From IMG/VR virus record IMGVR_UViG_3300046011_007348, positions 8,024-72,023 of that record: a stretch of DNA of 64,000 nucleotides. One strand, 5' to 3'. Of the stretch, positions 1-64,000 are shown piece after piece. Below the pieces are notes generated by a model. It searched no databases and was not told where the DNA came from. It saw nothing but the letters and a program-made list of their open reading frames with translations. The translations under genes and the position numbers were made by a program. Source of the DNA: a virus. Its lineage: Duplodnaviria > Caudoviricetes. Numbering within the stretch: the first letter of the stretch is position 1; each line of letters begins with the position of its first letter.

Positions 1-1200
1 ATGAGTTTTGTTTTTCCGGGGAGAGTAATTGCATATTCTCCAGAAGTATCAAAAAAATTAGGATCTGTCACCGCTGCCATTCTAGTAGGACAGCTAGAAT
101 TTTGGTTTAGCAAGTATAAGACATTTTGGAAGTTCTTAGAACCAAACAACTCTGAGAACTATAGAGAAGGCGACTCTTGGACAGAAGAACTAGCGATGTC
201 TAAAGCAGAGTTCAAGACTGCTTTTAGCAAAGTAGGGATAAAGTACGCATCCCAAAAAGAGTATGAAGATGCAGAGAATAAGTTCGTTAAAGACGGTAAA
301 GAATATCTTTATTGTTCTTACACGAATAAATTAACGCATATCACCTGGTATGAGCGCAATGATGCCAAGGTGGAAAGATTTTGGATAGACACGTTCTTTG
401 TGGATAGAAACACTCTTAAAGAGCGCCCATTTTTGTCTAATGAACTACAAGACAAGAAAGAGACAAGAGCGCTCACACCCGTACTTGGTGTGAGGCGGGA
501 TTTGCCACAATCACAATCTCGCTTTCCCGAAAGCAAGAAAGTTGATCTCGATTCATATACAGAGATCAATGCAAAGAAAAAAAATAAATATAAGAAAGAT
601 GTTGTGGACAAGACTCAGAATAAGTCTGAGGAAAAGTCGGAAGTCCAAGAAGTAAAAAGTCTTCCTTTGGTAAAAACTCAAGAAGATAAGAATGTTGAAA
701 GATTATCCGTTGATCAGGATAAACAAGCGTCGCCCCCGCCCGCGTCTTGTCAAAACGCGGATAGTCTTGGATTAAAAAATGATTATTATACGCGTCCAAC
801 ACATCATATAAAAAATACGCCTATGAGCATTGCAACAGATGCTTGGATGGCTGAAAGCAAACAAAATGTTAAAGCTTCGTTTGCTGAATGGGTGTACAAT
901 GAGCGGCGAAAAAGCAACCCTAATGCTAATTTGGCTCATATTGTTGCTGAGATTAAAAACAATGCCGTCGGCGCTGCTATTTCGTGGAAAGAGTATCTTA
1001 AAGAACAAGCCAAGCTAGAACAACTACAACAAGAGAAGTTGAAAGAGAAAACATTGGCTGAAGCCAAAGAAAAGCAAGCGCAATGGGAGATAGAACAAGA
1101 AGCTGAATCTCTTGGCATGACTACCCAGGAGTACATTCTTTACAAAAATAAAAAAGCTGAAAAGGATTTAAAAGCTAAATTCAATGAGTGGGGTTTCTAA
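1..1200 (+). CDS. Putative phage replication initiator protein
   Basis: N-terminus (AAILVGQLEFW...GDSWTEELAMS) resembles the wHTH of phage replication organisers; low-complexity K/E linker; directly upstream of DnaB. Confidence 0.65.
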   Translation: MSFVFPGRVIAYSPEVSKKLGSVTAAILVGQLEFWFSKYKTFWKFLEPNNSENYREGDSWTEELAMSKAEFKTAFSKVGIKYASQKEYEDAENKFVKDGKEYLYCSYTNKLTHITWYERNDAKVERFWIDTFFVDRNTLKERPFLSNELQDKKETRALTPVLGVRRDLPQSQSRFPESKKVDLDSYTEINAKKKNKYKKDVVDKTQNKSEEKSEVQEVKSLPLVKTQEDKNVERLSVDQDKQASPPPASCQNADSLGLKNDYYTRPTHHIKNTPMSIATDAWMAESKQNVKASFAEWVYNERRKSNPNANLAHIVAEIKNNAVGAAISWKEYLKEQAKLEQLQQEKLKEKTLAEAKEKQAQWEIEQEAESLGMTTQEYILYKNKKAEKDLKAKFNEWGF

Positions 1201-1205
1201 TTCCA

Positions 1206-1234
1206 TTGACAGTGTGTTTTTATTGTGTTAGATT
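1206..1234 (+). promoter_or_regulatory. Sigma70-type promoter for helicase
   Basis: TTGACA-N17-TAGATT. Confidence 0.6.
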
Positions 1235-1261
1235 GCTGGTGGTGTTTACCGTGGTGTTAAC

Positions 1262-2563
1262 ATGGACGTTACAATAATAACTTCTCCGGAGTCGGAGAGA
1301 GAACTTCTAAGTTATGTGTTAGTGCATGGCTTGGACATAGTTGAGAAGTATGAGATACAGGAAGAAGATTTTTCTGTGTTGGATTACAAAAAGCTATTTA
1401 AAGTATTTAAGACTTTAAATAATCAAGGCAAGCGCATTGACTTGTTGGAAGTCAGCAATTTCCTAACCACAAACTCTGTCAAGTTAGTGGCAGAGCCAAA
1501 AGCATTAATAGCATCTATTCTGGATAGTGCATATTACAATCCAGAGTCAGCAGCATCTATAGTTAAGGACAAATCGCTCAGGAGGCGAATTATGTCAGCT
1601 GCTGAATTCGCAAGGAAAGAGTCCAACAACTTGCTTGTTGAGCCACAGGATTTGTTGGCATCCATGCAAGAGGAGTTACTAAAAGTTGAAAGGCAAGTTC
1701 ATGGGGACAGATATCAGCTGTACTCTGCTAATAAACTTGCTGTAAGCGTGTTTGATTATTTGACTTCAGAGCATCAAAAATTGCCTAATTTAGGCTGGTA
1801 TTCACTTGATAATATACTAGAAGGCATTCGTCCGTGCGTGTACCTTGTAGCTGGCGGTACAGGCATGGGGAAAACGTCTTTTATGTTAGCTATGGCAATG
1901 CAATTAATGAAACTGCATGGATTGCCTGCATTGTACTTTACTCCTGAGATGACACAGGAGCAGTTTGCAACGAGAATGTTGTCAAACATTACTGGGATAA
2001 ATTCTAGTGATTTGTTGCAGATTGGGAGAAATGAGCAACATCATAAGTGGGATGCAATTGTTCAAGGCATTGCACAGTTAGGAGATTTACCATTGTATGT
2101 GAACGATAATAGCTCACCTAGCATGGCAATTATTGAGTCAGATATTAGGAAAGTGATAGCTCAGCGTGGTGAGAAGATAGCTGTATTTGTGGATTATTTA
2201 CAGCAATTGCCACCTGTCTCCAAGGACGGTGATTCTGCATCTGAGTTAGGACGACGGATGCAACTACTTGATAATATTTCTAAGAAATATCAAGTACCGC
2301 TATTTGTTGGTTGTCAGATTAATCGTAGTAACGCTACTACACAGGACAAACGTCCTGATTTGTTTAGTATCCGTGGTAGTGGAGAAATAGCGGAAAAGGC
2401 AGCTGTTATTATTGGATTATTTCGTTCTGCTTATTATAGCAAAGATCCAGGAGACAATAGCTTTGAAGCATTAGTATTAAAAAACAGATGGGGAAGGATG
2501 GGAGAGACTGCATATTTACGATGTGATTTAGGTACTTCATCTTTCTGGGATGCAACAGTGTAG
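1262..2563 (+). CDS. dnaB: DnaB-like replicative helicase
   Basis: Walker A GGTGMGKT, VFVDYLQ, QINR...DKRP...RGSGEI, KNRWG motifs; DnaB N-terminal domain. Confidence 0.95.
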   Translation: MDVTIITSPESERELLSYVLVHGLDIVEKYEIQEEDFSVLDYKKLFKVFKTLNNQGKRIDLLEVSNFLTTNSVKLVAEPKALIASILDSAYYNPESAASIVKDKSLRRRIMSAAEFARKESNNLLVEPQDLLASMQEELLKVERQVHGDRYQLYSANKLAVSVFDYLTSEHQKLPNLGWYSLDNILEGIRPCVYLVAGGTGMGKTSFMLAMAMQLMKLHGLPALYFTPEMTQEQFATRMLSNITGINSSDLLQIGRNEQHHKWDAIVQGIAQLGDLPLYVNDNSSPSMAIIESDIRKVIAQRGEKIAVFVDYLQQLPPVSKDGDSASELGRRMQLLDNISKKYQVPLFVGCQINRSNATTQDKRPDLFSIRGSGEIAEKAAVIIGLFRSAYYSKDPGDNSFEALVLKNRWGRMGETAYLRCDLGTSSFWDATV

Positions 2564-2628
2564 CTCCTGTTGTTAAACCTGCATTACTGTCAATATAATT
2601 AAAAAATAATGACAAATGCAGGTATCTC

Positions 2629-2919
2629 ATGACAGAAGAAGAAAGAGATTTAAGAAGGCGGGAAGCTCAAAAACGTTACTATGAGCGTTCCAAGCGTGGA
2701 TATAAGCCGTCTAGATGTAGTAAGTGTGGAGCTAGACTTAAAATTGATTCTAAGCACGCTCCTATCTGCTGGGGCTGTTGGTACAAAACTGACGAAGGCA
2801 AAGAGTATTTGCGAGACAAGCAACGTCTTTGCAGAAAGAGAAAAAAGTCAGATAATCTATTGACAATTACTAGAAAAAATACTATAGTAGATGAAACGAT
2901 TAGTGTAGGTGTAGTATGA
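2629..2919 (+). CDS. Small basic zinc-finger protein
   Basis: CSKC...CWGC; R/K rich. Confidence 0.6.
   Translation: MTEEERDLRRREAQKRYYERSKRGYKPSRCSKCGARLKIDSKHAPICWGCWYKTDEGKEYLRDKQRLCRKRKKSDNLLTITRKNTIVDETISVGVV
2860..2888 (+). promoter_or_regulatory. Sigma70-type promoter for ERF gene
   Basis: TTGACA-N17-TATAGT, preceded by GATAATCTA. Confidence 0.65.
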
Positions 2920-3644
2920 ATGAATTAATAACAGCATTAATTGCAGCGGAAGAGGAATTTGAGACAATCATTAAGGATTGTCGCAATAAAGCGCAGAATT
3001 TTTCTTATGCTTCTATGGAAGCAATCAATCAGGCTATTAAACCTGCTTTACGCAAGCATGGCTTAAATGTCATGTTTATCAATAGTCAAGAAGCGGATGA
3101 CGAAAATCCTACACTGACGCTTGTGTTAACTCACAAGTCAGGGGAGAAATTAGAGAGTTCTATGAGACTTACGCCGTCTATCATGAAGAACAAAGATGGC
3201 AGGGAAATTCAAACGTACGCTCAAGCTTTGGCTGCTGCTAATACGTCAGCCAAAAGATTACTGCTAACAAGTATGTTGAATCTTTCTTTGGAGGAAGATG
3301 AAGACAGTGTATTCAACCCCGCTGAAATGCAGGCTCACAGAGTTCCGCATCGGGCTTTACCACAGCAGCAGCAAAAAACATTCGAGAAAATATCGTCAGA
3401 GCAGCTTTTGACGTTGAATAAGCTGCTTTACAAAAAAGGAATGGTGAACGATAAGTTCCAAGCAGACGATGCTCAGAGAGCAGCTGCGTCTTCTGTCATT
3501 AAAGAAGTCTGTGGAGGTATATTTGCAAGAGCTGATATTCCTCAGAAGCATTTTCAGGCATTGCTTACCAAGCTGGATGCTATACCAGATGCATTAGAAT
3601 CTTCTGAAGAGAAAAACACGGAAGATATAAGCAAGTGGATATAG
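2916..3644 (+). CDS. erf: ERF-family ssDNA annealing protein
   Basis: NFSYAS...IKPALRKHGL...LTHKSGE...QALAAANTSAKR...EDED pattern typical of ERF. Confidence 0.85.
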   Translation: MNELITALIAAEEEFETIIKDCRNKAQNFSYASMEAINQAIKPALRKHGLNVMFINSQEADDENPTLTLVLTHKSGEKLESSMRLTPSIMKNKDGREIQTYAQALAAANTSAKRLLLTSMLNLSLEEDEDSVFNPAEMQAHRVPHRALPQQQQKTFEKISSEQLLTLNKLLYKKGMVNDKFQADDAQRAAASSVIKEVCGGIFARADIPQKHFQALLTKLDAIPDALESSEEKNTEDISKWI

Positions 3645-3653
3645 ATTAATTTT

Positions 3654-3686
3654 TACCCGCTCTTGTTTAAGAGCGGGTATTTTTTT
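3654..3686 (+). terminator. Intrinsic terminator between convergent ERF and dnaN
   Basis: TACCCGCTCTT-GTTT-AAGAGCGGGTA followed by T7. Confidence 0.85.
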
Positions 3687-4797
3687 AGTTTCTTAATTGA
3701 ATAGGCATTGTCAATCTGATATTCTTGTCTAAATCGTCTACATTGGTTAAAATTACTGGACTTAACGGCTGATTTAGCTTAATTAATACTTCCTCCCCAT
3801 CTAATGATTTTAATCCATCCAGGAGGTATTTTAAATTGAATGCAGTTGTTACAGAGTCGCCAGATATTTGAACTGACTCAATAGCATCAACAGCAGAGCC
3901 AAGTTGTGGTTCTTCACTACTAATTTCTAATCTTTGATTACCAGCATCAAACACAACTTTAGCTATATTGTTGCGACTATCAGCCATAACACTAACTCTC
4001 TCTAATGCGCCGATAAAGTCTTTTTTGGGAGCGATAACAAAAGTTGTAAATTCTTTTGGGATTAGTCTTGAGTAGCTTGGGAATGTGCCTTCTAGAATTT
4101 TAGTTACTATTGTTATTTCCGCTGTTTGGAAGTAAGCAATGTAATCTTTGATAGTAAAACTTAGCTCATCATAAGCCTTAACAATTCTGGAAATTTCTGT
4201 TAAGACTTTAGCTGGAATCGTTACTTCCATTGTTTCTAATTCTTTGTCATGAGCAAATTTATGTACAGATAATCTATGCCCATCTGTACTAGCTAGTGTG
4301 ATAAATAAATCAGAGACAGTAATATTTACTCCTTGTAGAATTTGCTTTGTCTCATCTGTTGATGCGGAGAACAGTACGGCTTTTAAGCCCTGTAAAAAAG
4401 ACTCTGCTGGTAATTTAAGTTTGTCATCTTCATCTTGAACCATTGGTATTTCTGGATATTCTGACGCACTTAGTGCGTTGATTTTCACCTTTCCAGTTTT
4501 GTGTTTGATAATTACTGTACTATCATCCAAAGTAACGGATAAATCGCATAATTGAATACGATTTACTGTATCTAACAACAAACTTGCTGGTAAGCAAATT
4601 GAACCATTTGTATCTGTGCTACAATTGATTCTAGCTGTTATCCCAAAACTTAAATCGAATCCAGTGATAGTAAGCAAGTCGTCTTTAGCTGTTAACAATA
4701 CCGTGCCTAGTATTGGATGGGTGGGACGACTTGGGACGGCTTTAGAAACTATTCCTAAAGCATTAGCCAGCATTTTTTGGTTAACGTGAAATTTCAT
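3685..4797 (-). CDS. dnaN: DNA polymerase III beta sliding clamp
   Basis: SKAVPSRPTHPIL, ASTDETKQILQGV, STDGHRL, AFNLKYLLDGLK, MPIQLRN; cyanobacterial-like. Confidence 0.97.
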   Translation of the reverse strand: MKFHVNQKMLANALGIVSKAVPSRPTHPILGTVLLTAKDDLLTITGFDLSFGITARINCSTDTNGSICLPASLLLDTVNRIQLCDLSVTLDDSTVIIKHKTGKVKINALSASEYPEIPMVQDEDDKLKLPAESFLQGLKAVLFSASTDETKQILQGVNITVSDLFITLASTDGHRLSVHKFAHDKELETMEVTIPAKVLTEISRIVKAYDELSFTIKDYIAYFQTAEITIVTKILEGTFPSYSRLIPKEFTTFVIAPKKDFIGALERVSVMADSRNNIAKVVFDAGNQRLEISSEEPQLGSAVDAIESVQISGDSVTTAFNLKYLLDGLKSLDGEEVLIKLNQPLSPVILTNVDDLDKNIRLTMPIQLRN

Positions 4798-4816
4798 TTT
4801 GTGTTAAAAACTAAAG

Positions 4817-6337
4817 GTGTCATTTAATTATATGATAAATGTCAAGTTAAATCCTAAAAATAAAACAAAAATTAAACAAAAAACTATTGATATCTTGACA
4901 CAAGATGGGAGATCTAATTCACTGGATAATTTTTACCAAGTCCCTAGGAAGTATGGAGATTTTTTAGAAGAATGTTGTCGTATACGTTCTGGTAATAAAT
5001 TTATTCCATTTATGCCATTTGATTATCAAAAAGTTGTTAGTGATTTGATTGATGACTACCGTGGGATAATGATTTTTAAGACAAGACAATTAGGATTAAC
5101 AGAATGTATTTCTGCTAAATTCTTACACAAAGCATTATTAAATCCAGCGTATGCTTCTGCTGTTTTATCGTTGGGACAAAAAGAGTCGTCTAACATTGCT
5201 GTACGTATTCAATCAATGCCTGCTAATGTAAAAGATCTTAAATTTTTAACTAAATCTAAAACTGAAATTCACTTCCAGAATGCTGGTAAAATATGGTTTC
5301 GTCCAGCTACAGATAATGCTACGCGTTCTTTGGAATCTGTTAGTGATATTTTTTATGATGAAGCTGCTTTTCCTCCAAATTTTAGTGAGATTTATGCCTC
5401 ATCAACACCATCTCAAGAAGCGGTAGGGGAGAATGCTAGAACTATAATGGCTACTACAATGTCACAACTAGGTAAGTTATCGACATTTTGGCAAATGTTC
5501 AATAGCGCTAATCCTGTGGATGCAGAATCTATAATTCAACGGATAAAGTTGGGGAAAGAAGAGCCATGTTATTGGTGGATAGATGACAATGGTTGGGCGA
5601 AAGTTATTATCCACTGGAAAGCACACCCTATATATTCTTCTGTACCTGACTTCTTAGAGAAAACTAAGAAGAAGCACAAGCTAACAGATGATGCTTTGAA
5701 CAGAGAATATAATTTAGGCATTCCTGACTCAGGTGGTGCATTATTTAGTTATGAATATGTCTCTAAATGCGCAGTCGGTAGTTGGCAATTACCAAACAAA
5801 GATAGATATTATATGGCTGCTTTAGATCCAAATTTTGGTGGTACAGACTATTGGGAATATTTGATTATTGACATTACAGAAACTCCTTATCAAGTAGTTG
5901 CAGAATATAGAGAAAACTCTAGACAATCTTTGTATTGTATAGACAAAACGCTGGAGTTATCTGATGCCTATAATCCAGTTTTAACAGTGATAGAACATAA
6001 TTCAGGTGGTGCTATTATTGCAGCTGAAATCTCCAAATTGAGGCGTAATTTATCAATTGAAACTGTAGCTACTACCAACGTATCTAAAGTGCAAAATACA
6101 GATAGATTAGCGTTAGCTTTAGAAAAACAAGAAGTTATATTCCCCTACAATTGGGATGGATTAACAGAATTTGGCGCGTTCTCTTTGCAAAGCAGAAAAG
6201 CTATGTACGGACATGACGACTGTGTTATGTGCCTTGCTATTGCTTTTGCTAAATTAGATGTTGCTTTAAGACGCAAAGGTACTGCCCTAGAAGGAGATCT
6301 AGGAACTATCGCGGGACGTAAAAGCAGATTTAGATAA
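4817..6337 (+). CDS. terL: Terminase large subunit (start may be ATG 4832)
   Basis: Q-motif PFDYQ, Walker A KTRQLGLT, Walker B IFYDEAAF, RNase H acidic motifs ALDPNFGGTD and GHDDCVM. Confidence 0.93.
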   Translation: MSFNYMINVKLNPKNKTKIKQKTIDILTQDGRSNSLDNFYQVPRKYGDFLEECCRIRSGNKFIPFMPFDYQKVVSDLIDDYRGIMIFKTRQLGLTECISAKFLHKALLNPAYASAVLSLGQKESSNIAVRIQSMPANVKDLKFLTKSKTEIHFQNAGKIWFRPATDNATRSLESVSDIFYDEAAFPPNFSEIYASSTPSQEAVGENARTIMATTMSQLGKLSTFWQMFNSANPVDAESIIQRIKLGKEEPCYWWIDDNGWAKVIIHWKAHPIYSSVPDFLEKTKKKHKLTDDALNREYNLGIPDSGGALFSYEYVSKCAVGSWQLPNKDRYYMAALDPNFGGTDYWEYLIIDITETPYQVVAEYRENSRQSLYCIDKTLELSDAYNPVLTVIEHNSGGAIIAAEISKLRRNLSIETVATTNVSKVQNTDRLALALEKQEVIFPYNWDGLTEFGAFSLQSRKAMYGHDDCVMCLAIAFAKLDVALRRKGTALEGDLGTIAGRKSRFR

Positions 6338-6462
6338 GGAAAGCCCTGTTGAAGAGAAGGGCATAGAGAGGGATAAAATTATTGTACCAAAAATTTTCTA
6401 TATTACAGTTTTGCGTATATGTAACATATAATTAAAATTATATTATTTAATAACATTTTTGT

Positions 6463-7734
6463 ATGGTTAATTACGGAAAAATATTTAGCAAACTTTGGCA
6501 ATTTTTTAGAGGCTCTAATAATCTAGAAGGCATTAGGCAATCTGTTATTTATCCGCACACTCAAACTAAAAATTATTTCGATTTACCAGAAACGCCTATA
6601 CGTCCGGTACACGGTGATTTGAATATATCTTACGAACTTCTAGAGATGTATTATTGGAGTTATGAATACAGGCACTCCATTGATACTATCGCATCTGATT
6701 GCTTCCAGGAAGTGGAAGGACAAGTCAGCAGTTGGTATGTCAATCCTACTTTAAGTGATGGCACAGTTGTTAGTCCGGAAGTGCTGGAAATAGCCAAAGA
6801 GCTATCAGAGTACAGATATGGTAAAGAACTAGTATTAGGTGGTGATTTCTTAATTAGAGCAGCGATAGAAGCGTTAGCGTTTGGCGACAGTTTCGTTGAA
6901 TTAGGCATTGGTAAAACAGGAATTGGTAATAATGATTGGGACATTGTTTCTAGTCAGTATTTACCTACTTTCTCTGTATTTGTGGAAAAGACTAGCAGTA
7001 ATCAAACAGTAAGTTATATTCAACGTACAAGAGTCATGCCATCGGAGGATGATATTCAATTCAATCCTGTTAAAATACTGCATTTTAAATACAAATCTAG
7101 AGGATTGTATGGCAATTCTATTGGATTTCCTTCTATAGAAACATGGCGTAAATTCAAAGAGTGTTCTGTGGCATTAGAGACAGCAGCGCGAGATGTGGGG
7201 ATTACTCCATGGTTGCATATTTTACCAGAAGACAAGACGGAACAAGACAGAATAGATTACATGCAGCGTCATGAATCTATGTCAGCAAGTGGTATTATTA
7301 CCAATTTGTATTTACTGTCTGGCTCTGATGTCAAGAAAGCTGCTGGAACAAGTGGTGATTCATTAGCTCCTTTAATTGATTATTGGCTAAAGCTAAGATA
7401 TCAATGCATTCCTCCTAGAGTGCCTGCCTGGATATTTCCAGGATTAGCAGAATCCACAGGTTCTAGAGATATTCATGGACAGCCAGCGTTAACTTATAGT
7501 CGTCTGATTGGTGAAGTCCGTTCCTTGATTGGAGAGCAAGTTAGATGGGCGATTTGTCTAAAAATGGTATTAAGATATGGATACGATTTTTACATTGCTA
7601 ACAGGCATTTTGATGTCAAATGGCCTAAGTGGGTATTAACTCCTAACTCTGAATACACACAAGTCATGGGTGAGTTTGCTTCTCCTACTGATATTCCAAC
7701 AACTACAGAATCTCCGGAGTCATATGGAAACTAA
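6463..7734 (+). CDS. Portal protein
   Basis: Follows TerL; 423 aa; ALAFGDSFVE and KILHFK...LYG portal-like motifs. Confidence 0.8.
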   Translation: MVNYGKIFSKLWQFFRGSNNLEGIRQSVIYPHTQTKNYFDLPETPIRPVHGDLNISYELLEMYYWSYEYRHSIDTIASDCFQEVEGQVSSWYVNPTLSDGTVVSPEVLEIAKELSEYRYGKELVLGGDFLIRAAIEALAFGDSFVELGIGKTGIGNNDWDIVSSQYLPTFSVFVEKTSSNQTVSYIQRTRVMPSEDDIQFNPVKILHFKYKSRGLYGNSIGFPSIETWRKFKECSVALETAARDVGITPWLHILPEDKTEQDRIDYMQRHESMSASGIITNLYLLSGSDVKKAAGTSGDSLAPLIDYWLKLRYQCIPPRVPAWIFPGLAESTGSRDIHGQPALTYSRLIGEVRSLIGEQVRWAICLKMVLRYGYDFYIANRHFDVKWPKWVLTPNSEYTQVMGEFASPTDIPTTTESPESYGN

Positions 7735-7897
7735 TTTTATTCCAACTGAACAATCAAATTTAGAGCCGTTAGAAACATTGCTAAGACGTGCTTTAATCTT
7801 CCCTGAAGATGTTGACAAATACATTGAAGATTGGGACGAAAATAATCCAGATTATGCCGGATTACTCAATGCTGAAATTTTACCAGAGGAGACATAA
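7724..7897 (+). CDS. Small acidic hypothetical protein (head module)
   Basis: ATG 7724 overlaps portal end; stop overlaps next start. Confidence 0.55.
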   Translation: METNFIPTEQSNLEPLETLLRRALIFPEDVDKYIEDWDENNPDYAGLLNAEILPEET

Positions 7898-8595
7898 TGG
7901 ATTTTGCGTTTGATCCAAAAACTCAAAGATTTAGATATACTTCTGGTATTTTTGCTGGTAAATTTGTGTCTAGAGCAGATGTCCAAGAAATTATAGAAAA
8001 TGGAATTAAACGATTAAAAACTGATATAAAAACTGTAACTGAATTATTATTAAATAATAAAATCAGTGTAAGTACTTGGGAATCTACTATGGCTGAGATT
8101 ATCAAGAAAGGAGACACACAATCTTATCTAGCAGGCAAAGGAGGCAAGTACATTTTTAAATCTAGAGACAAAGGCATTGTAGGTAAAGCCTTAGCTGAGG
8201 AATATGCTTACTTACGTCGTTTCTCTCAAGAAATTAAAAATGGCAATTTATCACCTTCTCAGATAAAAGACAGAGCTAACAAGTACGGAGATTCTTTCTA
8301 TAAATTCTATGAAAGAGGACGTGCTGAATCTCATAAAGAAGCTGGATTTAGATGGGAGAAATGGATAATTGGTGCTTACAACAATGTTTGTCCAGATTGC
8401 ATAGCTTATTCATTATCCGGCTGGCAATTAATTGGACACTTCCCATCAATTGGTGTGGCAACAGCATGTAAAATGCGTTGTAGATGCCATAAAGATTATT
8501 CTAGTAATGTTAGTAAACCTGATTTAAATTTATTAAATTCAAGACAAGGATGGATTAATCATGCTGCAAATTATGGAACTTACAAAGTCCGCTAA
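7897..8595 (+). CDS. Head morphogenesis / minor capsid protein (Mu gpF/SPP1 gp7-like)
   Basis: C-terminal CPDC...CKMRCRC motif; position after portal. Confidence 0.7.
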   Translation: MDFAFDPKTQRFRYTSGIFAGKFVSRADVQEIIENGIKRLKTDIKTVTELLLNNKISVSTWESTMAEIIKKGDTQSYLAGKGGKYIFKSRDKGIVGKALAEEYAYLRRFSQEIKNGNLSPSQIKDRANKYGDSFYKFYERGRAESHKEAGFRWEKWIIGAYNNVCPDCIAYSLSGWQLIGHFPSIGVATACKMRCRCHKDYSSNVSKPDLNLLNSRQGWINHAANYGTYKVR

Positions 8596-9265
8596 ACGTG
8601 TTTTATACATGGGAACTCCTATTCCAGAAGATTTGGATAAAATCAAATCATTGACAAAACAAGAATGGGAAGCTGATGAATGGTTTATTGTTCCTTTAAG
8701 AGCATCTGATAATTTGGTAAGTCGCAATTACAAAGTATGGCATGACAATGTTTTAGAACAAATGCCACAGCAATTAATTGGTAAAAGTTTACTTAAAAAT
8801 CATGATTGGGATAATGTAGAAAATTCTACTGGTTTTATTTTAGATGCTTTTTTGGCTAATGACTCCTTGCCAGAATATAGTCAAGATAAAATGTATAAAA
8901 ACTTATCCTCTATTAAAGATAAAGGATATAAATGTGTTTACTGTATTGCTGCTATCCATGCTTCAAAAGCACAAGATATCATGGATATTAAGACAATGCG
9001 GATTAGTAAATGTTCTACTGGTGGTGTCTTATCTGAAGTAGATATTATTTGCCCAAACTGTTCTGCTGAATATGGTAGAGAAGTTAGCTTTTTTGAAATA
9101 GACGAATATGGCAATTATATCTGTCCTCATCAAATACCAGGTGGATACGATTATGATGAGGACGACGAATTAGCTGATTACGCTATTTGGAATGGAGTGT
9201 TCGATGGAGTCGAATTGTCCTTGGTTGTTTGCGGCAATCTGTTCAAAGCTGAAATCATTAGATAG
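8561..9265 (+). CDS. Putative prohead protease with Zn-ribbon insert
   Basis: LKNHDW, STGG...CPNC...CPHQIPG...ELSLV pattern seen in phage head maturation proteases. Confidence 0.65.
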   Translation: MLQIMELTKSAKRVLYMGTPIPEDLDKIKSLTKQEWEADEWFIVPLRASDNLVSRNYKVWHDNVLEQMPQQLIGKSLLKNHDWDNVENSTGFILDAFLANDSLPEYSQDKMYKNLSSIKDKGYKCVYCIAAIHASKAQDIMDIKTMRISKCSTGGVLSEVDIICPNCSAEYGREVSFFEIDEYGNYICPHQIPGGYDYDEDDELADYAIWNGVFDGVELSLVVCGNLFKAEIIR

Positions 9266-9565
9266 TTCCTCTAATTCTTCACTAGAGATTAGTTGATAAG
9301 TCACAGGCATGATAATCTGTGGTAATATCAAATCTCCTACATCTTCCTGTGTTGGAACTGGGAAGATGTAAAAATCTTTGAACTCTTTAATCTCCGCCCA
9401 TGTTGTAGTCTTGGCAGCATTTATATCCGGCTCTCCTGTCTCTGCATTTACAGATATTATGCCTTCCTGCGTGACTAATTCTGGTGGAAACATAGATGCT
9501 AAAGTGACATTAATATAATCTAATGCCGTCTGTGCGTCTTCTTTGTTTGTGAATTTGTAATACAT
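9170..9565 (-). CDS. Hypothetical protein, possible tail-fibre chaperone
   Basis: Last gene of the minus-strand fibre operon. Confidence 0.5.
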   Translation of the reverse strand: MYYKFTNKEDAQTALDYINVTLASMFPPELVTQEGIISVNAETGEPDINAAKTTTWAEIKEFKDFYIFPVPTQEDVGDLILPQIIMPVTYQLISSEELEELSNDFSFEQIAANNQGQFDSIEHSIPNSVIS

Positions 9566-9566
9566 A

Positions 9567-11288
9567 TTAAACAGCAGTTAATTGAATGTTGGCGGAAGTT
9601 AAGGTATTAGCCGTGTAATTGAACTCTTGGAAACTCCCATAGAATCCTAATCTTGATAATACTTCAGTTTCATTAACTGCGGTAGTTGTAACCATAATAC
9701 TAATTATTGGTAATTCAGTAGTAGTATTTGTGGATATTCTTAGGTTTGTAGCAGTAATCGATATTCTTTTAACATATCCATAAAGAGTTCCTATATATAC
9801 AATAGCATTTGTAACACCATTTATTGAACTAAAATTAAGAGTAATTGTTTTTGTGCTACTGAACATAACACATGTTATGCCATTTATTGTCTGAGTTGTT
9901 AAACCAGATATTGTTTGATTGCTAGTTCCAGTTACTGGAGTCCATGCATCTACATTGCTACCACTAACAGTTAAACCACTATTAGATCTATAACTTCTAG
10001 TTACTCCAGTTGTTAAAGTAGTTGGTGCTGCTCCTAATGGAATAGTTAAACTTTTCTTAGCTAAAATCCAGAAAAGTGCTTTTTGCCCTGACACTGTTCC
10101 GTTTGAAAAGTTGTATTGTACTCCATTTAATGATTCATTGGTGTTTCTTAATGTTTGCTCCCATGTCTTCCATTCTTGGTTGTAATTATCTACTCGTTGT
10201 TGTAAAAGTGTTTTTGTTTGATCTTCAGTATTTATCCCATTTTCGTAATCATCTATAATATTATTCCAATCTGGTATAGTGTCTTGAATATTAGTAAAGC
10301 TAGGTTTTCTTCTGTCAATGTTTGTCAAAGATGCATTAACGTCAGAAGTAGTACGAATGTAAGTAACATTTTTTGATAAATTATTTGCAATTCCTGCTGC
10401 TATTGATATTATAAAATTATCAAGGCTTAAAGCTGACATTGCGTTGCTTCTTAATGGATCTGTGTACGTAATTGTGTTTACATGATCAGACGCTGATATG
10501 TGTGTAATGTTTATTCCGAATGAATATGGATACAAAAAATTAGTTACAAGAGAAGTGTCAAAAGGTGGTATAATCTCAAGATTGGTGCAATTTTGGAACA
10601 TTCCAGAGATACTACTTACTTTATATAATCTTGCAAAGATTAAAAATGTCAATCCAAAAAATGCGTTTGAAAAGCTTTTGTATGTAGTATTACTTATCGC
10701 TGGCGTTGTCTTAACATGTGAAGCAACAGTATTGAGACTATTTTGAGTAAGAAAAAAATGATCTAAAGAATTTAGATTGCTGTATTTAAGGTTTTGAGAC
10801 TTGCTTCCAAAATAATTCTCTATAATATTTTTATGCGTTATTTGAGAAGTTAAAACAATCCCAATTATAGATGTAAAATTTTGAACATTTCTGCTAAAAT
10901 CCCCATCTCTCCAGCATTTCAATACAACATTTTGCGTACTAGGTGGGACAGTTATTACAAATTGCAAAACACCATGTATGGCATCAGCAATATACAGAAA
11001 GCCATCAAATCCAGCTACTCCAAAGTTTATCAAAAAATTTTTAATTGAACCCATATTTATAGTTCTTAATCCAGTGCTAGTAGCAGGATTATAAATTGGC
11101 TGTTCACTACCAACAGTTTGTGTAGCTGGCACATTATTAACACTCCTATCCCCCCAGCTAGTTATATTATTAGTGCCAGAAGCTAATGTAATTGTAAAAG
11201 TAACTGTAGCATCATAAAATCTTAATACTTCAGGGAGTATTGATGATATATCAGCTGTTGCGTTTGTTTTAATTGCGATTTTGCCCAT
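9567..11288 (-). CDS. Putative tail fibre / receptor-binding protein with lectin-like and BspA-like LRR segments
   Basis: T/S/N rich; TSWGDRSVNN motif; ISGMFQNCTNLEIIPPFDTSLVTNF repeat unit. Confidence 0.55.
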   Translation of the reverse strand: MGKIAIKTNATADISSILPEVLRFYDATVTFTITLASGTNNITSWGDRSVNNVPATQTVGSEQPIYNPATSTGLRTINMGSIKNFLINFGVAGFDGFLYIADAIHGVLQFVITVPPSTQNVVLKCWRDGDFSRNVQNFTSIIGIVLTSQITHKNIIENYFGSKSQNLKYSNLNSLDHFFLTQNSLNTVASHVKTTPAISNTTYKSFSNAFFGLTFLIFARLYKVSSISGMFQNCTNLEIIPPFDTSLVTNFLYPYSFGINITHISASDHVNTITYTDPLRSNAMSALSLDNFIISIAAGIANNLSKNVTYIRTTSDVNASLTNIDRRKPSFTNIQDTIPDWNNIIDDYENGINTEDQTKTLLQQRVDNYNQEWKTWEQTLRNTNESLNGVQYNFSNGTVSGQKALFWILAKKSLTIPLGAAPTTLTTGVTRSYRSNSGLTVSGSNVDAWTPVTGTSNQTISGLTTQTINGITCVMFSSTKTITLNFSSINGVTNAIVYIGTLYGYVKRISITATNLRISTNTTTELPIISIMVTTTAVNETEVLSRLGFYGSFQEFNYTANTLTSANIQLTAV

Positions 11289-11297
11289 TGGTTTCTC

Positions 11298-13526
11298 CTA
11301 ATTACCTGGTACTCCATTACGGAAAAATGCAAGCAAAGCTACTATTGAAACTTGACTGCCGTTAGTTCTAATTATTGTGTTTTGCGGATTAGTTGTGTAA
11401 TCTGTAGAATTGGTTAACGGACTAGTGGAATTTTCTGCGGGGAATTCATAATTAACTACAACTGAACTAATGCCTGCTGCAATTCCATCGCTTACATTTC
11501 CTTTGGAGATAACTACACTGGTTGCATCAATAATTTCAACAATAATAGAAGGTGTGCTTGTTCTAGAAGCAAAAGGTACAGATATTGATGATGATGATAA
11601 TCTAACCGTGTCTCCTACTAAAAGATTTGTTGTAAGAATATTACTTATTGTAAAAAATGATGTTGTCGTTTCAGTCAAATAAGTTGTATTTGCAGTTATG
11701 GTTACATTAGTAAAAGTACTTCTAGTTTTAATAGGAATTAATTTAAAAGATATAACTAAATTATTCCCAGATACTGTTCTTGATACTGTATCTCCGCTAT
11801 AGTTAGAAATTCTTCTTAACTGAATATTGGAGTGAGTGCCAACAAATTGTTGATTCTGAAGGGTTTGTTTTTTAAAACAAATAGGCACGCCATTCTGAAA
11901 ATGATTTGCTATTGTGTTATTAATATTTCCATTTGGTGCGCCGCCTGCAATAGTAATTGTAACAACTTCTCCACTAAAAGTAAGAGTACTATTGGGTAAA
12001 TTTCCTCCATCTTGTAGTGACGATGCGCCTCCCACATGAGCTGCGGTGCTGCCATTAAAAGAATACCCGCCAGTTACTAGACTGGTTGGCATATAAAATT
12101 CAGAATCTGTTCTAACATCTTCTCCCCAAAGCAAAGATGAAGATATTTGAGCTAAAGCTAGATCAAGATACTGAGTTTCGCTCAAACCACCAGTAAGAAG
12201 TCCATGAGTTGTAACAGTTCTAGTAGGGTTAAATAATTCCCTAAATCCTGAAAAACGTATATTTGTGGGAGATACACTAGGATTAAAAATAAATTCTTTT
12301 AGATTTCTTAATGCACTAAAATTAGGTTTATTCGTATTAGCTAAAAAATATATAACTGTCTCAAGATTCAAACATTTTGGTACATTTGCGATTGTAGTAG
12401 GAATATCAAAACAACCTTCTACAAATAAAGTCTTAAGAGATTGTAATGGTAACGGAAGTTGTCCTATAGCTGGTTTGAATTGTCTTATAGCATTTACGCT
12501 AGGGCTTGTTAAATCATCTACAGATCTAATTTCTAATTCTTGCAAGTTACTTAAGTTTTGTATTGAAGTTGAGTTAAATATACTAGTTCCAGTCCCAGTA
12601 GATGGATTAACGATTCTAATTCCCAGTAAATCAGTTAAGCTACTGAATGCAATTCTGATAACAATTGGTAATGCTGCAAAACTTTGACTAGTAATTGTTC
12701 TCCAACTAGAAGTTATCGTATTGACATTTTCTATGCTTTCGTTCGGGAAAGTAATCGTGTAATTTTTCCCTGCGTTTGTTAATAATTCTATTCTAGATAA
12801 TCTACTTGCTGTTCCAGTTGCGTAATCTCCACTTAATGCAAGTCCATCAAATCTTTGTGCTTGACTGGTAAGTCCATTACACAAAATCCAAATTTCTTTG
12901 CTGTAATCTATTGAAGGTACAGTAAATCCAGATCCACCTTCCAATCCAATATTAGTTATTGTGTTATTATTAAAACCACACACTCCGACTACATATAATG
13001 GCATGCTAGTTTGTATTGCAGATGTAAAAACAATAGTTGAGCCTACTTGGTAAGTTGCAACTCCGTTTTTAATTTCTATAGACAACACGCTAGATGGAGT
13101 GTGTTGAGTCCCAAGCTGTGTTAATGTATTTTCATGAACAACCCATAGTCGGTTTTGATTGTTTGTAATATTAAAAGGATTGCATATAAATCCATAAGCA
13201 ATTGATTTAGTAATTGTATTTATATGTGTTGCATATAGAGGGGGAATGCCTAATGTGAAACCACAAGCAGCGCTTAACACTGTGCCACCACCGGTTCCCA
13301 TGCTAAATTCTAATTTTCCAATATAATTTGATGGCAAATTTGATGGCAATCTTAAATTAAGCATTCTCCAACCAGCGGAAGATACAAATGAATTATTGTA
13401 TCCAGAAACGCCGTTGACTAAGCTTTCAATAAAACTATCGCTTCCAAGATTAGAATTTGGTTGAGTATATCTATACACAAATTGTTCATTTGATGAGCCT
13501 TGTCTAAGTAAAACATTTGTAGCCAT
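11298..13526 (-). CDS. Putative virion structural / tail fibre protein with LRR-like region
   Basis: LSNLQELEI, LQSLKTLFV, LRNLKEF repeats; beta-rich. Confidence 0.5.
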   Translation of the reverse strand: MATNVLLRQGSSNEQFVYRYTQPNSNLGSDSFIESLVNGVSGYNNSFVSSAGWRMLNLRLPSNLPSNYIGKLEFSMGTGGGTVLSAACGFTLGIPPLYATHINTITKSIAYGFICNPFNITNNQNRLWVVHENTLTQLGTQHTPSSVLSIEIKNGVATYQVGSTIVFTSAIQTSMPLYVVGVCGFNNNTITNIGLEGGSGFTVPSIDYSKEIWILCNGLTSQAQRFDGLALSGDYATGTASRLSRIELLTNAGKNYTITFPNESIENVNTITSSWRTITSQSFAALPIVIRIAFSSLTDLLGIRIVNPSTGTGTSIFNSTSIQNLSNLQELEIRSVDDLTSPSVNAIRQFKPAIGQLPLPLQSLKTLFVEGCFDIPTTIANVPKCLNLETVIYFLANTNKPNFSALRNLKEFIFNPSVSPTNIRFSGFRELFNPTRTVTTHGLLTGGLSETQYLDLALAQISSSLLWGEDVRTDSEFYMPTSLVTGGYSFNGSTAAHVGGASSLQDGGNLPNSTLTFSGEVVTITIAGGAPNGNINNTIANHFQNGVPICFKKQTLQNQQFVGTHSNIQLRRISNYSGDTVSRTVSGNNLVISFKLIPIKTRSTFTNVTITANTTYLTETTTSFFTISNILTTNLLVGDTVRLSSSSISVPFASRTSTPSIIVEIIDATSVVISKGNVSDGIAAGISSVVVNYEFPAENSTSPLTNSTDYTTNPQNTIIRTNGSQVSIVALLAFFRNGVPGN

Positions 13527-16057
13527 TATATTTGTCCTGTAATAATAGAAATTGTACCACTACCTATATTAACAACATGTAAAGGATTTTGTTCAGTGAC
13601 GTTTGCTGTTACAGTCATACTACCAAATCCTGAAAGCCATTCAATTTGTTCATTTATCTTACTTGGTAATTCTCCTAAATGCTTCATATAAAATAAAACA
13701 AGATCTTGTGATGACAAAGAATTATTAAAGGTGTCGTAAGTTGTAGTAAAAAACTCTCTGTAATCCTGAAATAAATCAGCTATTTTTAATTGCTTGCTAC
13801 CATTTCCAATAATCATACTTGCTATAATATCACCAATAGGATTATATCCATCATTTTGGATTAACGCTGTTATTCCAGCTGCCAACAAGTTGCCTTTTAA
13901 AAATGCCCCAGGAGCTAATAAATCTATAAATGTTGTCTGAGAATTAAGTTCCATTAATATGGGTGATGTGTTGTACAGAATTGTTTTTAAATCAGCATCT
14001 ACTGAAATACCAATAGTTGGGAAAGTTGTATTAATTGTCGTTACACTATTTAGTCCATCATAATTACGTCTTCTTACTACGCCAGCTGTTGTACTACTAG
14101 CAACATATACAACGTCAACTGCATCTACAGATGTAATTATATCCGGGTTGGCTAAGCTAATATTAAATGTAAATTGATTATCAAGTGTGTATGCAGTAGC
14201 TGTGCCAAATCTAGTATAAGCTCGAACAACTCCTGCGAATGTTGCGAATAATTTTAATTGGCTGTACGTTATTGCAAGTGGAACTTCAAACTGTTGGCTA
14301 ATAGTCTGTAGTAAACTAACGGCTGAAGTAGTAGCACTATAAACTAAAATAGAAGTTGAGGTTAAAACAAAAAATCTATTATCAGCTGCTAATACAGAAG
14401 CATTTGGTGGTATTATTAGCCCAGATTCAGAATAAAGCAAGACTGGTTCTAACCAATTTGTTATATTCCAAACTGTAAATCCTGTTGAGTTTGTAATAAT
14501 TAATCTATCTTGAGCTGGACTGGTAATTGTTATGATTGCTAAATCTATTGAATCAGGCACGCTAGGAGGGATAAAACTTGTAATAGTATCTCCTGTTATT
14601 CCATTCAATATTAGTATTGTAGATGAATTGTCTTCAGCAACATAAAGTACATCGTTTTTAGTAAAATAAGCAATATTTCTAGCGTTTCTATCTATTCTTC
14701 TAACAACATTTTGCAAGGTTGTTGATACAATCAATACATCTTTTGATGAAGGCTCAATTAAATAAACTAAATTATTTGGATCATATTGTTCTTGTACTGA
14801 TGGATTTAGATTAATTGTTGCAGAATTAGCAGGAGTAACTCTAAATCTTCTAGCTACTATTTCCGTGGGGACATTGCTGATTGCATTTAAATATTTAGGA
14901 TAGTGTTTAGTATAGTTAAATCTAGAATTAAATAGTTCTTTTGTTAGCATTCCAAATAAAAATATCTCTTTAGCTGGTGTTAAATTCTGGAATTGTCCAG
15001 CAGCAGAAAACATTTTTACTACTGAATTAGTTGATCCTATTTTTGTGACAGAAGTTCCATATTTTTTTAATTTACTATACCCACTTGTTATTTTAGTTCG
15101 ATGTATAAAAGTTACTGGTAACGCAGATGCATTACGCTCTGGGAAATCTAAAGTGTCTGAAATATTTATTTTATGGAACATTACCCATGTAGTTGATCCG
15201 CCTGCTCTTGCATCTGGGACGTAAGCGTAAAATTTTACGGCACTACCATCGTAACTGCCAATTTCAATTCCAAGCATGACTACGCGAGAAAAATTTATAG
15301 TATGCCCAGATATTCCTGTTCCATCTAATTTGTCAACAAACGAACTTCTATTATAAACGATATTTGTAACAATATTTGAAGAGTCAGTGTATCTTCTAAC
15401 TACTCTAAAATTATTACCTGAACCATCGCCTTGAATTTCTATATACCATCCAGAAGTAGATGAGAACAATCCACATTGAGAGATGCAATTATCGCTAACA
15501 CTTTCTCTGACAATACCAAAAGATGCAAACGTGTTGGCAGCAACGTCGCAATCAAAAACTTGCTTGGTTGAACAAGCTGCGTTTCGTGGTGGATCACTTG
15601 GATTATTTGGATCATTGTCATATTGAGTGTCAATAGTTAATTCAACAGCTGAGTTTTCGTACTTGGCATAAGTTACAATTCCAGCATATAAATCAAGCAT
15701 TATGCTTTGACTAGGAGAGTTGTCTAACCAAATACCTTGATAATCAGATGTTAAAGGGGCATTTTGTAAAAGTGTTTTTTTAATGCCACCTCCACTAACA
15801 AGTCCTAAGACTATATCCCAGTCATTTTTATCTATTCCGTATTGGTGTGTGTCTGCAAACAATATTTGGCGTTTATCTTCAATAGGAAAGCCAAACATTG
15901 TAGTTTCAATGTCTTCTGGTAATGACTTGTTTACTCTATTTACTTGGTAAACTGGATCATTAGCTAAAGTGACAGAATAAGAAGTTGCCGCAGGTTTTTG
16001 TCCATAGTCCGCAGCATTTTCCCCCAATGAATCCGGTATATATATGTAGTCTGCCAT
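13526..16057 (-). CDS. Putative virion structural protein with beta-propeller-like insert
   Basis: N-terminus paralogous to next gene (MFGFPIE..RQ); VLYVAED/VVYVASS blade-like repeats. Confidence 0.55.
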   Translation of the reverse strand: MADYIYIPDSLGENAADYGQKPAATSYSVTLANDPVYQVNRVNKSLPEDIETTMFGFPIEDKRQILFADTHQYGIDKNDWDIVLGLVSGGGIKKTLLQNAPLTSDYQGIWLDNSPSQSIMLDLYAGIVTYAKYENSAVELTIDTQYDNDPNNPSDPPRNAACSTKQVFDCDVAANTFASFGIVRESVSDNCISQCGLFSSTSGWYIEIQGDGSGNNFRVVRRYTDSSNIVTNIVYNRSSFVDKLDGTGISGHTINFSRVVMLGIEIGSYDGSAVKFYAYVPDARAGGSTTWVMFHKINISDTLDFPERNASALPVTFIHRTKITSGYSKLKKYGTSVTKIGSTNSVVKMFSAAGQFQNLTPAKEIFLFGMLTKELFNSRFNYTKHYPKYLNAISNVPTEIVARRFRVTPANSATINLNPSVQEQYDPNNLVYLIEPSSKDVLIVSTTLQNVVRRIDRNARNIAYFTKNDVLYVAEDNSSTILILNGITGDTITSFIPPSVPDSIDLAIITITSPAQDRLIITNSTGFTVWNITNWLEPVLLYSESGLIIPPNASVLAADNRFFVLTSTSILVYSATTSAVSLLQTISQQFEVPLAITYSQLKLFATFAGVVRAYTRFGTATAYTLDNQFTFNISLANPDIITSVDAVDVVYVASSTTAGVVRRRNYDGLNSVTTINTTFPTIGISVDADLKTILYNTSPILMELNSQTTFIDLLAPGAFLKGNLLAAGITALIQNDGYNPIGDIIASMIIGNGSKQLKIADLFQDYREFFTTTYDTFNNSLSSQDLVLFYMKHLGELPSKINEQIEWLSGFGSMTVTANVTEQNPLHVVNIGSGTISIITGQI

Positions 16058-18039
16058 TATTGAACTCCAAATACAAGACTACAAGATGCTGTTGTGCTAC
16101 TTGTTGAAAGACTTCTTGCTATAACAAGCAAGATGTCTCCAGGAACATTGTTAGCTACGCCTTCAGCGCGTCCTAACAACTCTCTTTGGGGATCGAAAAT
16201 TTCTGTTAAGTCAAATTCAGTGCCTTCGTTTGCACCACAGTAAAAAGCTCCAATTACTTTAGTCGCTCCATTAATACTAGGATATCCGTTCAATGTTTGA
16301 ATTGTACTAGAATTCCAGTATGGTGGGTTAATAATTGCTACCGCATCTAATGACACAGCTGCGTTTTGAGCTGTTAATATATTTGAACCTTCTGGTGTTA
16401 AATAACTATTAAGCCAACTACCAGCCGCTTTAACTAAATAAAATTCTGTATTTTGCGTTGAACTAATATATAACTTATATGGGTATGCTCTAGATTTCTG
16501 AGGACGAGATTGACTTATATCGTTGTTCCATATATATGGACGCATGACTATAGCAAGCATTGGTAAGTAGTTAGTGTTGGCAATACTAACGCTAGTTGCT
16601 GAACCTGTTTTAACAATTGCTGGGCGAGGATCTCCTCCATCAATCCAAATAGATACGCCGAATCTTCTTAGTAATCCTGGGATTGTTGAACTAGTAAATC
16701 CGCCGAGAGAAAAATCAGATTGGAAACTGTTACTAGAATTAATTTGTTTTCCGTACAAATAAGTTACAGGCATATCTGGATTAGACATACTTGGAACTGG
16801 CAAAGTATCTCCCACTCTTATTTCATGTCCGGTAACCCATCTTGTTGCTCCATTAAAAGGCACGTTTCTATCAGGAATGTAAGCTAATCCTTTACCACCA
16901 GATCCGCCGTACCAGCTTCTTTGTATAAGAAACATGCATAAATTAGAGCGCTCATTGATATAAATTGTTCCATTTAATGCTCCTCCTGTTATTGCTTGGT
17001 TTATAGTAATAGCTGTAATATTTCCCGAAGTAATTGTTACTGCTGTAATTCTTGTGTCTGCCGGGATATTAGTACCACGCACTGTCATTCCTATTGCTAA
17101 AGGGGCGGAAGTACTAGGGACAGGACTACCAAAATTTATTGCCGAGCTATTATTATTACCTGTGCAACTAGCTATCTCATAGCTGTCAGTAATAAAACTA
17201 ATTTGCTTAGCAGAGTTGCCAGCTGTTCCATCTATTTGTGGACTGCCTTCTTGATTTCTTCCTGTGTATTTATCTCTGTTAAAATTACTGCCTACCATAG
17301 AAGTGTAAGCTATTTCTTCCCAGGTGTTACTTCCTATGTAGTTGGTGTTGGTTCCATTCCCAACTAAATATTCTGGGCGAAACATTAAGCTATTCCCGAC
17401 TTGAACTCCTTGGCTAGTATTTCCTTGTTCATAAAAATCTTTTTTTACTTGGTTAGAAGCAGTCCCTGGTGGTACAGCAGAAGTGCGTCTAAAAAACAAT
17501 AAATAATTACGCCATATTCTTAAATTACCAGTGGCATCACCTCTTTTTGTTAGAACTCGCCAACCATAGCCATCGAATTTAGTAAATTCTCCCCACTGGA
17601 CAAAGCAATTATGAATAGCAGGCCCAATAGCACATTGAATAGCTTGTGATACTGAAATTTGTTTACCAGGCTGATATTTATAGGCGAATTTAGTTTGATG
17701 TGTTGAAAAATCATTTGTTCCTAAACTTAATTGTACACAGCTTCTATTTGGATCGTATGTAAAAGTGCCTGTGCTTTCCCAAACAGATGAGTCTATACCA
17801 TAGCTTGGTAATTCTTGTAATAAAAATTGTCTTTGTTCTGTGATTGGAAAACCAAACATTGATGATTTAACATCGCTGACTATAGATGTTGCATCTTGAA
17901 TATTTAATGATGCTTGATCTGATGCTAAAACTACAGAAATTGAGTTAGCAGCTGTTTGTCTCCCTGGTTGGATAGGAACACTTCTAGACACAGATACTGC
18001 ATTATCTGTTTGTTCTCCGGTTATTATAATATCACTCAT
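16057..18039 (-). CDS. Putative virion structural / tail protein
   Basis: MFGFPITEQRQ, YKYQPGK, WYGGSG, PSMSNPDMPV motifs resemble cyanophage structural proteins. Confidence 0.55.
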   Translation of the reverse strand: MSDIIITGEQTDNAVSVSRSVPIQPGRQTAANSISVVLASDQASLNIQDATSIVSDVKSSMFGFPITEQRQFLLQELPSYGIDSSVWESTGTFTYDPNRSCVQLSLGTNDFSTHQTKFAYKYQPGKQISVSQAIQCAIGPAIHNCFVQWGEFTKFDGYGWRVLTKRGDATGNLRIWRNYLLFFRRTSAVPPGTASNQVKKDFYEQGNTSQGVQVGNSLMFRPEYLVGNGTNTNYIGSNTWEEIAYTSMVGSNFNRDKYTGRNQEGSPQIDGTAGNSAKQISFITDSYEIASCTGNNNSSAINFGSPVPSTSAPLAIGMTVRGTNIPADTRITAVTITSGNITAITINQAITGGALNGTIYINERSNLCMFLIQRSWYGGSGGKGLAYIPDRNVPFNGATRWVTGHEIRVGDTLPVPSMSNPDMPVTYLYGKQINSSNSFQSDFSLGGFTSSTIPGLLRRFGVSIWIDGGDPRPAIVKTGSATSVSIANTNYLPMLAIVMRPYIWNNDISQSRPQKSRAYPYKLYISSTQNTEFYLVKAAGSWLNSYLTPEGSNILTAQNAAVSLDAVAIINPPYWNSSTIQTLNGYPSINGATKVIGAFYCGANEGTEFDLTEIFDPQRELLGRAEGVANNVPGDILLVIARSLSTSSTTASCSLVFGVQ

Positions 18040-19163
18040 TGTAAATCACTCCAACTATCTGTAAATGTACAATTCCCTTCCATAACTCTAACAGTGTCTC
18101 CGTTATTCAATCTAACTAATATTTCATATCCATATTCTCCATCCATATCGTAAAATTCAGCGCTGTTTACGTATAATTCTAAACTAATTGTGTTGAATGG
18201 TATTACTCCAACCATGAATTTGGAATAAGGAGGGATGATAACATTACCTTCGGGTGCCAAAAGTTTTACTGTTGGTGTAGTTAATGCAGTAGGAGGGATT
18301 CCTACAAAATTTTCCTTGAAAGCTACTGCTCCTACATATTTCCATTCTTTATCAACATTAGAATAAGATTGAACATACAATCTTGTATTTGCAGTCATTG
18401 CGGGTAAACCTAAATACCAGCCTTGGATGCTTACATCTACTCCTGTTGTATTAGTTGAGTTAATCGCTATATCCGCACTTCCGTTGTTTAAGTAACCATG
18501 ACTATTTGTAACATAACAGTTGTAGCCATTAAGAGTGCCAGCGACAACTGTTTCTCTAATTTCAATACTTGTTTGTCCAGCATTTACAGTGTTTGCTACT
18601 GTAACTCCTGTTACTAATGTACCACTTGTAAAAGCAAGTATACTGCCAGCGGGGATTTGTTGAGTTACGCCTGTTACATTTAATGTATTTGATGTATTGC
18701 TAGTTACATTTACAGTAAAGCTGCTTGCTACATTAGCATGAAACGCAGCCACTGATGCAGAACGATTAAATATTCTAGCTTCACTAACTGTTTTAGTTGC
18801 ATTAGAACTTAAAACAAGAGTAGAGTCAGTAACAGCGTCTACTTTAGCAATTGCAACAGCGCCTTCAATAATTACTTTATCCCCAACTCTAACAGGCAGT
18901 AAAGACAATATTTTACTTTTGTCAGCTGTAGCAGGATATGCTTTAATTTGTACATTTGGGGTGTTAATTGTAGTAGATGCAGTAAATCGTTTAACTAAAC
19001 TAAATCCCGGAGATTTACGTCGAACTTCTCCAAATACCAAAGCATTTGCAAAGTTCATGCCATAACTACCTGTTACAGTTAAATTAAATCTAGCTGTCTC
19101 ACCTTTTTTAAGTAATAAATCTAATTTTTGTGTATTAAACTGAGGTTTAAATGGTTCAGTCAT
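18036..19163 (-). CDS. Putative baseplate-upper / fibre adaptor protein
   Basis: BppU-like termini (LLLKKGET...GEVRR; YGYEILV...VRVMEG) with inserted beta domains. Confidence 0.45.
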   Translation of the reverse strand: MTEPFKPQFNTQKLDLLLKKGETARFNLTVTGSYGMNFANALVFGEVRRKSPGFSLVKRFTASTTINTPNVQIKAYPATADKSKILSLLPVRVGDKVIIEGAVAIAKVDAVTDSTLVLSSNATKTVSEARIFNRSASVAAFHANVASSFTVNVTSNTSNTLNVTGVTQQIPAGSILAFTSGTLVTGVTVANTVNAGQTSIEIRETVVAGTLNGYNCYVTNSHGYLNNGSADIAINSTNTTGVDVSIQGWYLGLPAMTANTRLYVQSYSNVDKEWKYVGAVAFKENFVGIPPTALTTPTVKLLAPEGNVIIPPYSKFMVGVIPFNTISLELYVNSAEFYDMDGEYGYEILVRLNNGDTVRVMEGNCTFTDSWSDLQ

Positions 19164-19362
19164 AATCTAATTCCAATAAATAAGACGGACTAATTTCCAA
19201 TACTTTAGCTATTTTTTTAATTAAGCAAGCACGTTTAATTCCATTACTTTCCGCCCTAACGAGAGTCATGCGGCTAACTCCAATACAATTTGCTAGTTGT
19301 TGGCAACTAAAACCTTTTTCAATTCTACATTTTTTTAAATAGCTTCCCTGCCTTTTGGACAT
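19156..19362 (-). CDS. XRE-family HTH regulator
   Basis: LKKCRIEKGFSCQQLANCIGVSRMTLVRAE...IAKVLEIS. Confidence 0.9.
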   Translation of the reverse strand: MSKRQGSYLKKCRIEKGFSCQQLANCIGVSRMTLVRAESNGIKRACLIKKIAKVLEISPSYLLELDYD

Positions 19363-19424
19363 AATTTAATACCATAAAAGATACAGCTACAATAATTATT
19401 GCCATTATAATTAGCGAGAATAGT

Positions 19425-19453
19425 TTAAGCTAAAAACAAGTGTTTTAGCTTAA
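19425..19453. promoter_or_regulatory. Inverted repeat immediately upstream of major capsid ATG
   Basis: TTAAGCTAAAA-N7-TTTTAGCTTAA. Confidence 0.5.
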
Positions 19454-19457
19454 TTGT

Positions 19458-21206
19458 ATGTCACGGAAATTTATAAAAGAATTATCAGAACAGCAAGTCA
19501 TAGATTCAATTAATCAAGCAAAAAGAGAAAAAATGTCAGACAAACCAAAAGGATTTGCTATTGCCAACTCCGTCAAGATTCAAGACAGCGTATCAGTAGA
19601 ATCTACTACAGATGTTTCAGCTCCTGCACCTACTCCTGCTCCTGAGCATGATGCGCCCAAGCCTTTGTCTTTAGACGACGTTGAACGTGTTTTATCTGTT
19701 CATTTAGATAAAATGCAATCTTCTTTAGAAGCGGAAAAACAAGCTAAAGCAGAATTAGAAGCTGCTTTACAAAAAGAACGTGCTGAAAAGGACGCTCTTA
19801 AGTCTCAACTAGATACAGCGAGATTAGCTGAAAAAGTATTAAATGATATTGGTAGAATGCAAGGAAAAACTGAAAACGTTTCTGTTCCTAATGTTAATAG
19901 AGTAATAACATCTAAAGCAGATGCGCCACAAGGTGCTTTAAAAGATTGGTTTAACATTTTTGATGACTGCTCCAAAGTTATCAAAGTACGCGCCAATGGC
20001 TCCCAGTATGTTACTCAAGACAACAGGCAGTTGAATCAATTTGTTAAAGAAAACAAAGCAGCTGTTATTAAAGACTTAGAGTCTTGGGCAAAAGCCAATG
20101 GTATGTTGCGTGGTTCTTCTACCATTTCCAAGGATGCTGCAACAGTTGGTGGAGACATCCAAGGCGGATTTTTGTCTGTTTTGTCATCGATTATGCGTAC
20201 CAACAATCGTCAAGGATTTATCTTTTGGCAATTTGCTAATACTGTAATTGATTTTGGTAAAGGATTGGGAGACAACATTAAGATTCCTAGAGCGGCTTAT
20301 TTACCTGCTCCTAACGCTCCTGAGGACAGATTATTGTCAAGTGCTGGTGCGTATACTCGTATTGACTCTGGTAATCAAAATTTATCCACTGGAGTTGTAA
20401 CAGCTCAGTTAAGTGAATGGGGTTTAGGACGTAATTCCCAATATCCTCCTGTTACTTTAGTTAGCTTTGTAACTGCCTATTCAATGATTGAATTGTTGTC
20501 AATTTTGAATAGAAACTTAATGCGAGATTACTACGCATGGGAAGATTTGCAGATTAGAAGCTTGTGGACTGGCACAACTCGTGTTGTTTACAATGATAAA
20601 AACGCTGTTACCACTGCGATTGGTGATGTTGCTACTGCTGGAGATGATGGAACTTTATCTCGCAAATTCTTAGCGTCTCTGTATGGTTACATGAAAGAGC
20701 TACAGATTCCTCCATTTGCTGGTAACAAGTATGGCTTGGTAGTTAACAGCACAGCTTTGACTCAATTAAAAATTAGCTATGACACTTTGTGGCATGCTGC
20801 TAGTCCTAGCGAATTGCAAGCCTTGACAGAGTTCTTAAATCCTGTTCTAATCTCTCCTGGTGAGACAGATAAGCTAACTGGATATTGTGGAGATTTTGAG
20901 AACTTCATGATTTTCGAGACTAATGCTTATGGTGTTGGTGGTAGCGGCGCTCCCGGCGTTCAAACAGAAAGCAGCAAAGTCACTCACACTAGCTTTGCTT
21001 TTGGTTCTGACACAATCGGACGTGGCATCGGCACTGAAATGGAAGTTCGCTTTGATGATGACACTGATTTTGGACGTGCTACTAGAACTATCTGGCGCTC
21101 TGAAGAAGGATTTGTTCAAATGGATGTTGATGGTGCAGGAGACAGTAGTGCTGTCCCACAACAACTTAGAGTTATCAAAGTTAACACACTCAAAACCGCA
21201 GTTTAA
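19458..21206 (+). CDS. Major capsid protein with N-terminal scaffold/coiled-coil extension
   Basis: N-terminal ~200 aa P-rich then coiled coil; GLGDNIKIP, DDTDFGR capsid-like motifs; precedes adaptor genes. Confidence 0.8.
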   Translation: MSRKFIKELSEQQVIDSINQAKREKMSDKPKGFAIANSVKIQDSVSVESTTDVSAPAPTPAPEHDAPKPLSLDDVERVLSVHLDKMQSSLEAEKQAKAELEAALQKERAEKDALKSQLDTARLAEKVLNDIGRMQGKTENVSVPNVNRVITSKADAPQGALKDWFNIFDDCSKVIKVRANGSQYVTQDNRQLNQFVKENKAAVIKDLESWAKANGMLRGSSTISKDAATVGGDIQGGFLSVLSSIMRTNNRQGFIFWQFANTVIDFGKGLGDNIKIPRAAYLPAPNAPEDRLLSSAGAYTRIDSGNQNLSTGVVTAQLSEWGLGRNSQYPPVTLVSFVTAYSMIELLSILNRNLMRDYYAWEDLQIRSLWTGTTRVVYNDKNAVTTAIGDVATAGDDGTLSRKFLASLYGYMKELQIPPFAGNKYGLVVNSTALTQLKISYDTLWHAASPSELQALTEFLNPVLISPGETDKLTGYCGDFENFMIFETNAYGVGGSGAPGVQTESSKVTHTSFAFGSDTIGRGIGTEMEVRFDDDTDFGRATRTIWRSEEGFVQMDVDGAGDSSAVPQQLRVIKVNTLKTAV

Positions 21207-21220
21207 TATTGATATTTCCT

Positions 21221-21451
21221 ATGACAGAACAAGATGAAAATAAGGAAATAATCAAAGAAGCCAAAGAGGTAAAGGAGTCAAGGAAAAAAACATCTACGGC
21301 TCCTACCCCAGCTTTTCAGCATCCTGGCTTTGACTCACAGTTCAAATGTTTGTTGTGTGGGCAATTTAGAACTAATTTGGTTGGTACAATATTTTGCCCA
21401 GAGTATTTAAAAGAATGTCCTAGATTTGTGGAGGATAGACGCAATGCCTAA
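21221..21451 (+). CDS. Small Cys-rich hypothetical protein
   Basis: CLLC...CPEYLKEC; ATG 21221. Confidence 0.55.
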   Translation: MTEQDENKEIIKEAKEVKESRKKTSTAPTPAFQHPGFDSQFKCLLCGQFRTNLVGTIFCPEYLKECPRFVEDRRNA

Positions 21452-21863
21452 GTTGAATACAATACCAGCTAGAGTTCAAACTGACTCTGTTGGTGGAATC
21501 GTTAAAGTTATTTATGATTTTGCTGATGTAGGCGGGAAAATTGGGAACATTCCATTAGAGCTAGAATTACCCCCTGGCTCCATTATTCATCGTGGTTTTA
21601 TAGACGTTGTCACTACTATAACAAGTGGTGGTAGCGCTACAGTTGGATTAAGTTTCATCAATAATGCGTCATCTCCAGTGGCGCAATCTATCTATACTGC
21701 TACAGCAATTGCTTCTGTAACAGGAGTTGTAGCTTTAACTGCTAACACTACACCAGTTAAATTAGCTGGCGGTACTAAATCTGCGCTTAATTTAGTAGTA
21801 GCTACTGCTGATTTAACCGCTGGCAAAGCTAACATTTATTTGCAATACTTCGGGGTTGCTTAA
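21444..21863 (+). CDS. Putative capsid decoration protein
   Basis: GGAGG RBS; jelly-roll-like (LPPGSII...LTAGKA); follows capsid. Confidence 0.55.
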   Translation: MPKLNTIPARVQTDSVGGIVKVIYDFADVGGKIGNIPLELELPPGSIIHRGFIDVVTTITSGGSATVGLSFINNASSPVAQSIYTATAIASVTGVVALTANTTPVKLAGGTKSALNLVVATADLTAGKANIYLQYFGVA

Positions 21864-21864
21864 T

Positions 21865-22578
21865 ATGCCGTGGCTCTCTAATCAAGACTGTATTAGTTAT
21901 GCTCCCAGCATTACTTTGACTGGAGAGCCATTGACTACTGCAATAACTTTAGCTCAAAGTTTAGTGGAAGGAGTTAATGGCTCTAACCGTCCATTAGCTC
22001 TAACAGAATTTACTAAAATTTTGTCTATACCAAATACTGGAAGAGTGATTGTGCCAATACGTCCACTACTTCCTTCTCCTGCTCCTGTAATAGAATTAAG
22101 AGGGAGTGATACTCCGCCTCGCTTTGGTGTTTATTCTTTACAAGAATGGGAATTACTTACTTTAGATAAAGATTATATTATTGATTACGATAACAATGAA
22201 GTTGGCTTATTGTCTCTTAGTCGAGTGTTAAGACATGAATATTTTTATCACACTGGATTTAGGAGATATAGTCGCAGTCCAACAGTTCCTAGACTAAAAA
22301 AACAACTTAAAATTACTTATTATTCTGGTTTTAATTTTACAACTAACACAGAGGAAGTTGTAATACTAAAACGTGCTTTAGCTAGTATTGTGGCTATGAG
22401 AATTTCTCCTCAATCACAGGGAGTAAAATCTGTAGATGTTTCTGACGAGAAGTACAAAGTAGAGTATGCATCACAGTCAGATTATCTTGGAATAAGTGGC
22501 AACAAAACTAGTGGTAGCCCAATAAATGAGTTATTATCAATATTTAGAAAATATCGCCCAAGTGAGTACACGTCATGA
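21865..22578 (+). CDS. Head-tail adaptor protein
   Basis: LKITYYSGF...GVKSVDV...ELLSIFRKYR pattern of gp6/gp15-like connectors. Confidence 0.7.
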   Translation: MPWLSNQDCISYAPSITLTGEPLTTAITLAQSLVEGVNGSNRPLALTEFTKILSIPNTGRVIVPIRPLLPSPAPVIELRGSDTPPRFGVYSLQEWELLTLDKDYIIDYDNNEVGLLSLSRVLRHEYFYHTGFRRYSRSPTVPRLKKQLKITYYSGFNFTTNTEEVVILKRALASIVAMRISPQSQGVKSVDVSDEKYKVEYASQSDYLGISGNKTSGSPINELLSIFRKYRPSEYTS

Positions 22579-23015
22579 ATATTGAGCAACTTGTCAGTGG
22601 CGCGTTAGAACATTTGCCCGATAATTATTTTAGTACAGTTAATTTAGAGTTAAAATTCAACGTTGGCAGTGGTAGTTTTACAGTAGATCCAGAGACTGGG
22701 AATTATGTTCAATCATCTACTCCTACTACACTATTAGTTTCTGCAACTGAATACAAAGATCCAAAAGTGCTGCAAATGCCTGGCAGCTACAGTACTAGCT
22801 TAATCCAAGTCGAAGGACGGCTGAGTAATCCAAAATTGATGCCAACTACAATCACTGTTCAATCTGTTGGTACAGCTAAACTAACTAATAACGATGGTTC
22901 TATATTTCAAGGAACTTGGAAGTTCATAGCTATTACACAGAACAGAATAAATGCTTACACAACTAAAAGAGGTACGTTAATACGAGGTACTATAACGCTG
23001 CCAACAGCAGTCTAA
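22575..23015 (+). CDS. Putative head closure protein
   Basis: Position after adaptor; beta-rich. Confidence 0.5.
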   Translation: MNIEQLVSGALEHLPDNYFSTVNLELKFNVGSGSFTVDPETGNYVQSSTPTTLLVSATEYKDPKVLQMPGSYSTSLIQVEGRLSNPKLMPTTITVQSVGTAKLTNNDGSIFQGTWKFIAITQNRINAYTTKRGTLIRGTITLPTAV

Positions 23016-23034
23016 ATAATTTTTCAGAAAACTA

Positions 23035-23063
23035 TTGACAGGGATAAAATAGGATGCTATATT
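23035..23063 (+). promoter_or_regulatory. Sigma70-type promoter
   Basis: TTGACA-N17-TATATT. Confidence 0.65.
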
Positions 23064-23069
23064 AATTTT

Positions 23070-23210
23070 ATTCGATAAGCAATAGGCAAATTCTATGTTT
23101 GATTACGATTATCCCGAACGGGATAAAAAAGACAAACAGTAAGCTCTAACTTACTAACTTGCAATAGCTACACCACAACACAAATGGGGCCTCCGCAAGG
23201 AGGTTTTTTT
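23070..23210 (+). ncRNA. Candidate ~140-nt small RNA (or 15-aa ORF 23095-23142)
   Basis: Bounded by promoter and terminator; internal inverted repeat TTATCCCG-AA-CGGGATAA at 23109-23126. Confidence 0.4.
23189..23210 (+). terminator. Intrinsic terminator
   Basis: GCCTCC-GCAA-GGAGGT followed by T-tract. Confidence 0.85.
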
Positions 23211-23213
23211 ATT

Positions 23214-23432
23214 ATGTCAAACGTAGATCACCCACAGCATTACACAGCAAGTTCAGTTGAATGCATTGATGCAATTGCAGCAGCTTTATCTCCGGAAGAG
23301 CTAAGAGGATTCATCAAAGGCAATGTCATCAAATACTTATGGAGAAGCGAACACAAGAATGGTAATGAAGATTTACAGAAAGCTTTATGGTACTTAAATT
23401 GGTATGTCAATAAAATCAAAAATCCATCATAG
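23214..23432 (+). CDS. DUF3310-family protein
   Basis: VDHPQHY...ECIDAI...GNVIKYLWR...KNG.EDLQKALWYL. Confidence 0.9.
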   Translation: MSNVDHPQHYTASSVECIDAIAAALSPEELRGFIKGNVIKYLWRSEHKNGNEDLQKALWYLNWYVNKIKNPS

Positions 23433-24375
23433 AGTTTTTGTGTAATTTTCCATTTACCACCTTATATTGCTTTAGCCAGTTATAGGCAGTAGATTGGCAA
23501 ACACCTAAATAGAGTTTGCACCATGCGAATGATTTGCCATTAGAAAGTGCGTTTAAGACTGTTATCTTGACATTGTCATCGTAAGAAGGCCTGCCAATTT
23601 GTAATGGATTTTCAACAAACTGACTTTGGCAACTTTTGCATAAATATTGCTGCCTATTTCCTCTTTTCCCGTTCTTGACAACATTTTTGCTTAAACAGCT
23701 AGGACAAACAACAATATCGTTGACTACATTTTTAAGTAGTTCTATACCTTCAGATTCTAGTTGTTTAATTTGGTATACTGACAAATTTAATAATGACTTA
23801 ATATCTTGTATTTTATAATCTTCAATATAAATTAATCTAAGTATTTGTGCGTGCTTGCTTGGAATTTTAGCTAGTATTATCTCTAATTCATCGATAGTAG
23901 AGTTATCAAAGTAACTGATTTCAGGAAGTTCTATGTGAATTTTATCATGAGCTATCGCAGCTTCTTTGGCGGTTAATTCTGAAATAGTCAAGTCCCTAGC
24001 TGATTGTTCATAAGTAATGCCTTTCTTTTTAGCATTACGCATTATTTTCTGATAAATGTCTTGGATATTCCTAGGGATTTTAACTAATCTGTCCTTGTCC
24101 CGCAGGAACATTAGCATATATCCATTTATAAAAGGAACAGCAAAGCTGGACAACTTTTTAGACTTTTCAGGATTATATCTTTCAATAGCTTGAATTAATC
24201 CTAGACACCCAATTTGTACTAAATCCTCTAATGGAACAGAGCAAGACTTCTGGACTTTTTGAGCAACAGAGTAGACAAGTCCTAAATTCTTTTCTACAAT
24301 CTTATTTCTTATTTTTATGTCTTTACTCTCGTAGTATTTGATTAGCAGCTGTTGGTTAACATCAAAATTCATCAC
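23416..24375 (-). CDS. SigF/SigB-like sigma-70 factor fused to IS1 InsA-like Zn-ribbon + HTH
   Basis: RNKIVEKNLGLV, EDLVQIGCLGLIQAIERYNP, SSFAVPFI..FLRD..VKIPR; C-terminal CPSC..VVKNG..QQYLCKSC..F followed by HTH (LGVCQSTAYNW). Confidence 0.88.
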   Translation of the reverse strand: MMNFDVNQQLLIKYYESKDIKIRNKIVEKNLGLVYSVAQKVQKSCSVPLEDLVQIGCLGLIQAIERYNPEKSKKLSSFAVPFINGYMLMFLRDKDRLVKIPRNIQDIYQKIMRNAKKKGITYEQSARDLTISELTAKEAAIAHDKIHIELPEISYFDNSTIDELEIILAKIPSKHAQILRLIYIEDYKIQDIKSLLNLSVYQIKQLESEGIELLKNVVNDIVVCPSCLSKNVVKNGKRGNRQQYLCKSCQSQFVENPLQIGRPSYDDNVKITVLNALSNGKSFAWCKLYLGVCQSTAYNWLKQYKVVNGKLHKNSMMDF

Positions 24376-24446
24376 ATTAACACAAATGTTACATATTTAT
24401 GTTACTTTAAAAATGGCAACTTTATAGGTAAACTATTCAGGAAACT

Positions 24447-24854
24447 ATGAAAGCTATTTGGAATAAAAATATTAATATTTCTCCTAAGACTGCTACTTAT
24501 ACTTGGAGTGCAAATTACGCTCCTATTGTTCATGAAGGCGGTACGAGAAAGGATGGAAGTGATTTACCTGCTCGTCCCTGGGTTTGGAGAACCGTAGGAT
24601 TAAATGGACAGGAAAGACGTTATGATATTGTACAGGATTTCAATGATAAAATACGTACAGCAAATAGTTTCGATGAATTGTTTGAGGACATTGCAACTGA
24701 ACTTAATAGTGAATTTAGGAAGACTATAGAAGCTGAAATATTTGCATGGGATGCAACGACAAAAAGGAAAAATAGCTCTACAGTTACGTCTCCAAGAAAT
24801 ATTGTTGATTTAGGAAATTTAAGAAACTCTCAATCTATGTCTATACAGCCATGA
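24447..24854 (+). CDS. HK97 gp10-like neck/tail completion protein (motif order permuted)
   Basis: YAPIVHEG..PARPW and SPRNIVDLGNLRNS motifs. Confidence 0.65.
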   Translation: MKAIWNKNINISPKTATYTWSANYAPIVHEGGTRKDGSDLPARPWVWRTVGLNGQERRYDIVQDFNDKIRTANSFDELFEDIATELNSEFRKTIEAEIFAWDATTKRKNSSTVTSPRNIVDLGNLRNSQSMSIQP

Positions 24855-25225
24855 ATGTAGCTGAATTAAACACACAACTAAGAACGCTATTAAGCACAGA
24901 GTTAGGAGTATACAGCAACGGTACTCCTAGTATTTGGGTGTATGGTTCAACAAGCAGTCCACCATCTGTAAGTAATGGATTGGAGTGCTTAATACGTCAG
25001 AATCCGATTGGATATGCCGGCGGATCTAGTGCTGGGCAAAGATATAAACCGCAGCAGTGGGAGATAATTCTTAAGAATTGGAAGCGAGATTCTAATTTAA
25101 TAAAAGCAATATCTAAAATAGAGCAACGTTATTGTGTTATGTCTTTGACACACATACCATTTAGCAATGAATTTATAGAACAGGCAACTATTTTTATTAA
25201 AGATCCAATTTTTATTAACACTTAG
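24851..25225 (+). CDS. Putative tail terminator
   Basis: Size and position before tail tube genes. Confidence 0.5.
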   Translation: MNVAELNTQLRTLLSTELGVYSNGTPSIWVYGSTSSPPSVSNGLECLIRQNPIGYAGGSSAGQRYKPQQWEIILKNWKRDSNLIKAISKIEQRYCVMSLTHIPFSNEFIEQATIFIKDPIFINT

Positions 25226-25263
25226 TCTTGGCAACTATTACAAAAGAAGTATAGGGGATTTAT

Positions 25264-26472
25264 ATGCCTTTAGCAACTAGTTCTTTAATATTACAGAATA
25301 CAAGCTTAGATTTAATTTTATTACCTACAAGAGACGCGCTTTTTGGTGCAGTAGATAGATCTGTATCAACAGTCAAAATTAAAGCTGGGACTACAGCTAC
25401 TACAGTTGACATAGGCGCTACTAGTTTAAGCTTGCAATCTGACAGCCCAATTTTTGTAAAGCAGGGAACGTCATTATCTTTCTCTGGAGACTCAACTAAC
25501 AAATTTAGAAGACAAGTAATTATCAATGAAGATGTTTTACTGAATAATACTCCAAAAGCTGTTAGGGTATATCCTTTATTGCGCCCAATAGTTTCTACTG
25601 CTGCTTTAATAGATGCTGAAACAGTTGGTGTGGCTAACTTACGGTTTGCTAAAAATTATAAAAATAGCAGCACTATTTCAGTTACGAGTTCTTCTACATT
25701 ATTAACGGCGAGTACAGGCAATTTTGCAGCAGTAGAAGTTGGAGATACAGTATCTCAAGGTGCCTTTGTTGCCACTGTAGTGTCTAAGAGAAGTAATACT
25801 GTATTAACAATTAGCACAGCTCCAGCCACTGCTTTTTCAAATACATCAGTAGTATTCGCTTCTAACTCGGCAGCTCCTCTTCTTTCTAGTATTAGTTCTA
25901 TAACAAACACTTCAGGTAGTGCAAGTTTAAGCGGTTCAAACGATCTTTTTGCTTTGGTAGAGGTTGGAGATTTAGTAAGTGGGACAGGTGTGGCTGATGA
26001 TACTTATGTATTATCAAAGCAAAGTAATAACTCTATAACTCTTAATAAAGCATCTACTAGTGGAATTACTAGTGCAACTTTTATTTCTCGTATTGCTTCA
26101 ACACCATTAACTGGTATCCAAACACTTGATTTGAATAATCAAGAAACTCAAGTTGATACTACTCACTTTGGCTCTGGCGCTGGCACTGAAGCTGCAATTG
26201 TTAGATTTAATAGAAGCTACTCTGCATCTGGCATTGCGTTAATTGGTGATGAAGCATTAGAAAGAATTGTAAAAAGAGTAGCTGGATTTGACAATGCTTT
26301 CTTGGGCAGAGAAGTATATGCTATTGCAACTACGTCCGATGGAGAAGCTATCGAAGGTGCTGCAAAAATCATGGCATTAAACTTGCCTGCCAACCAAAAC
26401 GAAGTTAAGAAATACTCTTTCACTCTTATGTATCAAGGCAATGCTGCTTGGGTACAACCTTACTCTTATTAG
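25264..26472 (+). CDS. Major tail tube protein, paralog 1, with inserted beta domains
   Basis: C-terminal tube-like domain (GIQTLDL..VDTTHF..KYSFTLMYQG). Confidence 0.7.
   Translation: MPLATSSLILQNTSLDLILLPTRDALFGAVDRSVSTVKIKAGTTATTVDIGATSLSLQSDSPIFVKQGTSLSFSGDSTNKFRRQVIINEDVLLNNTPKAVRVYPLLRPIVSTAALIDAETVGVANLRFAKNYKNSSTISVTSSSTLLTASTGNFAAVEVGDTVSQGAFVATVVSKRSNTVLTISTAPATAFSNTSVVFASNSAAPLLSSISSITNTSGSASLSGSNDLFALVEVGDLVSGTGVADDTYVLSKQSNNSITLNKASTSGITSATFISRIASTPLTGIQTLDLNNQETQVDTTHFGSGAGTEAAIVRFNRSYSASGIALIGDEALERIVKRVAGFDNAFLGREVYAIATTSDGEAIEGAAKIMALNLPANQNEVKKYSFTLMYQGNAAWVQPYSY
26112..26216 (+). repeat. 105-bp near-identical repeat, copy 1 (copy 2 at 26906-27010)
   Basis: Three mismatches, all synonymous. 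Confidence 0.85.
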
Positions 26473-26483
26473 GAGAATAAATC

Positions 26484-27272
26484 ATGCCTTTAGCTACCGC
26501 GTCTCAGATTTTACAGTCTTTTTCTCTTGAAATGATGCTTTTGCCATTAGATGCTTTTGGTGCTGCCGATAGATCTTCTACTGGGTATTCAACTGCAACT
26601 ATTAGCACAACTGGTGCTGCTGTAGGTGCTACGTCTTTAAGCATAACTACTAGTTCCGCTGTTACTGGTACTTCAACAAACTTTGCTATTAATGCTGGGA
26701 CAGCTTTATCTTTTGCTGCTAGCGGCGCAAAATCTAGGCAACAAGTCGTAGTAACCCAAGATCTTCAAAGTATTTTAACTACATCTACGACAATTTCTAT
26801 TTCCCCATTACTTCGCCCAATAGCAGCATCATCAACTGCTACTTTGATTTATCAATCATCAACTAATATTACTGATAAGGGCGCTACAAAGCTATTGCCA
26901 TTAAGTGGTATTCAAACACTTGATTTGAATAATCAAGAAACTCAAGTTGATACTACTCATTTTGGCTCTGGCGCTGGCACTGAAGCTGCAATTGTTAGAT
27001 TCAATAGAAGTTATTCTGTATCTGGAATTGCATTAATTGGTGATGAATGCTTAGAAACTGTTGTTAAAAGAGCAGCTGGTTTTGATAACGCTAGACTTGG
27101 CAGAGAAGTGTATGCAATTACAACAATGCCTGATGGCGAAAGAATTGCTGGTGTTGCAAAAATCATGGCACTAAACTTGCCTGCTAACCAAAACGAAGTT
27201 AAGAAATACTCTTTTACATTAATGTATCAAGGTTCTATTTACGAATGGACTGCTCCTTACTCTAATTTTTAG
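26484..27272 (+). CDS. Major tail tube protein, paralog 2
   Basis: C-terminal domain nearly identical to paralog 1; AGGAG RBS. Confidence 0.7.
   Translation: MPLATASQILQSFSLEMMLLPLDAFGAADRSSTGYSTATISTTGAAVGATSLSITTSSAVTGTSTNFAINAGTALSFAASGAKSRQQVVVTQDLQSILTTSTTISISPLLRPIAASSTATLIYQSSTNITDKGATKLLPLSGIQTLDLNNQETQVDTTHFGSGAGTEAAIVRFNRSYSVSGIALIGDECLETVVKRAAGFDNARLGREVYAITTMPDGERIAGVAKIMALNLPANQNEVKKYSFTLMYQGSIYEWTAPYSNF
26906..27010 (+). repeat. 105-bp near-identical repeat, copy 2
   Basis: Matches 26112-26216. Confidence 0.85.
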
Positions 27273-27300
27273 TATGGCTTACTAAAAGCTAGGGGGATAA

Positions 27301-28029
27301 ATGGCTTCTACTTCGCAACCACTAAGAAGTTGCTGCTTAGAAATATTGCTGCTTGACGTTAATTCTGATGGCAGCACTATTACTGATTTATTTAAGACAG
27401 AAATAGAAGTAGTAGAGACGGCAAACATCTCTGCTACTTCTGTTAAACTGCGCAGTTATACTGATGTATTCTTACCTGCTGGCACTTCTCTATCTTTTGT
27501 TAATCCAGACGCTGACGGCATAAATACATACAGAAAGCAAATTATATTAACAGAAGACACAACGATAGAAGAATTTACTACAACTGTTAAAATCTATCCT
27601 TTACCTTATTTTTTGCGGCAAGGTGATATAGCAGAAGCCATAGAAGGAATTTTGCCATTATTTGGATTGCAAACAATTGATTTATCTTCTCAGGAAACTC
27701 AAGTAGAAACAACAAATTTTCGCTCTGGAAAAGGCGTAAATAATGCTTTTGTAAGATTAGCTAAAACATGTAATGTTACTGGCATAGCATTGGCAGGAGA
27801 CAGAGCATTAGAAACTATAGTAAAACCAGTTGGTATTTTCTCTAGTGAACTATTTGGCAGGGACGTATATGTAGCTGTTACAATGCCAAATGGCGAGCGA
27901 TTTGAAGGTATAGCTAAAATAGGATCTATGGCATTACCAGCTAATCAAAATGATGTTCAAAAATTTAGCTTTACTTTACTATTCCAAGGTGAAGATTTTG
28001 TTTGGCATCCTCCCTTCATTTTTAGTTAA
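27301..28029 (+). CDS. Tail tube-like protein, paralog 3
   Basis: GLQTIDLSSQETQVETTNF...LPANQNDVQKFSFTLLFQG homologous to paralogs 1 and 2. Confidence 0.7.
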   Translation: MASTSQPLRSCCLEILLLDVNSDGSTITDLFKTEIEVVETANISATSVKLRSYTDVFLPAGTSLSFVNPDADGINTYRKQIILTEDTTIEEFTTTVKIYPLPYFLRQGDIAEAIEGILPLFGLQTIDLSSQETQVETTNFRSGKGVNNAFVRLAKTCNVTGIALAGDRALETIVKPVGIFSSELFGRDVYVAVTMPNGERFEGIAKIGSMALPANQNDVQKFSFTLLFQGEDFVWHPPFIFS

Positions 28030-28072
28030 TCCATGATATTATTATTGTGCAACTAATTTGGTACAACAATAA

Positions 28073-28315
28073 TTGAAAATACTAACTGATAACACACGAG
28101 TGCTAGCAATTCTGGTAAACTGTAGACAAAACGGCAATAAATTATTGTGTGGAGCAGCAGTTTTTAAGGGCGGATTATCAGGAAACATAAAAGTATACGA
28201 TATATCAGATCCTTCTGTGTCGTTTACTATCAAAGTCCCGGAGTCAGTTGCTTTAGTTGCTACAACAGAAACATTTGCTGATTACTACGATTCGTTTGAA
28301 CTATTATTGGTGTAA
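28073..28315 (+). CDS. Hypothetical protein (tail module)
   Basis: Fills gap co-directionally. Confidence 0.5.
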   Translation: MKILTDNTRVLAILVNCRQNGNKLLCGAAVFKGGLSGNIKVYDISDPSVSFTIKVPESVALVATTETFADYYDSFELLLV

Positions 28316-28320
28316 TAAAC

Positions 28321-29085
28321 ATGCTGCCATTAATTCAAAAAAAAAGTTTACCAGAAATTATCAAAGTCGGAACTGATGAATCTGGATATTTGTATTTAGC
28401 TAAAACAAAATCTATCACAGTTGGGGAGAGGCAAGAACTATCTGAACACGAAAGAAAGCGTGGGCAAGGTAGCGTAATGGCATCAAATCTAATTAACAAA
28501 ATTGCCAAAGAAAAAAGCATCAGCACAGTTGAAGCACGTAATCTACTTGGTGGTATTGATAACTTAGATAATAGTCAAATTGTGGAAGAATATGCCAAAG
28601 AATTTTACGATTTGTCTACATTTATTGGCTCTGCTGACTTAGATATTAAAGTTGCTGTAGCGCATATCATTATTAAGAATAGAGTTGCTTACCCAATCAA
28701 AGTTGCTGTAGATGGCAACATAAATGACAAGAAGTTAACAGTTGAACCATTAACAGTTAATTTAACACATAGGCAAGGCATTAGAATAGGCAGTAGCTAC
28801 ATTATTGCTGAAGGAAATTATGAAATAGATAACACGTTGATTAAAACGCAGCCATTACCAGCTTCTATTAAAGCAGGCAGTGTTGGATTTTTGTCCTCTA
28901 ATTATTTCTATGTGCTTGGAAGTTCTGAGTGGACACTAGAAATGACTAAGCAGCTAGATGAAATTCTTATTAACGATATTTATGACTTCTTCCAAAATGA
29001 ATCTAACAGATGGGAATCTGTAGAGACAGTTGTACAAGATGAGCCGGGGGAGGACAAGACTCAACTAGCGTTACCGATGGAATAG
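28321..29085 (+). CDS. Tail assembly chaperone (gpG-like)
   Basis: After tail tubes; slippery G GGG GAG at 29046-29052 near the 3' end. Confidence 0.7.
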   Translation: MLPLIQKKSLPEIIKVGTDESGYLYLAKTKSITVGERQELSEHERKRGQGSVMASNLINKIAKEKSISTVEARNLLGGIDNLDNSQIVEEYAKEFYDLSTFIGSADLDIKVAVAHIIIKNRVAYPIKVAVDGNINDKKLTVEPLTVNLTHRQGIRIGSSYIIAEGNYEIDNTLIKTQPLPASIKAGSVGFLSSNYFYVLGSSEWTLEMTKQLDEILINDIYDFFQNESNRWESVETVVQDEPGEDKTQLALPME

Positions 29086-29456
29086 ATTGGAAAAAACTGT
29101 ATTGGCGTATTCAATCTTATCAAATCAAAGATAGAAGATTTAGTGACTGGGAAACTTATTTGCAGCAGCCAGATTATGTAGTATTTGAATGTATTACTGA
29201 GATGGAATCTTTACGCATGGCTCAGTCAAACATTGACTCTAGAGTTCATGCAATTGGCTGGGCTGGACTATTCAATGGATTCAAAGGAAAGGAAGATCCA
29301 TCTATTGATTACACTGAATTGTTGCCTTTTCCAAATCAAGCCCACAATCCAAAATGCAAATTGAGTGATGTCACAAAAGCGATTATTAACGAAGCTATAC
29401 GTAAAAAAGATTTACCATTGATTTCGTTGACTAGCTTAGCTCTACTGTTAAATTAA
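29043..29456 (+). CDS. Tail assembly chaperone gpT-like extension, reached by -1 frameshift
   Basis: -1 frame opens right after TGA 29040-29042 and is stop-free to 29456. Confidence 0.7.
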   Translation, partial: AGGGQDSTSVTDGIDWKKLYWRIQSYQIKDRRFSDWETYLQQPDYVVFECITEMESLRMAQSNIDSRVHAIGWAGLFNGFKGKEDPSIDYTELLPFPNQAHNPKCKLSDVTKAIINEAIRKKDLPLISLTSLALLLN

Positions 29457-29486
29457 AAAGCACTGCTGATAAATGCAGTGCTTTTT
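29455..29486. terminator. Bidirectional intrinsic terminator
   Basis: AAAAAGCACTGC-N8-GCAGTGCTTTTT between convergent operons. Confidence 0.85.
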
Positions 29487-29490
29487 AGTG

Positions 29491-29649
29491 TTATATAATT
29501 ATTGCTCCAAACATCAATGCTGCTGCTTCTAGCGATGACTCAATTGTTAGTTTTTTGCCATCGCTAGCGTAGATTTTTCCACCAACACTCCTGACATAAT
29601 CAATGAAAGCATTTAGGCTTTCTTTGTGTTCAAATATAACCTGAGTCAT
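29491..29649 (-). CDS. 52-aa hypothetical protein (not in ORF track)
   Basis: MTQVIFEHKESLNAFIDYVRSVGGK...; fills gap before terminator. Confidence 0.5.
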   Translation of the reverse strand: MTQVIFEHKESLNAFIDYVRSVGGKIYASDGKKLTIESSLEAAALMFGAIII

Positions 29650-29665
29650 TACATTTGATGCCCAC

Positions 29666-30001
29666 TTAGAAATAGAATTTTAACGCCCACTCTAGAAAGT
29701 TGTAAACAACGTTTCTAGTAGTTTCCTGATTGCTTCTTTGTTCAGGAGATAATGTCTCTCCCCCAAAGAAAGAAAGAGTCTCCTCAGAGAAATTTTGCCA
29801 TGGTGAGATGGCGTGATCGAATTCCTTGTCAGAATCAATGCCAATTCTGACGTTTTGTCTGATTTGTTGAACTATTAAGCTATCCAAATCGGACGTTAAT
29901 TCGGCAAATTGTTCCTCTTCAGTATATCTTTGCCACAAATTATCTGACTTGATTATCTCTCCAAAGTCAAACGAATCTAGCTCAGTGACTACTTCAATCA
30001 T
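29666..30001 (-). CDS. Acidic hypothetical protein
   Basis: GGAGG RBS; overlaps upstream gene. Confidence 0.6.
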   Translation of the reverse strand: MIEVVTELDSFDFGEIIKSDNLWQRYTEEEQFAELTSDLDSLIVQQIRQNVRIGIDSDKEFDHAISPWQNFSEETLSFFGGETLSPEQRSNQETTRNVVYNFLEWALKFYF

Positions 30002-30371
30002 ACAATTTCCCTCCTTTATTTGTTCTCTTTGTACGACTTGTTTGAATTACTTCTCCATCATGAAGCACTACTAAACATGCTTCATCTGTTGAGTATATGG
30101 TTTTGCCCCCAGTGGCAGGGCATAACAACAACACAAGAATATCAGTGCTGTTGTCTTTGGCTAGCACAATTTCATCACCTACTAGCTCAACTCCTCCTTG
30201 TGTCCAGCCGACTCCATCAGGAAGAACTCCTTTGGGGACGAAGTCGTCGTACCCATGATACGAAACTTGAATTTCTGGCGATACATTGATGCCCGTCCCT
30301 TGACATTTGCCATCCAGCGTCTGTATGCCGGAAAATTTAATTCCAAATTCATCAATAGTATATGTGTTCAT
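29994..30371 (-). CDS. Hypothetical protein
   Basis: GGAGG RBS; ATGA overlap. Confidence 0.6.
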   Translation of the reverse strand: MNTYTIDEFGIKFSGIQTLDGKCQGTGINVSPEIQVSYHGYDDFVPKGVLPDGVGWTQGGVELVGDEIVLAKDNSTDILVLLLCPATGGKTIYSTDEACLVVLHDGEVIQTSRTKRTNKGGKLYD

Positions 30372-30559
30372 TCCTCCTCCTCCTTCAATATTGTTTGTGC
30401 TACCATTAGCAGCGAATATGCTTGCTGCTGAATCTCCTGTTCATCTGTAAACAGATGTTTACAGTATGCGTAGGCAAGTGAGCCACCTTGCTCACTGCTT
30501 ACATCAATCCCTTGCTCTTTAGCAAAGTTAACGAATAGATATACATCTCCCAAGTCCAT
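30368..30559 (-). CDS. Hypothetical protein
   Basis: First gene after promoter at 30587-30615. Confidence 0.6.
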   Translation of the reverse strand: MDLGDVYLFVNFAKEQGIDVSSEQGGSLAYAYCKHLFTDEQEIQQQAYSLLMVAQTILKEEEE

Positions 30560-30586
30560 GCCAAAATTTAAAACTCAATCTATCTA

Positions 30587-30624
30587 ATAGTAGATGATTT
30601 TCAGGATAATGTCAATAGATTATC
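30587..30624 (-). promoter_or_regulatory. Sigma70-type promoter
   Basis: Minus strand GATAATCTA-TTGACA-N17-TACTAT. Confidence 0.65.
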
Positions 30625-30939
30625 TTATTTTTTCTTATGCAATTGCTTATAATTACGCTGTAGCATTTTAGTGAAAGCTGGAGTATTTTTATTTTTCCAG
30701 ACTGGATTATCTTTATTGGTTAACCAGTTAGTAGCAGAGTGGCATATATTCTTATGACAGTATTTGCATACGGGGAAGATGTTAATTCCGTACCTGTCTC
30801 CGGATTTTCTATAGCTAGAATGATGTATTTCTTGACTATCATTGATTTTGCAGCAACAACACTTACCACCAACATTGCTATGTGCTATTGCTGCTTTCTT
30901 TTTATACTTCTTTAGATTGCCATATCTTTGCTGATACAT
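30625..30939 (-). CDS. HNH endonuclease
   Basis: CCCC...EIHHSSY...NIFPVCKYCH..CH. Confidence 0.8.
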   Translation of the reverse strand: MYQQRYGNLKKYKKKAAIAHSNVGGKCCCCKINDSQEIHHSSYRKSGDRYGINIFPVCKYCHKNICHSATNWLTNKDNPVWKNKNTPAFTKMLQRNYKQLHKKK

Positions 30940-31679
30940 TAATAGGGGAATATTACTCTACCACTTGGGCGTATATCAGCATGGAAAAATCCTTTATTTC
31001 TTCCCATGAATACGGCATCTCCTAGTCCTGTAAAATTGGAGGACAAAAGCACTTGCCAAAGTCTTCTAAAATCACCATTAACTGGTTGCATATCTAATGC
31101 TTTGAAATAAATATGCTGACTATTCCTAGCTCCACCAATAGATTTATTTACAGCAGGTGGGCGATAGCCGGAAGTAATTCTAATTGGTGAGCCAAATTTA
31201 TCTCTGACTTCTCCCCATGTTCTAGCTAATCTGATAGCGTTTGCCACATGCTCCGACGATATAGGAACTCTTGTGCAGTCTTTAGTAGCTTCTCCCCAAG
31301 TCAGTGGAACATTATCAACAATTAATGTATTTGCATACACTGTTTTCCCACCTGGCAGCATCATACTTGGTTGACTATCGACTTTGTCTGTCTCATTTGC
31401 CGAGCATTCTTCTTTATCTTGAAGTTCTAATAGTTCCTTTGCAGTTGTAGCACCAAGAAATAGAGGATACTCAAGATTTTTATCAGATTTAAAATCTATA
31501 AATGCTTGCTTGGTGTTGCTCCCGACAATGCCATCTACAGTAATTTTAAGTAAAGATTGAATTTCTTTAACTAATTCTACTGGTAATTCGGAAATATGAA
31601 TTGCAGTAGAATTAGTGCTTATGAATTTCTCAAGATTTTGCATGACTGGTAAAGATAAGATCAATACCAATCTTAGCAT
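30939..31679 (-). CDS. Endolysin: PG-binding domain + peptidase M15A (start may be ATG 31643)
   Basis: VKEIQSLL..VDGIVGSNT; ITSGYRPPAVN..GGARNSQH..ALD..FFHAD. Confidence 0.88.
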   Translation of the reverse strand: MLRLVLILSLPVMQNLEKFISTNSTAIHISELPVELVKEIQSLLKITVDGIVGSNTKQAFIDFKSDKNLEYPLFLGATTAKELLELQDKEECSANETDKVDSQPSMMLPGGKTVYANTLIVDNVPLTWGEATKDCTRVPISSEHVANAIRLARTWGEVRDKFGSPIRITSGYRPPAVNKSIGGARNSQHIYFKALDMQPVNGDFRRLWQVLLSSNFTGLGDAVFMGRNKGFFHADIRPSGRVIFPY

Positions 31680-32339
31680 TTAAACTTTGGGGCGGCCTTG
31701 TATTTTACTTGCCCAACTGATTTCATATACCGCCTTCTCTAATTGTTCAGAAGTACCGTATATGTTATTCCTACTGTCAAATGTCTTGATATATCTTACA
31801 GCAGTGTCAAAGTCGTGCTGGAATAATTGCCATGCTTGTTTTGTTCCTGCCTCTCCAAGATTTAAGTTAGTATCACATAAATTCTTGAGTTCTATTGCTT
31901 TCGCTCTAATACCTTCTTCTAAAAGCATTATAGAAGAAATTGGATTGTACACAAAAATTTCCCATGCTAATCCATCATTGATTAATAGATTAATGTATCT
32001 TAATGCTTTATTGCTGTCTTGATAAAATATTTTCCAGACATATTTTATAGCATTTTCTCCAACAGGAAATGCTTCATAGACTTGCTTAATATCTAAAGCA
32101 ACACTCCTGGTTTTTTCGTTAATTGCAAAAACTGATGCAGCAGGGGGAAAATATTCAAAAATCTCCCATACCAATTTGTTTTTTCTCAGCCCTTCTTTGA
32201 TTATTTCAGTCTTAATCTCCTCAGAATCGTAGGAGAAGTAATACGGATCTTGTAAATTAATAGCTTCTAACAGCTTCTGTATCCCTCTAGTCATGCGTTT
32301 ATATCCAAAACAATTAGTTAATAATACAGCAAAAAACAC
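31680..32339 (-). CDS. Hypothetical protein with two internal ~68-aa repeats (start likely ATG 32294)
   Basis: LVWEIF...VWKIF..ALRYI / LAWEIF...AWQLF..AVRYI. Confidence 0.6.
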   Translation of the reverse strand: MFFAVLLTNCFGYKRMTRGIQKLLEAINLQDPYYFSYDSEEIKTEIIKEGLRKNKLVWEIFEYFPPAASVFAINEKTRSVALDIKQVYEAFPVGENAIKYVWKIFYQDSNKALRYINLLINDGLAWEIFVYNPISSIMLLEEGIRAKAIELKNLCDTNLNLGEAGTKQAWQLFQHDFDTAVRYIKTFDSRNNIYGTSEQLEKAVYEISWASKIQGRPKV

Positions 32340-32375
32340 ATAACGTCAATAGTTTTAGGAATAGTGATATATCTA

Positions 32376-32404
32376 TTGACAAAGTAGCCAAAATGCTTTA
32401 CTGT
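32376..32404 (+). promoter_or_regulatory. Sigma70-type promoter for helicase (divergent partner near 32345-32352)
   Basis: TTGACA-N17-TACTGT. Confidence 0.55.
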
Positions 32405-32408
32405 TAGA

Positions 32409-34151
32409 ATGTGTAGCTATTTTCCATTTATGCTAAGAGACTATCAACAGTCAGCAATTAACCGGATATACCAGTTATTCAGAAACAACATAACCAGTGT
32501 TATGTTGTACGCTCCTACGGGTGCAGGCAAAACGCATATCAGCAGCAAGATTATCGCTGATTGCTTGTCTAAGAACAGGAGAATTTTATTTTTAGTCCAC
32601 AGGACTAAGTTAATTGAACAGACAATATCTACTCTGGTAAAAAGCTATGGAGTGAAACTAGAGCAGATAGGCGTTATAGCGCCTAATTACAAGTCGGATT
32701 ACAAATGTCCGGTTCAGATATCCATGGTGCAAACTATCCAAAACAGACAATATCCAGAAGACATCGGATTACTAATTGTGGATGAAGCCCATACCACTGC
32801 TTATTTCAGTGTGTTTGAAAAGTTACTAAATCATTACAGTGGTGGCATTTGGACACAATCTAAATGCTTTGTACTTGGTTTATCTGCTTCACCATGGAGA
32901 ACTAAAAAGAGAGAAGGTTTTTGTAGATTCTTCCAAGCGATGGTACGCGCGCCATATCCAGAAGAATTGATTAAGCAAGGACATTTATGCAGCGCTAGAC
33001 ATTTTGGCTGGGGTGGATTAATTGATTACTCTAAACTCGATGTTGGAGCAGCTGGAGATTTTACCCAAAACAGTTTAGAGGTTGTTTGTAATAGCGAATA
33101 TAACAAAGTTATTATAGACAAATTTCTTGAGTTATGCCCCACCAGGAAGACGATAGCTTTCTGCGCTGGTGTTAAACAATCCATAGATTTAGCTGAACAA
33201 TTCAATAGTGCTGGCATTAAAGCTAGTGTTGTTACCGGTGAAACTCCGGAATTTGTCCGGAAAGACATCTACAATCAATTTAAACGTGGAGACATCCAAG
33301 TTATTAGTAGCGTATCTGTATTGTGTGAGGGCTTTGATGAGACTAGCTGTAATGCTGCAATTATTGCCCGTCCTACTAAATCTAGAGCATTATTGGTGCA
33401 GATGTGTGGTAGAGCATTGAGATTGCATCCTGATAAACAAGATGCTTATTTATTAGACTTTGGGGATAATTTTAAACGACTTGGATTACCTGTCTCTAAA
33501 TTCCCCACACCATTGTGTCCAACGTTTAAGAAAGCAGAAGAAATGCCAGTTAAAGAATGTCCTAACTGTTCTGCAATACTGCCAATTTTTGCTATGATTT
33601 GTCCTGATTGTGGACACTTGTTTGTGAAAGAGGAAGAAGAAGACACTCCAGACACTTTGCCTGAGTTTGGAGAGATATTCTCCAAAGAACAACAAGAACA
33701 AATATCTTATCTAAGAGGACAACTACTACGTGCTTACAAAGCTGAAAGAGATATTGGGAGAGTCACGTGGTTGTTCACAGAAAGATATAATTTTTTGCCT
33801 CCACAGCATTGGTATTTAGACGCTATTTTTAGACGTGGTAGAAATGTCCATCCCACAGTCAGAAAGACAGATGAACAAGCATTACTACGTTTCTTTAAGA
33901 AGACTAAACCCACCGCTAACTCTGGTTGGTTAGGAGAACAATTTAGGCGAGAATTTGGCAAAGGATATTATGACTTTGATGCAATCAACTGGAAAGATGT
34001 TTTAGGAGTTCCTGAGCATAGTAATTACAGTTACAAAGACGTAACTGATTTGTATAGACAAAAAATAGTACAAGCCTCTCCAGAAGATGCTTCGCTCTTA
34101 AACTTCTGCCTGGAAGAGGCATTGAAAATATTGAATTCGTCAGTCTATTAA
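32409..34151 (+). CDS. SF2 DEAH helicase (RadD/UvsW-like) with Zn finger
   Basis: LRDYQ, APTGAGKT, VDEAH, GLSASP, LCEGFD, QMCGRALR; CPNC..CPDC. Confidence 0.93.
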   Translation: MCSYFPFMLRDYQQSAINRIYQLFRNNITSVMLYAPTGAGKTHISSKIIADCLSKNRRILFLVHRTKLIEQTISTLVKSYGVKLEQIGVIAPNYKSDYKCPVQISMVQTIQNRQYPEDIGLLIVDEAHTTAYFSVFEKLLNHYSGGIWTQSKCFVLGLSASPWRTKKREGFCRFFQAMVRAPYPEELIKQGHLCSARHFGWGGLIDYSKLDVGAAGDFTQNSLEVVCNSEYNKVIIDKFLELCPTRKTIAFCAGVKQSIDLAEQFNSAGIKASVVTGETPEFVRKDIYNQFKRGDIQVISSVSVLCEGFDETSCNAAIIARPTKSRALLVQMCGRALRLHPDKQDAYLLDFGDNFKRLGLPVSKFPTPLCPTFKKAEEMPVKECPNCSAILPIFAMICPDCGHLFVKEEEEDTPDTLPEFGEIFSKEQQEQISYLRGQLLRAYKAERDIGRVTWLFTERYNFLPPQHWYLDAIFRRGRNVHPTVRKTDEQALLRFFKKTKPTANSGWLGEQFRREFGKGYYDFDAINWKDVLGVPEHSNYSYKDVTDLYRQKIVQASPEDASLLNFCLEEALKILNSSVY

Positions 34152-34312
34152 CATTTCTCCCAAAGTATGTTTGCTTTAAGCAGATTCACAGCTTGCAATT
34201 TACTTAATGCAGTAGTAACGACTGCAGGAGGATAAGTTGAAAATTGTTTAAGAATCTCGCCGTAATTGCGAGGTTCATTACAAAATTTGACTAGCTCTTG
34301 TTCTAAATCCAT
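34148..34312 (-). CDS. 54-aa hypothetical protein (not in ORF track)
   Basis: MDLEQELVKFCNEPRNYGEILKQF...; own promoter upstream. Confidence 0.5.
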   Translation of the reverse strand: MDLEQELVKFCNEPRNYGEILKQFSTYPPAVVTTALSKLQAVNLLKANILWEKC

Positions 34313-34338
34313 AACAATGGTAAAAATGGTACTCTAAA

Positions 34339-34366
34339 ATTATACTATAATCCATTGACATGTCAA
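34339..34366 (-). promoter_or_regulatory. Consensus sigma70 promoter; -35 lies in palindrome TTGACATGTCAA
   Basis: Minus strand TTGACA-N16-TATAAT. Confidence 0.6.
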
Positions 34367-34382
34367 ATTTAAAATTTATTTA

Positions 34383-34413
34383 AAGCAAAGCCTGTGTTGA
34401 TTGGCACAGGCTT
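34383..34413 (-). terminator. Terminator of tail-tip operon
   Basis: AAGCCTGTG-N8-CACAGGCTT with T-rich tail on minus strand. Confidence 0.65.
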
Positions 34414-34416
34414 AAA

Positions 34417-34797
34417 TTATTTAACATCATAGACTAAAAAGTTAGAACTCCATTCCAAAATGGATAGCAACATCTTTTGAAAAAAAATTATAAATAATGA
34501 TTTGACTTTTACTACTGACTTAAAGATATTGATTTTAATGTTCCTGATTTCAAAAGTAACTGCATGAGATGCATCATCAACTGAAACCAAGACAATTGAT
34601 TTGATTTTAGATGGTTCAAATTTATCTGTCTGCATGTTATTAGAGCGTAAAAAAGCAATAAATCTAGGATAATGTTCAGTTATCAATATCCAGATATCGT
34701 CTTGACAAGATATAAATAAATCATATCCTTCTTCACTTTGAAAACCTGAGATTGAGCAATATTCAAGTATTTCTTTGATAGGATTAAGATTATTCAT
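34417..34797 (-). CDS. Hypothetical protein
   Basis: ATGA-coupled to gpK-like gene. Confidence 0.5.
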   Translation of the reverse strand: MNNLNPIKEILEYCSISGFQSEEGYDLFISCQDDIWILITEHYPRFIAFLRSNNMQTDKFEPSKIKSIVLVSVDDASHAVTFEIRNIKINIFKSVVKVKSLFIIFFQKMLLSILEWSSNFLVYDVK

Positions 34798-35564
34798 TCA
34801 AAACTCCTGTGTCTGCATATATATCGTGTTGCATGTTTCCAGTAAGTGCCACCATAAACAAACAATTCGCTAGTTCTTTCACCTCCTAGATTATGTAAAC
34901 CAGTGTTATTGTCATCAATTATTATGCTTACATGGTGAGGTTGTATGTTGTTTAAGCTCATAACAATGACATCATTTTTTTGATGTAATTCTCCAAATTC
35001 TAACTTACGGAAATTAGCTTTTTGGAAATTCTCTTCTATTAGATTCCAAGAAGAAGATGTTGTTTCTTGCAAAGAAAACCCACGGGGAAAATCAGGTAAA
35101 GATATATCTAACATTCCTTTATAATAAGCTCTAAGCAAGCTAAAGCAGTCAGTCCTATTGTAAACAAATGGCCACTTTAAATAATAGTTGACTTCTTTAG
35201 GGGAACCGTCAATGAACAAAGGAAATGGATTAGCTAAATTTGCTGGATCAAACAAGTCCCAGGATTCAAAAGCAGAATGGTACAGAATATATTTTATCTT
35301 ACTGGATTTTGCATTACAAATATCTGGCGGGCTTAGATATTCGCTTTGTTCTGTCTTCCAGTGAGTGTGGTAAACACCTTGGATGTCATTGTATCCAACT
35401 ATTAAATCTAGTTCGTCCGGTTCAATAACAAATGCTTCATGCTTGTTCTCAGCAGCATTTGTACATCTATACGGCACGTCTTCCACAATGACACCGCAAA
35501 CTTCTTGTTCTGGAAACTCCTTTGCGTGTTCAATTATATGCTCTTTTATGTAAGCAGATATCAT
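34794..35564 (-). CDS. Tail assembly protein K-like (JAB/MPN + NlpC/P60)
   Basis: PEQEVCG..YHTH..SPPD; DCFSLLRAYY..PHHV. Confidence 0.9.
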   Translation of the reverse strand: MISAYIKEHIIEHAKEFPEQEVCGVIVEDVPYRCTNAAENKHEAFVIEPDELDLIVGYNDIQGVYHTHWKTEQSEYLSPPDICNAKSSKIKYILYHSAFESWDLFDPANLANPFPLFIDGSPKEVNYYLKWPFVYNRTDCFSLLRAYYKGMLDISLPDFPRGFSLQETTSSSWNLIEENFQKANFRKLEFGELHQKNDVIVMSLNNIQPHHVSIIIDDNNTGLHNLGGERTSELFVYGGTYWKHATRYICRHRSFE

Positions 35565-35935
35565 ACTCTTGGTGGGTAAACTTTAGAAATTATGCTGGCG
35601 TTAGATCTTACTTGAGTACTTGTTATTTTAGTAGAGATTGTGTATTGATTTTCTCCAACTGTGGTTACAGTCCATTCATCACAAACACACTCTTTAAGAT
35701 CTTCTCCTGTAGGACTCCATTCAAAAGAAGATAAAGAGTACTGTCGTAAATCAGCTAAAATAACATCTAATTCAGGCTTGCTATACACTGGACTGCGCAC
35801 ATCCCATTCACAATATGGTGATATGCCCTGCGTTAAGATTTGGCTGTAATTATCCCCTAATCTTGTTTTAATAGTTGGGATAATTGTGTTTTTAGATAAC
35901 TGCCACAATGGCGATAATTCCAGCACTAAACTCAT
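35561..35935 (-). CDS. Minor tail protein M-like, copy A
   Basis: TRLGDNYSQ..GI..W..SFEWSP..CVCDEW. Confidence 0.7.
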   Translation of the reverse strand: MSLVLELSPLWQLSKNTIIPTIKTRLGDNYSQILTQGISPYCEWDVRSPVYSKPELDVILADLRQYSLSSFEWSPTGEDLKECVCDEWTVTTVGENQYTISTKITSTQVRSNASIISKVYPPRV

Positions 35936-36450
35936 AAGACAAAATATCCGATTGTGTAATTAAACGCAGAAGCAGCACTTGAGACAATATTCAAAGCAGT
36001 GTTAGCTGTTAGCTTAAATTCTCTATTTGCTGCAAGACTTATATCTTTGACAGAACCTTGAGAGGACAAATAAAAGCGAATTCTGTCTGTAGATCCATCT
36101 CGAATAGTAATAGTCTGAGCGGTAGTACCTTCTAATTCAACTCTAATGAAAGACACATAAATACTTACTCCCGCTCCTGGCGCTGCTATTGCTGCTGTGG
36201 TAGTAGCAGTACTTGCAGTACCAGTTACAAATAGCATTGTTGGCGATACATTAGTTTTTACTAGTAATCTTTTTGCTAAAGAGATTAAACTTGCTGATGC
36301 AGTGTCTGATGTAGCAGCAGTGTCATCTTTAGTCCCAATAGCTGTTGATTCAAATTGCATCACATCTGGATTATTGGCAGTCCCAGCCCCTGAAGTTGTA
36401 GCTCTTTCCCGTAGTTGTCCGGCTCCGTCGATATATTTAACGCTTGGCAT
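35932..36450 (-). CDS. Hypothetical virion protein
   Basis: A/T/S rich, in tail-tip operon. Confidence 0.55.
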   Translation of the reverse strand: MPSVKYIDGAGQLRERATTSGAGTANNPDVMQFESTAIGTKDDTAATSDTASASLISLAKRLLVKTNVSPTMLFVTGTASTATTTAAIAAPGAGVSIYVSFIRVELEGTTAQTITIRDGSTDRIRFYLSSQGSVKDISLAANREFKLTANTALNIVSSAASAFNYTIGYFVL

Positions 36451-36451
36451 A

Positions 36452-36925
36452 TTAAAAATCTAAAGCAATGAATGAGTTTATTTTAGCACTTAACTTTAAG
36501 CTGTACGTTGTGTAATCCACAATAATAAATGACTCAGCCCAATCAGATGGATTTGTGTTGCTAAAAAATGTTGCCTTGACTCTTGCATAATAAGTAGTCT
36601 TAGGCATATTTGAAAACATGGCAAATGTCTCTATTGTGTTTTGAGCCATTTCCCATGCTCCTGTCAATCCTTTCTTAATCTCTACAACATATCCAATTGT
36701 CCATGGAGAATTTTGCAAAGAACCATTGATTGTCTGTTGAGGTGGAAGCCAAGAAACATAAATATCAAAAAAGTTTGCTCCTTCCGTGATTGGAATACCA
36801 TCAGCTGATAGTTTACCAATTGGATTAGTTGATACTGTAACTTCTCTTGGAACTACATTAACGTTGGGAGCATTAGAAGACACTCGTTGAGGCAACGAAT
36901 CAAAAGCCCATTGTACTGGTGTCAT
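36452..36925 (-). CDS. Fibronectin type III-like protein (detached J C-terminal part)
   Basis: VSWLPP..GYVVEIK..TYYARVKA..SDW. Confidence 0.65.
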   Translation of the reverse strand: MTPVQWAFDSLPQRVSSNAPNVNVVPREVTVSTNPIGKLSADGIPITEGANFFDIYVSWLPPQQTINGSLQNSPWTIGYVVEIKKGLTGAWEMAQNTIETFAMFSNMPKTTYYARVKATFFSNTNPSDWAESFIIVDYTTYSLKLSAKINSFIALDF

Positions 36926-38856
36926 ATTGTTGACATACTATCAATAAAACTATATTTAGTACTATCATATTCTGATGCAGTAATTTCATGCATACCTTCA
37001 ATCGTTTCTGAAACAGGCACTCTATTTATTACTCGATATTGTTTAGGAACAACAGAATTGCCGGATAATATCCAGTTAGATTCAGGTGGTGGTGCTGCAC
37101 TAAAAGCAGAAGTTACTGTGACAACTGAAGTTGTATTAGCAGTGTTTTGTATTGTTTTTTGTTGCCAAGTACCATCACTCAAAGTAACACTAATTTGATA
37201 TGTTTGCCCTACCACTAACGTCACTGGACTATCTAGATTAATTGTGGTTGTAGTAGCTGAAATAATTAATCCTCCAGCACGCATTTCTAATCGTTCAGAG
37301 TCAGATACAGCAATAATATCTCCTGGTTTTATAAAAGCTGCATAAGCTCTAGCTTTAAATGTTACTGTCTCTTGTTCTAATCTATCAGAAATTAAAGCTG
37401 CCACTCCTGCTCGTCTTGCTTGTCCTCTGCTAGTGCATGCAATAGCTTCTAATTCTAATTCTTTAATTCCCCATTTTTGTATAGCAATTGGATCTTCTAC
37501 CATCTCAACTGTTTTGCGGTAAAAATCAGCTGGATTTAGCCAACTTACTAATGCTACAGTTTTTTTGGATTTTAGCCCAACTCTGCTATATATAAAAACC
37601 CCATCTTCAACATCTGCTTGCGTAAATTGGTATTTAATAGCATCTGGTTTATCTGCAATAAATGTTATTGTTCCAGCCTGCCAATAAGCAAATCCTCTAA
37701 ATATTGATATTAAAGATTCCAGTACTTGATATGCTTCTGTTTTAGATTGTAAGACAATATTACATTGAAATCTTGGCTCATAAATTGGGCTACCATTTGT
37801 GCTATATCCGCTTGGAACTAATTCATTACAGTATTTACTAATTTCGTATAATCCCCATTTATCTATTTGTTTAGTATCAATATACTTGCCAAGTCCATAT
37901 CTAGTATTTGTAATTAAATCATATAAAATCCATGCTGGATCTGAAACAGCTACGTTTGGCGTTTGGAAAACTCCATTCCAAACACCTTCGTAAAGAATAC
38001 GTCTATTCAATCCATCTATTATGGCATTACTTGGAACTTGTACTAATCTCCCAAAAACTTCAAATAAGACATTTGGGACTGAGCTAAACCCAGATGTGTC
38101 AAATGAAAAAGCTGTTAAAGCTGTATTTGGATAATTTAATTTTTTGTTTGTAATTTTTGCGTAAGAAACAAACGACATACTGCGTTGATATCCAGTCTTT
38201 TCAGTTTCTGCATTATCTAAAGTAAGTTTGATAACTTTAATAGATAAATTACCCAACCCAGTAACTGGAGGAAATCTAAATCTATAATCAAATTCTGTTG
38301 GGCTTGAATAACGCCCAGAAACTACATTGTAATAAGTAAATAATGTTTCATAAGCATTATTTACTTCTCGTTGTATAATAATTTGAAATTCTATATTAGT
38401 TGTTTCAATATTACCATTATCTGGATTCTGTCTTTGCATTTGAAAAGACAATTTTACTTTAACTTCATCAGGAATACCACCTTGAATTTGTTGAGTAACA
38501 CCAAGATTATTTCCTTCTCCATTCCATTCTACTGCTGCATTTACAGATATTTCGTTTGAAATAGTATCTCCAAATCCAAATAATTCAATTGGTGGTTGAA
38601 TTTGAGTTCCTGCACGATAGTCAAATTGAACATTCTTGAAATTATCACTATTATCTTCATTTTTGACTGGAGTTTCATCTAGATAAACTCTAGTCAATGG
38701 ATTTGTCCCAAAACCTTGTATTGGGCCTTCTGAGATTGCTCCTAAAATGTAAGCAATCGAAGTACTTGTCCCTGTCACTCTAGCAACATTAGGAGTTCCT
38801 CTTCCTCCTTTACCGCCGCCACTTCCTTGGATTTTTTTATGTTTTTTGTGTTTCAT
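36922..38856 (-). CDS. Central tail / host specificity protein J-like
   Basis: ISEGPIQG, YLDETP, YPNTAL, DPAWILYDLITNTRYGLG, ACTSRGQARR. Confidence 0.93.
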   Translation of the reverse strand: MKHKKHKKIQGSGGGKGGRGTPNVARVTGTSTSIAYILGAISEGPIQGFGTNPLTRVYLDETPVKNEDNSDNFKNVQFDYRAGTQIQPPIELFGFGDTISNEISVNAAVEWNGEGNNLGVTQQIQGGIPDEVKVKLSFQMQRQNPDNGNIETTNIEFQIIIQREVNNAYETLFTYYNVVSGRYSSPTEFDYRFRFPPVTGLGNLSIKVIKLTLDNAETEKTGYQRSMSFVSYAKITNKKLNYPNTALTAFSFDTSGFSSVPNVLFEVFGRLVQVPSNAIIDGLNRRILYEGVWNGVFQTPNVAVSDPAWILYDLITNTRYGLGKYIDTKQIDKWGLYEISKYCNELVPSGYSTNGSPIYEPRFQCNIVLQSKTEAYQVLESLISIFRGFAYWQAGTITFIADKPDAIKYQFTQADVEDGVFIYSRVGLKSKKTVALVSWLNPADFYRKTVEMVEDPIAIQKWGIKELELEAIACTSRGQARRAGVAALISDRLEQETVTFKARAYAAFIKPGDIIAVSDSERLEMRAGGLIISATTTTINLDSPVTLVVGQTYQISVTLSDGTWQQKTIQNTANTTSVVTVTSAFSAAPPPESNWILSGNSVVPKQYRVINRVPVSETIEGMHEITASEYDSTKYSFIDSMSTI

Positions 38857-38858
38857 GG

Positions 38859-39875
38859 TTAAGAACCACCATGCTCATATTCTGAAGCACCATACTCATA
38901 TCCTACATTCCAATGTATTTCTAGTTTTTGAGAATAATCGTAATTTTGAGATAATCCAGATGTTACTGCTCTAACACGAATTGTCCAAGGGTTGACATTT
39001 GTATTGATATAAAAAGAACTGCACACAACAAAACCAGCCCCATCGTCTAAAGAGCAATTATATCCAGTTGAATATAGATCCTCTGTCAAAAATCCTTGTG
39101 GGTTAAAAATTAATTTATTTCCAGATATTATAAACCGAGAATTATAAGTATCTCCATCCCCTTGCACTAAAGAGAAAGTAACAGGAGAGTTATTTGGATC
39201 TCCCAAGAATTGAAGAGTAGCAAGTTCACTATTTGCTTGGTATGAATCAGGATCAAATGAAGTTTGATTTTGAAATCTTATCTGAAGTGGATTACCACTA
39301 ATTGAACTATCCACTCTACTTGAAATAACATACATACCTGTTTGTATTCTTCCGTATACAACAGGCATTCTACCGCCTTCTTGTGTGTTGTTAGGCAATC
39401 CTCCTATCGTTTTACTCGTTGGCTCCTCTTCCGGCTTGGCTGGCTTAAATAAAGAGCTAATACCAGCAAGTAGTAAAATACTTCCTAATAAAATTGTGGT
39501 GCTAGATGTAAGTAGTGGAGTTCCCCAAATAGTTATTCCACCTGGAACCCAAATAGCTAAAGCAAACATTGCAGCAGCGCCGAGCCACATCCACCAATTA
39601 TCTCCGCTACCAGCAAGCACAGGGACAATTCTAATGTTACGTACTTTCTTAGATATTGGGCAGCTAAGCTTGTCAATTTTATCGTTAGTTATGTTTTCAT
39701 GTCCAACAACTATGCGATATCTTACGCCACGATTTTCAGCATCTTGTAAATAACTTAAAAAATTGCTAAAATTAGCTTTTAAAGCACGAAGTACTTCAGC
39801 AACTGATTCTACCGCTAAATCAAGTTTGCTTGTAAATAAATCGCCTAATTCACCTTCTAGGAAGACAGAGATCAT
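38859..39875 (-). CDS. Tail assembly protein I-like with C-terminal cadherin-like extension
   Basis: LEGELG..AEVLRAL..IRIVPVLAGSG..EGGRMPVVYGRI; FSLVQGDGDTYNSRFIISGNKL. Confidence 0.88.
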   Translation of the reverse strand: MISVFLEGELGDLFTSKLDLAVESVAEVLRALKANFSNFLSYLQDAENRGVRYRIVVGHENITNDKIDKLSCPISKKVRNIRIVPVLAGSGDNWWMWLGAAAMFALAIWVPGGITIWGTPLLTSSTTILLGSILLLAGISSLFKPAKPEEEPTSKTIGGLPNNTQEGGRMPVVYGRIQTGMYVISSRVDSSISGNPLQIRFQNQTSFDPDSYQANSELATLQFLGDPNNSPVTFSLVQGDGDTYNSRFIISGNKLIFNPQGFLTEDLYSTGYNCSLDDGAGFVVCSSFYINTNVNPWTIRVRAVTSGLSQNYDYSQKLEIHWNVGYEYGASEYEHGGS

Positions 39876-40203
39876 GAGTTATCCTATTATTCCTTTGGTT
39901 CCAAATTGGGACAGCACAAAGTCAGAGCAATCAAATATTATTGTAACTAAATACCAGCCTAACACAATTGAGGCAAGATCATCAAGAACTAAAATCAATA
40001 CCACAAATGTTACTTTCTCTGTGTCTGTTAATATAACTAATGGAACTGCTGTAGACACATTCTTGAGAGAACGTAATGGCAAAGCATTTAGAGTGGAAAA
40101 TGACACTATGCTTTACTCTTGTACAGAATGGACTATACAAGCATTGGGAGAAGGTATTGATTTATTCTCAGCTACATTTGAACAAGTTAGGAGATTTTTA
40201 TGA
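39874..40203 (+). CDS. Minor tail protein M-like, copy B
   Basis: VDTFLRERNGKAF..CTEW..SATFEQV; ATG 39874. Confidence 0.75.
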   Translation: MSYPIIPLVPNWDSTKSEQSNIIVTKYQPNTIEARSSRTKINTTNVTFSVSVNITNGTAVDTFLRERNGKAFRVENDTMLYSCTEWTIQALGEGIDLFSATFEQVRRFL

Positions 40204-40931
40204 TTCCAAATTTATTAAGTTTGAATCCAGATTCATTTATAGAATTATATGAAATATATAAATACAGAGTGGAAGATATAAATAAAGATGAAGCTGCACA
40301 AAATCCTAACGTGCCATCAACAATGATTGAAACAATTAGGATTGGTAGTATAGCTATTGATGAAAACACACCATGGGTTGTCTTTGAAGGCAAAACTTAT
40401 TATGCAGTTGGATGCCAAGGAGAAGGATTTGATTTAATCGGACGTGGTACTATTCCTACTCCAACATTAACTGTATCTAACGTTGGTGGTATTTTAACTA
40501 AATGGCTAAAAGACAGTAGAGATCCAGCATACAGACTGGAAGGCACACACGTCAAAAGGCGCGTGACTCAAAAAAGATTTTTAGATGGACAAGTAGATGC
40601 TAATGCTGGGGTAAAAGAACTGCCAATACAAATTTATGTTATTGAACAGCTAGTAGAAGAGAACTATACTAACGCAAAATTCAGACTTGGATCTGCCTTT
40701 GACGTTGAGGGAATAACATTGCCAGCTAGAGTAATGGTGCGTAGCTGCACTTGGGTATATCGTAGTCCAGAATGCAGTTACGCTAATCCTGCAAAATTTA
40801 CAATAAATAATGAGCCAACCCAAAATGCAAGTGAAGATTTCTGTGCAAAAACTATTGCAGCTTGTGAAACAAGATTTGGTGCAGGCAGTATATTACCATT
40901 TGGTGGATTCCCAGGATTAAATACTTACTAA
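40200..40931 (+). CDS. Minor tail protein L-like
   Basis: FIELYE, PTPTLTVSN, CTWVYRSPECSY, CAKTIAAC..RFG..LPFGGFPG. Confidence 0.92.
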   Translation: MIPNLLSLNPDSFIELYEIYKYRVEDINKDEAAQNPNVPSTMIETIRIGSIAIDENTPWVVFEGKTYYAVGCQGEGFDLIGRGTIPTPTLTVSNVGGILTKWLKDSRDPAYRLEGTHVKRRVTQKRFLDGQVDANAGVKELPIQIYVIEQLVEENYTNAKFRLGSAFDVEGITLPARVMVRSCTWVYRSPECSYANPAKFTINNEPTQNASEDFCAKTIAACETRFGAGSILPFGGFPGLNTY

Positions 40932-41128
40932 ACCTCGGATTCGTTGCGTTTTAATTTCATGTATATCTTTATCTTGTTCCGTAGTTCTAGCTCCTGTATT
41001 AATCCACTAACAACTAATCTATTCACAATTGAACTGATAGATTCTTCTGTTTCTTGATGGATTGATTGTAAAACAGCAAAAACATCAGTTGATACAGACA
41101 CGGAAACTTGTTTCATATTACCTCTCAT
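40928..41128 (-). CDS. Ribbon-helix-helix (CopG-like) regulator
   Basis: KQVSVSVS strand followed by two helices (SISSIVNRLV). Confidence 0.65.
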   Translation of the reverse strand: MRGNMKQVSVSVSTDVFAVLQSIHQETEESISSIVNRLVVSGLIQELELRNKIKIYMKLKRNESEV

Positions 41129-41146
41129 TGCTTACTAAATTAACTA

Positions 41147-41195
41147 TACATTATGTATAATGTACATAGCAAAAAAGTCCGACTTTTGTCGGACT
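41147..41195. promoter_or_regulatory. Two palindromes in divergent regulator gap
   Basis: TACATTAT-GT-ATAATGTA (41147-41164); AGTCCGAC-TTTT-GTCGGACT (41176-41195). Confidence 0.55.
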
Positions 41196-41196
41196 A

Positions 41197-41493
41197 ATGG
41201 AGGTAACATACATGGAAATTATAACTAAATTTAAGCCTATCCCAGACAAATATTCCTCTTTGGATAGACTCATGTGTCCACTAGAATTTAAACAAAAGTG
41301 GAAATTAACGATAGACGAGATGTCTTGGGTGCTGCAAATTAGTCCGGATACTTTTAAATCTTGGGCTGTACCTGAGACAAGTGCCAAAAGCAGAAAAACA
41401 CCTTTAATTGCTTTTGTTGCTTGCAAAGCATTAGACACTCTTTGGGAGCAGCAAGGTATGCCCAACGTTAGAGTTTTGATGAATTTACATTAA
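41197..41493 (+). CDS. HTH-like regulator (start may be 41212)
   Basis: LTIDEMSWVLQISPDTFKSW. Confidence 0.6.
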   Translation: MEVTYMEIITKFKPIPDKYSSLDRLMCPLEFKQKWKLTIDEMSWVLQISPDTFKSWAVPETSAKSRKTPLIAFVACKALDTLWEQQGMPNVRVLMNLH

Positions 41494-41592
41494 AAACTAA
41501 TTTAATTACAAAAACTGTGTACTTTGTCCACGCTATTTGTGTACAGAGTACACTTGCTTTATATATACTTTATTCTTATAGTTTAAGCATAG

Positions 41593-41638
41593 TTCCAGAA
41601 ACATTCCAGAAATAGTTCGGAAGTAAGACGGAAGTAAG
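41593..41638 (+). repeat. Four 11-bp-phased CRGAA repeats upstream of FtsK operon
   Basis: Cores at 41596, 41607, 41618, 41629. Confidence 0.75.
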
Positions 41639-41646
41639 GAGGAAAA

Positions 41647-42021
41647 ATGGATACAGACATCTTGTATCCTGTTAAACACAAAAGACAGTATAGGAGGAAA
41701 ACTCAGTCATCGGTGGTGCTATCTGATTGCACCAGAGAAGCAATTGCACTTGAGCTGGAAGTATCTACTAGAACTGTTCAAGAGTTAATCAGAATTGCAT
41801 CAACGTATATTGATTTGTTTAATGAGTATACAGATGACAATTACAGATTAAATGGTTTGCCGATAGATTCAAAACAACAAGTTGAAGTGTTAAGGCAAAT
41901 TAGACAAGTTAGACAAAAGTACAGACACGTCAAAGACAAGTCCTTTATTAAGAAGGAGTATCAAAAAATCAACCAAAGAGTTAAGGAGGAACAAAATGGC
42001 AGTCAAGAAAGCAACAGTTAA
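41647..42021 (+). CDS. HTH DNA-binding protein
   Basis: TREAIALELEVSTRTVQELI; AGGAGG RBS. Confidence 0.7.
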   Translation: MDTDILYPVKHKRQYRRKTQSSVVLSDCTREAIALELEVSTRTVQELIRIASTYIDLFNEYTDDNYRLNGLPIDSKQQVEVLRQIRQVRQKYRHVKDKSFIKKEYQKINQRVKEEQNGSQESNS

Positions 42022-42598
42022 AGATGTCGCAGCATCAATTGGCTGGACAGTCAAAGAGTTGGTAACAAGACTAAATCAAGAGCCTGGCATTAATGTCGCT
42101 CCTAGTGAAGCTTTTCCGACTTTGTCAGAGGACAGCGAGTTGTGGAAGCAAATCCAAGCTGCTGCTCAAAAAAGTCAAGTTAGTCAAGAGCCAGTTAAGG
42201 AGTCTGTCGCTATTGGAGAAGGCGAGATTAGTCCATACCAAGCGCCAATAGAAACAGTTGAGACATTAGCTGAAGCTCAGAAAGTATTAGCAGAAGAGAC
42301 AACTGGCATTCAAGTAGAACAAGCTCGTATACTTGGCTCTGTTGCTGGCATTAATGAAACCATTACATATTTTACAGCACGCCAACAAGTCACTGAAGCA
42401 TTGCTTAGACATCATATTGAGCAACAAACTAATCTCACAGATAGTTTAATCGGAAAAGCCAAAGAATCTTCATTTGAACTGCACAAGCAGACAAGGAACA
42501 GCTTGTCAGGAGCCTATGAATTAAAAAAAACTCTAGAAGAGCAAAAAGCCAGGTTGAAAAACATAGTGACGCAAATGACACAATCATTTGGGATGTAA
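41996..42598 (+). CDS. N-terminal HTH-like + coiled-coil protein
   Basis: TVKDVAASIGWTVKELV; helical E/Q/A-rich tail; A8 slippery run at 42523-42530. Confidence 0.7.
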   Translation: MAVKKATVKDVAASIGWTVKELVTRLNQEPGINVAPSEAFPTLSEDSELWKQIQAAAQKSQVSQEPVKESVAIGEGEISPYQAPIETVETLAEAQKVLAEETTGIQVEQARILGSVAGINETITYFTARQQVTEALLRHHIEQQTNLTDSLIGKAKESSFELHKQTRNSLSGAYELKKTLEEQKARLKNIVTQMTQSFGM

Positions 42599-42663
42599 TC
42601 AGACTGGTTAATGAATCGACTTTAGCGCAAATAGAGTTAGCAATATCGATTGGGCAAATTGAG

Positions 42664-42894
42664 ATGCTTCAGCAAATTCTAAAAAGAAGAAAGGAGTTAA
42701 TTAAAATCATGATTGACACATTGTTAGGAGTATCAAGTGTAGCAGGAGTAGCGACTATAGCAAGTTATTTTGCTGTTGCCACTGCTGTAGTCAATCCAGT
42801 TGTATTAACGGCATTAGGTGCAGCTGCTTTTTTAAGTGGTGTCTATATGCAATTTTCATCATCTAATTCAATTCAAATTACCCGGAGAAAATAA
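42664..42894 (+). CDS. Small 2-TM membrane protein (own RBS at ATG 42709; frame open from 42520)
   Basis: Two hydrophobic helices; AAGGAG RBS. Confidence 0.7.
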   Translation: MLQQILKRRKELIKIMIDTLLGVSSVAGVATIASYFAVATAVVNPVVLTALGAAAFLSGVYMQFSSSNSIQITRRK

Positions 42895-42895
42895 C

Positions 42896-43153
42896 ATGTT
42901 TAACGGAAAAGAACAAATCACAAGTCGTGTAGTAACTCAGATTACTAATACTAAGTTGGAAAATGGTGGTACTTTGCATGACAAAATAGAAACGCATTAT
43001 TCACCAATTAATTCACACGTTGACAACGCGCTGTCCGGTGTCCTTGTGCCTTTATCGATTGCTGCTGGCTTGTGTGCATTTGTTGCAGTATCTAACTGGA
43101 CAGCACCATCACAGTGTCAAAGTCAGGCACAAGTTCAATCTGCTCATAAGTAA
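42896..43153 (+). CDS. Small single-TM protein
   Basis: GGAG RBS; VLVPLSIAAGLCAFVAV. Confidence 0.65.
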   Translation: MFNGKEQITSRVVTQITNTKLENGGTLHDKIETHYSPINSHVDNALSGVLVPLSIAAGLCAFVAVSNWTAPSQCQSQAQVQSAHK

Positions 43154-43161
43154 GGTGACAC

Positions 43162-43572
43162 ATGCTTAGCACATTGAAAGGATTTTTCTCTAACACAGGA
43201 GACAAATTAGAAAACATTTTGTATGGAGTCAATAAGCCAATTTTCCCATACGTTTACGAAGTAAGTGAGGAGGAAGTGAAGCAAATTACTGAAGACGCAA
43301 CTGCGACAGAACAAATGGCTGCAAGAGTAAAAACATATCTAAAAGCAGTGGAAAGAAAAACCAAAAGTGTTGAAGAAATGTTTAATGCAAACAATGCTTT
43401 TGAAAAGTCAATGATGGCAACTGCTGAAAGATTAAATGACAAGAACAAGATGATGTATGCCGCTCGAAAGGAATACAAAAAACAATTGCCTTTTAGCGTC
43501 AAAAGGTACTTGCACCCAGCAAGGATTGTAGGCGATTCTACAGCAAACATTATCAAAGGAATTTGTCAATGA
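43162..43572 (+). CDS. Coiled-coil hypothetical protein
   Basis: AAGG RBS; helical heptads. Confidence 0.65.
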   Translation: MLSTLKGFFSNTGDKLENILYGVNKPIFPYVYEVSEEEVKQITEDATATEQMAARVKTYLKAVERKTKSVEEMFNANNAFEKSMMATAERLNDKNKMMYAARKEYKKQLPFSVKRYLHPARIVGDSTANIIKGICQ

Positions 43573-43826
43573 TGGAAGACGAAAGAATGACAGATATTCA
43601 GAATTCAGCAAGGTGGATGTTAGGAGCCAATCAAATACTAATCGTCATAGCTTTTGGTGCTTTTACTGGCTATTTATCCCGCTATTATCCACCTTCTAGT
43701 TCTGTCACGATAACAGTAATTACGTTTGCATGTATTTGTGGATTTCTGTTTCCAGCTACAAGAAAAATACTACTTTTAGTTGGAATATTTTATGGACTAG
43801 GACTTGTCCTTAGTCATTTGAATTAA
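43563..43826 (+). CDS. Small 3-TM membrane protein
   Basis: Three hydrophobic segments. Confidence 0.7.
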   Translation: MSMMEDERMTDIQNSARWMLGANQILIVIAFGAFTGYLSRYYPPSSSVTITVITFACICGFLFPATRKILLLVGIFYGLGLVLSHLN

Positions 43827-43890
43827 TTGTTTGGGAGGTGCCAAGTGGATACCATTACTTGCCTCCTTATTCATTTTAAAGGGAGGTATT

Positions 43891-45723
43891 ATGTTCTTTT
43901 TTAAATCAAAAGCAAAGCCTAAAGTTGTACACAAGAAATTTGAATTAAGTCCAGTTGTGTTGTACAACTTAATTGGAGTAACAATTTTAGTTTTTACACC
44001 TGCAATGATTAGCTGGAAAAATGCTAAAGAGTTGCGAGTAGCAAGTAGTGCCGTAGCAGTAATGTACTCTATGGTATTGTTAAAATATGCCCAAAACAAT
44101 ATTGATGAAGCTGATAGACTTGCCATAGAAAAAGAGCATTACTTTACGGCTTATGCTAATGCTTCTGGGGATGTTTATTTAAATTCAGAACAACAAATCA
44201 AAAATGCTTTGCTGCCTCCTGCTTCTAGTCCAGAAGTAGACTTAGAAGTTCTGCATCCATTAGAAGATACACTCTTAAAATTAGGCATCAAAGCAACAAT
44301 AGATGGAGAGCCAATAGATTCTCCTACGTTTACTAGATTCAAGATAGTGCCTGACAAAGGAGTGCATTATCAAAAATTTAATAATTTGTCAGATACTCTA
44401 AAAGTTCATATGGGGTATGATACACCTCCACTGATTTCATGTCAAAGCAAGTATGTCTCGATTGATGTAGCAAAGACAGACTCAGAAAGACGTTTTTGTG
44501 AATATCAAGAATACTCAAACAATTTGAATTATTCTCTTGAGAAGTTCACTGTTCCTATTGGAGTTGACATCAACAACAATCTTGTTGAAGTGTCGTTATC
44601 AGATGCTAACTCCCCTCATTTATTGATTGCTGGAACTACTGGTAGTGGCAAGAGTGGTTGGTTAGTAGCTTGCATAACTAGTTTGCTGGATAGATTTCCT
44701 GCTGATAAATGCAGACTATTTTTGATTGATCCAAAGCTAGTTGAGTTTGATATTTTTGAAAAATACAAACAAGTTGAGTTGGTAACAAAACAAGAAGACG
44801 CTCTTACTTTGTTGCACAATTTACTTAACACAATGGAAAGTAGATATGAGCTATTCAAAAAACATAAAGCACGGGATTTATCTCAATACAATAGAGAAAA
44901 TCCTAAGAATATTATGCCACGAGTTGTGGTGTGTTTTGATGAATACGCAACATTCATGGTAGGAGACAGTAAAGATGATTTTAACGATTGTTTATCTCAA
45001 CTAGCACAGAGAGCGAGAAGTGCTGGAATACACCTTGTATTAGCTACTCAGCGTCCTGATGCGACAATTGTCACGCCTAGGATACGCTCTAACATACCTG
45101 CTCGCATTGCATTAAAGACTATCCAACACCAGGATAGTGCTATAATTTTAGGAGTAGAAGATGGCACTTTAAACTCCAAGAATTTGTGTGGTAAAGGTGA
45201 CTTAATTGCTAATTACAATGGCAAGCTAGAAAGACTGCAAGGATTGTATGTCAAAGATGTAGATTACACGTTATCAAATACTGAAATCAAGGAGTTAACA
45301 AATGTAGATTCACCTTACCAAAATGACGAAATTGCCTATAGCTATAGTGAAGCACAAGATAGCGAGAAAGGTGAAGTGTATACTCACTTCTCCAAAACAG
45401 CTCAAAAGGATAGTGTACAAGCATTTGAGTCTAAAAACAAATTTGTAACTAGCTTAGTGAAGCTAAAAATCGCTGCCTTAATGTCTGGGGATATAGACGA
45501 AACTGAGCCGTTATTTGATGATAGTTATGGGCTGTCATCAGAGCAGCAGCTTTTAGTGTTGAAGTTTTTTCTAGACAAAAACATAGGCAAAGAACGCACA
45601 ATTAAAGCTCTATGGGGAACAAGTTCTGGTGGTAAAAATCATCATAAATATCAAAAATCAAGTGCTATTTATGATGACATGATATCTAAAATAAAAGAAC
45701 TTGAATACTTAACACAAGTGTAA
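43891..45723 (+). CDS. FtsK/SpoIIIE-family DNA translocase with 2 N-terminal TM helices
   Basis: GGAGG RBS; FtsK-alpha-like region; PHLLIAGTTGSGKS, LIDPKLVE, MESRY, VVVCFDEYA, AQRARSAGIHLVLATQRP, GKGDL. Confidence 0.93.
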   Translation: MFFFKSKAKPKVVHKKFELSPVVLYNLIGVTILVFTPAMISWKNAKELRVASSAVAVMYSMVLLKYAQNNIDEADRLAIEKEHYFTAYANASGDVYLNSEQQIKNALLPPASSPEVDLEVLHPLEDTLLKLGIKATIDGEPIDSPTFTRFKIVPDKGVHYQKFNNLSDTLKVHMGYDTPPLISCQSKYVSIDVAKTDSERRFCEYQEYSNNLNYSLEKFTVPIGVDINNNLVEVSLSDANSPHLLIAGTTGSGKSGWLVACITSLLDRFPADKCRLFLIDPKLVEFDIFEKYKQVELVTKQEDALTLLHNLLNTMESRYELFKKHKARDLSQYNRENPKNIMPRVVVCFDEYATFMVGDSKDDFNDCLSQLAQRARSAGIHLVLATQRPDATIVTPRIRSNIPARIALKTIQHQDSAIILGVEDGTLNSKNLCGKGDLIANYNGKLERLQGLYVKDVDYTLSNTEIKELTNVDSPYQNDEIAYSYSEAQDSEKGEVYTHFSKTAQKDSVQAFESKNKFVTSLVKLKIAALMSGDIDETEPLFDDSYGLSSEQQLLVLKFFLDKNIGKERTIKALWGTSSGGKNHHKYQKSSAIYDDMISKIKELEYLTQV

Positions 45724-45737
45724 TATTAAATATTGTG

Positions 45738-45801
45738 TTAGTTCCGTTTTACTTCTGTTGTAGTTCTGCTTTACTGCTGAAGTATTACCGGAATTTAACC
45801 G
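45738..45801 (-). repeat. Six 11-bp-phased repeats downstream of FtsK, inverted relative to 41593-41638
   Basis: Plus-strand cores TTCCG/TTCTG/TTCTG/TGCTG/TACCG/AACCG at 45742, 45753, 45764, 45775, 45786, 45797. Confidence 0.7.
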
Positions 45802-45899
45802 GTATTTTGGTGTTAACACATTGCCAATACTGTAAGTAGCTGGGAACAGCAAACAGTCTTAATAGTTCACTCACGTCAAACAAATCCAGTAAGCAAATT

Positions 45900-46478
45900 A
45901 TGATTAAAAACGATAAGTGGATTCTAGAAGAATGTAAAAAAGGGATGATTCAACCATATGAAACACAACTTGTTAAATACAACAATGGCAAGCGAATTAG
46001 TTATGGATTATCTTCTTATGGTTATGATATTAGTTTGTCTGACACAGAATTCTGGGTGTTTAGAAATGATAACAATACTGTTGTCAACCCCAAGAATTTT
46101 ATTAGAACAAATCTAGAATCTGTGCCTTTGCAAAAAGATGAATATGGAGAGTTTTTTGTAATTCCAGCCCACTCTTATGGATTGGGAGTTGCACTAGAGA
46201 AAATTACAATGCCTGACAATGTAACTGCTGTTTGTGTTGGTAAAAGCACTTATGCCAGAGTTGGATTGATTGCTAACATCACTCCTGTTGAAGCTGGATG
46301 GAGTGGACATTTAACATTAGAATTTAGCAATTCTTCCGGTGCTGACTGCCGAATTTATGCAAATGAGGGAATAGCACAATTACTGTTTTTTGAAGGTGAG
46401 ACTTGCTCTACAAGCTATAGTCAAAGACAAGGCAAGTATCAAGATCAGCCTGAGAAAGTGGTATTCGCTAAAGTCTAA
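45900..46478 (+). CDS. dcd: dCTP deaminase
   Basis: ISYGLSSYGYD, GKSTYARVG..NITPVE, IYANEGIAQLLFF, GKYQDQ. Confidence 0.96.
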   Translation: MIKNDKWILEECKKGMIQPYETQLVKYNNGKRISYGLSSYGYDISLSDTEFWVFRNDNNTVVNPKNFIRTNLESVPLQKDEYGEFFVIPAHSYGLGVALEKITMPDNVTAVCVGKSTYARVGLIANITPVEAGWSGHLTLEFSNSSGADCRIYANEGIAQLLFFEGETCSTSYSQRQGKYQDQPEKVVFAKV

Positions 46479-47125
46479 GATTGTTGGATTACATTCTCTA
46501 TAAGAGCAGCAATCTCCGCTGCTTTTTTAACTTGTGGGCATTTAATAATATGGCAACATACTCTTTCTAATAACAAAAATCCAACATACTTGCCTTCAAT
46601 TAAGTAAAACATATAGCTATAAGTCTTCCTCGACTCTAACCATGTTTGGCATACCTTGCCATTTTTGACATTAGAAAACACATATTTATCACCAGATTCT
46701 AATAAAAAATTAACTTGCAATGATACGTAAGAATAAATACATTTATTGTCTAAAACTTGCATTTTTTTTGTTTTAGCACATACTTCTATCCAGGTGGAAA
46801 AGCTATCTGCAAATATGCCTTTATCAGTCCTCTTTGTCTGATCCAAAAAGAATAATGTAACTCTATTAAATCCTGCACTTATCAGCTCTTGTAAATATGA
46901 TTTAATGTATTCCTCCTCTTTAGTGGTAAAGGATGGTGTATTTAATGTGTTCATGGAATTTATTCTGTCATTTAATGTTTTTACACTTTTCTTAATCAAG
47001 TAAATTATCCATGCACTTATTAAAGAAAATAAGATAGGAAATGCGTCTATAATCAATTGAGACGCGACAGATGACACTAAAGATAAATCGTTATTTTGAG
47101 AAGGAACTTCTTTGTATTCAGCCAT
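46475..47125 (-). CDS. Single-TM protein with possible GAF-like domain (holin candidate)
   Basis: TM at aa ~24-44; FNRVTLFF...YVGFLLLE beta pattern. Confidence 0.45.
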   Translation of the reverse strand: MAEYKEVPSQNNDLSLVSSVASQLIIDAFPILFSLISAWIIYLIKKSVKTLNDRINSMNTLNTPSFTTKEEEYIKSYLQELISAGFNRVTLFFLDQTKRTDKGIFADSFSTWIEVCAKTKKMQVLDNKCIYSYVSLQVNFLLESGDKYVFSNVKNGKVCQTWLESRKTYSYMFYLIEGKYVGFLLLERVCCHIIKCPQVKKAAEIAALIENVIQQS

Positions 47126-47165
47126 TTTTTTGCTCCCTAGCTGCTCTTAAATAAAAGTTGCCAAT

Positions 47166-50100
47166 CTATCTTTTAAGTATTCCACCCTGTCTTTGTTGAC
47201 GTTGTATTTCTACTATTACTGCTGTTTTAATAGCACTCTGCATCGCATTTGGATCTATGGACGGTGATTTGTCACCATCTTGACTTTCAATCGTTATAGG
47301 CACATTTACAGTTGTATTTGTTGTTGGTTGATTAATATTTCCTAGTCCAGGAGATGGGGGAATAACTCCACCACTTGCAAAGTTCATTATGTTTCTTACT
47401 TTTAATTCGCTATTGCTTACGTTGCCTCCCATGGCATAGTTCATTACGGATTCAATATTGTTGTTTTTAATTGCTTTATCTAATCCCATCGACTGGAACT
47501 TAGCATTGTCAGCAACACTCAACACTCTTTCTCCTGGCGTTAATACTGCTACTACTGGTGTTATTCCTCCATTTGCAGCTTTCTCTCTGACAATTGCTTC
47601 ATTTAATGATTGAATTATGCCTCCACCAGCATAGTTCTTGATTACTCCTCCTTTGTATTGGCTGGATACTTCGCCTCCATCGTTGGCACTTGGGACTTCG
47701 CCGCCGCTATTTCCTCCAAATATTCCTCCAATTGATTTGAATAATGAATCAAGAATCCCTCCTGCTCCTACTAATGATTGCATTAATGATTTGATAGCTA
47801 TGTTGATAAGTCCGTTTAGCATGTTTTTAGCTAGGTTGTTTAAGACATCGTCTAGTTTTTGGACACCCATTATTACGTCTGTAAGCCCAGCTGATAAATC
47901 ATTGATCAAAGAATCTCTAACCATTTGACGGATTGTCGAAACTACATCCTTAGCTGCGTTTTTAGACTCTTCTAGTTTTGCTTTGTATTTTTCTTCAATC
48001 TCCTTAGTTCTTTCTTCATATTCCTTGTCATCTATATCCCCCCCCTCTTTTTCTTTCTTTGCTTTATCTAGTTCGTCTTGTTTCTCTTTTTTTAAACGCT
48101 CTTCATCCATCCTCCGTTGTTCTGCATTTATTTGAAACTGATTGCCACCTTTGTCTCTATATATATTTAATCTTGTTTGAGCCGTTTCTTGTTTCATGGC
48201 AATGACAGTTTGCTTAATATCTTTTGTTAAATCTGTCATTAACTTGGTTTGCATTTCTTGGTTTTTCCGTACAAGATCTGTTCTTTGTTCCTCATTCAAC
48301 AAAACGCTTGCATTAATTTGAGCCTCACGCAAAGCAGTTGCTTTCTCGATTTCATACCGTCTTGATGCAAATTCACTTTTAGAAAAATTATAGTCAACAG
48401 AGTTCATTAAATCTCTTCTTTCAAACCTCCTGTCTACTTCTGTTTTAGTTTCGTTAGCTTTATCAATTTCAAGCTGAGATTGGTTTTGTATTCTTTTTAT
48501 TCTAGTAATTTCTCTATATTTTTCTATTCTTGCCTCTGCGTCTACTGAGGTTAATAGTCCTTTTGCTACTAACTCCTTTGTGTTTAATTCATATTGTGAT
48601 AAAGCATCTTCAATTTGAAGTTTTCTCTCTTCAAATTGCAACTCTGGCACTGAACGGATATTTAATAACTGCATTTGGTTAAATGGCATAAGTCCTTCAG
48701 CGAAAGAATTTTGTATTTGCGAATCTTGTGTTACAGGGAAATAAGTATTGCCTTCCAATTTGTATTCATCCATACCACCAAATCCAAATTTGCTTCTAGG
48801 CTTCATTAGTTCCGTTAAATTATTAAATCTTGGTTCATTGGGGTTTGCTGTTGGCTTTTTCAGCTCTTCAATTAACCGTAAACCCTTCAATTCATCTACT
48901 AATTTAGCATTCTCCTTAATACTTTGATTAAACTTTGGTATATCTGAATGCAATTTATCAACATCTATGTTATATTGCTTAATGTCTGAGTCAGTCATCT
49001 GGATTGCTTTAGGATATATTTCCTGTAGCCTTAAGACTTCTTTGTCCAATCTTTGTCCTTCCGTCTTTTGCTTTTGAAAGATTTCTTCTAGGTATCCCTT
49101 TTGTTGTTCTGGTGTCGTAAAATCAATTGTCCCTACTCGTTTGATACTAAACTTTGGATCTACTTGTTCTTGGAATTTTATTTTCCCCCCAGAATACTCT
49201 CCTATCTCTCTACCCTTTTGACTTATATCTAATTCAGCTTGTCTTAAAACATTATCCGAATCTCTTATTTTAGATCTATTCTCATACTCTCTTCTAAGCC
49301 TAGACATTGCTTTAGTTAATTTAATCCTTTCTTCAATTTCTTTCTTTTGAACGTCTATCGACTTCAAGGTAGTATCTAAAGTTGCTATATCCACTTTGAA
49401 TCGAGAGGCTAATCGTTGTTCGTCTTTGTTAAGGCGATCTAGATATTTCTCTCTTTGTTTTACATCTGTGATTTGCTCAAGCCCTTTCCTGAGTGGGTTA
49501 AACAAAGCTAACGTATCAGTTAGTTTACCATCGGTTCCTTTTACAAAGGATTGTCTAAGAGAATTTAATCTCTCTTGGATATCTTGTCTTGTATCATTTA
49601 ACTTATTAAGAGTGTCGGTTAACTTTATGCTTTCGGGTGTTAGTGGATCGGGTAATTTATCAGGAGAATATTCGTTAAGTATGTCAGAAAACGATCTTAC
49701 TAAACTATTAGTGGAATCCCTAGACTCTCTGATTGTTTTTTTAGTATTTTTAAAGAAATTATCAAGATTACGAATAACTGATGCTTCGTTTTGTTTTCTT
49801 AAAGCTTCAGCACGCTTTTTGTTTGCTTCATCTTGTTGTTTAAGAATCTCTTCCCTTTGTTTTTGAGAATCTGCGATAGCACCAGTGTTTACGCCAGCAG
49901 ATGGAGAAGTAGAGCCAGTATTAGCAGCGCCAGTATTGGCAGTCTCAGGATTATAGCTTCTAGCTCTCTGGAAAGTTTTCATGCTATCGCTATCTCCTAC
50001 AAATCGCCAGTGCCATGGTTCATAATCTATACCTTGACGATTATTCTGAGGAAAAGATAATTCAAAGCCAAAACGAGCAGCGTTAGATTGTAACCATGAA

Positions 50101-53100
50101 AATGCTTTTGTTTTTTCAAATGTGGAATTGAGATTAGTTCCTGGTGCTGCTTTATCACCAATATCGACAGCATATCCTGTATGATGCTCACTATAACCCG
50201 GAGGAGCGCTAACTTTTGCTCTTTGTTCTGGAGTTTGATTGCGTTGGGCAGCTACTCCAAAAAACAATTGTCGTTGCTGTTGAATGGAACGAAAACCAGA
50301 AATAGGAACTAGAACTACACCTTCCTCTTTAGCTCTTCGTGCCATGTATTCAAATTTTTCAGCAGCAATTTGCCGTAGTTTAATTTTCCCGTCAGTTGTG
50401 ATAGGACTTAGCTCTTTCAGAGGTGCTTCGTTATAAGCTAAATGCCCATACTTGCTTTCATTGTTACTTGATGTGGTGTTTGACGCACTCCCTGCTCTAG
50501 CAGAAGCTGATGGCACAACAGCAGATATTGGCGTTTGCCCAGTTATAAAAGGTGTAGGATCTATTGCCCGTCCATTAACCCTTATCTCAAAATGCAAATG
50601 AGGGCCGGTGCCTACTCCTGTATTGCCTAATTTTCCTATTTGTTGTCCAGCTTGAACAACGTCCCCAACCCGAACCAACATTTCAGATAAGTGTGCATAT
50701 CGCGTTTCAAGTTTTTTATTGTCTGGTGTTGTATGTTCTATGTAAATTACCTTTCCATAGGCACCCTGAGTTTTAGCAATTTTTACTATGCCAGGTAAGC
50801 TAGAAACAATAGGTTCCCCAATTTGTCCAGCAAAATCCCTTCCTGCATGCCTTCTACCAGGACGAGGATCTCCAAAGTGCCCCCCGGGTACAGTCCTTCC
50901 TCTGTTTGGGTGCGGATGCACAAAACTACTAACGCTAGATGGTGGGTTTTGTGATGCACCGAAAAAACTAAATAAAGAAGAAAACACGCCTTGAACACCG
51001 TTAGAGTTAGATGAATTACTAGATGTCGAAGAGTTGTTAGTAGGAGTTGATGGAGCCGGTGTTGCATTAGAATAAGGATCTATTTTTATGCCCGCAGATC
51101 TCTCTAATAAATCAACAGTTTGTTGCAAGCTAACATTCATATTAGAAACAGATTCATTAGCTTTTACCATATTTTCATTTAATTTTTCGGTGTTTTTATT
51201 AGCCTCCCCCGACTCTTTAACAGTTTGTTGAGTCTGTTGAGTTACTTTTGCCGCTGATGCTCTAACTGCATTTATTAAAGCCTCTAGTTCTTTGCTTGAT
51301 TGTGTAAAAGCTTGTTTCATATCAGACTCAATATCTTCTGTGACTCCAATAATGTCTTTACCAGAAGGCAATGTCCTTATAAGTTCTCTTGCTTCTATTT
51401 GGCTATCTTTAATTCTATTTTTAAAATCTAAGCTAGTTCTTTCAGTATCTATTTGACTTAAAGCGGTTTGGTTTAATTGTTCTATGATAGATACCAACCC
51501 ATCTATATATCTAGTAAATTCAGTGTCTCCTAATCCGGTTAACGCTTCATTAATTTTGGTTTTAAAGTTAGCGTTTTGTATTTCTTGGTTAGCTTTTTTA
51601 ATCTCTAATCGCCCTTGATCTATCTCTTTAGTAACAGAACGAACGTAATCATCTACCTGTTTTTGTTGTTGTCTTAAAGACTCTTTTAAATCATATCTGC
51701 TTTTAGCTAATGAACTGCGAGCGGTAGCAAGGCTCGTGGCATCATCTTGAGTTTGTTTTCTTAATTCAGTTATTTTATCTTTAGCTTCAGTATTAAGATT
51801 GCTATCAGGTATTGTACTGAGTAAATCCAAAGCTGCCTTTCTCATTGTGAATAAACGAGACAACCCAGACACTCTTTGTTCTTGTGATATTATCCCAGAT
51901 CTCCGTGTTGCATAATCAACATCCCCAGGATTAGCACCGGAGCTATATATCCTTTCCTCTCTAAGTGCAGTAGATCTATCAATGTTTGCAGAAAACCTGT
52001 CGTAAGCAGCTTGAAATCTATTTAATGCAGATAAAGTATCTTTGTAAACTTGTTCTAAAGGATTAACAGGGACACTTTTTTCAATGATTTGCTTTGCTTC
52101 CTGTGCAAAATCTTTCATCTCTTTAGCTATTTGCAGATAAGCACCTCTCACGGGTGCTGGAACAGTTTTTGCCGCATCCTCTAGTTTTTTCGCTTCTTCC
52201 AGTAAAACATTAGCCGAATTAGCGTTGGCTTCTACATCCTTAGCCAACTCTTTTCTTAATGCAAGTCTCTGAACTATTTGTTTAGATAAATCCGCAGCCC
52301 TCTTTTTTGACTCTGGGGTATTTTGTTGAGTTGCTTTTGATTTTTCAACAGATAAACCTAATACTTCTATGTCAATTTGTTTTAATCTATCAGCAACGTC
52401 TTTTACCCTAGCTTTATATTTGTTTTGAGTTTCCTTGGTTAACCCTAAGTTACCAAATTCTTTTTTGCTACTTTGTAAAACAGAATCAAAGTAATCTAAA
52501 TTATCAATTACCTGTTTAACTCCAAGTGTAATATCGTAATCAGTATCAGATACAAGTCCTTTTATATCATATTTTTTAAGAATTGCTTTTTGTTTAGGAG
52601 AGATTTTATCAGTTGCATATTCTCCCCCGAATCCAGTATTAATATTTTTATCAAGGCCACGCCTCCTGTTTTCCCCTTCTCTCTGCGCTACAATCTCTTC
52701 GTATTTGTTGTACTCCATTAACCCCAAACTGTTTTTATCTATTTCACCTCTTAATGCTTTATTTACATTTTTGACAAAATCGTCTGTAGTATATCCTTCT
52801 TCTTTCATCCCAAAAACATAAAAAATATCAAGCTGAAGCCCTTTTGAGGGAATAGAATCAGCAACGTTTTTATATCCTTTAGCCAACTCCTTGCTGCTTT
52901 TTTGGTTAACTTTAGAAGCTTCATCAACTTTTGCTAATGAATTACTAATACTTCCCAAAGCTCCATTAACAGATCTAGCCATTTCGCTAATGCTTTTCTG
53001 CATGGGGTTAGAAAAATCACTTCTAGCTAAAAACATAAAGGCTAGTGCTATACCAGCTTCTATCCCAATTTTTGCTAAGCTTTTTAATGATTTCATTAAA

Positions 53101-56100
53101 CCTGCAAGCATTTGAGACAAAGCTTGTCCCCATGCTGCTCTAGCGCTACTTGCAAGCATTCCATCGGAGCTAAATAAAAGAGTAAATGCTTTTATAATTC
53201 CAACAGATGTAATTGTTTTCCCCAGTGAAGTAAGTGATGCTCCAATTGCGTTTAAGCCTCCAACAACACCTTGAGTCCATGCAAAATTTAGAGCAGCTTT
53301 TAGCCCTTTAAAACCATTTCCTACAAGTTGGAATAATCCAACAAAAGAAGCCCCAATTCCTTGCCAAAATCCAGCCTTAAAGCCAGCTGTTATATTTGCC
53401 ATAAAACCTGCAAACGCTGCTTTTGTTGCGCTAATTCCATCTATAAAACCACCAAATATTGCAGATGCCCCGATTGTGGCTGGAAGCTGCTTAAAAAATC
53501 CAGTAAAAGAAGCCCATAGCCCTTTCATCTGAGTAGCTATTGTTGTTTTGGCAGAATAAAAAGCATATGCTATTTCATCTTGTAATCTAGTTCCTATGGG
53601 TGAACGTTGTTTAGACTCGACTTGAGCAGATAAGTCAAAAGTGTTTGTGAATAAAGACTGTATTCCTTTTGGAGAAATTGCTTCATTTTTCATCCCTACT
53701 AAAGACACTCTTATCCCATTAAGTCCCTGTAATAACCCCTTAAACATTGGCATCCCAAAATGTTTTGTAAGGGTAATTAATTGCTCAAACATTAAAACTA
53801 AAGCAAGCAGTTCAATTACACCAGAAGGAATAACTTTAGTTATATTGCCGATTCCATCAATAAAAGACTTAAAGGGGTTTTCACTTGGCTTTCCTACAAT
53901 AGTATCAAACAACCCTTTCCCAGTAATTTTTCGTTTTACACTATCCAAACTACTTAAAAACCATAGAATTCCATTACTTACGCCTTCATACATGTTTTGC
54001 ATTAATGTCTTCTGAGCGCCTAAAAAATCATCTAAAACATCAGCTAAAATGCCTAAGAAAAATGGCCCTAACGCACCCATAAGCGCGGCAATACCCGCCG
54101 TTAACAAACCAGATATATTCATTAAAAAAGTTTTTACTGGGTTCATTTTTAATAAGAAAACTAACCCAACTCCAAGAGTGGCAGTTACACCAATAACAAA
54201 GGAGCTAAAAATTTTGATTATATCGTCTAGGATTGCATTTATTGCGGACGCTATGTTTGAAAAGATATCAACTACAAACGAAAATAATCCACCAAAAGCA
54301 TTGACTAATTTAATAGACATTTCCATCCCAATGTTTTGCAATCTAGTTAGTGAGATAGAAAACCCTTCAGCTCCTTTTGCCGCCCCGCTATAGTCTATTT
54401 TTAATTGTTTTGCAACTTTGGGTAATACTTCTTCTGCTAGCAAACTACCTGCTGAGGACATTTCTATTAATTGGGGTATAGAAATGTCTAGTGCCTTTGC
54501 AAATATACCCATAGCGGGAGGGAATCTTTCACCCAGCTGCTGTCTTAATTCTTCCATGGAAATTTTGCCCTTGGACAGCATTTGAGTATAAGCCATAAAT
54601 ACTAACTCAGCGTCTTGCCCAGATATTCCTAGCGCGCCTAGTGATGCACTAATACCTTCAAATAAATCCCTAGCGCCTTCACCTTCTAATTTTGTTCCTC
54701 TAGCTGCAATAGCAATTTGGCTGTAAGCCTGAGTAGCTGCTTTAGCTGGAACGTTTAAGGCTTTGGCTGTGTTCATTGCATAATTAAGCTCTGCTTTCCC
54801 GCCTTCTTTTGAGCCACCCAAAAAGTTTAATCGCCTTTGTAATGGCTCTAACTCCAGCATGGCCTTAACAAGAGACTGTATTTGATTTCTAACCATAAAT
54901 ACAGCCCCACCAATAGCTCCAAATAACGGAAGCAAAGGTGTTACCAATGGTAATAAAGTTGTGGCAAAAGTTGTGATAGGAGCAAATACACTAGCGGCAG
55001 AAACAATAAATGAAAGCATATTCTTTTGAATATCCTCCCTTTCGTCTGGCGCAAAGTTTTTCATTTTATCTCGCTTGAATTGAGCGCCAATTGCATTCCA
55101 GAAATCTTTAAAAACGTTTTTAGGTACGACTATACCTCTTTTCCATTGAGTAACTATCTGATCCCAAATTTCTTTTGGGTTTTCAGCTCCTAATGCTTTT
55201 CTAACTTCTCTTTTAACGTCAGAACCAACATTTTTCCAGTTGGCAACAGCTTCATTAAACCCTTTAATTATGGCTTTACCAATATTTAACCCTTCCTGAG
55301 TAAATGCTTTGTGAAAAGCAGATATACCCAAAAGCAGAGCTGTTATTGCCATTTTTACCTGAGCTGTGTCTATTTTTATCCCCATAGTTGCGGCAACGTT
55401 TTGAAGCCCACTCGTCTTAAATAACTGTTGGGCTGTACGTGCTGTCATATTAACAGCGCCTTCAACATTCCCAGACGCATAAGCATTGGCTATCCTAACA
55501 GCTCTACCACCCAATCCATTGGTAGCAGAAAGCATTCCAGAATCAACAATTTTATTTATTAAAAAGTCTCTAATACTGTTAACAATCTTGCTATTTTTTT
55601 CTAAAATCCCTCTCAATAAATTACTATTCCCAGGGTTTTTAATAGTAAAACTATCAAACAGTGTTCTTAAAACTTGTCTAGCTAAGTCTTTAGCACCTGT
55701 TCCTTCTATACCAATAGAACTTATGTTTGTTTTAATTTGATTTTGAAGAGTTTGGGTTAAATTTTCCCTAGGGACATTTTCCCCAAGTGCTGGTAATTTA
55801 TCGCCATACACAGAACTAGCAAAACCAGCTACTTTTCGTCCAGCTTGCGCTAAAAAGGGTATGCTAGACAACGTTTTAAAAAATGGGTTTTCGCTACCTA
55901 TAAACAATCTAAATAGCTTGCTTATTCCAAAAGCTTGTCCCCCTTTATCTCCCATTTTATCTTCCCTGCCTAAATCAATTCCTGTAACAGACTTGATGAC
56001 AGAAGGCAACAACCCTCCTGGCTGGAAGATGTTGTTATTTTTTAAAAGATTAGAAGCAAACTGCCCTATCTTTCCTGCTTTATCACCTATCAGCCCTGGC

Positions 56101-59100
56101 AATAATGGCGCTAGAAGCGGCAGTAAATTAGTAAGATTAGCGCTACCACCAGTTACCATTTCAAACAGTTTAGGAGCCATTTTGAACAAACCCAGGCTAG
56201 AAAGTGCATTCATACGCCCTGTGTCCATAAAGTTTTTCTCAATCATGTTTTGGAGGCTCTTCCCAACAGCTTTACGAAGATAGCCTCCTAGAGAAAAAAT
56301 GCCCACTCCTTGTCCAGACGTGCTTGAAAACCCGTCTACAATACTGTCAAATAGTTGCTTAAATACAGATTGCTTGCTAGTTGCAACAGCACTTCCAGAT
56401 TCTTTGACTATAGAGCTTACAGTCCCAAACCCAACGTTAACACTTTGGGCTTTTTTCCGAGAAAATTTATACGCATTTAAAATACTTTGTTGTATTTCTT
56501 TATCAGTCATTCTACCGGACGATACATCAGCAACAAATTTTTGTAATTTTTTGTCTATAAGATTTTTCTGTGCAGCATAAAGACTCTTTTGGGATTGAGA
56601 TATCCCAGGAGTATTCATTAACTCATCTATCCGTTTTTTATATTCTTCTGATATTTTATGGCTTGCTAATAATAGAGTAGAAACCTTCTTAGATGAGTTT
56701 CTTATAAGAGGTAAAATATTCTGGTATCTTAATTCAGGAGCATTTTTATCGTAATTCATTAAAACATCAAAATCTGACTTCGCTGCCTTTGCTATTTGAT
56801 TTTGTTGTTTTTTACTAAATCCTAAATAGTGCATTGTATCTTTATTAGGCTTCATAACTTTGGATCTTAAATAATCCATTGCTTCTGCCTCGCTACCAAA
56901 ATTTCCCTGCTTATAAGACTTAGCAAAGTCTTTCAAGTCTGCATCTATTTTCTTTTTAGATCTTGCAAGCATGCCCTTTGAATATTTAGTAAGAGCTGGA
57001 TTATTCATTTCTTTATCAACAAACTTTTTATATTCTTGAGATATTCTATGAAATGAATAAACTAATGATGCTGTAGCTCCATCCTCAAAACCTTTTCCAA
57101 AGTCAAGCCCCACCCCTTTCATTATCAAGGAGGGTGATGATATGCGCAAAACTTTTTTGACACTTTTAACTAACGAAAAGAATGACTCTGAGATAACTTT
57201 GCTTTTAGAACCAAAATTACTAAACCCATTCAAAAATCCTTCTACTAAATTAAAGCCTATTTTCAAGAAAGTTTTTGGTAGTCCTTGAGGGATAATGCCT
57301 GATATTCCTTTTAATAAATTTCCTCCTAATTTACTAAAAATACCTTGAGGCATTATAGACAATATTCCTTTAGGTATAACTTGCCCTATTTTAGAAAAAA
57401 TATTTTTAAATCCAGTAGGTAAAACCGCTAAAAACTGGTTAGAAATCATTGACAATAAAACATTCCCAACTCCTTTCAAGTCAAAGTTTTTTAACATTGA
57501 AAACATGTCATTGTCTAATTGTTCTTCAACACCATTATTTAGTCGCTCCTCATCTTGTAGTGGCTTACTTCTGCTTTTTTGCCTAAACCTACTTTTAGAC
57601 TTTTGTTTGGCTTTATCGCCATACATATAATTAAGAAAGTCTGGATGTGTAAAAACAGTTTCTTCATTTATTGGCTTGTTTTCTTTTTCTAACTGCTTAT
57701 AAATTTTGGAGTAAAGCCTTTTCAACTCTCTTTCTTTTTTAAGCGGTACTTGTCTTTGCTGTACATAGCTTTGCCCTCCAATTATGTCGTGTAAGCTATC
57801 ACTTACTTTTATTCCACCACTAGGATTAATGCTTATCAAGCCAGACGTTCTTCTTTTAAATTCTTTGTCAGACATTGCACTAAGATTAGACTTCGTGACA
57901 TTAACGTGCCTGCCATCGCTTTCCAATAATACCTCTTTCCTGGCAATAGCTTCTGTCTCTATTTGTTTTCTGGTTTTACCTAGATTTGTATGCCTTGTGT
58001 ACCCGCCCAAGTCATCTTTTTGGAGATTTAATGATTTTGCAATAGCAGGGAATTTATCTAATAAAGAGATTAATTTAGAATTTATACTAGCAGGCAATGG
58101 AATGGTAACACCTTCCGGAAAGCTCCTTTTTTGTTTTGACTTTGCACCTGCCCAATCATAAACATCTACTGCATTTATCCCAGTTTTTGTTTTAACTACA
58201 CCAAAACCCCCAAGAGTTAGTTGCAGCGATCTAAGATCTTTCAAAAGTAAATCAAACTCAAGTTTTTTACTTGAATTAGCAAATTTAGATTCACTGTCAA
58301 ACGCGCCTAAGTAACCATAGCCAGACTGTTGCTTACCTTTATCAGCTAGAAAAACACTAACAGCATCTATTATAGGGGATAAAGAGTTTTTATCATTAAA
58401 CTTAATTACATCTGTATTTCCCCTATAAAATTTACCAAGATGAGACATTGGGATATTCTGCTCTACAGAAGTAGGTTTCCTGCCTAAAGCCGGCAATACC
58501 GTTGACAATATTTTGCTGTTTGCAATTAGAAAACTACCTATATCTTGAGATAATTCATTAGAACCTTTTGAGCCTTTTCTTGAGTTTTTAAAAACTTGTT
58601 TTACCTTGGTTGCATAGGCTTTATTCTTGTCATCAACAGCATTCTCTATTAAGCTGTCCAAAGACTCCGCGCCTTGCTCTGTTGTGTCTTTAACGGTAGA
58701 GATTACTTCGTCAGCAGCTTTTTTTACATTAATTTTATTTGTAACTAAACCAATAGCCAAACCCGCAGCTATTGCAGCACCAATACTAATAAAAACTTTA
58801 GAAGGTGAAGATATGCCTAATATTTTTTTGAATGCAACTATATATTTTTTAGCTTCTTCTTCCCCAAGTGTTTTAAATGCAGATGAGTTTGTCTGAATTC
58901 CTTCCTGATTTGCTTTAGCTATCAAATCAGCTTCTTTTTTTACTTTTAAATATGATTTACTAACTTCTTGTTTAACACTTTTTTCGCCTGCGCTAATCGG
59001 TGATTTAGCTTGCGCTATTTCATTTATTTGTTGTGGAGTTGCATTTAAGCTTTTAGCTTCCGCCATTAGCTTTTCTACTGCTTTTCTACTGTCACTACTT

Positions 59101-60527
59101 ACTTTTTTAAAGTCCTGATATACTAAAGGAATAGTGCTATAGTCACCTATGCTTGCATTAGAATCTATAACATTTTTTATTGTTTTATTATATTTGCTTT
59201 GTGCTGTTTTAATTTTTCTAGATTGAGCTATAATATCTTCTAGAGACTTTGATTCAGTCTGAGGTTGATCAATTTTTTGGGCAGATTGCTTAGACGTTTT
59301 TATAGCTTCTTCCAATACGCTATCTATTTCTTGCCCTACTTCTATAACAGACTCAATAGCTTCTTTTACTTTTTGAGGTATTTCATTAAAAATAGATAAC
59401 TTTTTAAGCTCTTCTCTAGCAGTCCTATCAATCTCTTCAATAGGTACAGTTTCAGATTGTGGCTTAGGTTTTTTGGGCTTTTGAGGAAGTGGATCAAGTG
59501 GTATTGGCTGAGCGGGATTATCGCTAGTTTTTGTTTTTTGCTTTGCCATTGCAGACTGAACAATGCCTGCCATTTTCAGTCCAGTATTTATAGCCAGTCC
59601 GGTTGCAATAGACTGGAAAGCTTGCCCAGGTGTAGAAAAGGTTTCTTGAGGTGTTTTGGTGTCACAAGGGGGAATACACGTTTTGTTATTCTGTGTTGGG
59701 GGAGTATCTTGCTTAGTTTTACTTATGGGCTTTACATTTACTCCCATCATTTTAGAAAATGAATTTCCCATTTTCTGTCCCATGTTTTCCATGTTTAGCC
59801 CCATAGTTTCACCCAAGGACTTTCTGAAACCAGAGGACAATTCTTTACCAAAATCATTGGTAAATCCCTCAAAAAAACCTGTCAATAAGTCTTGCCCTGG
59901 CTTTAAAACAACCTCTATTGCCTTTGATGCTACTTCAGCTTTGGAATCATCAGCAGCGCCAGAAAATCCATCCTTGACTTCTTTAACAAGATCTTCAATA
60001 CTTCTACCTGTCCCTGGAGAAGCTGATGAATCTGTCTTAACATCTGCTTTGGAAGCTCCACTAGAAACAGATTTTTCTACAATTTTTTCTATTAAATCGC
60101 CAGATTGTTCTATCCCTCTCTGCATCCCCGCTTTAAAACCCCTTTCTACTGCGGATGCTACCTGATCTTCTATGTCGTTTTCATTACTTAAACTTTTATA
60201 TTTATATTCAATTTCAATGGTATGTTTTTTAGTGGTTTTATGCAGTAATTCATTCAAATCCGTCAGAAGCGAATCATCCACAGAAACCGTAACAGGATTT
60301 TGCTTAAAAAACTCATTTACCTTTTTTAAATGCTTGACTTTAGAATCTAAATGCTTATTTAAATTAGTTAGCTCAGAATCATCAACACCAATTGACAAAT
60401 TAGATGAAAAAGCAGATTCCATCTGCTTTACAGCATCTAAGGCACCCTTTTTTGCCGCAGCAAGATTTCTGTTAAATTCATCTGTGTCTAGGGATAATTC
60501 AACTATTAACTCACCTAAGTTAGCCAT
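47166..60527 (-). CDS. Giant tape measure protein with M23 and M15B/VanY peptidase domains
   Basis: MANLGELIVELSLD start; tape-measure motif SKGKISMEELRQQLGERFP; HAGRD..HLHFE; SGFRS..APPGYSEHHTG..EPWHW; FASGG-type C-terminus. Confidence 0.92.
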   Translation of the reverse strand: MANLGELIVELSLDTDEFNRNLAAAKKGALDAVKQMESAFSSNLSIGVDDSELTNLNKHLDSKVKHLKKVNEFFKQNPVTVSVDDSLLTDLNELLHKTTKKHTIEIEYKYKSLSNENDIEDQVASAVERGFKAGMQRGIEQSGDLIEKIVEKSVSSGASKADVKTDSSASPGTGRSIEDLVKEVKDGFSGAADDSKAEVASKAIEVVLKPGQDLLTGFFEGFTNDFGKELSSGFRKSLGETMGLNMENMGQKMGNSFSKMMGVNVKPISKTKQDTPPTQNNKTCIPPCDTKTPQETFSTPGQAFQSIATGLAINTGLKMAGIVQSAMAKQKTKTSDNPAQPIPLDPLPQKPKKPKPQSETVPIEEIDRTAREELKKLSIFNEIPQKVKEAIESVIEVGQEIDSVLEEAIKTSKQSAQKIDQPQTESKSLEDIIAQSRKIKTAQSKYNKTIKNVIDSNASIGDYSTIPLVYQDFKKVSSDSRKAVEKLMAEAKSLNATPQQINEIAQAKSPISAGEKSVKQEVSKSYLKVKKEADLIAKANQEGIQTNSSAFKTLGEEEAKKYIVAFKKILGISSPSKVFISIGAAIAAGLAIGLVTNKINVKKAADEVISTVKDTTEQGAESLDSLIENAVDDKNKAYATKVKQVFKNSRKGSKGSNELSQDIGSFLIANSKILSTVLPALGRKPTSVEQNIPMSHLGKFYRGNTDVIKFNDKNSLSPIIDAVSVFLADKGKQQSGYGYLGAFDSESKFANSSKKLEFDLLLKDLRSLQLTLGGFGVVKTKTGINAVDVYDWAGAKSKQKRSFPEGVTIPLPASINSKLISLLDKFPAIAKSLNLQKDDLGGYTRHTNLGKTRKQIETEAIARKEVLLESDGRHVNVTKSNLSAMSDKEFKRRTSGLISINPSGGIKVSDSLHDIIGGQSYVQQRQVPLKKERELKRLYSKIYKQLEKENKPINEETVFTHPDFLNYMYGDKAKQKSKSRFRQKSRSKPLQDEERLNNGVEEQLDNDMFSMLKNFDLKGVGNVLLSMISNQFLAVLPTGFKNIFSKIGQVIPKGILSIMPQGIFSKLGGNLLKGISGIIPQGLPKTFLKIGFNLVEGFLNGFSNFGSKSKVISESFFSLVKSVKKVLRISSPSLIMKGVGLDFGKGFEDGATASLVYSFHRISQEYKKFVDKEMNNPALTKYSKGMLARSKKKIDADLKDFAKSYKQGNFGSEAEAMDYLRSKVMKPNKDTMHYLGFSKKQQNQIAKAAKSDFDVLMNYDKNAPELRYQNILPLIRNSSKKVSTLLLASHKISEEYKKRIDELMNTPGISQSQKSLYAAQKNLIDKKLQKFVADVSSGRMTDKEIQQSILNAYKFSRKKAQSVNVGFGTVSSIVKESGSAVATSKQSVFKQLFDSIVDGFSSTSGQGVGIFSLGGYLRKAVGKSLQNMIEKNFMDTGRMNALSSLGLFKMAPKLFEMVTGGSANLTNLLPLLAPLLPGLIGDKAGKIGQFASNLLKNNNIFQPGGLLPSVIKSVTGIDLGREDKMGDKGGQAFGISKLFRLFIGSENPFFKTLSSIPFLAQAGRKVAGFASSVYGDKLPALGENVPRENLTQTLQNQIKTNISSIGIEGTGAKDLARQVLRTLFDSFTIKNPGNSNLLRGILEKNSKIVNSIRDFLINKIVDSGMLSATNGLGGRAVRIANAYASGNVEGAVNMTARTAQQLFKTSGLQNVAATMGIKIDTAQVKMAITALLLGISAFHKAFTQEGLNIGKAIIKGFNEAVANWKNVGSDVKREVRKALGAENPKEIWDQIVTQWKRGIVVPKNVFKDFWNAIGAQFKRDKMKNFAPDEREDIQKNMLSFIVSAASVFAPITTFATTLLPLVTPLLPLFGAIGGAVFMVRNQIQSLVKAMLELEPLQRRLNFLGGSKEGGKAELNYAMNTAKALNVPAKAATQAYSQIAIAARGTKLEGEGARDLFEGISASLGALGISGQDAELVFMAYTQMLSKGKISMEELRQQLGERFPPAMGIFAKALDISIPQLIEMSSAGSLLAEEVLPKVAKQLKIDYSGAAKGAEGFSISLTRLQNIGMEMSIKLVNAFGGLFSFVVDIFSNIASAINAILDDIIKIFSSFVIGVTATLGVGLVFLLKMNPVKTFLMNISGLLTAGIAALMGALGPFFLGILADVLDDFLGAQKTLMQNMYEGVSNGILWFLSSLDSVKRKITGKGLFDTIVGKPSENPFKSFIDGIGNITKVIPSGVIELLALVLMFEQLITLTKHFGMPMFKGLLQGLNGIRVSLVGMKNEAISPKGIQSLFTNTFDLSAQVESKQRSPIGTRLQDEIAYAFYSAKTTIATQMKGLWASFTGFFKQLPATIGASAIFGGFIDGISATKAAFAGFMANITAGFKAGFWQGIGASFVGLFQLVGNGFKGLKAALNFAWTQGVVGGLNAIGASLTSLGKTITSVGIIKAFTLLFSSDGMLASSARAAWGQALSQMLAGLMKSLKSLAKIGIEAGIALAFMFLARSDFSNPMQKSISEMARSVNGALGSISNSLAKVDEASKVNQKSSKELAKGYKNVADSIPSKGLQLDIFYVFGMKEEGYTTDDFVKNVNKALRGEIDKNSLGLMEYNKYEEIVAQREGENRRRGLDKNINTGFGGEYATDKISPKQKAILKKYDIKGLVSDTDYDITLGVKQVIDNLDYFDSVLQSSKKEFGNLGLTKETQNKYKARVKDVADRLKQIDIEVLGLSVEKSKATQQNTPESKKRAADLSKQIVQRLALRKELAKDVEANANSANVLLEEAKKLEDAAKTVPAPVRGAYLQIAKEMKDFAQEAKQIIEKSVPVNPLEQVYKDTLSALNRFQAAYDRFSANIDRSTALREERIYSSGANPGDVDYATRRSGIISQEQRVSGLSRLFTMRKAALDLLSTIPDSNLNTEAKDKITELRKQTQDDATSLATARSSLAKSRYDLKESLRQQQKQVDDYVRSVTKEIDQGRLEIKKANQEIQNANFKTKINEALTGLGDTEFTRYIDGLVSIIEQLNQTALSQIDTERTSLDFKNRIKDSQIEARELIRTLPSGKDIIGVTEDIESDMKQAFTQSSKELEALINAVRASAAKVTQQTQQTVKESGEANKNTEKLNENMVKANESVSNMNVSLQQTVDLLERSAGIKIDPYSNATPAPSTPTNNSSTSSNSSNSNGVQGVFSSLFSFFGASQNPPSSVSSFVHPHPNRGRTVPGGHFGDPRPGRRHAGRDFAGQIGEPIVSSLPGIVKIAKTQGAYGKVIYIEHTTPDNKKLETRYAHLSEMLVRVGDVVQAGQQIGKLGNTGVGTGPHLHFEIRVNGRAIDPTPFITGQTPISAVVPSASARAGSASNTTSSNNESKYGHLAYNEAPLKELSPITTDGKIKLRQIAAEKFEYMARRAKEEGVVLVPISGFRSIQQQRQLFFGVAAQRNQTPEQRAKVSAPPGYSEHHTGYAVDIGDKAAPGTNLNSTFEKTKAFSWLQSNAARFGFELSFPQNNRQGIDYEPWHWRFVGDSDSMKTFQRARSYNPETANTGAANTGSTSPSAGVNTGAIADSQKQREEILKQQDEANKKRAEALRKQNEASVIRNLDNFFKNTKKTIRESRDSTNSLVRSFSDILNEYSPDKLPDPLTPESIKLTDTLNKLNDTRQDIQERLNSLRQSFVKGTDGKLTDTLALFNPLRKGLEQITDVKQREKYLDRLNKDEQRLASRFKVDIATLDTTLKSIDVQKKEIEERIKLTKAMSRLRREYENRSKIRDSDNVLRQAELDISQKGREIGEYSGGKIKFQEQVDPKFSIKRVGTIDFTTPEQQKGYLEEIFQKQKTEGQRLDKEVLRLQEIYPKAIQMTDSDIKQYNIDVDKLHSDIPKFNQSIKENAKLVDELKGLRLIEELKKPTANPNEPRFNNLTELMKPRSKFGFGGMDEYKLEGNTYFPVTQDSQIQNSFAEGLMPFNQMQLLNIRSVPELQFEERKLQIEDALSQYELNTKELVAKGLLTSVDAEARIEKYREITRIKRIQNQSQLEIDKANETKTEVDRRFERRDLMNSVDYNFSKSEFASRRYEIEKATALREAQINASVLLNEEQRTDLVRKNQEMQTKLMTDLTKDIKQTVIAMKQETAQTRLNIYRDKGGNQFQINAEQRRMDEERLKKEKQDELDKAKKEKEGGDIDDKEYEERTKEIEEKYKAKLEESKNAAKDVVSTIRQMVRDSLINDLSAGLTDVIMGVQKLDDVLNNLAKNMLNGLINIAIKSLMQSLVGAGGILDSLFKSIGGIFGGNSGGEVPSANDGGEVSSQYKGGVIKNYAGGGIIQSLNEAIVREKAANGGITPVVAVLTPGERVLSVADNAKFQSMGLDKAIKNNNIESVMNYAMGGNVSNSELKVRNIMNFASGGVIPPSPGLGNINQPTTNTTVNVPITIESQDGDKSPSIDPNAMQSAIKTAVIVEIQRQQRQGGILKR

Positions 60528-60560
60528 AATTTTACCAATTATATATATACAATGTTGCCA

Positions 60561-60589
60561 AAATAAAAGCTGTTTATTAATAAACAGCT
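60561..60589 (-). terminator. Terminator after thymidylate synthase-like gene
   Basis: Perfect 22-bp palindrome AGCTGTTTATTAATAAACAGCT (60568-60589) followed by TTTATTT on minus strand. Confidence 0.6.
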
Positions 60590-60603
60590 AATGGCATAAT
60601 AAG

Positions 60604-62007
60604 TTAAAACTGGCAATAAACAGCCCCTGACGCTAGCGCCACTTCCGCTTTATGTAGTTCAATGCCAAGATAGGCCGCATGTTCTGCTAATATGCTGGGA
60701 TTATCTGCAAGTATCTTGTCACACAGTTTAGATGAAGACTTGCCTGAGTATTTTTTTACCTCTTCCCCACACTTGGTAAATTGAGTGACAACTATTATGC
60801 CATCATCAATTTGTATAACAAAATTGCCAACAGCATCTCTAAAAGCTTTTTTGTCATACAAAGACTGATAATGAGACAAAACAATATCGTCAGCAGCATT
60901 CCAACAGTCTTCATAAATATGCGCACTTTGACTAATAACTGTTAACGCACCTATGTCTAAGTTTGGGTAAGTACTTGATAACTTGTTAAAAATGTAATAT
61001 TGCAATGAGCGCAGTCCCATAGCGTTAGACACCCAAGCAGAAAACATATCATTGCTTCTAAGTGTAGCTGTCATGCATAACTCATTGTTGTAAATTTTCA
61101 CCCAAATATGATTCAAGCAAGGTGGTGACTGAGAAAAAATATCAGTAGTAGCGTCCCAAAGATTAATCACTAATCTGTTAGAGATTTGACTTGTTTTAAG
61201 CATGTTAATAACATTTTCAGTCTGATTAACACCAAAATACTCATTAATCCTAGTTCCATAGCTGTTGCTATTATCACCAATGCATAATATTTGCTGCACA
61301 TATTTGTTTACAAACTCTTTGTTTGTGGGTAAATAGTTTGGTTCTGGGAATATTAATTCTTCTGGCTCATCAGTGATAATTGTCATTAAATTCAATATTT
61401 CTTGCCAATAAATACCACTAGAACTTATGCTTATTTTGCCTGTATTTCTAATTCTATGAAGAATTTTAACCCAAGCCTGGTGGATGTAATTTGCCTCTAT
61501 TCTGTGTCCATTTAACTCTCCCGGACATATTATTGTTGTTGCTTTCTGCTCTGGGAAAGTCATTGGATTACTCCAAGGATTCAACTCTATCTTGAAAACA
61601 GCATCAACAAAATTTTTGAGTCTATAAATATCTTCAAAAGCATAGGCATGGACATTGTTCCTGACTCTGTTGAGAACATCTTCTGGTATCTCAATGTCTA
61701 TGTAACCAAATCGATTAGATTTGATTACCCAGGCATCTCTCCCCGTATTGGTTTTACCAGCAGTAAATCCAAAAGTAAAAAAGTCTAGTAAGCACTCTAC
61801 TGAACCAGCGTTTTTATCAAACTCAGAACAATTAAGTAACAGCAAGTATCTGATGTTAGGATTAGCCAGTAGATTACGGATTAATATATTTATGCCTGGC
61901 GTGCATGAATACAATTGCTTCATCACATAGTAAGAATCAGCCGGAATATGTTTTGCGAGTTTAGCCACTGGTGTCCAACCAGTGGCAATAGCTATAGTTT
62001 TGTTCAT
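60604..62007 (-). CDS. Thymidylate synthase-like protein with N-terminal MtrA-like and C-terminal DUF4346-like domains
   Basis: SPPCL, LRSNDMFSAWVSN, SAHIYE; RNLLANPNIR; DAVGNF..HAAYLGIELHKAE. Confidence 0.85.
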   Translation of the reverse strand: MNKTIAIATGWTPVAKLAKHIPADSYYVMKQLYSCTPGINILIRNLLANPNIRYLLLLNCSEFDKNAGSVECLLDFFTFGFTAGKTNTGRDAWVIKSNRFGYIDIEIPEDVLNRVRNNVHAYAFEDIYRLKNFVDAVFKIELNPWSNPMTFPEQKATTIICPGELNGHRIEANYIHQAWVKILHRIRNTGKISISSSGIYWQEILNLMTIITDEPEELIFPEPNYLPTNKEFVNKYVQQILCIGDNSNSYGTRINEYFGVNQTENVINMLKTSQISNRLVINLWDATTDIFSQSPPCLNHIWVKIYNNELCMTATLRSNDMFSAWVSNAMGLRSLQYYIFNKLSSTYPNLDIGALTVISQSAHIYEDCWNAADDIVLSHYQSLYDKKAFRDAVGNFVIQIDDGIIVVTQFTKCGEEVKKYSGKSSSKLCDKILADNPSILAEHAAYLGIELHKAEVALASGAVYCQF

Positions 62008-62633
62008 GCTGTTATGTTATGGATTGGCATTACACATCTAGACTGATTATCAACTAAAGCAGTGGGGCATCTCCACCCCCATTCTCTGCACTTATAATCA
62101 TACTTAAAGATTCTAGTGTCTTTCTCTAAGTAAACGTATGGAACTGGTTTACACAACTTGTCATCTTTCCATAAATGATAATCATTTTCAACTTCTTGAA
62201 TTAGCCAGGATTTAACGCCAGAATAAGCAAACGTTTTATATTTACCAATGGATTGCATTGTTTGTAGAATGTCTTCTACTTCTTGGATATTTCCCCTGCA
62301 ATACCATGTCAGACAAGATGTCACTCTCCATGGCTTGACGTTTGAAGCACTGGGAAATTCTTTAATCTCTTTAGCTTTAATCTCGTAAAAAGGACTACTT
62401 GTTTTGTAGTACCAGCTACTCTTGCTTTCAGATAAATATCCTATCTCAATAGGCATTTTTTCTTTAATAATAGCGATGCTAGTTTTTATATCGTCTTGAC
62501 TAGGATTTTGCTTTAAAATCCCGCAATTATACATAATCTGATAAGCTATCAATCCATCTAGCGCTGGAGTCCAATTATCGTTTAAAGCTATTACTTTTGA
62601 CAAAAAGGCAACTATTTTTATGTTAGAGTACAT
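62004..62633 (-). CDS. csf3: Orphan type IV CRISPR Csf3 (Cas5)-like RAMP protein, degenerate
   Basis: IKIVAFL..WTPALDGL..WYYKTSSP..TWYCRGN..IGKYK...V.SW..HLW..L.KPVP..WGWRCP..CVMP matches the recalled Csf3 pattern. Confidence 0.7.
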   Translation of the reverse strand: MYSNIKIVAFLSKVIALNDNWTPALDGLIAYQIMYNCGILKQNPSQDDIKTSIAIIKEKMPIEIGYLSESKSSWYYKTSSPFYEIKAKEIKEFPSASNVKPWRVTSCLTWYCRGNIQEVEDILQTMQSIGKYKTFAYSGVKSWLIQEVENDYHLWKDDKLCKPVPYVYLEKDTRIFKYDYKCREWGWRCPTALVDNQSRCVMPIHNITA

Positions 62634-62656
62634 GTCTAGTCCTGTAATTTTAACTA

Positions 62657-63310
62657 ATGGATAGCAACTATCAAGAAATTTTAGAAGCAGCTCAGTATTG
62701 CTCTAAAGTCTATGACGCTATGACTATTATAAGCAATACCACAGATACAGAAGTGCTTGTAGCTGACAATCCACAAAAACTAATTATATCGTTTAGCGGA
62801 AGTGAATCAGTAGTTGACTGGAAACAAAATTTGGACTTTAAGCTAGTAAACTATTATAAACAAGCAAAAGTTCATTCTGGTTTTTTAGAGTGTTTTGAGT
62901 CTGTCAAACATCAAGTATTTGAGTTGTTGACAGACAAACCTATCTGTTGCGTAGGACATAGTTTAGGCGGTGCTATAGCCACAATCATGGCAACTTACAT
63001 TAAGTCTGTTTATCCGCAACGGCTTGTAACAAGCGTAACTTTTGGAAGTCCTAAGCCAGGAAATCAAGAATTTGCTGAATTATATCAATCCCTAAATATT
63101 CCAACATACAGAATTGTCAACTCCATTGATATAGTTCCTTCACTTCCGAGGTGGTGGCAAGGACAATACAAGCATGTTTGTGAGCCTAAATATATTGGCA
63201 CCAACATCAATAAATCTCAACAATTACTTAATGCTGATAAAATTAAGAGCCACTACATATCTAGTTACGTAGCGACTCTTAATGAATTAGTTCAAACTAA
63301 TAAGATATAA
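62657..63310 (+). CDS. Lipase class 3 family protein
   Basis: ISFSGS, VHSGF, GHSLGG, TFGSP, DIVPSLP, C-terminal His. Confidence 0.93.
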   Translation: MDSNYQEILEAAQYCSKVYDAMTIISNTTDTEVLVADNPQKLIISFSGSESVVDWKQNLDFKLVNYYKQAKVHSGFLECFESVKHQVFELLTDKPICCVGHSLGGAIATIMATYIKSVYPQRLVTSVTFGSPKPGNQEFAELYQSLNIPTYRIVNSIDIVPSLPRWWQGQYKHVCEPKYIGTNINKSQQLLNADKIKSHYISSYVATLNELVQTNKI

Positions 63311-63815
63311 ACGGTATTGGGTTTATTAACTTTTCCACCGATTCTTTCATTTTTCTGTACTCTCTATACTGCTGAGAGTTTGGCTGACTAGAGTACAAAT
63401 TAACCAATCTTTGCAGGTGCGGCACAGCATCTTTGTATCGTTTCTTAACTGTGTAGTGCTGAGCTACAAGCAGATTTCCCACCTCTGAGTTTTTATCAAC
63501 AAACAGTGTCATAAATGCATCTGCTATAGACAAGTTGTAATACCCGCCAACTTGGTAAGCTAATGCTCTAGCTTCTAATAATCTCGGATGAGTTGGGGAG
63601 ATTTTCAACGCAGCTGACAAGTCAGCAATAGCATTTTCAGTTAATCCCATTTGGCTATAAAGCATTCCCCTACCCAGAAGACTAGTTACGTCTTTTGGAT
63701 TTTTTTTAATCAGTATTGTGTACTGATTAATTAACTCAATGTTTCTAGGCTGCTGTGCTGCTACAGGATTTAGTAGCATTGCTGATAAAACAGCAGTTAA
63801 AAATATTTTTTTCAT
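63297..63815 (-). CDS. Secreted TPR protein
   Basis: Signal peptide MKKIFLTAVLSAMLLNPVAA; TPR consensus (RGMLY..G..AIADLSAALKISP). Confidence 0.8.
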   Translation of the reverse strand: MKKIFLTAVLSAMLLNPVAAQQPRNIELINQYTILIKKNPKDVTSLLGRGMLYSQMGLTENAIADLSAALKISPTHPRLLEARALAYQVGGYYNLSIADAFMTLFVDKNSEVGNLLVAQHYTVKKRYKDAVPHLQRLVNLYSSQPNSQQYREYRKMKESVEKLINPIPFISY

Positions 63816-63879
63816 GATTCAGTAAAAATCGTCATAAATATTGTAACACGAGATTCTAGCACACAAACTCAACATCAGG

Positions 63880-63987
63880 ATGGTATACAAAACCGAGATA
63901 GAGGCAAGGTATGTGTTGCCACATGGAGTAACAATGCAATCACCAGAGTTTGAGAGCTGGTGTAGAGAGTGGAGAGTTTTGCTGTAA
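63880..63987 (+). CDS. Possible 35-aa ORF
   Basis: MVYKTEIEARYVLPHGV...; short, no family evidence. Confidence 0.3.
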   Translation: MVYKTEIEARYVLPHGVTMQSPEFESWCREWRVLL

Positions 63988-64000
63988 AGCACTTTTGCAT

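Follow-up and report, generated by a model that had tools for sequence, protein, structure and literature searches.

What an IS1 transposase-type DNA-binding head might be doing at the C-terminus of a phage sigma factor is the question raised by a minus-strand gene located between the head/neck and tail genes of an uncultivated virus. On the current view, a sigma factor recognises promoters through regions 2, 3 and 4 only, any extra specificity normally coming from separate activators. The window, i.e. the whole stretch of DNA that was analysed, comprises 64,000 nt of the record IMGVR_UViG_3300046011_007348, and all coordinates refer to it; the 72-kb virus record itself is termed G000. The virus is a cyanophage related to Cylindrospermopsis phage Cr-LKS4, with 43 of 75 ORFs common to both. 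As the first-pass annotation of the sequence had described, the gene is a single uninterrupted ORF whose sigma regions run in frame into an IS1-type tail, and it is laid out as follows.

23416..24375, minus strand: whole sigma-IS1 head fusion gene, 319 aa from the GTG at 24375 (stop included in the coordinates)
24088..24300, minus strand, residues 26-96: Sigma-70 region 2, for core binding and -10 recognition (PF04542; 62.5 bits where 24 is the cut-off, E 3.1e-17)
23947..24072, minus strand, residues 102-143: region-3-like three-helix stretch (AF2 helices 102-118, 122-128 and 133-143)
23731..23874, minus strand, residues 168-215: Sigma-70 region 4, the HTH for -35 recognition (Pfam PF04545, 28.7 bits against a cut-off of 24.1)
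23611..23712, minus strand, residues 222-255: four-cysteine zinc ribbon (C224, C227, C246 and C249; strands in the AF2 model)
23440..23577, minus strand, residues 267-312: IS1-type three-helix HTH, with the recognition helix around STAYNWLKQY

An alternative start, the ATG at 24372 one codon later, would give a protein of 318 aa. The 3' end of the gene overlaps a convergent gene, and each of the genomes compared carries one sigma gene. The sigma part is classed by its profile matches as SigF-like and of the group 3 type, with regions 2, 3-like and 4. Membership of the Sigma-70 family is given by the superfamily model TIGR02937 (90.7 bits against a cut-off of 42.9, residues 23-216). The best-scoring named family is the SigF model PRK07408 (E 1.2e-40), but since its 139.8 bits fall under the cut-off of 261, the sigma part is not a SigF member by the NCBI threshold; TIGR02980 SigBFG is also below threshold (106.6 bits against 234.35). 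The alignments to the SigF and SigBFG models extend as far as about residues 133-162, and a Pfam scan of the fused sigma returned no match to region 3 (PF04539), though cellular relatives are annotated with it. Outside viruses, the sigma part is closest to cellular SigF proteins, which are without a C-terminal DNA-binding tail. Its assignment as a "late" sigma is circumstantial, resting on its location in the tail/head module and on a motif found before tail genes.

The tail motifs reported at first pass are all present, namely CPSC (C224, C227), VVKNGKR, QQYLCKSC (C246, C249), QF and STAYNW, and the HMM domain search suggested at that stage identified the tail as an IS1 InsA-type zinc ribbon followed by an HTH (NF033558, NF050000 and PF03811). 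Zn_ribbon_InsA (PF03811) matches residues 222-250 with 26.5 bits against a cut-off of 26.1, or 29.1 bits with the tail as sole query; NF050000, the IS1/IS1595 zinc domain, reaches 47.7 bits on the tail against a cut-off of 28; and positions 1-81 of the 199 in NF033558, the NCBIfam model of the IS1-family transposase, match the 104-aa tail at E 7e-14. The same positions match the tails of three diverged lineages at E 7e-14, 2.5e-15 and 2e-11, the tail can be aligned along about 82 of its residues to these model positions and also to 32 short InsA-like proteins, and the IS1 domain identity is supported by Pfam, NCBIfam and PHROGs. The match to IS1 models is far beyond chance at the sequence level, and the tail can be described as an IS1 InsA-type head for which DNA binding is predicted.

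The remainder of a transposase is missing from the locus, in line with the earlier observation that neither a catalytic DDE frame nor terminal inverted repeats follow the head. In a six-frame search of the 72-kb record and of a complete 86-kb relative (G001), NF033558 matched at positions 1-81 only, and inside the fused gene only, the catalytic part (positions 82-199) being absent from both genomes, whether in frame or by frameshift; the whole protein scores 52.2 bits with this model against a cut-off of 100. A repeat search of 22900-24700 gave short, weak inverted matches only. Each of the two genomes has one copy of the IS1-type head. According to PMC12903888, InsA and InsAB' have in common an N-terminal zinc finger and HTH on which binding to the two IS1 ends depends, and InsA represses through binding the promoter and inverted repeats. 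The phage tail resembles IS1 InsA in that a Cys4 zinc ribbon precedes an HTH, whereas it differs in its position, at the C-terminus of a sigma factor instead of the N-terminus of a transposase, and in being single-copy, without DDE domain, frameshift partner or IS ends.

Such an arrangement could in principle be a functionless chance IS scar, or an artefact of assembly or gene calling, and the gene is indeed split into pieces on one related contig. Relatives without the extension, together with a lack of purifying selection on it, had been proposed at first pass as the signature of a scar; this combination was not found. The fusion is kept, with an identical junction and an intact frame, in diverged relatives that form nine protein clusters, the most distant at 37-41% identity, and it recurs in assemblies of independent origin drawn from several sources. 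The fused form occurs in nine of the 12 viral loci. A homologue search gave 21 matches, of which four span at least 96% of the query, while the cellular matches (17 of 17) span just 30-67% of it. A profile search of 1.84 billion representatives returned five further fused sigma rows (P0023, P0024, P0025, P0026 and P0068), the first being a piece of a split gene. Sixteen columns are invariant in nine aligned fused sigmas, with L129, L150, P151 and L214 in the sigma part and C224, C227, G236, K237, C246, C249, F253, G261, G280, S282, W285 and W300 in the tail, including all four cysteines.

Purifying selection on the tail is indicated by non-synonymous change as slow as in the sigma body with synonymous sites saturated. 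Compared with locus L008, the window gene has a pN of 0.226 in the sigma part and 0.232 in the tail (pS 0.75-0.82, saturated), and compared with L011 the values are 0.405 and 0.419, respectively; the tails of L008, L009 and L010 differ from one another by 2-3 synonymous and 0-1 non-synonymous changes. Together with the absence of IS ends and of a catalytic remnant, the conservation data contradict the scar or artefact explanation, which we regard as scarcely credible; the fusion, as these comparisons read, is no scar but an old gene form, present in single copy and kept under purifying selection. Near-identical field variants show 0 synonymous and 1 non-synonymous change in the tail, the one count that leans towards a scar, whereas their sigma part has 8-10 synonymous changes and no non-synonymous one; these numbers are too few to weigh. 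The variant counts in the tail give no support to the reading preferred below.

One element of the earlier interpretation did not stand. Region 4 had been considered degenerate, but its 28.7 bits exceed the Pfam cut-off of 24.1, and the domain passes in three of five other fused sigmas (35.6, 32.9 and 32.7 bits, with 19.8 and 21.0 below the cut-off); its conservation in the unfused orthologue from Cr-LKS4 is no poorer. The part of that interpretation which is supported is a conserved IS1 InsA-type module, free of transposase remnants and under purifying selection; that the tail may add promoter specificity is a proposal, considered below.

The unfused orthologue is informative in its own right. 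Cr-LKS4 gp25 (OQ625504, WHL30591.1; also C. raciborskii virus RM-2018a, MH636380) is a syntenic sigma with 46% identity over residues 2-218 and, like the fused gene, stands alone on the minus strand with head/neck genes on one side and tail genes on the other. Unlike the fused sigma, gp25 is 225 aa long and stops directly after region 4, with no zinc ribbon or HTH, and a genome-wide search found no trace of either elsewhere in Cr-LKS4. In the tree, the unfused Cr-LKS4 sigma is nested inside the fused clade (support 97/93; AU p 0.003), and the Cr-LKS4 lineage most likely lost the tail. It follows from this placement that the tail would be dispensable in at least one lineage. In the Cylindrospermopsis phages, which are without the head, the sigma gene is retained at the same place in the genome, and so is the candidate promoter motif. 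Cr-LKS4 has been isolated, its host grows in culture, and it provides a natural comparison of sigma factors with and without the head.

In structure prediction, the AF2 model of the tail (pLDDT 85) shows a zinc ribbon plus three helices (52-63, 68-75 and 79-97 in tail numbering, pLDDT about 90-96). The region-4 helix ends at residue 218 in the full-length model, and C224 comes six residues on. The ribbon and the HTH are joined by a short flexible linker, and the head starts about five residues past the last sigma helix. The full-length model has a pTM of 0.36, and its domains are not confidently placed against one another; a complex prediction of sigma core 1-215 with tail 216-319, run without controls, scored 0.00 and is given no weight either way. 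The full-length model bears on the suggestion that the tail is a regulatory domain, folding back on regions 2 or 4 or acting as a Cys4 redox or zinc switch that times sigma activity. Sigmas of the ECF41, ECF42, ECF52 and other such groups are two-domain proteins whose extensions are regulatory or membrane-linked. ECF sigmas with fused C-terminal domains are documented in PMC3426412 and PMC7826278, and the phage protein resembles ECF41, ECF42, ECF52 and others in that a conserved extra domain extends the sigma C-terminus; it differs in being a group-3-like phage sigma that bears a transposase-type DNA-binding head. The four invariant cysteines would suit a switch. Both halves of the tail, however, are homologous to a known DNA-binding head, HTH recognition helix included, the same head is found on TetR and GntR regulators that already have their own ligand-sensing domains, and the full-length model gives no confident docking, so that a regulatory domain of this kind seems distinctly unlikely.

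The zinc ribbon might instead contact RNA polymerase, in the manner of the TFIIB B-ribbon or of other ribbons that bind polymerase, and help the phage sigma to hold on to the host core enzyme against competing host sigmas. A profile search of the PDB with the tail found no solved relative, and its matches are solely to polymerase-associated ribbons, all weak (RPB9 at E 0.0012, then the N-terminal domain of TFIIB at E 0.11). When the tail model was compared with PDB structures by Foldseek, no match reached E <= 0.001, with generic ribbons and resolvase- or LuxR-type HTHs at E >= 0.17 and TFIIB- and Brf1-type ribbons at E 0.2-1. A PDB sequence search with the whole protein left the tail uncovered, the 60 matches listed all lying within residues 5-178. 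Scores like these are no better than noise and mirror a generic ribbon fold, whereas IS1 models are better by 10 or more orders of magnitude and cover the HTH as well; polymerase contact through the ribbon is improbable.

Candidate promoters were considered next to the question of what the head may read. The candidate late-promoter motif TGGCAAY precedes tail genes, and the following sites and neighbouring features were noted.

24414..24420, plus strand: TGGCAAC candidate core, 26 nt before gene 24447 (tail completion/Neck1-like)
25229..25235, plus strand: TGGCAAC candidate core, 28 nt before the major-tail-protein-like gene 25264
19398..19404, minus strand: TGGCAAT candidate core, 35 nt before gene 19156-19362 (minus strand)
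47157..47163, minus strand: TGGCAAC candidate core, 31 nt before gene 46475-47125 (minus strand)
60554..60560, minus strand: TGGCAAC candidate core, 26 nt before the 4453-aa ORF 47166-60527 (minus strand)
24376..24446, no strand: divergent intergenic region of 71 nt that separates the sigma gene from the tail-completion-like one, holding TGGCAAC
24386-24405, minus strand: GTAACAT-N6-GTAACAT direct repeat just ahead of the sigma start, with 1 occurrence in 72 kb

The sites orthologous to 25229..25235 in G001 and Cr-LKS4 have TGGCAAY as well, and TGGCAATAAT is kept at the G001 site orthologous to 19398..19404. The motif was picked after being seen, with a binomial P of 9e-4 in this genome, 0.15 in G001 and 0.79 in Cr-LKS4. 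TGGCAAY-type sites lie ahead of the major-tail and tape-measure genes in Cr-LKS4, whose sigma is without the tail, and the tail would therefore not be needed to read TGGCAAY. The core bears a loose resemblance to GGTAA, given as the -12 element of Synechocystis SigF promoters in PMC2532724. By-eye alignment of the 75 nt upstream of six sites in G000, four in G001 and four in Cr-LKS4 disclosed no second conserved promoter element; upstream of the six G000 sites, this stretch holds mostly terminator-like hairpins and A/T runs. As to the promoter of the sigma gene itself, a generic sigma-70 promoter scan around the gene was uninformative (10 sites, against 8.4 +/- 2.9 in shuffles).

The lack of a common upstream element at the candidate late promoters would fit an InsA-like operator-binding repressor or switch, in which the tail, tethered to sigma, binds one or few specific sites and shuts or times transcription instead of assisting initiation at many promoters. 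Its sites could be early promoters, the promoter region of its own gene, where the GTAACAT-N6-GTAACAT repeat lies, or the terminal inverted repeats of the genome, which in G001 are exact, 127 nt long and contain a repeated AAAAGTGCTTTACAGC-type word. Precedents are InsA, an autorepressor that binds its own promoter and the IS ends (PMC12903888), and Synechocystis SigF, which autoregulates (PMC2532724), and the direct repeat just ahead of the sigma start is unique. The GTAACAT repeat, however, has no match in G001 or Cr-LKS4, the upstream region of the sigma gene is not conserved between G000 and G001, and no link ties the tail to any candidate site; as targets of the tail, neither the GTAACAT repeats nor the terminal-repeat word AAAAGTGCTTTACAGC are common to G000, G001 and Cr-LKS4. 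A repressor role is an unlikely alternative.

The reading that we favour, with a probability of roughly 45%, is that the tail is an accessory head for DNA binding, domesticated and placed immediately behind region 4. The head would bind double-stranded DNA, reading its sequence or shape, and would be attached directly to region 4, the sigma part that sits on the -35 region. Being hung on region 4, it would be held in the holoenzyme on the DNA at or just upstream of -35. This position is the usual seat of activators and of alpha C-terminal domains. There, as an activator or upstream-element reader built into the sigma, the head may make binding to phage promoters stronger or more selective. The likely beneficiaries are promoters that show, apart from an A/T-rich stretch upstream, nothing but the TGGCAAY core, and the head would be accessory, outside core promoter recognition. 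Class II activators, and T4 MotA with AsiA, are separate proteins acting next to sigma region 4. The likeness to them would be one of working principle only, a DNA binder at or upstream of -35 redirecting the polymerase, with the difference that in the phage sigma the DNA binder is covalently part of the protein.

A bolder proposal, tentative and on present evidence doubtful, is that of a natural sigma/transcription-factor chimera in which the transposase-derived head is a sequence-specific reader, giving rise to a three-part promoter or tethering the holoenzyme to sites such as terminal inverted repeats, as InsA is tethered to IS ends, and which would be part of a wider, undescribed bolting of IS1 heads onto regulators (TetR, GntR and ECF-type region 4) by bacteria and phages. 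In more general terms, a conserved sigma with a covalent, transposase-derived DNA-binding head would give a virus a compact means to retarget host polymerase. It would also be a clear case, in a bacterial virus, of a transposase domesticated for basal transcription, and could serve directly as a blueprint for engineering orthogonal sigma factors.

In the openly accessible literature covered, no sigma-IS1/InsA head fusion was found described, and, within the same scope, no discussion of the Cylindrospermopsis phage sigma was found. A search of 185,579 species genomes for a host or prophage gave one truncated 2-kb MAG contig only (L022, 64% identity, residues 1-185); it also returned IS-like heads present in several copies in MAGs of Bacteroidales and others, and no host was assigned from it. 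A search of sequencing runs listed no RNA run as a carrier, giving two small-share contig runs out of a single study. The same IS1-type head is appended to other DNA-binding regulators, namely TetR, GntR/FCD and an ECF-type region 4 (the latter in P0073, where region 4 is followed by the head), which suggests a reusable accessory DNA-binding head.

The first-pass annotation had read this gene as a sigma factor fused to a domesticated IS1 InsA-like DNA-binding module, and its description of the fused open reading frame (ORF) proved exact in all details when set against Pfam, NCBIfam, an alignment of InsA-like proteins and AlphaFold. The window comprises bases 8024-72023 of a 72,023-bp IMG/VR virus record (G000), for which CheckV estimates a completeness of about 52%. 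A single ORF lies within the coordinates of the gene, the 3' end of which meets a convergent gene:

23416..24375, minus strand: fused sigma ORF, 319 aa from GTG or 318 aa from an ATG one codon in
23416-23432: 17-nt overlap of the 3' end of the sigma gene with the end of the convergent 82-aa gene 23184-23432

In the whole protein, Pfam identified Sigma70_r2 at residues 26-96 (E 3e-17), Sigma70_r4 at residues 168-215 (28.7 bits, cut-off 24.1) and Zn_ribbon_InsA at residues 222-250 (26.5 bits, cut-off 26.1). For the front part, the best-scoring named families in NCBIfam were cyanobacterial SigF (PRK07408, E 1e-40) and SigB/F/G, both of which remained under their curated cut-offs for the fused sigma, and the sigma-70 superfamily model passed; in PHROGs, the protein matched phrog_351 'RNA polymerase sigma factor' (E 3e-40), with the zinc ribbon weakly matching a transposase family. 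Searched alone, the 104-residue tail matched positions 1-81 of the 199-position IS1-family transposase model NF033558 (E 7e-14) and the NCBIfam IS1/IS1595 zinc-binding domain (47.7 bits, cut-off 28), and the corresponding tails of two diverged relatives matched the IS1 model with E values of 2.5e-15 and 2e-11. The tail and 32 short InsA-like proteins share the pattern CPxC..KNGK..(K/R)Q.Y.CK.C..QF ... G.S.R.I....GI.H.T...W, and an AlphaFold model of the tail built from this alignment was confident (pLDDT 85); in it, three strands form the ribbon and a low-confidence linker leads to three helices. The PHROGs families that the convergent 82-aa gene matches (E 1e-29) carry the annotation 'nucleotide kinase'; the gene has a counterpart in the complete 86,305-bp relative genome G001 and no tblastn match in Cylindrospermopsis phage Cr-LKS4.

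In six-frame searches of the 72-kb record and of G001, NF033558 was matched at positions 1-81 only and inside the fused sigma gene only, the same search of Cr-LKS4 gave zero matches, and repeats surrounding the sigma gene were weak and short. The record of Cr-LKS4, an isolated relative, has no frame that matches the IS1 model; it is annotated with three transposase genes and two CRISPR arrays and carries mirrored gene blocks close to one end. The right end of the window (63980-64000) matches the terminal inverted-repeat region of G001 (L017:1-165 and the end of L021), so the record probably ends near a true genome terminus; the G001 repeat is exact over 127 nt, extends further with mismatches and contains two copies of a AAAAGTGCTTTACAGC-type word per end. 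The window also contains a giant ORF, part of which also matches a long G001 ORF:

47166-60527, minus strand: single 4453-aa ORF, part of which matches the annotated Cr-LKS4 tape-measure protein (44% over 416 aa)

A search of 5.8 billion proteins returned 21 at E <= 0.001, four of which span 96% or more of the query, tail included (one identical, two at 64% and one at 41% identity), the remaining 17 being cellular or other sigmas with 30-67% query coverage. Among 12 loci confirmed in IMG/VR, nine are fused (five near-identical, three at 63%, one at 41%) and three come from another phage, whose 253-aa sigma is unfused. A tail profile searched against 1.84 billion representative proteins gave 1912 matches at E <= 0.001, and Pfam scanning of 20 of the 150 matches listed revealed five more fused sigmas, namely P0024, P0025, P0026, P0068 and P0023, the last being one piece of a split gene. 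The nine fused sigmas that were aligned have an identical junction and are invariant at 16 columns, of which the sigma body holds four (L129, L150, P151 and L214) and the tail 12 (the four cysteines, G236, K237, F253, G261, G280, S282, W285 and W300). A 'long' subtype of 369-373 aa (L011:221-1330, P0024, P0026, P0173 and P0196) continues past the helix-turn-helix (HTH) into a further tail of roughly 60 aa, which is helical and conserved and contains a CP.(C/S) word; the gene following it in L011 resembles a ThyX-type thymidylate synthase, as judged from its translation alone. P0023 and P0174, named 'sigma subunit' and 'transposase-like protein', are the two pieces as which a fused sigma is called on one related 72,757-bp contig, and P0175 is an intact 334-aa version.

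Non-synonymous (pN) and synonymous (pS) differences by Nei-Gojobori counts, sigma body and tail taken separately
Window vs L008: pN sigma body 0.226, pN tail 0.232, pS 0.75-0.82 (saturated)
Window vs L011: pN sigma body 0.405, pN tail 0.419, pS 0.78 (saturated)

By these counts the tail and the sigma body gather non-synonymous change equally fast, and the tails of L008, L009 and L010 differ from one another by 2-3 synonymous and 0-1 non-synonymous changes. The first-pass annotation had proposed that relatives without the extension, together with an absence of purifying selection, would mark it as a chance insertion scar; instead, the fusion is conserved and its tail is selected. Since the junction is conserved and the tail changes as slowly as the sigma body, a chance scar is rejected, and a scar or artefact of any kind is hardly credible. 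The fused sigma is a real, conserved and selected feature. Pointing the other way, the near-identical field variants L005-L007 differ from the window by 8-10 synonymous changes, all in the sigma part, and by zero synonymous and one non-synonymous change in the tail, numbers too small to weigh; the uneven synonymous spread may reflect a recombination mosaic or chance.

The top two matches in the phage database, Cr-LKS4 and C. raciborskii virus RM-2018a, are both 46% identical over residues 2-218, and of the 190 phage records that matched, none reached 80% query coverage. The 225-aa Cr-LKS4 sigma is syntenic, standing between the head/neck and the tail genes as the sole gene on the opposite strand, and 43 of the 75 G000 ORFs have a tblastn match in Cr-LKS4, as do 61 in G001. 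When 28 sigma cores (nine fused with their tails cut off, two unfused phage and 17 cellular) were placed in a maximum-likelihood tree, the Cr-LKS4 sigma was nested within the fused clade (support 98/97) as sister of the window's subgroup (97/93), and a tree uniting the nine fused sigmas without Cr-LKS4 was rejected by the AU test (p 0.003); long branches call for some caution. A single gain and a single loss of the tail is the simplest history, which implies that the tail is useful enough for long retention yet not indispensable.

Among the 20 matches scanned, the IS1-type head was also found on five TetR-type proteins (C-terminal in P0088, P0095 and P0101, N-terminal in P0041, and on a TetR C-terminal fragment in P0075), on two GntR/FCD proteins (P0063 and P0142), with an ECF-type region 4 (Sigma70_r4_2) in P0073 and on a pentapeptide-repeat protein (P0036). 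On these other regulators, all metagenomic proteins, it is mostly C-terminal and once N-terminal; it could be a general accessory module, or some cases could be IS-insertion chimeras. An auto-inhibitory or sensing role of the sigma tail would be distinctly unlikely. Sigma factors with a fused domain are a known kind, of which this one is a variant. A literature search for a sigma factor fused to an IS1/InsA head found no published description, and public databases name the fused proteins only 'sigma-B factor', 'sigma-70 family' or 'transposase-like protein'.

In IS1, the zinc ribbon and HTH head binds the element's ends and promoter, according to an excerpt of PMC12903888, which cites Ohta et al. 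2004. A comparable InsA-like role of the tail, binding operators or tethering at a few sites, is unlikely, if less so than sensing or auto-inhibition. As the tail starts about 5 residues past the final region 4 helix, the general geometry of the holoenzyme would place it on the DNA at -35 or slightly upstream, where an accessory DNA-binding head would add affinity or selectivity. A ribbon contacting polymerase instead of DNA appears improbable. A domesticated accessory DNA-binding head adding affinity or selectivity near -35 is the reading we favour, tentatively, at roughly 45%, and such a mechanism is plausible.

The suggestion that region 4 looks degenerate did not hold, as it passes the Pfam cut-off here and in three of the five other fused sigmas scanned; region 4 looks alike in the unfused Cr-LKS4 sigma. 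G000, G001 and Cr-LKS4 have one sigma gene each. Many intergenic regions contain host-type TTGACA-N17-TATAAT promoters, and a second motif, TGGCAAY followed by TA(T/A) within 2-4 nt, occurs before several genes:

23035-23063, plus strand: near-consensus host-type promoter (TTGACA, 17 nt, TATATT/TATAAT-like) before the small gene convergent with sigma
30560-30624, 32340-32408 and 34313-34416, for example: other intergenic regions with near-consensus host-type promoters
24414-24420, plus strand: TGGCAAY before tail-completion-like gene 24447
25229-25235, plus strand: TGGCAAY before major-tail-like gene 25264
47157-47163, minus strand: TGGCAAY before gene 46475-47125, which precedes the giant ORF
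60554-60560, minus strand: TGGCAAY before the 4453-aa ORF
19398-19404, minus strand: TGGCAAY before gene 19156-19362
G000 base 4597, outside the window: TGGCAAY before one gene

Eight of the 52 TGGCAAY sites in G000 lie in the non-coding 3.9% of the genome against 2.0 expected (binomial P 9e-4, post hoc), and six of these eight are 21-35 nt ahead of a start codon on the correct strand, in front of tail genes and further structural ones. G001 has 3-4 well-placed sites, two at orthologous positions. In Cr-LKS4, a single exact copy stands at the orthologous major-tail gene, and variant forms precede the genes for tape measure, capsid and g06. An excerpt of PMC2532724 describes a GGTAA -12 element in the SigF promoters of Synechocystis, to which the core bears a loose resemblance. 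TGGCAAY is a reasonable candidate for the late-promoter core of the phage sigma, and its occurrence beside host-type promoters suggests two promoter classes in the phage. The motif is not confined to genomes with a tail-bearing sigma, and no second conserved block was found in the 75 nt upstream of its sites; the computation therefore neither locates the DNA target of the tail nor supports a three-part promoter. Immediately ahead of the sigma start lies a direct repeat that is unique within the 72-kb record and has no copy in G001 or Cr-LKS4; it may be an operator or due to chance:

24386-24405, minus strand: direct repeat GTAACAT-N6-GTAACAT

Follow-up and report, generated by a model that had tools for sequence, protein, structure and literature searches.

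At positions 41596–45804 (+ strand) of the window, meaning the whole 64-kb stretch of viral DNA that was analysed, the ORF calls outline an operon from promoter to terminator, and its tightly packed ORFs all lie on the + strand. The products are two weakly HTH-like proteins, small proteins with two, one and three transmembrane (TM) segments, a helical protein and a membrane-anchored FtsK-type ATPase. The features of the locus are as follows.

40928–41128, − strand: 66-aa small regulator, divergently transcribed (34.6% identity to CrV gp045, E 1.6e-6)
41197–41493, + strand: 98-aa Cro/C1-like regulator (35.6% identity to CrV gp046, E 1.7e-8)
41517–41569, + strand: two operator-like GTGTAC-N3-GTACAC palindromes overlapping a sigma-70-like promoter (pattern search)
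41596–41644, + strand: upstream iteron array, five CRGAA cores at exact 11-bp spacing (pattern search)
41647–42021, + strand: p124, first operon gene, 124 aa, basic, weak HTH signal (HTH_11, E 0.069)
41996–42598, + strand: p200, 200 aa, N-terminal IF2_N/HeH-like DNA-binding motif (IF2_N, E 0.017), then a long helical region
42523–42529, + strand: slippery A AAA AAA run, candidate −1 frameshift fusing p200 to the 2-TM protein (from the sequence)
42664–42894, + strand: p76, 76 aa, 2-TM small membrane protein (hydrophobic stretch 12–64)
42896–43153, + strand: p85, 1-TM small protein (TM 64–88 of a 105-aa form from GTG 42836)
43162–43572, + strand: p136, 136 aa, soluble helical protein (ORF)
43563–43826, + strand: p87, 87 aa, 3-TM (hydrophobic 44–87 by Kyte-Doolittle, three TM in the alignment)
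43831–45723, + strand: membrane-anchored FtsK-type translocase, 630 aa (Pfam, PHROG and structure-profile matches)
45742–45790, − strand: downstream iteron array, CGGAA, CAGAA, CAGAA, CAGCA, CGGTA at 11-bp spacing (pattern search)
45786–45812, + strand: intrinsic-terminator-like hairpin TACCGGAATTTAACCGGTA, then a T-run (from the sequence)

The tight operon of HTH-like, small TM and FtsK genes described in the initial annotation is confirmed. The ORFs of p124 and p200 overlap by 26 nt and those of p136 and p87 by 10 nt, the p87 stop codon lies 4 nt before the FtsK ORF, and promoter-like and terminator-like signals are found at the ends. The promoter-like site is TGTACA-18-TATACT at 41540–41569. 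The palindrome is matched twice, both times within 41517–41569, and this count is not significant, since 33 of 100 shuffles reach two. RHH and HTH regulators had been claimed 5′ of the operon. Both genes are homologous to CrV genes, and gp046 is a 'Cro/C1-type domain protein' in its depositors' annotation; the RHH-like character of the 66-aa protein is suggested by its sequence pattern. No PHROG family matches the 66-aa regulator, and no Pfam family matches the 98-aa regulator (alternative 93-aa form from ATG 41212). Of the 14 related phage loci, all those that extend that far upstream have the former at the same place. ORFs judged similar to the latter also lie 5′ of the cassette in a Roholtiella contig and in the L155 island.

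According to a Kyte-Doolittle scan of the operon proteins, from which the TM stretches were taken, p124, p200 and p136 have no hydrophobic stretch. The HTH signals ascribed to p124 and p200 are present but weak; IF2_N was matched in all five p200 family members (best E 0.0014). Among the operon proteins, weak Pfam matches to coiled-coil families were also obtained. p124 (30.8% identity, E 1.7e-15), p76 (39%, E 3.6e-12) and p136 (27.4%, E 1.2e-13) correspond to CrV gp047, gp049 and gp051, respectively, and p136 has no family match in searches including Pfam, PHROG and NCBIfam. The nearest Atlas clusters of p124 are cyanobacterial hypothetical proteins (score 0.91, 176–179 shared features), and the Roholtiella cassette holds an ORF judged similar to it. 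The best conserved small member is p87, with 64% identity to clade B and 39–43% to clade C. The least conserved is p85, whose only BLAST homolog is in locus L004 (74%; neighbouring genes there 97.5–100%); clades B and C have 1-TM ORFs of 78–81 aa at its position. At the slippery run, the −1 frame is open from 42520 into the p76 ORF. The −1 relation and an open overlap of 73–88 nt are found in 6/6 cassettes of this type, and A AAA AAG is present in all three clade-C loci; loci L009 and L102 have no canonical slippery heptamer. These sequences suggest that p200, a putative DNA-binding protein, may become membrane-anchored through a conserved −1 frameshift site.

The record belongs to a tailed virus whose relatives, the CrV/Cr-LKS4-like siphophages, infect filament-forming cyanobacteria. 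As the initial annotation stated, the cassette sits among tail genes: a tail-tip L protein at 40200–40931 (58.7% identity to CrV gp044), a J-like protein at 36922–38856 and a 4453-aa ORF at 47166–60527 (− strand) homologous to the Cr-LKS4 tape measure protein. The absence of relaxase, VirB4 or T4SS genes also holds in the 72-kb record, which is only about 52% complete by CheckV: VirB4 (PF03135), relaxase (PF03432), TrwC (PF08751) and tyrosine integrase (PF00589) were not found there, and no plasmid-type Rep was seen. The synteny expected of homologs was observed. The gene order is kept in three diverged clades of these siphophages; of the 14 related phage loci, the 12 that contain the cassette in full share this order without exception, and the other two end at a contig edge. 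The cassette also lies in a Roholtiella genome contig without phage genes nearby (FtsK 37% identical), and a variant with a C-terminal GIY-YIG/UvrC-like domain lies in two islands. In the reading preferred below, the cassette is a self-contained mobile-element module rather than a set of phage morphogenesis genes.

Typical holins are small proteins with one to three TM segments, so that the small membrane proteins here might serve lysis or membrane remodelling and merely stand beside a phage FtsK. This is very improbable. The order is kept at protein identities from 22% to 65%, with overlapping or abutting ORFs between one promoter-like site and one terminator-like hairpin, and the same composition recurs in non-phage contexts. 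A separate endolysin candidate (Peptidase_M15_3, 30939–31679) lies 10 kb away.

The FtsK protein, of which the 610-aa form from ATG 43891 is the form on record, consists of an N-terminal TM pair (hydrophobic stretches 6–25 and 37–61 by Kyte-Doolittle), an alpha/beta motor (about residues 133–476), a linker and a C-terminal HTH-like domain. It matches Pfam PF01580 (1.9e-33) and PHROG 1358 'FtsK/SpoIIIE-like' (7.1e-72), and its Walker A, Walker B and ATQRPD motifs align with P. aeruginosa FtsK (PDB 2iuu, 1e-40). The motor scores higher as FtsK than as EssC, TcpA or TraB, and in a quick tree it groups with cyanobacterial FtsK-type motors. Judged by these family scores, the motor is a true FtsK and not of the EssC type, a distinction on which the initial reading depended. 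Type VII-like secretion, in which the ATPase and the small membrane proteins would export a small helical protein such as p136, was also considered. EccCa, EssC and YukB are the second-best matches, and small TM proteins are paired with small helical proteins in the operon. However, the NCBIfam FtsK model scores 131 bits (3.6e-38) against 103 and 92 bits, 4nh0 is matched at 8.6e-22, far behind 2iuu, and the PDB alignment takes in the FtsK alpha region. According to Pfam, the protein has one ATPase domain in a single stretch and no additional domain such as FHA; neither Pfam nor NCBIfam gave a WXG100 match; and the HTH-like C-terminal domain is common to a nuclease fusion. Such secretion can hardly be the function.

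The phased repeats said to bracket the operon are real. The pattern CRGAA-N6-CRGAA-N6-CRGAA (at most one mismatch) has five matches in the 64-kb window, only at 41596–41644 (+) and 45742–45779 (−), against 0.02 expected, and none of 100 shuffles reached five. CGGAA-N6-CGGAA has six matches against 0.77 expected, five of them at the two operon flanks. The downstream array is inverted relative to the upstream array and begins 19 nt past the FtsK stop codon. The Roholtiella cassette has the same CGGAA core and 11-bp period, with 7.7 copies upstream and an inverted array of 2.7 copies downstream; in the CrV-type loci and two plasmid loci, 11-bp repeats lie directly upstream of the first operon gene. 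The last core of the upstream array overlaps the Shine-Dalgarno sequence of p124. Because it lies in the 5′ leader over the ribosome-binding site, this array could simply be an autoregulation operator.

Iterons of 11 bp directly upstream of an operon also follow the plan of centromere/operator sites, of which R1 parC is an example. A membrane tether or partition system may thus be proposed, in which iteron-bound p200, perhaps as the 2-TM fusion, anchors replicating or carrier-state phage DNA. The FtsK motor would then resolve, position or segregate copies within the cell in the style of plasmid maintenance, without trans-septal transport. The module's own Cro-like/RHH-like switch and the candidate frameshift, which would yield a membrane-anchored DNA-binding protein, are consistent with this. 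On the other hand, the full alpha/beta motor with its TM anchor is the architecture of a septal translocase, and the 72-kb record shows neither an integrase nor a plasmid-type Rep. The cultured relatives behave as lytic phages and serve to collapse cultures (10.1101/2023.10.04.560878). We consider this alternative unlikely, and the plasmid relatives described below bear on it in both directions.

The initial annotation had suggested looking for a gamma-like winged helix at the FtsK C-terminus, and none was found. The FtsK gamma domain is replaced by a different, unnamed, all-helical domain (about residues 570–630, nt 45538–45720). The best structural matches of its model (pLDDT 83.5) are HTH DNA-binding domains, namely DesR (Z 5.9, r.m.s. 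difference 1.7 Å over 48 residues) and the phage G20C small terminase (Z 5.4), followed by sigma region 4 and KorB; all fold matches are below Z 8, and Foldseek returned nothing at E ≤ 0.001. Behind a GIY-YIG nuclease (P0121), two copies of the domain stand in tandem, in keeping with a module for DNA recognition. This domain also forms the C-terminus of diverged membrane-anchored P-loop NTPases on plasmid-like replicons that have a Rep, ParM or ParA, and recombinase of their own. The phage FtsK and the plasmid NTPase were aligned by hhalign from Walker A to the C-terminus (probability 98.2, E 5.5e-14, 317 columns). No homologs of the small proteins were detected when they were compared with the accessory proteins of the plasmids.

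A test for enrichment in elements of filamentous cyanobacteria had also been suggested. All 42 distinct PLSDB records with the plasmid NTPase come from Nostoc, Tolypothrix, Aulosira, Microchaete, Calothrix, Oscillatoria, Leptolyngbya, Allocoleopsis, Pseudanabaena or Annamia, which we take to be filamentous. Among the best 120 matches of the C-terminal domain, 14 proteins are named, and 13 of these belong to Microcoleus, Tychonema or Roholtiella, presumably filamentous as well. As a Rep control with 43 matches gave only four unicellular-cyanobacterial records among named genera, the 0/42 unicellular count is suggestive, not significant, and the bias rests on database sampling. Since 24 of the 44 PLSDB record matches are typed non-mobilizable, the plasmid NTPase is more than a T4SS component. 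ParM and a small ParR-like gene immediately precede the NTPase operon in Allocoleopsis pMIC7113.06 and Nostoc PCC 7120 pCC7120gamma. This arrangement in one operon fits segregation as well as transfer and favours partition, whereas the ParM or ParA systems already encoded by such plasmids speak against a further one.

Alternatively, the pump might work on DNA of the host or of foreign origin instead of the phage's: it could, for instance, bring about superinfection exclusion at the membrane, expel or degrade DNA entering the cell, or serve in taking over the host chromosome. Among motors, its closest relatives are PD-(D/E)XK- or 3′-5′-exonuclease-FtsK fusions, and the GIY-YIG/UvrC-like domain of the island variant points the same way. 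Like a moron, the cassette is set between tail genes and has regulators of its own, PHROGs classes the phage FtsK as 'moron, auxiliary metabolic gene and host takeover', and the relative-bearing plasmids also hold defence-like genes (DUF499, DUF1156, SNF2, NB-ARC). However, the FtsK of the operon has no nuclease domain by Pfam, and the recognition-type repeats are the element's own, flanking the operon on both sides and accompanying a distant cassette copy as well. A role in conflict seems rather improbable.

We tentatively prefer, at not quite an even chance, a pump that is guided by the iterons and moves dsDNA of the element itself at septa or through them. The literature searched yielded no description of this module. 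The comparison is with Streptomyces TraB/clt/Spd, the features of which are taken from PMC4447253: here too a membrane FtsK-type pump, small membrane partners and repeats come together, known in this case from sequence, and the CRGAA arrays may be analogous to clt or KOPS sites. Membership of the TraB family was rejected (NF041214, 60.5 bits against a cut-off of 800). We propose that the module works like TraB/clt/Spd without belonging to that family. The DNA spreading or segregation machine of the initial annotation is thus partly supported, by synteny, the FtsK motor, the genera of the plasmid relatives and the repeats; the protein falls outside the TraB family and has no gamma winged helix, and the function is argued by analogy.

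In the preferred reading, the Cro-like/RHH-like pair would control a single transcript for the putative DNA-binding helical adaptors p124, p200 and p136, three small membrane proteins and a hexameric, membrane-anchored dsDNA pump, which may form one complex. The two inverted arrays would mark the element's DNA for recognition by the pump or an adaptor, through the HTH-like domain standing in for gamma. The small membrane proteins would be a scaffold or conduit, and the p200–2-TM fusion may tether DNA to the membrane. Phage dsDNA would then be pumped at or through septal membranes of the presumed filamentous host, so that it would either clear a division septum about to close or enter the next cell. 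Against this reading, no domain for binding or hydrolysing peptidoglycan was found in the cassette by Pfam, and as far as the cultured relatives behave as lytic phages, a virion-independent route is not obviously needed.

The element may also supply a membrane-anchored FtsK capacity, because the host-type proteins show no visible anchor. All six Nostocaceae chromosomal FtsK-like proteins examined lack a TM segment within the visible 747–756 residues, and they cluster with the nuclease-FtsK fusions.

Nine ORFs lie between the tail-tip gene L and the dCTP deaminase gene of the window. The features are as follows (TM, transmembrane segments; CrV, the cultured Cylindrospermopsis phage CrV-01T).

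40200-40931: tail-tip gene L, 5' neighbour of the nine-ORF block
Leftward: 66-aa regulator ORF, homologue of CrV gp045
Rightward: 98-aa regulator ORF, homologue of CrV gp046 (labelled Cro/C1-type by the depositors)
41540-41569: promoter-like site, overlapped by two GTGTAC-N3-GTACAC palindromes
Rightward: p124, first operon gene, weak HTH_11 match
Rightward: p200, IF2_N-like N-terminus in five of five family members
Rightward: p76, 2 TM
Rightward: p85/105, 1 TM
Rightward: p136, soluble and helical
Rightward: p87, 3 TM
Rightward: FtsK-type protein, 610/630 aa, N-terminal TM segments and FtsK_SpoIIIE domain (E 1.9e-33)
45786-45804: terminator-like hairpin, which ends the unit
45900-46478: dCTP deaminase gene, 3' neighbour of the nine-ORF block

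The seven rightward ORFs after the promoter-like site are tightly packed. The count of the palindromes alone is not significant. The initial annotation described a tightly coupled operon of small HTH, coiled-coil and TM proteins with a membrane FtsK, located among tail genes. The ORFs, the TM segments and the FtsK_SpoIIIE domain confirm the operon, the membrane proteins and the FtsK, the HTH signal being weak; the tail-tip gene L is located directly upstream and the tape measure gene downstream. According to Pfam, no PG-binding domain is present among the cassette proteins, and a Protein Atlas search with p136 gave nothing useful. The 1-TM protein (window 42896-43153) is 74% identical to that of the 98% relative L004 (3423-3680), and the adjoining cassette genes are 97.5-100% identical. 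The 1-TM gene appears to be a short stretch that is hypervariable or has been exchanged.

An IMG/VR profile search gave 13 loci in three clades, with FtsK identities of 98-99%, 50% and 40-42%; the search with the single FtsK sequence gave only the 98-99% identical copies. Fourteen loci were compared, 12 from IMG/VR and two from cultured phages. In two of them a contig end interrupts the cassette. The other 12 contain all of it, and each of these has the genes in the order L, reverse regulator, Cro-like, p124, p200, 2-TM, 1-TM, p136, p87 and FtsK. Thus, the synteny of the homologues, proposed as a check, holds across the three clades, and a similar run is present in a contig of Roholtiella. Protein identities across the clades range from 22% (p200) to 65% (p87). 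In five clade-C-type loci p200 misses the 1e-3 limit, yet it can be aligned over its full length. The 1-TM protein has a BLAST match only in the 98% relative, and a 1-TM ORF of 78-81 aa is found at the same position in the other clades.

The cultured phages CrV-01T (RM-2018a, MH636380; gp045-gp053) and Cr-LKS4 (OQ625504; g47-g55) carry a gene-for-gene orthologous cassette at the same place, 3' of L. As in the window, it consists of a reverse small regulator, a Cro/C1-type protein and seven ORFs, with a membrane FtsK that has the same C-terminal domain; it differs from that of the window in sequence (22-42% identity), in the upstream repeat and in the downstream neighbours. Of 375 matching phage records, only these two match the FtsK protein over 80% or more of its length, each at 40% identity. 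Because the nearest relatives are these Cylindrospermopsis phages, the host of the window phage is presumably a filamentous member of the Nostocales. In both records the cassette genes are 'hypothetical', except FtsK and the Cro/C1-type protein. The main text of two AlphaFold surveys of CrV-01T does not mention FtsK, gp047, gp048, gp051, gp053 or a translocase, and FtsK is absent from the main texts searched on the CrV and Cr-LKS phages. In the literature searched, we found neither a published link between a Cylindrospermopsis phage and FtsK nor a published description of the operon.

The genes 3' of FtsK differ between the clades: the dCTP deaminase and tape measure genes adjoin FtsK in the window and in clade B, and are located elsewhere in Cr-LKS4. 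In Cr-LKS4, the genes for the dCTP deaminase, a 216-aa membrane protein and the tape measure protein (window 45900-60527) lie more than 12 kb from the cassette, which remains joined to tail gene L despite this downstream rearrangement. The annotated Cr-LKS4 genome also contains two CRISPR arrays and, close to its right end, ERF, DnaJ-domain and HTH genes in a large inverted duplication. A 1,519-bp contig in an 'Actinomycetales bacterium' MAG (L021) encodes a 49%-identical copy of the cyanophage-type FtsK (P0003), and is probably a mis-binned phage fragment.

A 25.7-kb contig of aff. Roholtiella sp. LEGE 12411, in which no phage structural genes were found, encodes an FtsK of 609 aa that is 37% identical, C-terminal domain included. 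It is preceded by Cro-like, p124-like, p200-like, 2-TM and 1-TM ORFs and two more membrane ORFs; these likenesses were read from translated ORFs, as BLAST matched only FtsK. In two further genomes an island variant is present, with an FtsK of 729 aa that is 42-45% identical over the motor. Its C-terminus has an HTH-like domain followed by a GIY-YIG/UvrC-like extension, and similar small HTH-like, helical and TM ORFs precede it. A run of small membrane proteins in a phage could also be a lysis cassette or a chance juxtaposition. We regard this as very unlikely, since the order is conserved in phages, the Peptidase_M15_3 gene of the window is distant, and the cassette occurs in Roholtiella without phage structural genes.

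The 2-TM ORF is in the -1 frame of p200 in all six cassettes compared (the window, clade B, three clade-C-type loci and Roholtiella), and in each its frame extends upstream without a stop for 73-88 nt into the 3' part of p200 (window region 42520-42894). In the window, a slippery A AAA AAA (42523-42529) is located immediately past the -1-frame stop. All three clade-C-type loci have A AAA AAG, so that the canonical heptamer is present in four of the six cassettes; clade B and Roholtiella have shorter A-runs only. A programmed -1 shift at this candidate site would fuse a two-helix membrane anchor to the putative DNA-binding p200, with a predicted product of roughly 300 aa.

The phased repeats noted earlier on both flanks of the operon were borne out by counting. 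The upstream cores CAGAA, CAGAA, CGGAA, CGGAA and AGGAA start at 41596, 41607, 41618, 41629 and 41640, and the downstream array (45742-45790, opposite strand) consists of CGGAA, CAGAA, CAGAA, CAGCA and CGGTA. The 11-bp spacing is unbroken in both arrays. A three-core phased pattern with at most one mismatch has five matches in 64 kb, all at the two operon flanks, against 0.02 expected, and none of 100 shuffles reaches five. The two-core pattern has six matches against 0.77 expected, five of them at the flanks. Using generic repeat finders, the arrays are visible just as weak 2-copy matches. The repeats 5' of the CrV-type cassettes (AGATTAAGACC, 2.5 copies) differ in sequence from those of the window. 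Upstream of the Roholtiella operon there are 7.7 perfect copies of CGGAACTCAAT, and an inverted 2.7-copy array is located about 370 bp downstream of the FtsK gene. The Roholtiella arrays share the CGGAA core, the period and the bracketing arrangement with the window.

The window FtsK has a single stretch matching PF01580 (1.9e-33) in its 630 residues. The top solved match of the motor is Pseudomonas aeruginosa FtsK (2iuu, 1e-40, query residues 133-476), and the two share the Walker A, Walker B and ATQRPD motifs. Weaker PDB matches are EssC (8.6e-22), 'DNA translocase coupling protein' entries (2e-18) and YukB (8e-17). The NCBIfam families rank in the order FtsK, EccCa, EssC and TraB, all below their own cut-offs. 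FtsK_alpha (PF17854) scores 20.7 bits, narrowly below its cut-off of 22.9, and is assigned by precomputed Pfam to the relative P0003. As in cellular FtsK and SpoIIIE, an N-terminal membrane anchor and a linker precede an alpha/beta RecA-type motor with Walker motifs. The protein differs from cellular FtsK, which has four TM segments, in having two predicted TM segments and no PF09397. Its gene also belongs to a mobile element, where a dedicated accessory operon and flanking repeats accompany it.

Type VII-like export, in which the ATPase would be of the EssC/EccC kind, is extremely unlikely. EssC does match the motor, but this reading was rejected because FtsK outscores EssC/EccC and only one ATPase domain is present, with no tandem array. 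Grouping with EssC had been named as a check, and the protein is closer to FtsK both in the PDB matches and in the NCBIfam order. A type IV coupling protein (VirD4/TraD/TcpA) acting with a relaxase was also rejected: TraD scores 16.6 bits (E 0.0021) against a cut-off of 366, which places the protein outside that family. VirB4 (PF03135), relaxases (PF03432, PF08751) and a tyrosine integrase were not found in the 72-kb record, itself about 52% complete; for these VirB4 and relaxase families the absence claimed earlier is upheld to this extent. The PDB entries 6o1w-6o1z ('DNA translocase coupling protein') are, we assume, TcpA of Clostridium perfringens pCW3. The window protein resembles TcpA as a membrane-associated FtsK-family ATPase of a mobile element (2e-18), but it scores far higher to FtsK, and no relaxase-type apparatus was found in the record, whereas TcpA acts with a relaxase-type conjugation apparatus.

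The motor tree was a quick IQ-TREE run of 52 rows (seven cassette proteins, 39 chosen from 120 listed homologues and six Nostocaceae chromosomal proteins). According to this quick tree, the phage and Roholtiella FtsKs form one clade (SH-aLRT 100), which joins the island pair, cyanobacterial nuclease-FtsK fusions and Nostocaceae chromosomal FtsK-like proteins (SH-aLRT 93), apart from the gamma-bearing cellular FtsKs. A conflict function of the cassette is rather improbable in our estimate: the motor is related to nuclease fusions, but the window FtsK itself has no nuclease domain and the repeats are on the element. Unlike the window FtsK, its chromosomal relatives in Nostocaceae are nuclease fusions in which no TM segments are visible. 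PF01580 is above its cut-off in 81 of 121 sampled Nostocaceae genomes, and most of the open frames concerned are about 850-900 aa long. The six chromosomal proteins examined have an exonuclease-like N-terminal sequence and no TM-like segment in the visible 747-756 residues, and none was recognisable as a canonical septal FtsK with a membrane anchor. The FtsK-family proteins of the Nostocaceae chromosomal loci L104-L123 and of P0004-P0017 are fused to 3'-5' exonuclease and/or PD-(D/E)XK nuclease domains, and the parts examined contain no TM segment.

The final ~90 residues are conserved in all cassette FtsKs. The gamma domain PF09397 has no match at E <= 0.1 in the window FtsK, the profile of the C-terminus matches no Pfam family and no PDB sequence, and a canonical gamma domain was thus rejected. 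AlphaFold models of the domain are all-helical, with pLDDT 75.7 (six sequences) and 83.5 (40 sequences), and the latter has no beta wing. With Foldseek, neither model had a PDB match at E <= 0.001. In a first broad structural search, unrelated helical proteins dominated. In a second search with an exhaustive aligner, HTH DNA-binding domains rank first, with best matches of Z 4.4-5.9, all below Z 8; they include DesR (Z 5.9, r.m.s. difference 1.7 Å over 48 residues), LsrR, EsrB, the phage G20C small terminase, sigma region 4 and KorB. Modelling of the C-terminus for a gamma-like winged HTH had been proposed as a check: PF09397 is absent, the model lacks a wing and the HTH matches are below the reliable range. 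Judging from the models, the domain is probably a tri-helical HTH that would stand in for FtsK gamma or for the winged helix of TraB.

A search with the single domain sequence (residues 535-630) gave only its own cluster, whereas an alignment-based search recovered the domain in 340 proteins (E <= 0.001). The domain profile matches 20 of the 401 genomes sampled from the order (E <= 0.01). Thirteen matching places were fetched: nine ORFs of 511-676 aa, two island FtsKs, one HerA-like/GIY-YIG protein and one without a match. By sequence search, the nine ORFs have only the C-terminal domain in common with the phage FtsK. Their sequences show TM segments at the N-terminus, a helical stretch and a P-loop, and belong to no Pfam or NCBIfam family. 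When profiles are compared, the phage FtsK matches these plasmid NTPases with 98.2% probability (E 5.5e-14), in an alignment of 317 columns that extends from Walker A to the C-terminus. On plasmid-like replicons, the NTPase genes come last in operons whose other products are small and in part membrane proteins. Such replicons, for example Allocoleopsis franciscana pMIC7113.06 and Nostoc PCC 7120 pCC7120gamma (NTPase locus tag PCC7120DELTA_RS01190), encode DUF3854-D5_N-DUF5906 or AAA_25 replication proteins, ParM/ALP or ParA, and tyrosine recombinases. Using hhalign on 7 x 8 family pairs, no phage small protein matched a plasmid accessory protein with more than 40% probability, and seven cross-family pairs gave at most 0.7% each. 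The 281-aa protein P0121, one of the 340, has a GIY-YIG (T5orf172) nuclease followed by two tandem copies of the C-terminal domain, and in the island locus L155 (10287-12476) a GIY-YIG/UvrC-like domain follows the C-terminal domain of FtsK. By their domain order, both look like nuclease-coupled forms of one recognition module.

We tentatively read the cassette, at slightly less than an even chance, as a repressor-controlled, iteron-marked module in which a membrane-held FtsK pump and small partner proteins would act on the element's own dsDNA at septa. The genes and sites, their conservation, the motor family, the repeats and the distribution are observed, and the repeat binder, the formation of the complex, its location and its cargo are the parts of this reading that we infer. 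Partition or tethering without transport is an unlikely alternative: the iterons and the DNA-binding candidates are shared with the plasmid partition systems (ParABS, ParMRC, TubZRC), but the NTPase of the window is an FtsK-type pump, not ParA, ParM or TubZ. By analogy, the module may be assigned to the FtsK-type mobile-element DNA translocation systems, a kind already known.

In the TraB/clt/Spd system of the Streptomyces plasmids pSVH1 and pIJ101, which serves conjugative transfer of dsDNA and its intramycelial spreading, a single FtsK-like pump, repeats on the element and a dedicated repressor are combined in filamentous hosts (PMC4447253). There, clt consists of direct 8-bp repeats recognised by TraB, and spd of three to seven diverse genes with overlapping stops and starts, which encode small, mostly membrane or DNA/PG-binding proteins without conserved families (PMC4447253). 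The initial annotation drew an analogy to this system, which extends to the pump, the repeats, the small membrane proteins, the repressor and the filamentous hosts. TraB family membership fails because of the sequence score (NF041214, 60.5 bits, E 1.1e-16, against a cut-off of 800), which is well under those of FtsK, EccCa and EssC. The window element likewise encodes a membrane-associated FtsK-like pump, has short repeats beside the pump gene, and carries a dedicated candidate repressor and six small ORFs, three with TM segments, tightly packed or overlapping. The hosts are multicellular and filamentous (that of the window by prediction), and relatives occur on small plasmids without a relaxase. 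Unlike TraB, the motor is closest to cyanobacterial FtsK-type proteins, and the C-terminal domain, as modelled, has no wing. Unlike clt, the repeats of the window have 5-nt cores phased at 11 bp and form two arrays that are inverted relative to each other; the regulators are Cro-like and RHH-like, whereas that of the TraB system is GntR; and the carrier would be a tailed phage with hosts in a diderm phylum.

Phage-borne FtsK motors are also found, as soluble proteins, in Cluster J mycobacteriophages, Bacillus phages and Streptomyces phages, whose proteins are 29-34% identical to the window protein over the motor only. The Cluster J proteins have divergent C-terminal DNA-binding domains and lack the membrane domain (PMC3706429). 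In the literature searched, neither a small-membrane-protein operon nor flanking arrays are reported for such FtsKs, and the role of phage FtsK proteins is described as unknown.

Enrichment in filamentous hosts, another proposed check, was addressed with PLSDB (72,556 plasmids). Two plasmid NTPase types match 34 and 10 records, 42 of them distinct, and 24 of the 44 matches are typed non-mobilizable. All 42 are from Nostoc, Tolypothrix, Aulosira, Microchaete, Calothrix, Oscillatoria, Leptolyngbya, Allocoleopsis, Pseudanabaena or Annamia. Among the best 120 of the 340 domain matches, the named organisms (n=14) are ten Microcoleus, two Tychonema, one Roholtiella and one Sericytochromatia MAG. We take the genera of the NTPase plasmids and of the named cyanobacterial domain matches to be filamentous. 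The control with the Rep of one NTPase plasmid gave 43 records, including the unicellular Gloeothece (three) and Rippkaea (one) and enterobacteria; a ParA control at E 1e-40 was too strict (three records). The bias toward filamentous hosts is suggestive, and not statistically firm because the Rep control gave just four records from named unicellular cyanobacterial genera.

To our knowledge, intercellular FtsK-type dsDNA transfer is established only in mycelial actinomycetes. If the module is analogous and limited to elements of filamentous cyanobacteria, it would be a second, independent tie between filamentous multicellularity and septal DNA pumps. It would also offer a possible route of virion-independent phage spread along filaments, and a transfer or maintenance mechanism for many cyanobacterial plasmids typed non-mobilizable. 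The strongest form of this idea, which we think doubtful, is that the replicating phage genome is passed virion-free through septa into neighbours of the same filament, and that a large and so far unrecognised class of plasmids and islands in filamentous cyanobacteria, all without a relaxase, relies on this machine for transfer or spreading. If true, cyanobacteria would have a system equivalent to the TraB conjugation of actinomycetes, but with a recognition domain of its own and CRGAA iterons. The module is carried by a lineage of bloom-relevant cyanophages, and it can be tested directly because CrV-01T and Cr-LKS4 are cultured and plasmids of Nostoc PCC 7120 carry versions. Even if its role is segregation or exclusion, it adds a C-terminal DNA-recognition-type domain that Pfam does not cover, phased CRGAA arrays and a conserved candidate -1 frameshift site, all of them new.

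The IMG/VR record that contains the window is linear, with 72,023 bases and a CheckV completeness of about 52%. Apart from the cassette, the window encodes a DnaB-type helicase, an ERF recombinase, an SF2 helicase, a large terminase, tail tube proteins, lambda-like tail-tip proteins J and L, and a 4453-aa homologue of the Cr-LKS4 tape measure protein. A complete three-domain DNA polymerase III beta clamp is encoded at 3685-4797 (minus strand). The sigma factor at 23416-24375 (minus strand) has Sigma70 regions 2 and 4, followed by a C-terminal InsA-type zinc ribbon. The M15 peptidase at 30939-31679 (minus strand; Peptidase_M15_3, 4.5e-22), distant from the FtsK operon, is a likely endolysin. 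At 60604-62007 (minus strand), a thymidylate-synthase-like protein is fused to a PterinBD-DUF4346 domain.

Follow-up and report, generated by a model that had tools for sequence, protein, structure and literature searches.

Why would an operon of a tailed phage be bracketed by two arrays of short repeats, inverted relative to one another and each phased at exactly 11 bp? The window that we analysed, a 64-kb stretch of DNA, is a fragment of a lake cyanophage whose nearest cultured relatives are the Cylindrospermopsis phages CrV and Cr-LKS4. First in the operon is a gene for a small helix-turn-helix (HTH) protein, g1, followed by genes for small coiled-coil and membrane proteins and, at the end, one for a membrane FtsK-like ATPase; the operon is conserved and previously uncharacterised. 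The most likely answer is that the arrays are putative docking sites for one of the DNA-binding proteins that the phage itself encodes.

The upstream array (41593..41646, + strand) comprises four 11-bp units at 41596, 41607, 41618 and 41629, which together span 41596–41639 and have CRGAA cores (CAGAA in the first two, CGGAA in the last two). As the earlier note on this DNA had stated, the array abuts the first ribosome-binding site of the operon: its last unit overlaps the AAGGAGG Shine-Dalgarno sequence (41636–41642), 4 nt before the g1 ATG at 41647, and a degenerate fifth unit at 41640 is the Shine-Dalgarno region itself. No substitution occurs in the array in the three close relatives that cover it, nor in DNA run X6. 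To its left lies a perfect 6-bp dyad (41539..41553, + strand; GTGTAC and GTACAC separated by 3 nt, and another GTGTAC half-site near 41517), which is either a weak terminator of the preceding Cro-like gene or a separate operator; our scan also lists it as terminator-like, and CrV-like and L025-type loci have a stronger terminator hairpin at this position. By eye, a candidate promoter can be placed at 41554..41582 (+ strand; TTGCTT, 17 nt, TATAGT), with a predicted start at about 41589, just 5' of the array, and a promoter scan picks instead 41540–41569 (TGTACA, 18 nt, TATACT; 9/12 matches). Either candidate would put the array inside the leader, and the array is probably transcribed.

The downstream array (45736..45779, − strand) consists of four 11-bp units in inverse orientation and starts 13 nt past the FtsK stop codon. 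Its cores, read in reverse complement, are TTCCG (45742) and TTCTG (45753, 45764), followed by weaker units at 45775, 45786 and 45797; all six units, the degenerate ones included, start with CRG on the − strand. The core positions, the 11-bp spacing and the downstream decay given in the earlier note are all borne out by the sequence. A feature absent from that note is that the downstream array doubles as the 5' arm of a long terminator-type hairpin, predicted to act in termination. This imperfect dyad (45728..45807, + strand) has 31 pairs, with the reverse array as its left arm, degenerate forward units at 45777, 45789 and 45800 in its right arm, and a U-run after it. As RNA it folds at −25.2 kcal/mol (z −4.96), and none of 200 shuffles does as well. 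The right arm can alternatively fold into a short terminator-like hairpin with a T-run (45786..45810, + strand); G45801A, present in 7/7 relatives, improves the long hairpin while placing a mismatch in the short one. The last gene is thus followed by both a terminator-like site (45786–45804) with its T-run and the long hairpin, as expected of an intrinsic terminator. All 31 pairs are maintained in three distinct sequences, and the only two substitutions in the hairpin among eight sequences, U.G to U-A in the seven relatives and G-C to G.U in one, are one-sided changes that preserve pairing.

It could be proposed that such an element is a remnant without present function, the downstream array being a decayed inverted duplication of the leader, or both arrays being relic terminal repeats of a once-mobile cassette. 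The degeneracy of the downstream units, the further decay of the right arm and the restriction of the element to one lineage are what such a history would leave behind. Nevertheless, we consider this very improbable. The phase is exact across all units, and the segment 45724–45798, which contains the whole downstream array, is free of substitutions in seven relatives, while the adjoining spacer (45813–45899) has about 13 variable columns and two indels. Moreover, family searches of the operon proteins returned no transposase, and divergence from the related locus L012 already starts left of the upstream array, at the genes for the ribbon-helix-helix (RHH)-like and Cro-like proteins, so the arrays are not the borders of a cassette.

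How unusual are the arrays within the genome, and are they related to one another? A search for three phased CRGAA cores with at most one mismatch gives five overlapping matches in 64 kb, against an expectation of 0.02, and none of 100 shuffles reaches five. All five lie in the two arrays. The same places emerge when no motif is assumed: a lag-11 self-identity sweep of the window ranks the arrays first and second (0.76 and 0.73, with the next site at 0.61; mean 0.27, sd 0.08), and the ranking is unchanged with a longer sweep window. Single units are not distinctive, with 157 above-threshold matches scattered throughout the record versus about 78 in shuffles; it is the phased clusters alone that are unique in the genome. 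A weight matrix trained only on the four upstream units was run along both strands of the 72-kb record as a set of three phased units; it gives its top score outside the training site at the downstream array (19.3 versus 14.2 for the next; background −29.1, sd 9.2). By this cross-validated test, the sequences of the two arrays are related. In direct alignment, 41618–41637 and the reverse complement of 45738–45757 are identical at 17/20 positions, the figure first noticed from the sequence. The extended complementary match between the arrays, 24/31, is not reached in any of 500 shuffles of the downstream spacer and is the longest among 173 inverted pairs in 41000–46500.

These data bear on the possibility that the arrays act as RNA. 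The upstream array could be an unstructured purine-rich leader, serving as a translational element or as the site of an RNA-binding protein, and the downstream element could simply be a long intrinsic terminator or stabiliser hairpin; complementarity between the two could allow the 5' and 3' ends of the operon mRNA to pair. The strong fold of the 3' element, its U-run and its preserved pairing are in keeping with this, as is the position of both promoter candidates. Contigs from RNA libraries (three runs, two studies) cover 41624–41774, the first position lying within the upstream array, and other parts of the operon, with DNA carry-over possible. The predicted leader-to-3' duplex is also strong, at −45.3 against a genome-window mean of −21.7 (sd 6.0), but this energy is not unique, since unrelated windows reach −45.3, −44.5 and −44.2 among 3598 duplex scores (leader's own complement set aside). 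Several further points argue against an RNA-level role. A period of 11 nt has no rationale in single-stranded RNA, whereas it equals one turn of DNA. The leader alone shows no significant fold (z −1.29; 21/200 shuffles equally good), and a search of Rfam gave no match. An RNA-binding protein would not read units that are complementary to those it recognises, and the distance from array to start codon varies by lineage from abutting to about 110 nt. We therefore regard an RNA-level explanation as improbable, if less so than a relic. Two observations weigh against a DNA-operator reading: the downstream array is independently explained as a terminator stem, and the probable transcription of the upstream array leaves room for a role in RNA.

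If the arrays are instead sites on duplex DNA, which of the neighbouring genes might encode their reader? The first operon gene, g1 (41647..42021, + strand; 124 aa), encodes an HTH protein with a C-terminal helical part and is the favoured candidate. Its family is rare, a search of 1.84 billion proteins yielding 13 representatives at E ≤ 0.001, and its HTH matches are generic and sub-threshold (HTH_23 in 6/12 members; DeoR N-terminus, E 0.0058; GerE, E 0.017). Pfam MerR_1 matches 3/12 members, with a best E of 0.0042, below the cut-off. The AF2 model of g1 (pLDDT 66) resembles MerR-type regulators with a winged HTH plus helix, TnrA, and the centromere-binding proteins RacA and pSK1 Par at Z 4.4–6.1 over 46–85 aligned residues, values below the trust mark, and its Foldseek E-values are at least 1. 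Other candidates, not separable from g1 here, are an RHH-like protein, a Cro-like protein and g2. The RHH-like gene (40928..41128, − strand; 66 aa) is divergent from the operon, has a match to Pfam RHH_7 (E 0.002) that falls short of the curated cut-off, and has positional homologues in CrV (gp045) and in L012 (42% identity). The Cro/C1-like gene (41197..41493, + strand; 98 aa) lies just 5' of the array; its product has no Pfam match of its own and shares 50% identity with the L012 copy across 40 aa, and its positional homologue in CrV carries a Cro/C1-type domain annotation. Finally, g2 (41996..42598, + strand; 200 aa) has an N-terminal IF2_N-like helix motif (Pfam IF2_N, E 0.017, sub-threshold) followed by a predicted helical region, and is weakly conserved in L007 and L012.

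The rest of the operon is a set of small proteins and the pump, all on the + strand. Small hydrophobic proteins are encoded by g3 (42664..42894; 76 aa; 38–51% identity in CrV-like loci and L012), g4 (42836..43153; start uncertain between GTG 42836 and ATG 42896; in the one comparison that covered it, matches only in the close relative L002) and g6 (43563..43826; 87 aa; conserved at 41–63%). Between the last two, g5 (43162..43572; 136 aa) encodes a helical protein that is conserved at 27–45% and found no match in family searches. The FtsK/SpoIIIE-type ATPase (43831..45723; 630 aa) has a single motor domain (Pfam FtsK_SpoIIIE, 1.9e-33; phrog_1358, 7e-72; the FtsK motor PDB 2iuu, 1e-40 over aa 133–476), preceded by hydrophobic N-terminal segments read from the translation only. 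It ends in a C-terminal domain of about 150 aa that is conserved, including a motif, among relatives. The AF2 model of this domain (pLDDT 53) gave no fold match at E ≤ 0.001, no PDB sequence match was found past aa 476, and a search of the ESM Atlas gave no usable match.

This gene content invites a different DNA-level reading, in which the repeats form a clt- or centromere-like site, the address by which the membrane pump captures phage DNA for directional translocation, either directly through its C-terminal domain or with g1 as an adaptor. The pump would then either partition an episomal genome when the septum forms or carry the genome across septa, much as Streptomyces TraB/TraA reads clt. 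A membrane-anchored single-motor ATPase with a conserved extra domain, encoded together with a number of small proteins, hydrophobic or helical, in a layout like that of tra/spd genes as described in the available text of PMC4447253, would suit such a function, and the inverted array and dyad begin where a clt might be sought, directly past the pump gene. The distribution of the arrays in other lineages, however, argues against it. An array just 3' of the ATPase gene occurs only in the window and its seven close, near-identical relatives, whereas CrV-like loci, in which the FtsK C-terminal domain is conserved, have a plain terminator there; the earlier description of arrays at both operon ends thus holds for this one lineage but not for the CrV-like clade. 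(The L012 contig ends before the 3' end of the operon.)

It is the array in the g1 leader that is conserved. A phased array with CRGA cores precedes g1 in 4/6 lineages, so the absence beside homologous operons that the earlier note named as refuting evidence does not hold for the upstream array. In 8/12 sources swept, the g1 leader ranks within the three strongest lag-11 sites of its locus (first in the window, L005, L009, L025 and L026, co-top in L019, second in L028 and third in L012), and the sweep gave no clear 11-bp leader periodicity in two of the six lineages (L007/L008/L018; L010) and at locus L027. The leader of L007, whose proteins are only 30–40% identical, shares an exact 12-mer with the window array (equalled in 4/2000 shuffles), and that of L010 shares an 11-mer (34/2000); the same exact-word test was not significant for L012 or L009 (1177 and 1825 of 2000 shuffles). 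Across the complete CrV genome, a relaxed phased pattern gave one match, versus one and one in reversed-pattern controls. The cores are CRGA-like throughout, being CRGAA in the window and L012, CRGCA in CrV and CRGAC in L025–L028, where the A/G wobble at the second position recurs. In L025–L028, g1 and its Cro-like and RHH-like neighbours are retained together with the phased units, but the last gene of the operon encodes a different membrane ATPase, with sub-threshold HerA and PD-(D/E)XK matches and no FtsK match. The array therefore travels with the regulatory cassette and not with the FtsK tail, which speaks against the suggestion that the FtsK C-terminus reads the repeats. Scans of the operon, and of 20 ORFs outside it against PHROGs, gave no ParA- or ParM-type partner. 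On balance, a clt-like site seems unlikely, though it is the least unlikely of the alternatives.

We favour a reading, to which we give a probability of about 0.5, in which the arrays are DNA sites of the iteron type, used chiefly as an operator and bound by a protein of the phage, probably g1. The phasing, the uniqueness in the genome and the recurrence in g1 leaders fit the helically phased protein sites on duplex DNA that the earlier note proposed, whereas its further suggestions of a polymerising protein, a centromere, a clt-like locus or looping find no support. In the proposed mechanism, recognition units placed once per helical turn would align copies of one binder on one face of the duplex. 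Because the unit sequence differs between phage lineages, the reader is more plausibly phage-encoded than a conserved host factor, and it most likely belongs to the conserved cassette beside the array, that is, the divergent RHH-like gene, the Cro-like gene and g1. We place g1 first as an HTH protein whose start codon adjoins the array. An occupied array would cover the likely transcription start through the ribosome-binding site, and binding there would silence the operon for the membrane proteins and the FtsK-like pump, or set the timing of its expression, in a form of autoregulation like that at ParR/parC and KfrA operators. We infer this operator role, since the promoter is only a guess. 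In the window lineage alone, a second, inverted set of sites would have arisen just past the FtsK stop, inside the terminator hairpin; as a lineage-specific addition, these could offer the binder a further anchor point, for looping or as a boundary.

Several known systems resemble parts of this arrangement. In ParMRC, ParR is an RHH protein and ParM an actin-like NTPase motor. In the window, by contrast, the operon opens with an HTH-like gene and its NTPase is an FtsK-like membrane pump; no operon protein matches the actin-like or ParA family, and the RHH-like gene differs from that for ParR in being divergent, outside the operon and sub-threshold in its match. The likeness is in the DNA. According to the available text of PMC2241845, the 11-bp iterons of R1 parC are a combined operator and centromere, in which two clusters of direct iterons, 39 bp apart and in the same orientation, flank a promoter, and a single protein, bound cooperatively as one dimer on each iteron, represses and also builds a higher-order complex. 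The window likewise has 11-bp direct iterons in two clusters, one beside the start of the operon, but its clusters are 4.1 kb apart, inverted and at the two operon ends, with no promoter flanked.

The Streptomyces TraB/TraA systems (pSVH1, pWTY27, pIJ101, pJV1) likewise combine, as far as the accessible parts of PMC3583192 and PMC4447253 describe them, one membrane-anchored FtsK-like translocase with small membrane or helical proteins and a small regulator. The same portion of PMC3583192 places the clt of pWTY27 across the final 16 bp of traA and a further 159 bp, where four direct repeats and two inverted ones are bound by the 688-aa TraA with its two TM segments, and describes the clt of pIJ101 and pJV1 as direct and inverted repeats combined. 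The window, too, has short direct repeats and an imperfect inverted repeat at or just past the 3' end of the translocase gene. However, clt units are 5–9 bp and GC-rich, with no one-turn phasing stated in those parts, against the 11-bp phasing here; clt is read by the C-terminal wHTH of the translocase, whereas the equivalent domain here lacks a fold match; the conserved array lies in the first-gene leader and not at the pump gene; and the Streptomyces elements are plasmids or AICEs, not tailed phages.

Like KfrA, RacA and pSK1 Par, g1 is a small protein with a predicted N-terminal HTH and helical tail, and RacA and the pSK1 Par DNA-binding domain appear to be among its best, if weak, structural matches. 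It differs from them in having no sequence relationship, in its length of only 124 aa and, relative to KfrA, in its 11-bp rather than 9-bp period. The KfrA operator of RA3, as the consulted part of PMC7783346 describes it, has five 9-bp direct repeats in both orientations, mediates autoregulation and must be bound for plasmid maintenance. Finally, the downstream element shares with intrinsic (Rho-independent) terminators a GC-containing hairpin and a U-run directly after the last gene. What sets it apart from ordinary terminators, including the CrV-like ones at the same place, is a 31-pair stem built of phased units that match the operon's own leader.

Two arrays of 11-bp units, in opposite orientation, flank an operon that ends in an FtsK-like gene. 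The upstream array, read from the sequence on the plus strand, has units starting at 41596, 41607, 41618 and 41629 and a degenerate fifth unit at 41640, which is the Shine–Dalgarno region of the first gene, g1 (ATG at 41647). The downstream array occupies 45736–45779 on the minus strand, and weaker units run on to about 45812. The coordinates in the earlier note were all correct when the sequence was read again, and its match of 17 of 20 positions between 41618–41637 and the reverse complement of 45738–45757 was confirmed. The arrays are beyond chance by three kinds of test. First, a phased pattern of three cores is confined to them (5 overlapping matches versus 0.02 expected). Second, they rank first and second in a motif-free sweep of the 64 kb for self-identity at an 11-bp offset (0.76 and 0.73, followed by 0.61 at the third site, with a mean of 0.27), and among lags from 5 to 20 in the window, none exceeds lag 11 in its top value. 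Third, when a matrix is trained only on the upstream units, the downstream array is its best match in the whole record. Single units above threshold are common throughout the record (157 versus about 78 in shuffles), and the unit scan detected no third phased cluster there. The array finding is thus real, a known kind of cis-element in an undescribed phage module. We read the arrays, with a probability of about 0.5, as iterons that serve mainly as an operator for a protein of the adjacent cassette, which comprises g1 and the Cro-like and RHH-like genes beside it.

The operon (41647–45723, plus strand) is closely packed. Its first gene, g1 (from 41647), encodes a 124-aa HTH protein; the N-terminus of g2 is IF2_N-like, at a sub-threshold score, g3, g4 and g6 encode small hydrophobic proteins, and g5 encodes a helical protein. 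The last gene, ending at 45723, encodes a 630-aa FtsK/SpoIIIE ATPase, of which residues 133–476 match a solved FtsK motor (1e-40) and which has an additional conserved C-terminal domain beyond the motor. Upstream of the operon lie the small Cro-like gene, on the plus strand, and the divergent RHH-like gene, on the minus strand (RHH_7, E 0.002, sub-threshold). In the interval that separates the array from the Cro-like gene are three GTGTAC half-sites (41516–41553), of which two make up a perfect dyad (41539–41553); they may serve the Cro-like or RHH-like protein as an operator of its own, and two GTATAC palindromes occur at the matching place (about 6855–6892) in a related locus, L012. Within the FtsK coding region, a 34-bp tandem repeat (44717–44780; 1.9 copies, 80% matches, TRF score 86) has a period that is not a multiple of three. 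Contigs from RNA libraries (three runs, two studies) cover parts of the operon, the leftmost starting at 41624, and are compatible with its expression; they cannot define transcript ends, and their absence from 41100–41600 and past 45429 proves nothing.

The 72,023-base IMG/VR record has a CheckV completeness of 52%. Its window encodes a DnaB-like helicase, an Erf-like annealing protein, a sliding clamp and a large terminase, together with another helicase, virion proteins and tail proteins that include a tail tip J-like protein and minor tail protein L. The 4453-aa tape-measure protein (47166–60527, minus strand; TMP_3 with Peptidase_M23 and VanY D-Ala-D-Ala carboxypeptidase domains) would, by the customary relation of its length to that of the tail, correspond to an exceptionally long tail. 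The phage also encodes its own sigma factor (23416–24375, minus strand; Sigma70_r2 at 3e-17, Sigma70_r4, a C-terminal InsA-type zinc ribbon and phrog_351 at 3e-40), and therefore phage-specific promoters may exist in the genome. Among cultured relatives, the FtsK-like protein is matched best in Cylindrospermopsis raciborskii virus CrV-01T and Cylindrospermopsis phage Cr-LKS4 (each 40% identity, 90% query cover). Because these relatives infect Cylindrospermopsis and the DNA runs in which the stretch occurs come from metagenomes of lake water and freshwater, we infer that the host is a freshwater cyanobacterium, probably a filamentous one.

The annotations of CrV and Cr-LKS4 share a gene order of tail L, a small minus-strand gene, a Cro/C1-type gene and seven genes ending in FtsK, and tblastn recovered the same operon order in the related loci L007–L011. 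The g1 family is rare: a search of 1.84 billion proteins gave 13 representatives at E ≤ 0.001, and word-based searches returned near-identical proteins only (three for g1, one for the FtsK C-terminal tail). Related-locus searches with two g1-family proteins, P0006 and P0009, reached L012 and L025–L028, the latter through P0009; those with P0007 or P0008 singly found nothing. A search of genome contigs gave only distant FtsK-like matches (L022–L024, 24–30% identity), and in a metagenome match, L020 (30%), the gene context differs; all of these were excluded from every comparison. L012, a 67.5-kb IMG/VR record, is classed there as a provirus, which suggests that the module is carried by at least one relative integrated in a host genome. 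Frame breaks split g1 and tail L in this record, perhaps through assembly errors or decay.

The upstream array recurs, in varied form, before g1 in several lineages. In close relatives (FtsK 97–99% identical) the leader is covered in three of eight loci and the array is unchanged, which says little because the whole 600-nt region has only five or six differences. In L012 (g1 37–43% identical), units at 6961, 6972 and 6983 with cores C-GAA, CGGAA and CAGAA run into the Shine–Dalgarno sequence, as in the window; this leader is the third-best lag-11 site of its locus, with lag 12 nearly as high. In the CrV-like clade (g1 31–33% identical), CRGCA cores 11 bp apart open the leader directly after the terminator of the Cro-like gene. 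An 11–12-mer identical to the window array is present in the leaders of L007, L008, L018 and L010, and the CrV subclade differs from it by one base. That subclade has, in addition, two to three different 11-bp units adjoining the ATG, and it is because of these that the leader is the top lag-11 site in L005 (CrV) and L009 and co-top in L019; the sweep showed no clear periodicity in the leaders of L007, L018 and L010. Finally, L025–L028 (g1 about 30% identical) have two CRGAC-core units 11 bp apart, after a terminator and about 110 nt before g1, at a site of lag-11 rank 1 in L025 and L026, 2 in L028 and outside the top five in L027. Their operon encodes analogous small proteins and ends in a 648-aa membrane ATPase that has no FtsK match and only sub-threshold ones to HerA and PD-(D/E)XK. 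Taken over all sources swept (stretches of 8–64 kb), the g1 leader is within the top three lag-11 sites in 8 of 12, or four of six lineages; in the remainder its signal is weak or absent. A shared TAAGAC register was considered and discarded. Two further features of the L025 lineage may be recorded: its g1 homologue (8004–8393 in L025) has an in-frame KVKI repeat insertion near the N-terminus, with a matching QDQS repeat in an overlapping reading frame, and the CTTCCTG/CAGGAAG stem of its operon terminator (13030–13070 in L025) resembles the unit core, CRGAAG, of the arrays in the window, perhaps by coincidence.

The downstream array has a different distribution. The earlier note placed arrays at both ends of the operon, which holds in the window but is not a general design. 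The stretch 45724–45798 is unchanged in all seven close relatives that cover it, and the spacer beyond it shows, in the same relatives, about 13 variable columns and two indels. In the CrV-like clade the inverted array is absent, and its place is taken by an ordinary terminator with an 11-bp stem and no more than one forward CGGAA before it; a relaxed phased pattern matches complete CrV once, at the leader, and reversed-pattern controls give one match each. The L012 contig stops short of the position, and a search for the 3' end of its operon returned only the same contig. The two-ended architecture is thus known only from the lineage of the window. Between CrV and Cr-LKS4, the terminators after FtsK (6098–6130 in L005 and L006) have identical stems and a loop, with its inner stem, that is inverted, a small hairpin-loop inversion. 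In the window's lineage, a membrane FtsK-like gene whose 3' end bears direct and inverted repeats does reproduce the layout of clt set out in PMC3583192 and PMC4447253, and the earlier note had listed a centromere or clt-like loading site among its readings; the comparative data lend this no support, and we consider such a function unlikely.

The 3' array could also act as RNA. The 89 nt after the FtsK stop are predicted to fold into a 31-pair hairpin (-25.2 kcal/mol, z -4.96, equalled by none of 200 shuffles), whose left arm is the reverse array and whose right arm carries degenerate forward units, followed by a U-run. Two substitutions among eight sequences (U.G to U-A and G-C to G.U) keep the long stem paired, and the first disrupts a short alternative terminator stem; these one-sided changes, only two in number, are weak evidence in favor of the long fold. 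The leader alone has no significant fold (z -1.29), pairing between leader and 3' RNA (-45.3 kcal/mol) lies in the tail of its distribution yet is equalled by unrelated windows, and Rfam gave no match at E ≤ 1. A function at the RNA level would account for the 3' hairpin but leaves the 11-bp phasing unexplained, and it seems quite improbable to us.

Several other identities were considered. By eye, the units misfit the host Pho-box, HLR1 and NtcA consensus sequences and vary between phage lineages; nor is there, by eye, a -10 element at the right distance for an ECF-type promoter read by the phage sigma factor. Transposon ends were rejected, as the operon lacks a transposase and the limits of the diverged region fall elsewhere than at the arrays. 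That the arrays are a mere relic strikes us as very improbable.

As to what reads the arrays, a cassette protein, g1 first, appears the better candidate. It is ranked above the FtsK tail because the leader array accompanies the g1/Cro/RHH cassette even where the ATPase is different, and the tail is ranked lower because the array 3' of the gene is missing where the tail is conserved. g1 carries generic HTH signals, and its model (pLDDT 66) resembles MerR-type proteins with a winged HTH and a helix, including RacA and pSK1 Par, at Z scores (4.4–6.1) too low to trust. The model of the FtsK tail (pLDDT 53) gave meaningless Foldseek matches, and the ESM Atlas yielded no usable match to it.

Phage-encoded FtsK/SpoIIIE-like proteins are widespread (375 phage records match that of the window at E ≤ 1e-5, every one below 60% identity) and tend to be catalogued as accessory genes with no mechanism given, as in PMC8597652. 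In the literature searched, no paper combines Cylindrospermopsis, cyanophage and FtsK, and among the papers listed for cyanophages and FtsK none describes such arrays, although supplementary annotations may include some. In the present analysis a conserved module of cyanophages takes shape, in which a phased array of iterons, a clear cis-element, is combined with three small predicted DNA-binding proteins, with small membrane proteins and with a DNA pump in the membrane. It thereby offers a handle on pump function in phages of bloom-forming filamentous cyanobacteria, namely a 50-bp site and four candidate binders, with culturable relatives, CrV and Cr-LKS4 on Cylindrospermopsis, available for study. 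As an operator alone, the array would be a neat regulatory site of an ordinary sort; as a loading site for the pump, it would extend dsDNA translocation of the TraB/clt type to phages and cyanobacteria. By analogy, the whole operon might be a phage-borne counterpart of the Streptomyces TraB/clt/Spd system, in which a membrane FtsK-like motor, working together with the small membrane proteins, would pump phage dsDNA across septa, and the arrays would tag the phage genome for a reader that could be g1 or the C-terminal domain of the pump. Infection or lysogeny might then spread from cell to cell along the filament of its multicellular cyanobacterial host without virions or, alternatively, an episomal genome might be rescued from closing septa. 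As a whole we regard this as a long shot.

Two features of the arrays bear on the operator reading that we prefer. The exact one-turn period in two oppositely oriented arrays argues that several copies of one protein would recognize duplex DNA on one face of the helix. Likewise, the position of the upstream array, between the point where transcription probably starts and the ribosome-binding site of the candidate binder's own gene, argues that the binder would autoregulate that gene through the leader array. Autoregulation of this kind would resemble that of two plasmid systems: R1 ParR, which acts on its own gene at 11-bp iterons (PMC2241845), and RA3 KfrA, which does so at 9-bp repeats (PMC7783346).
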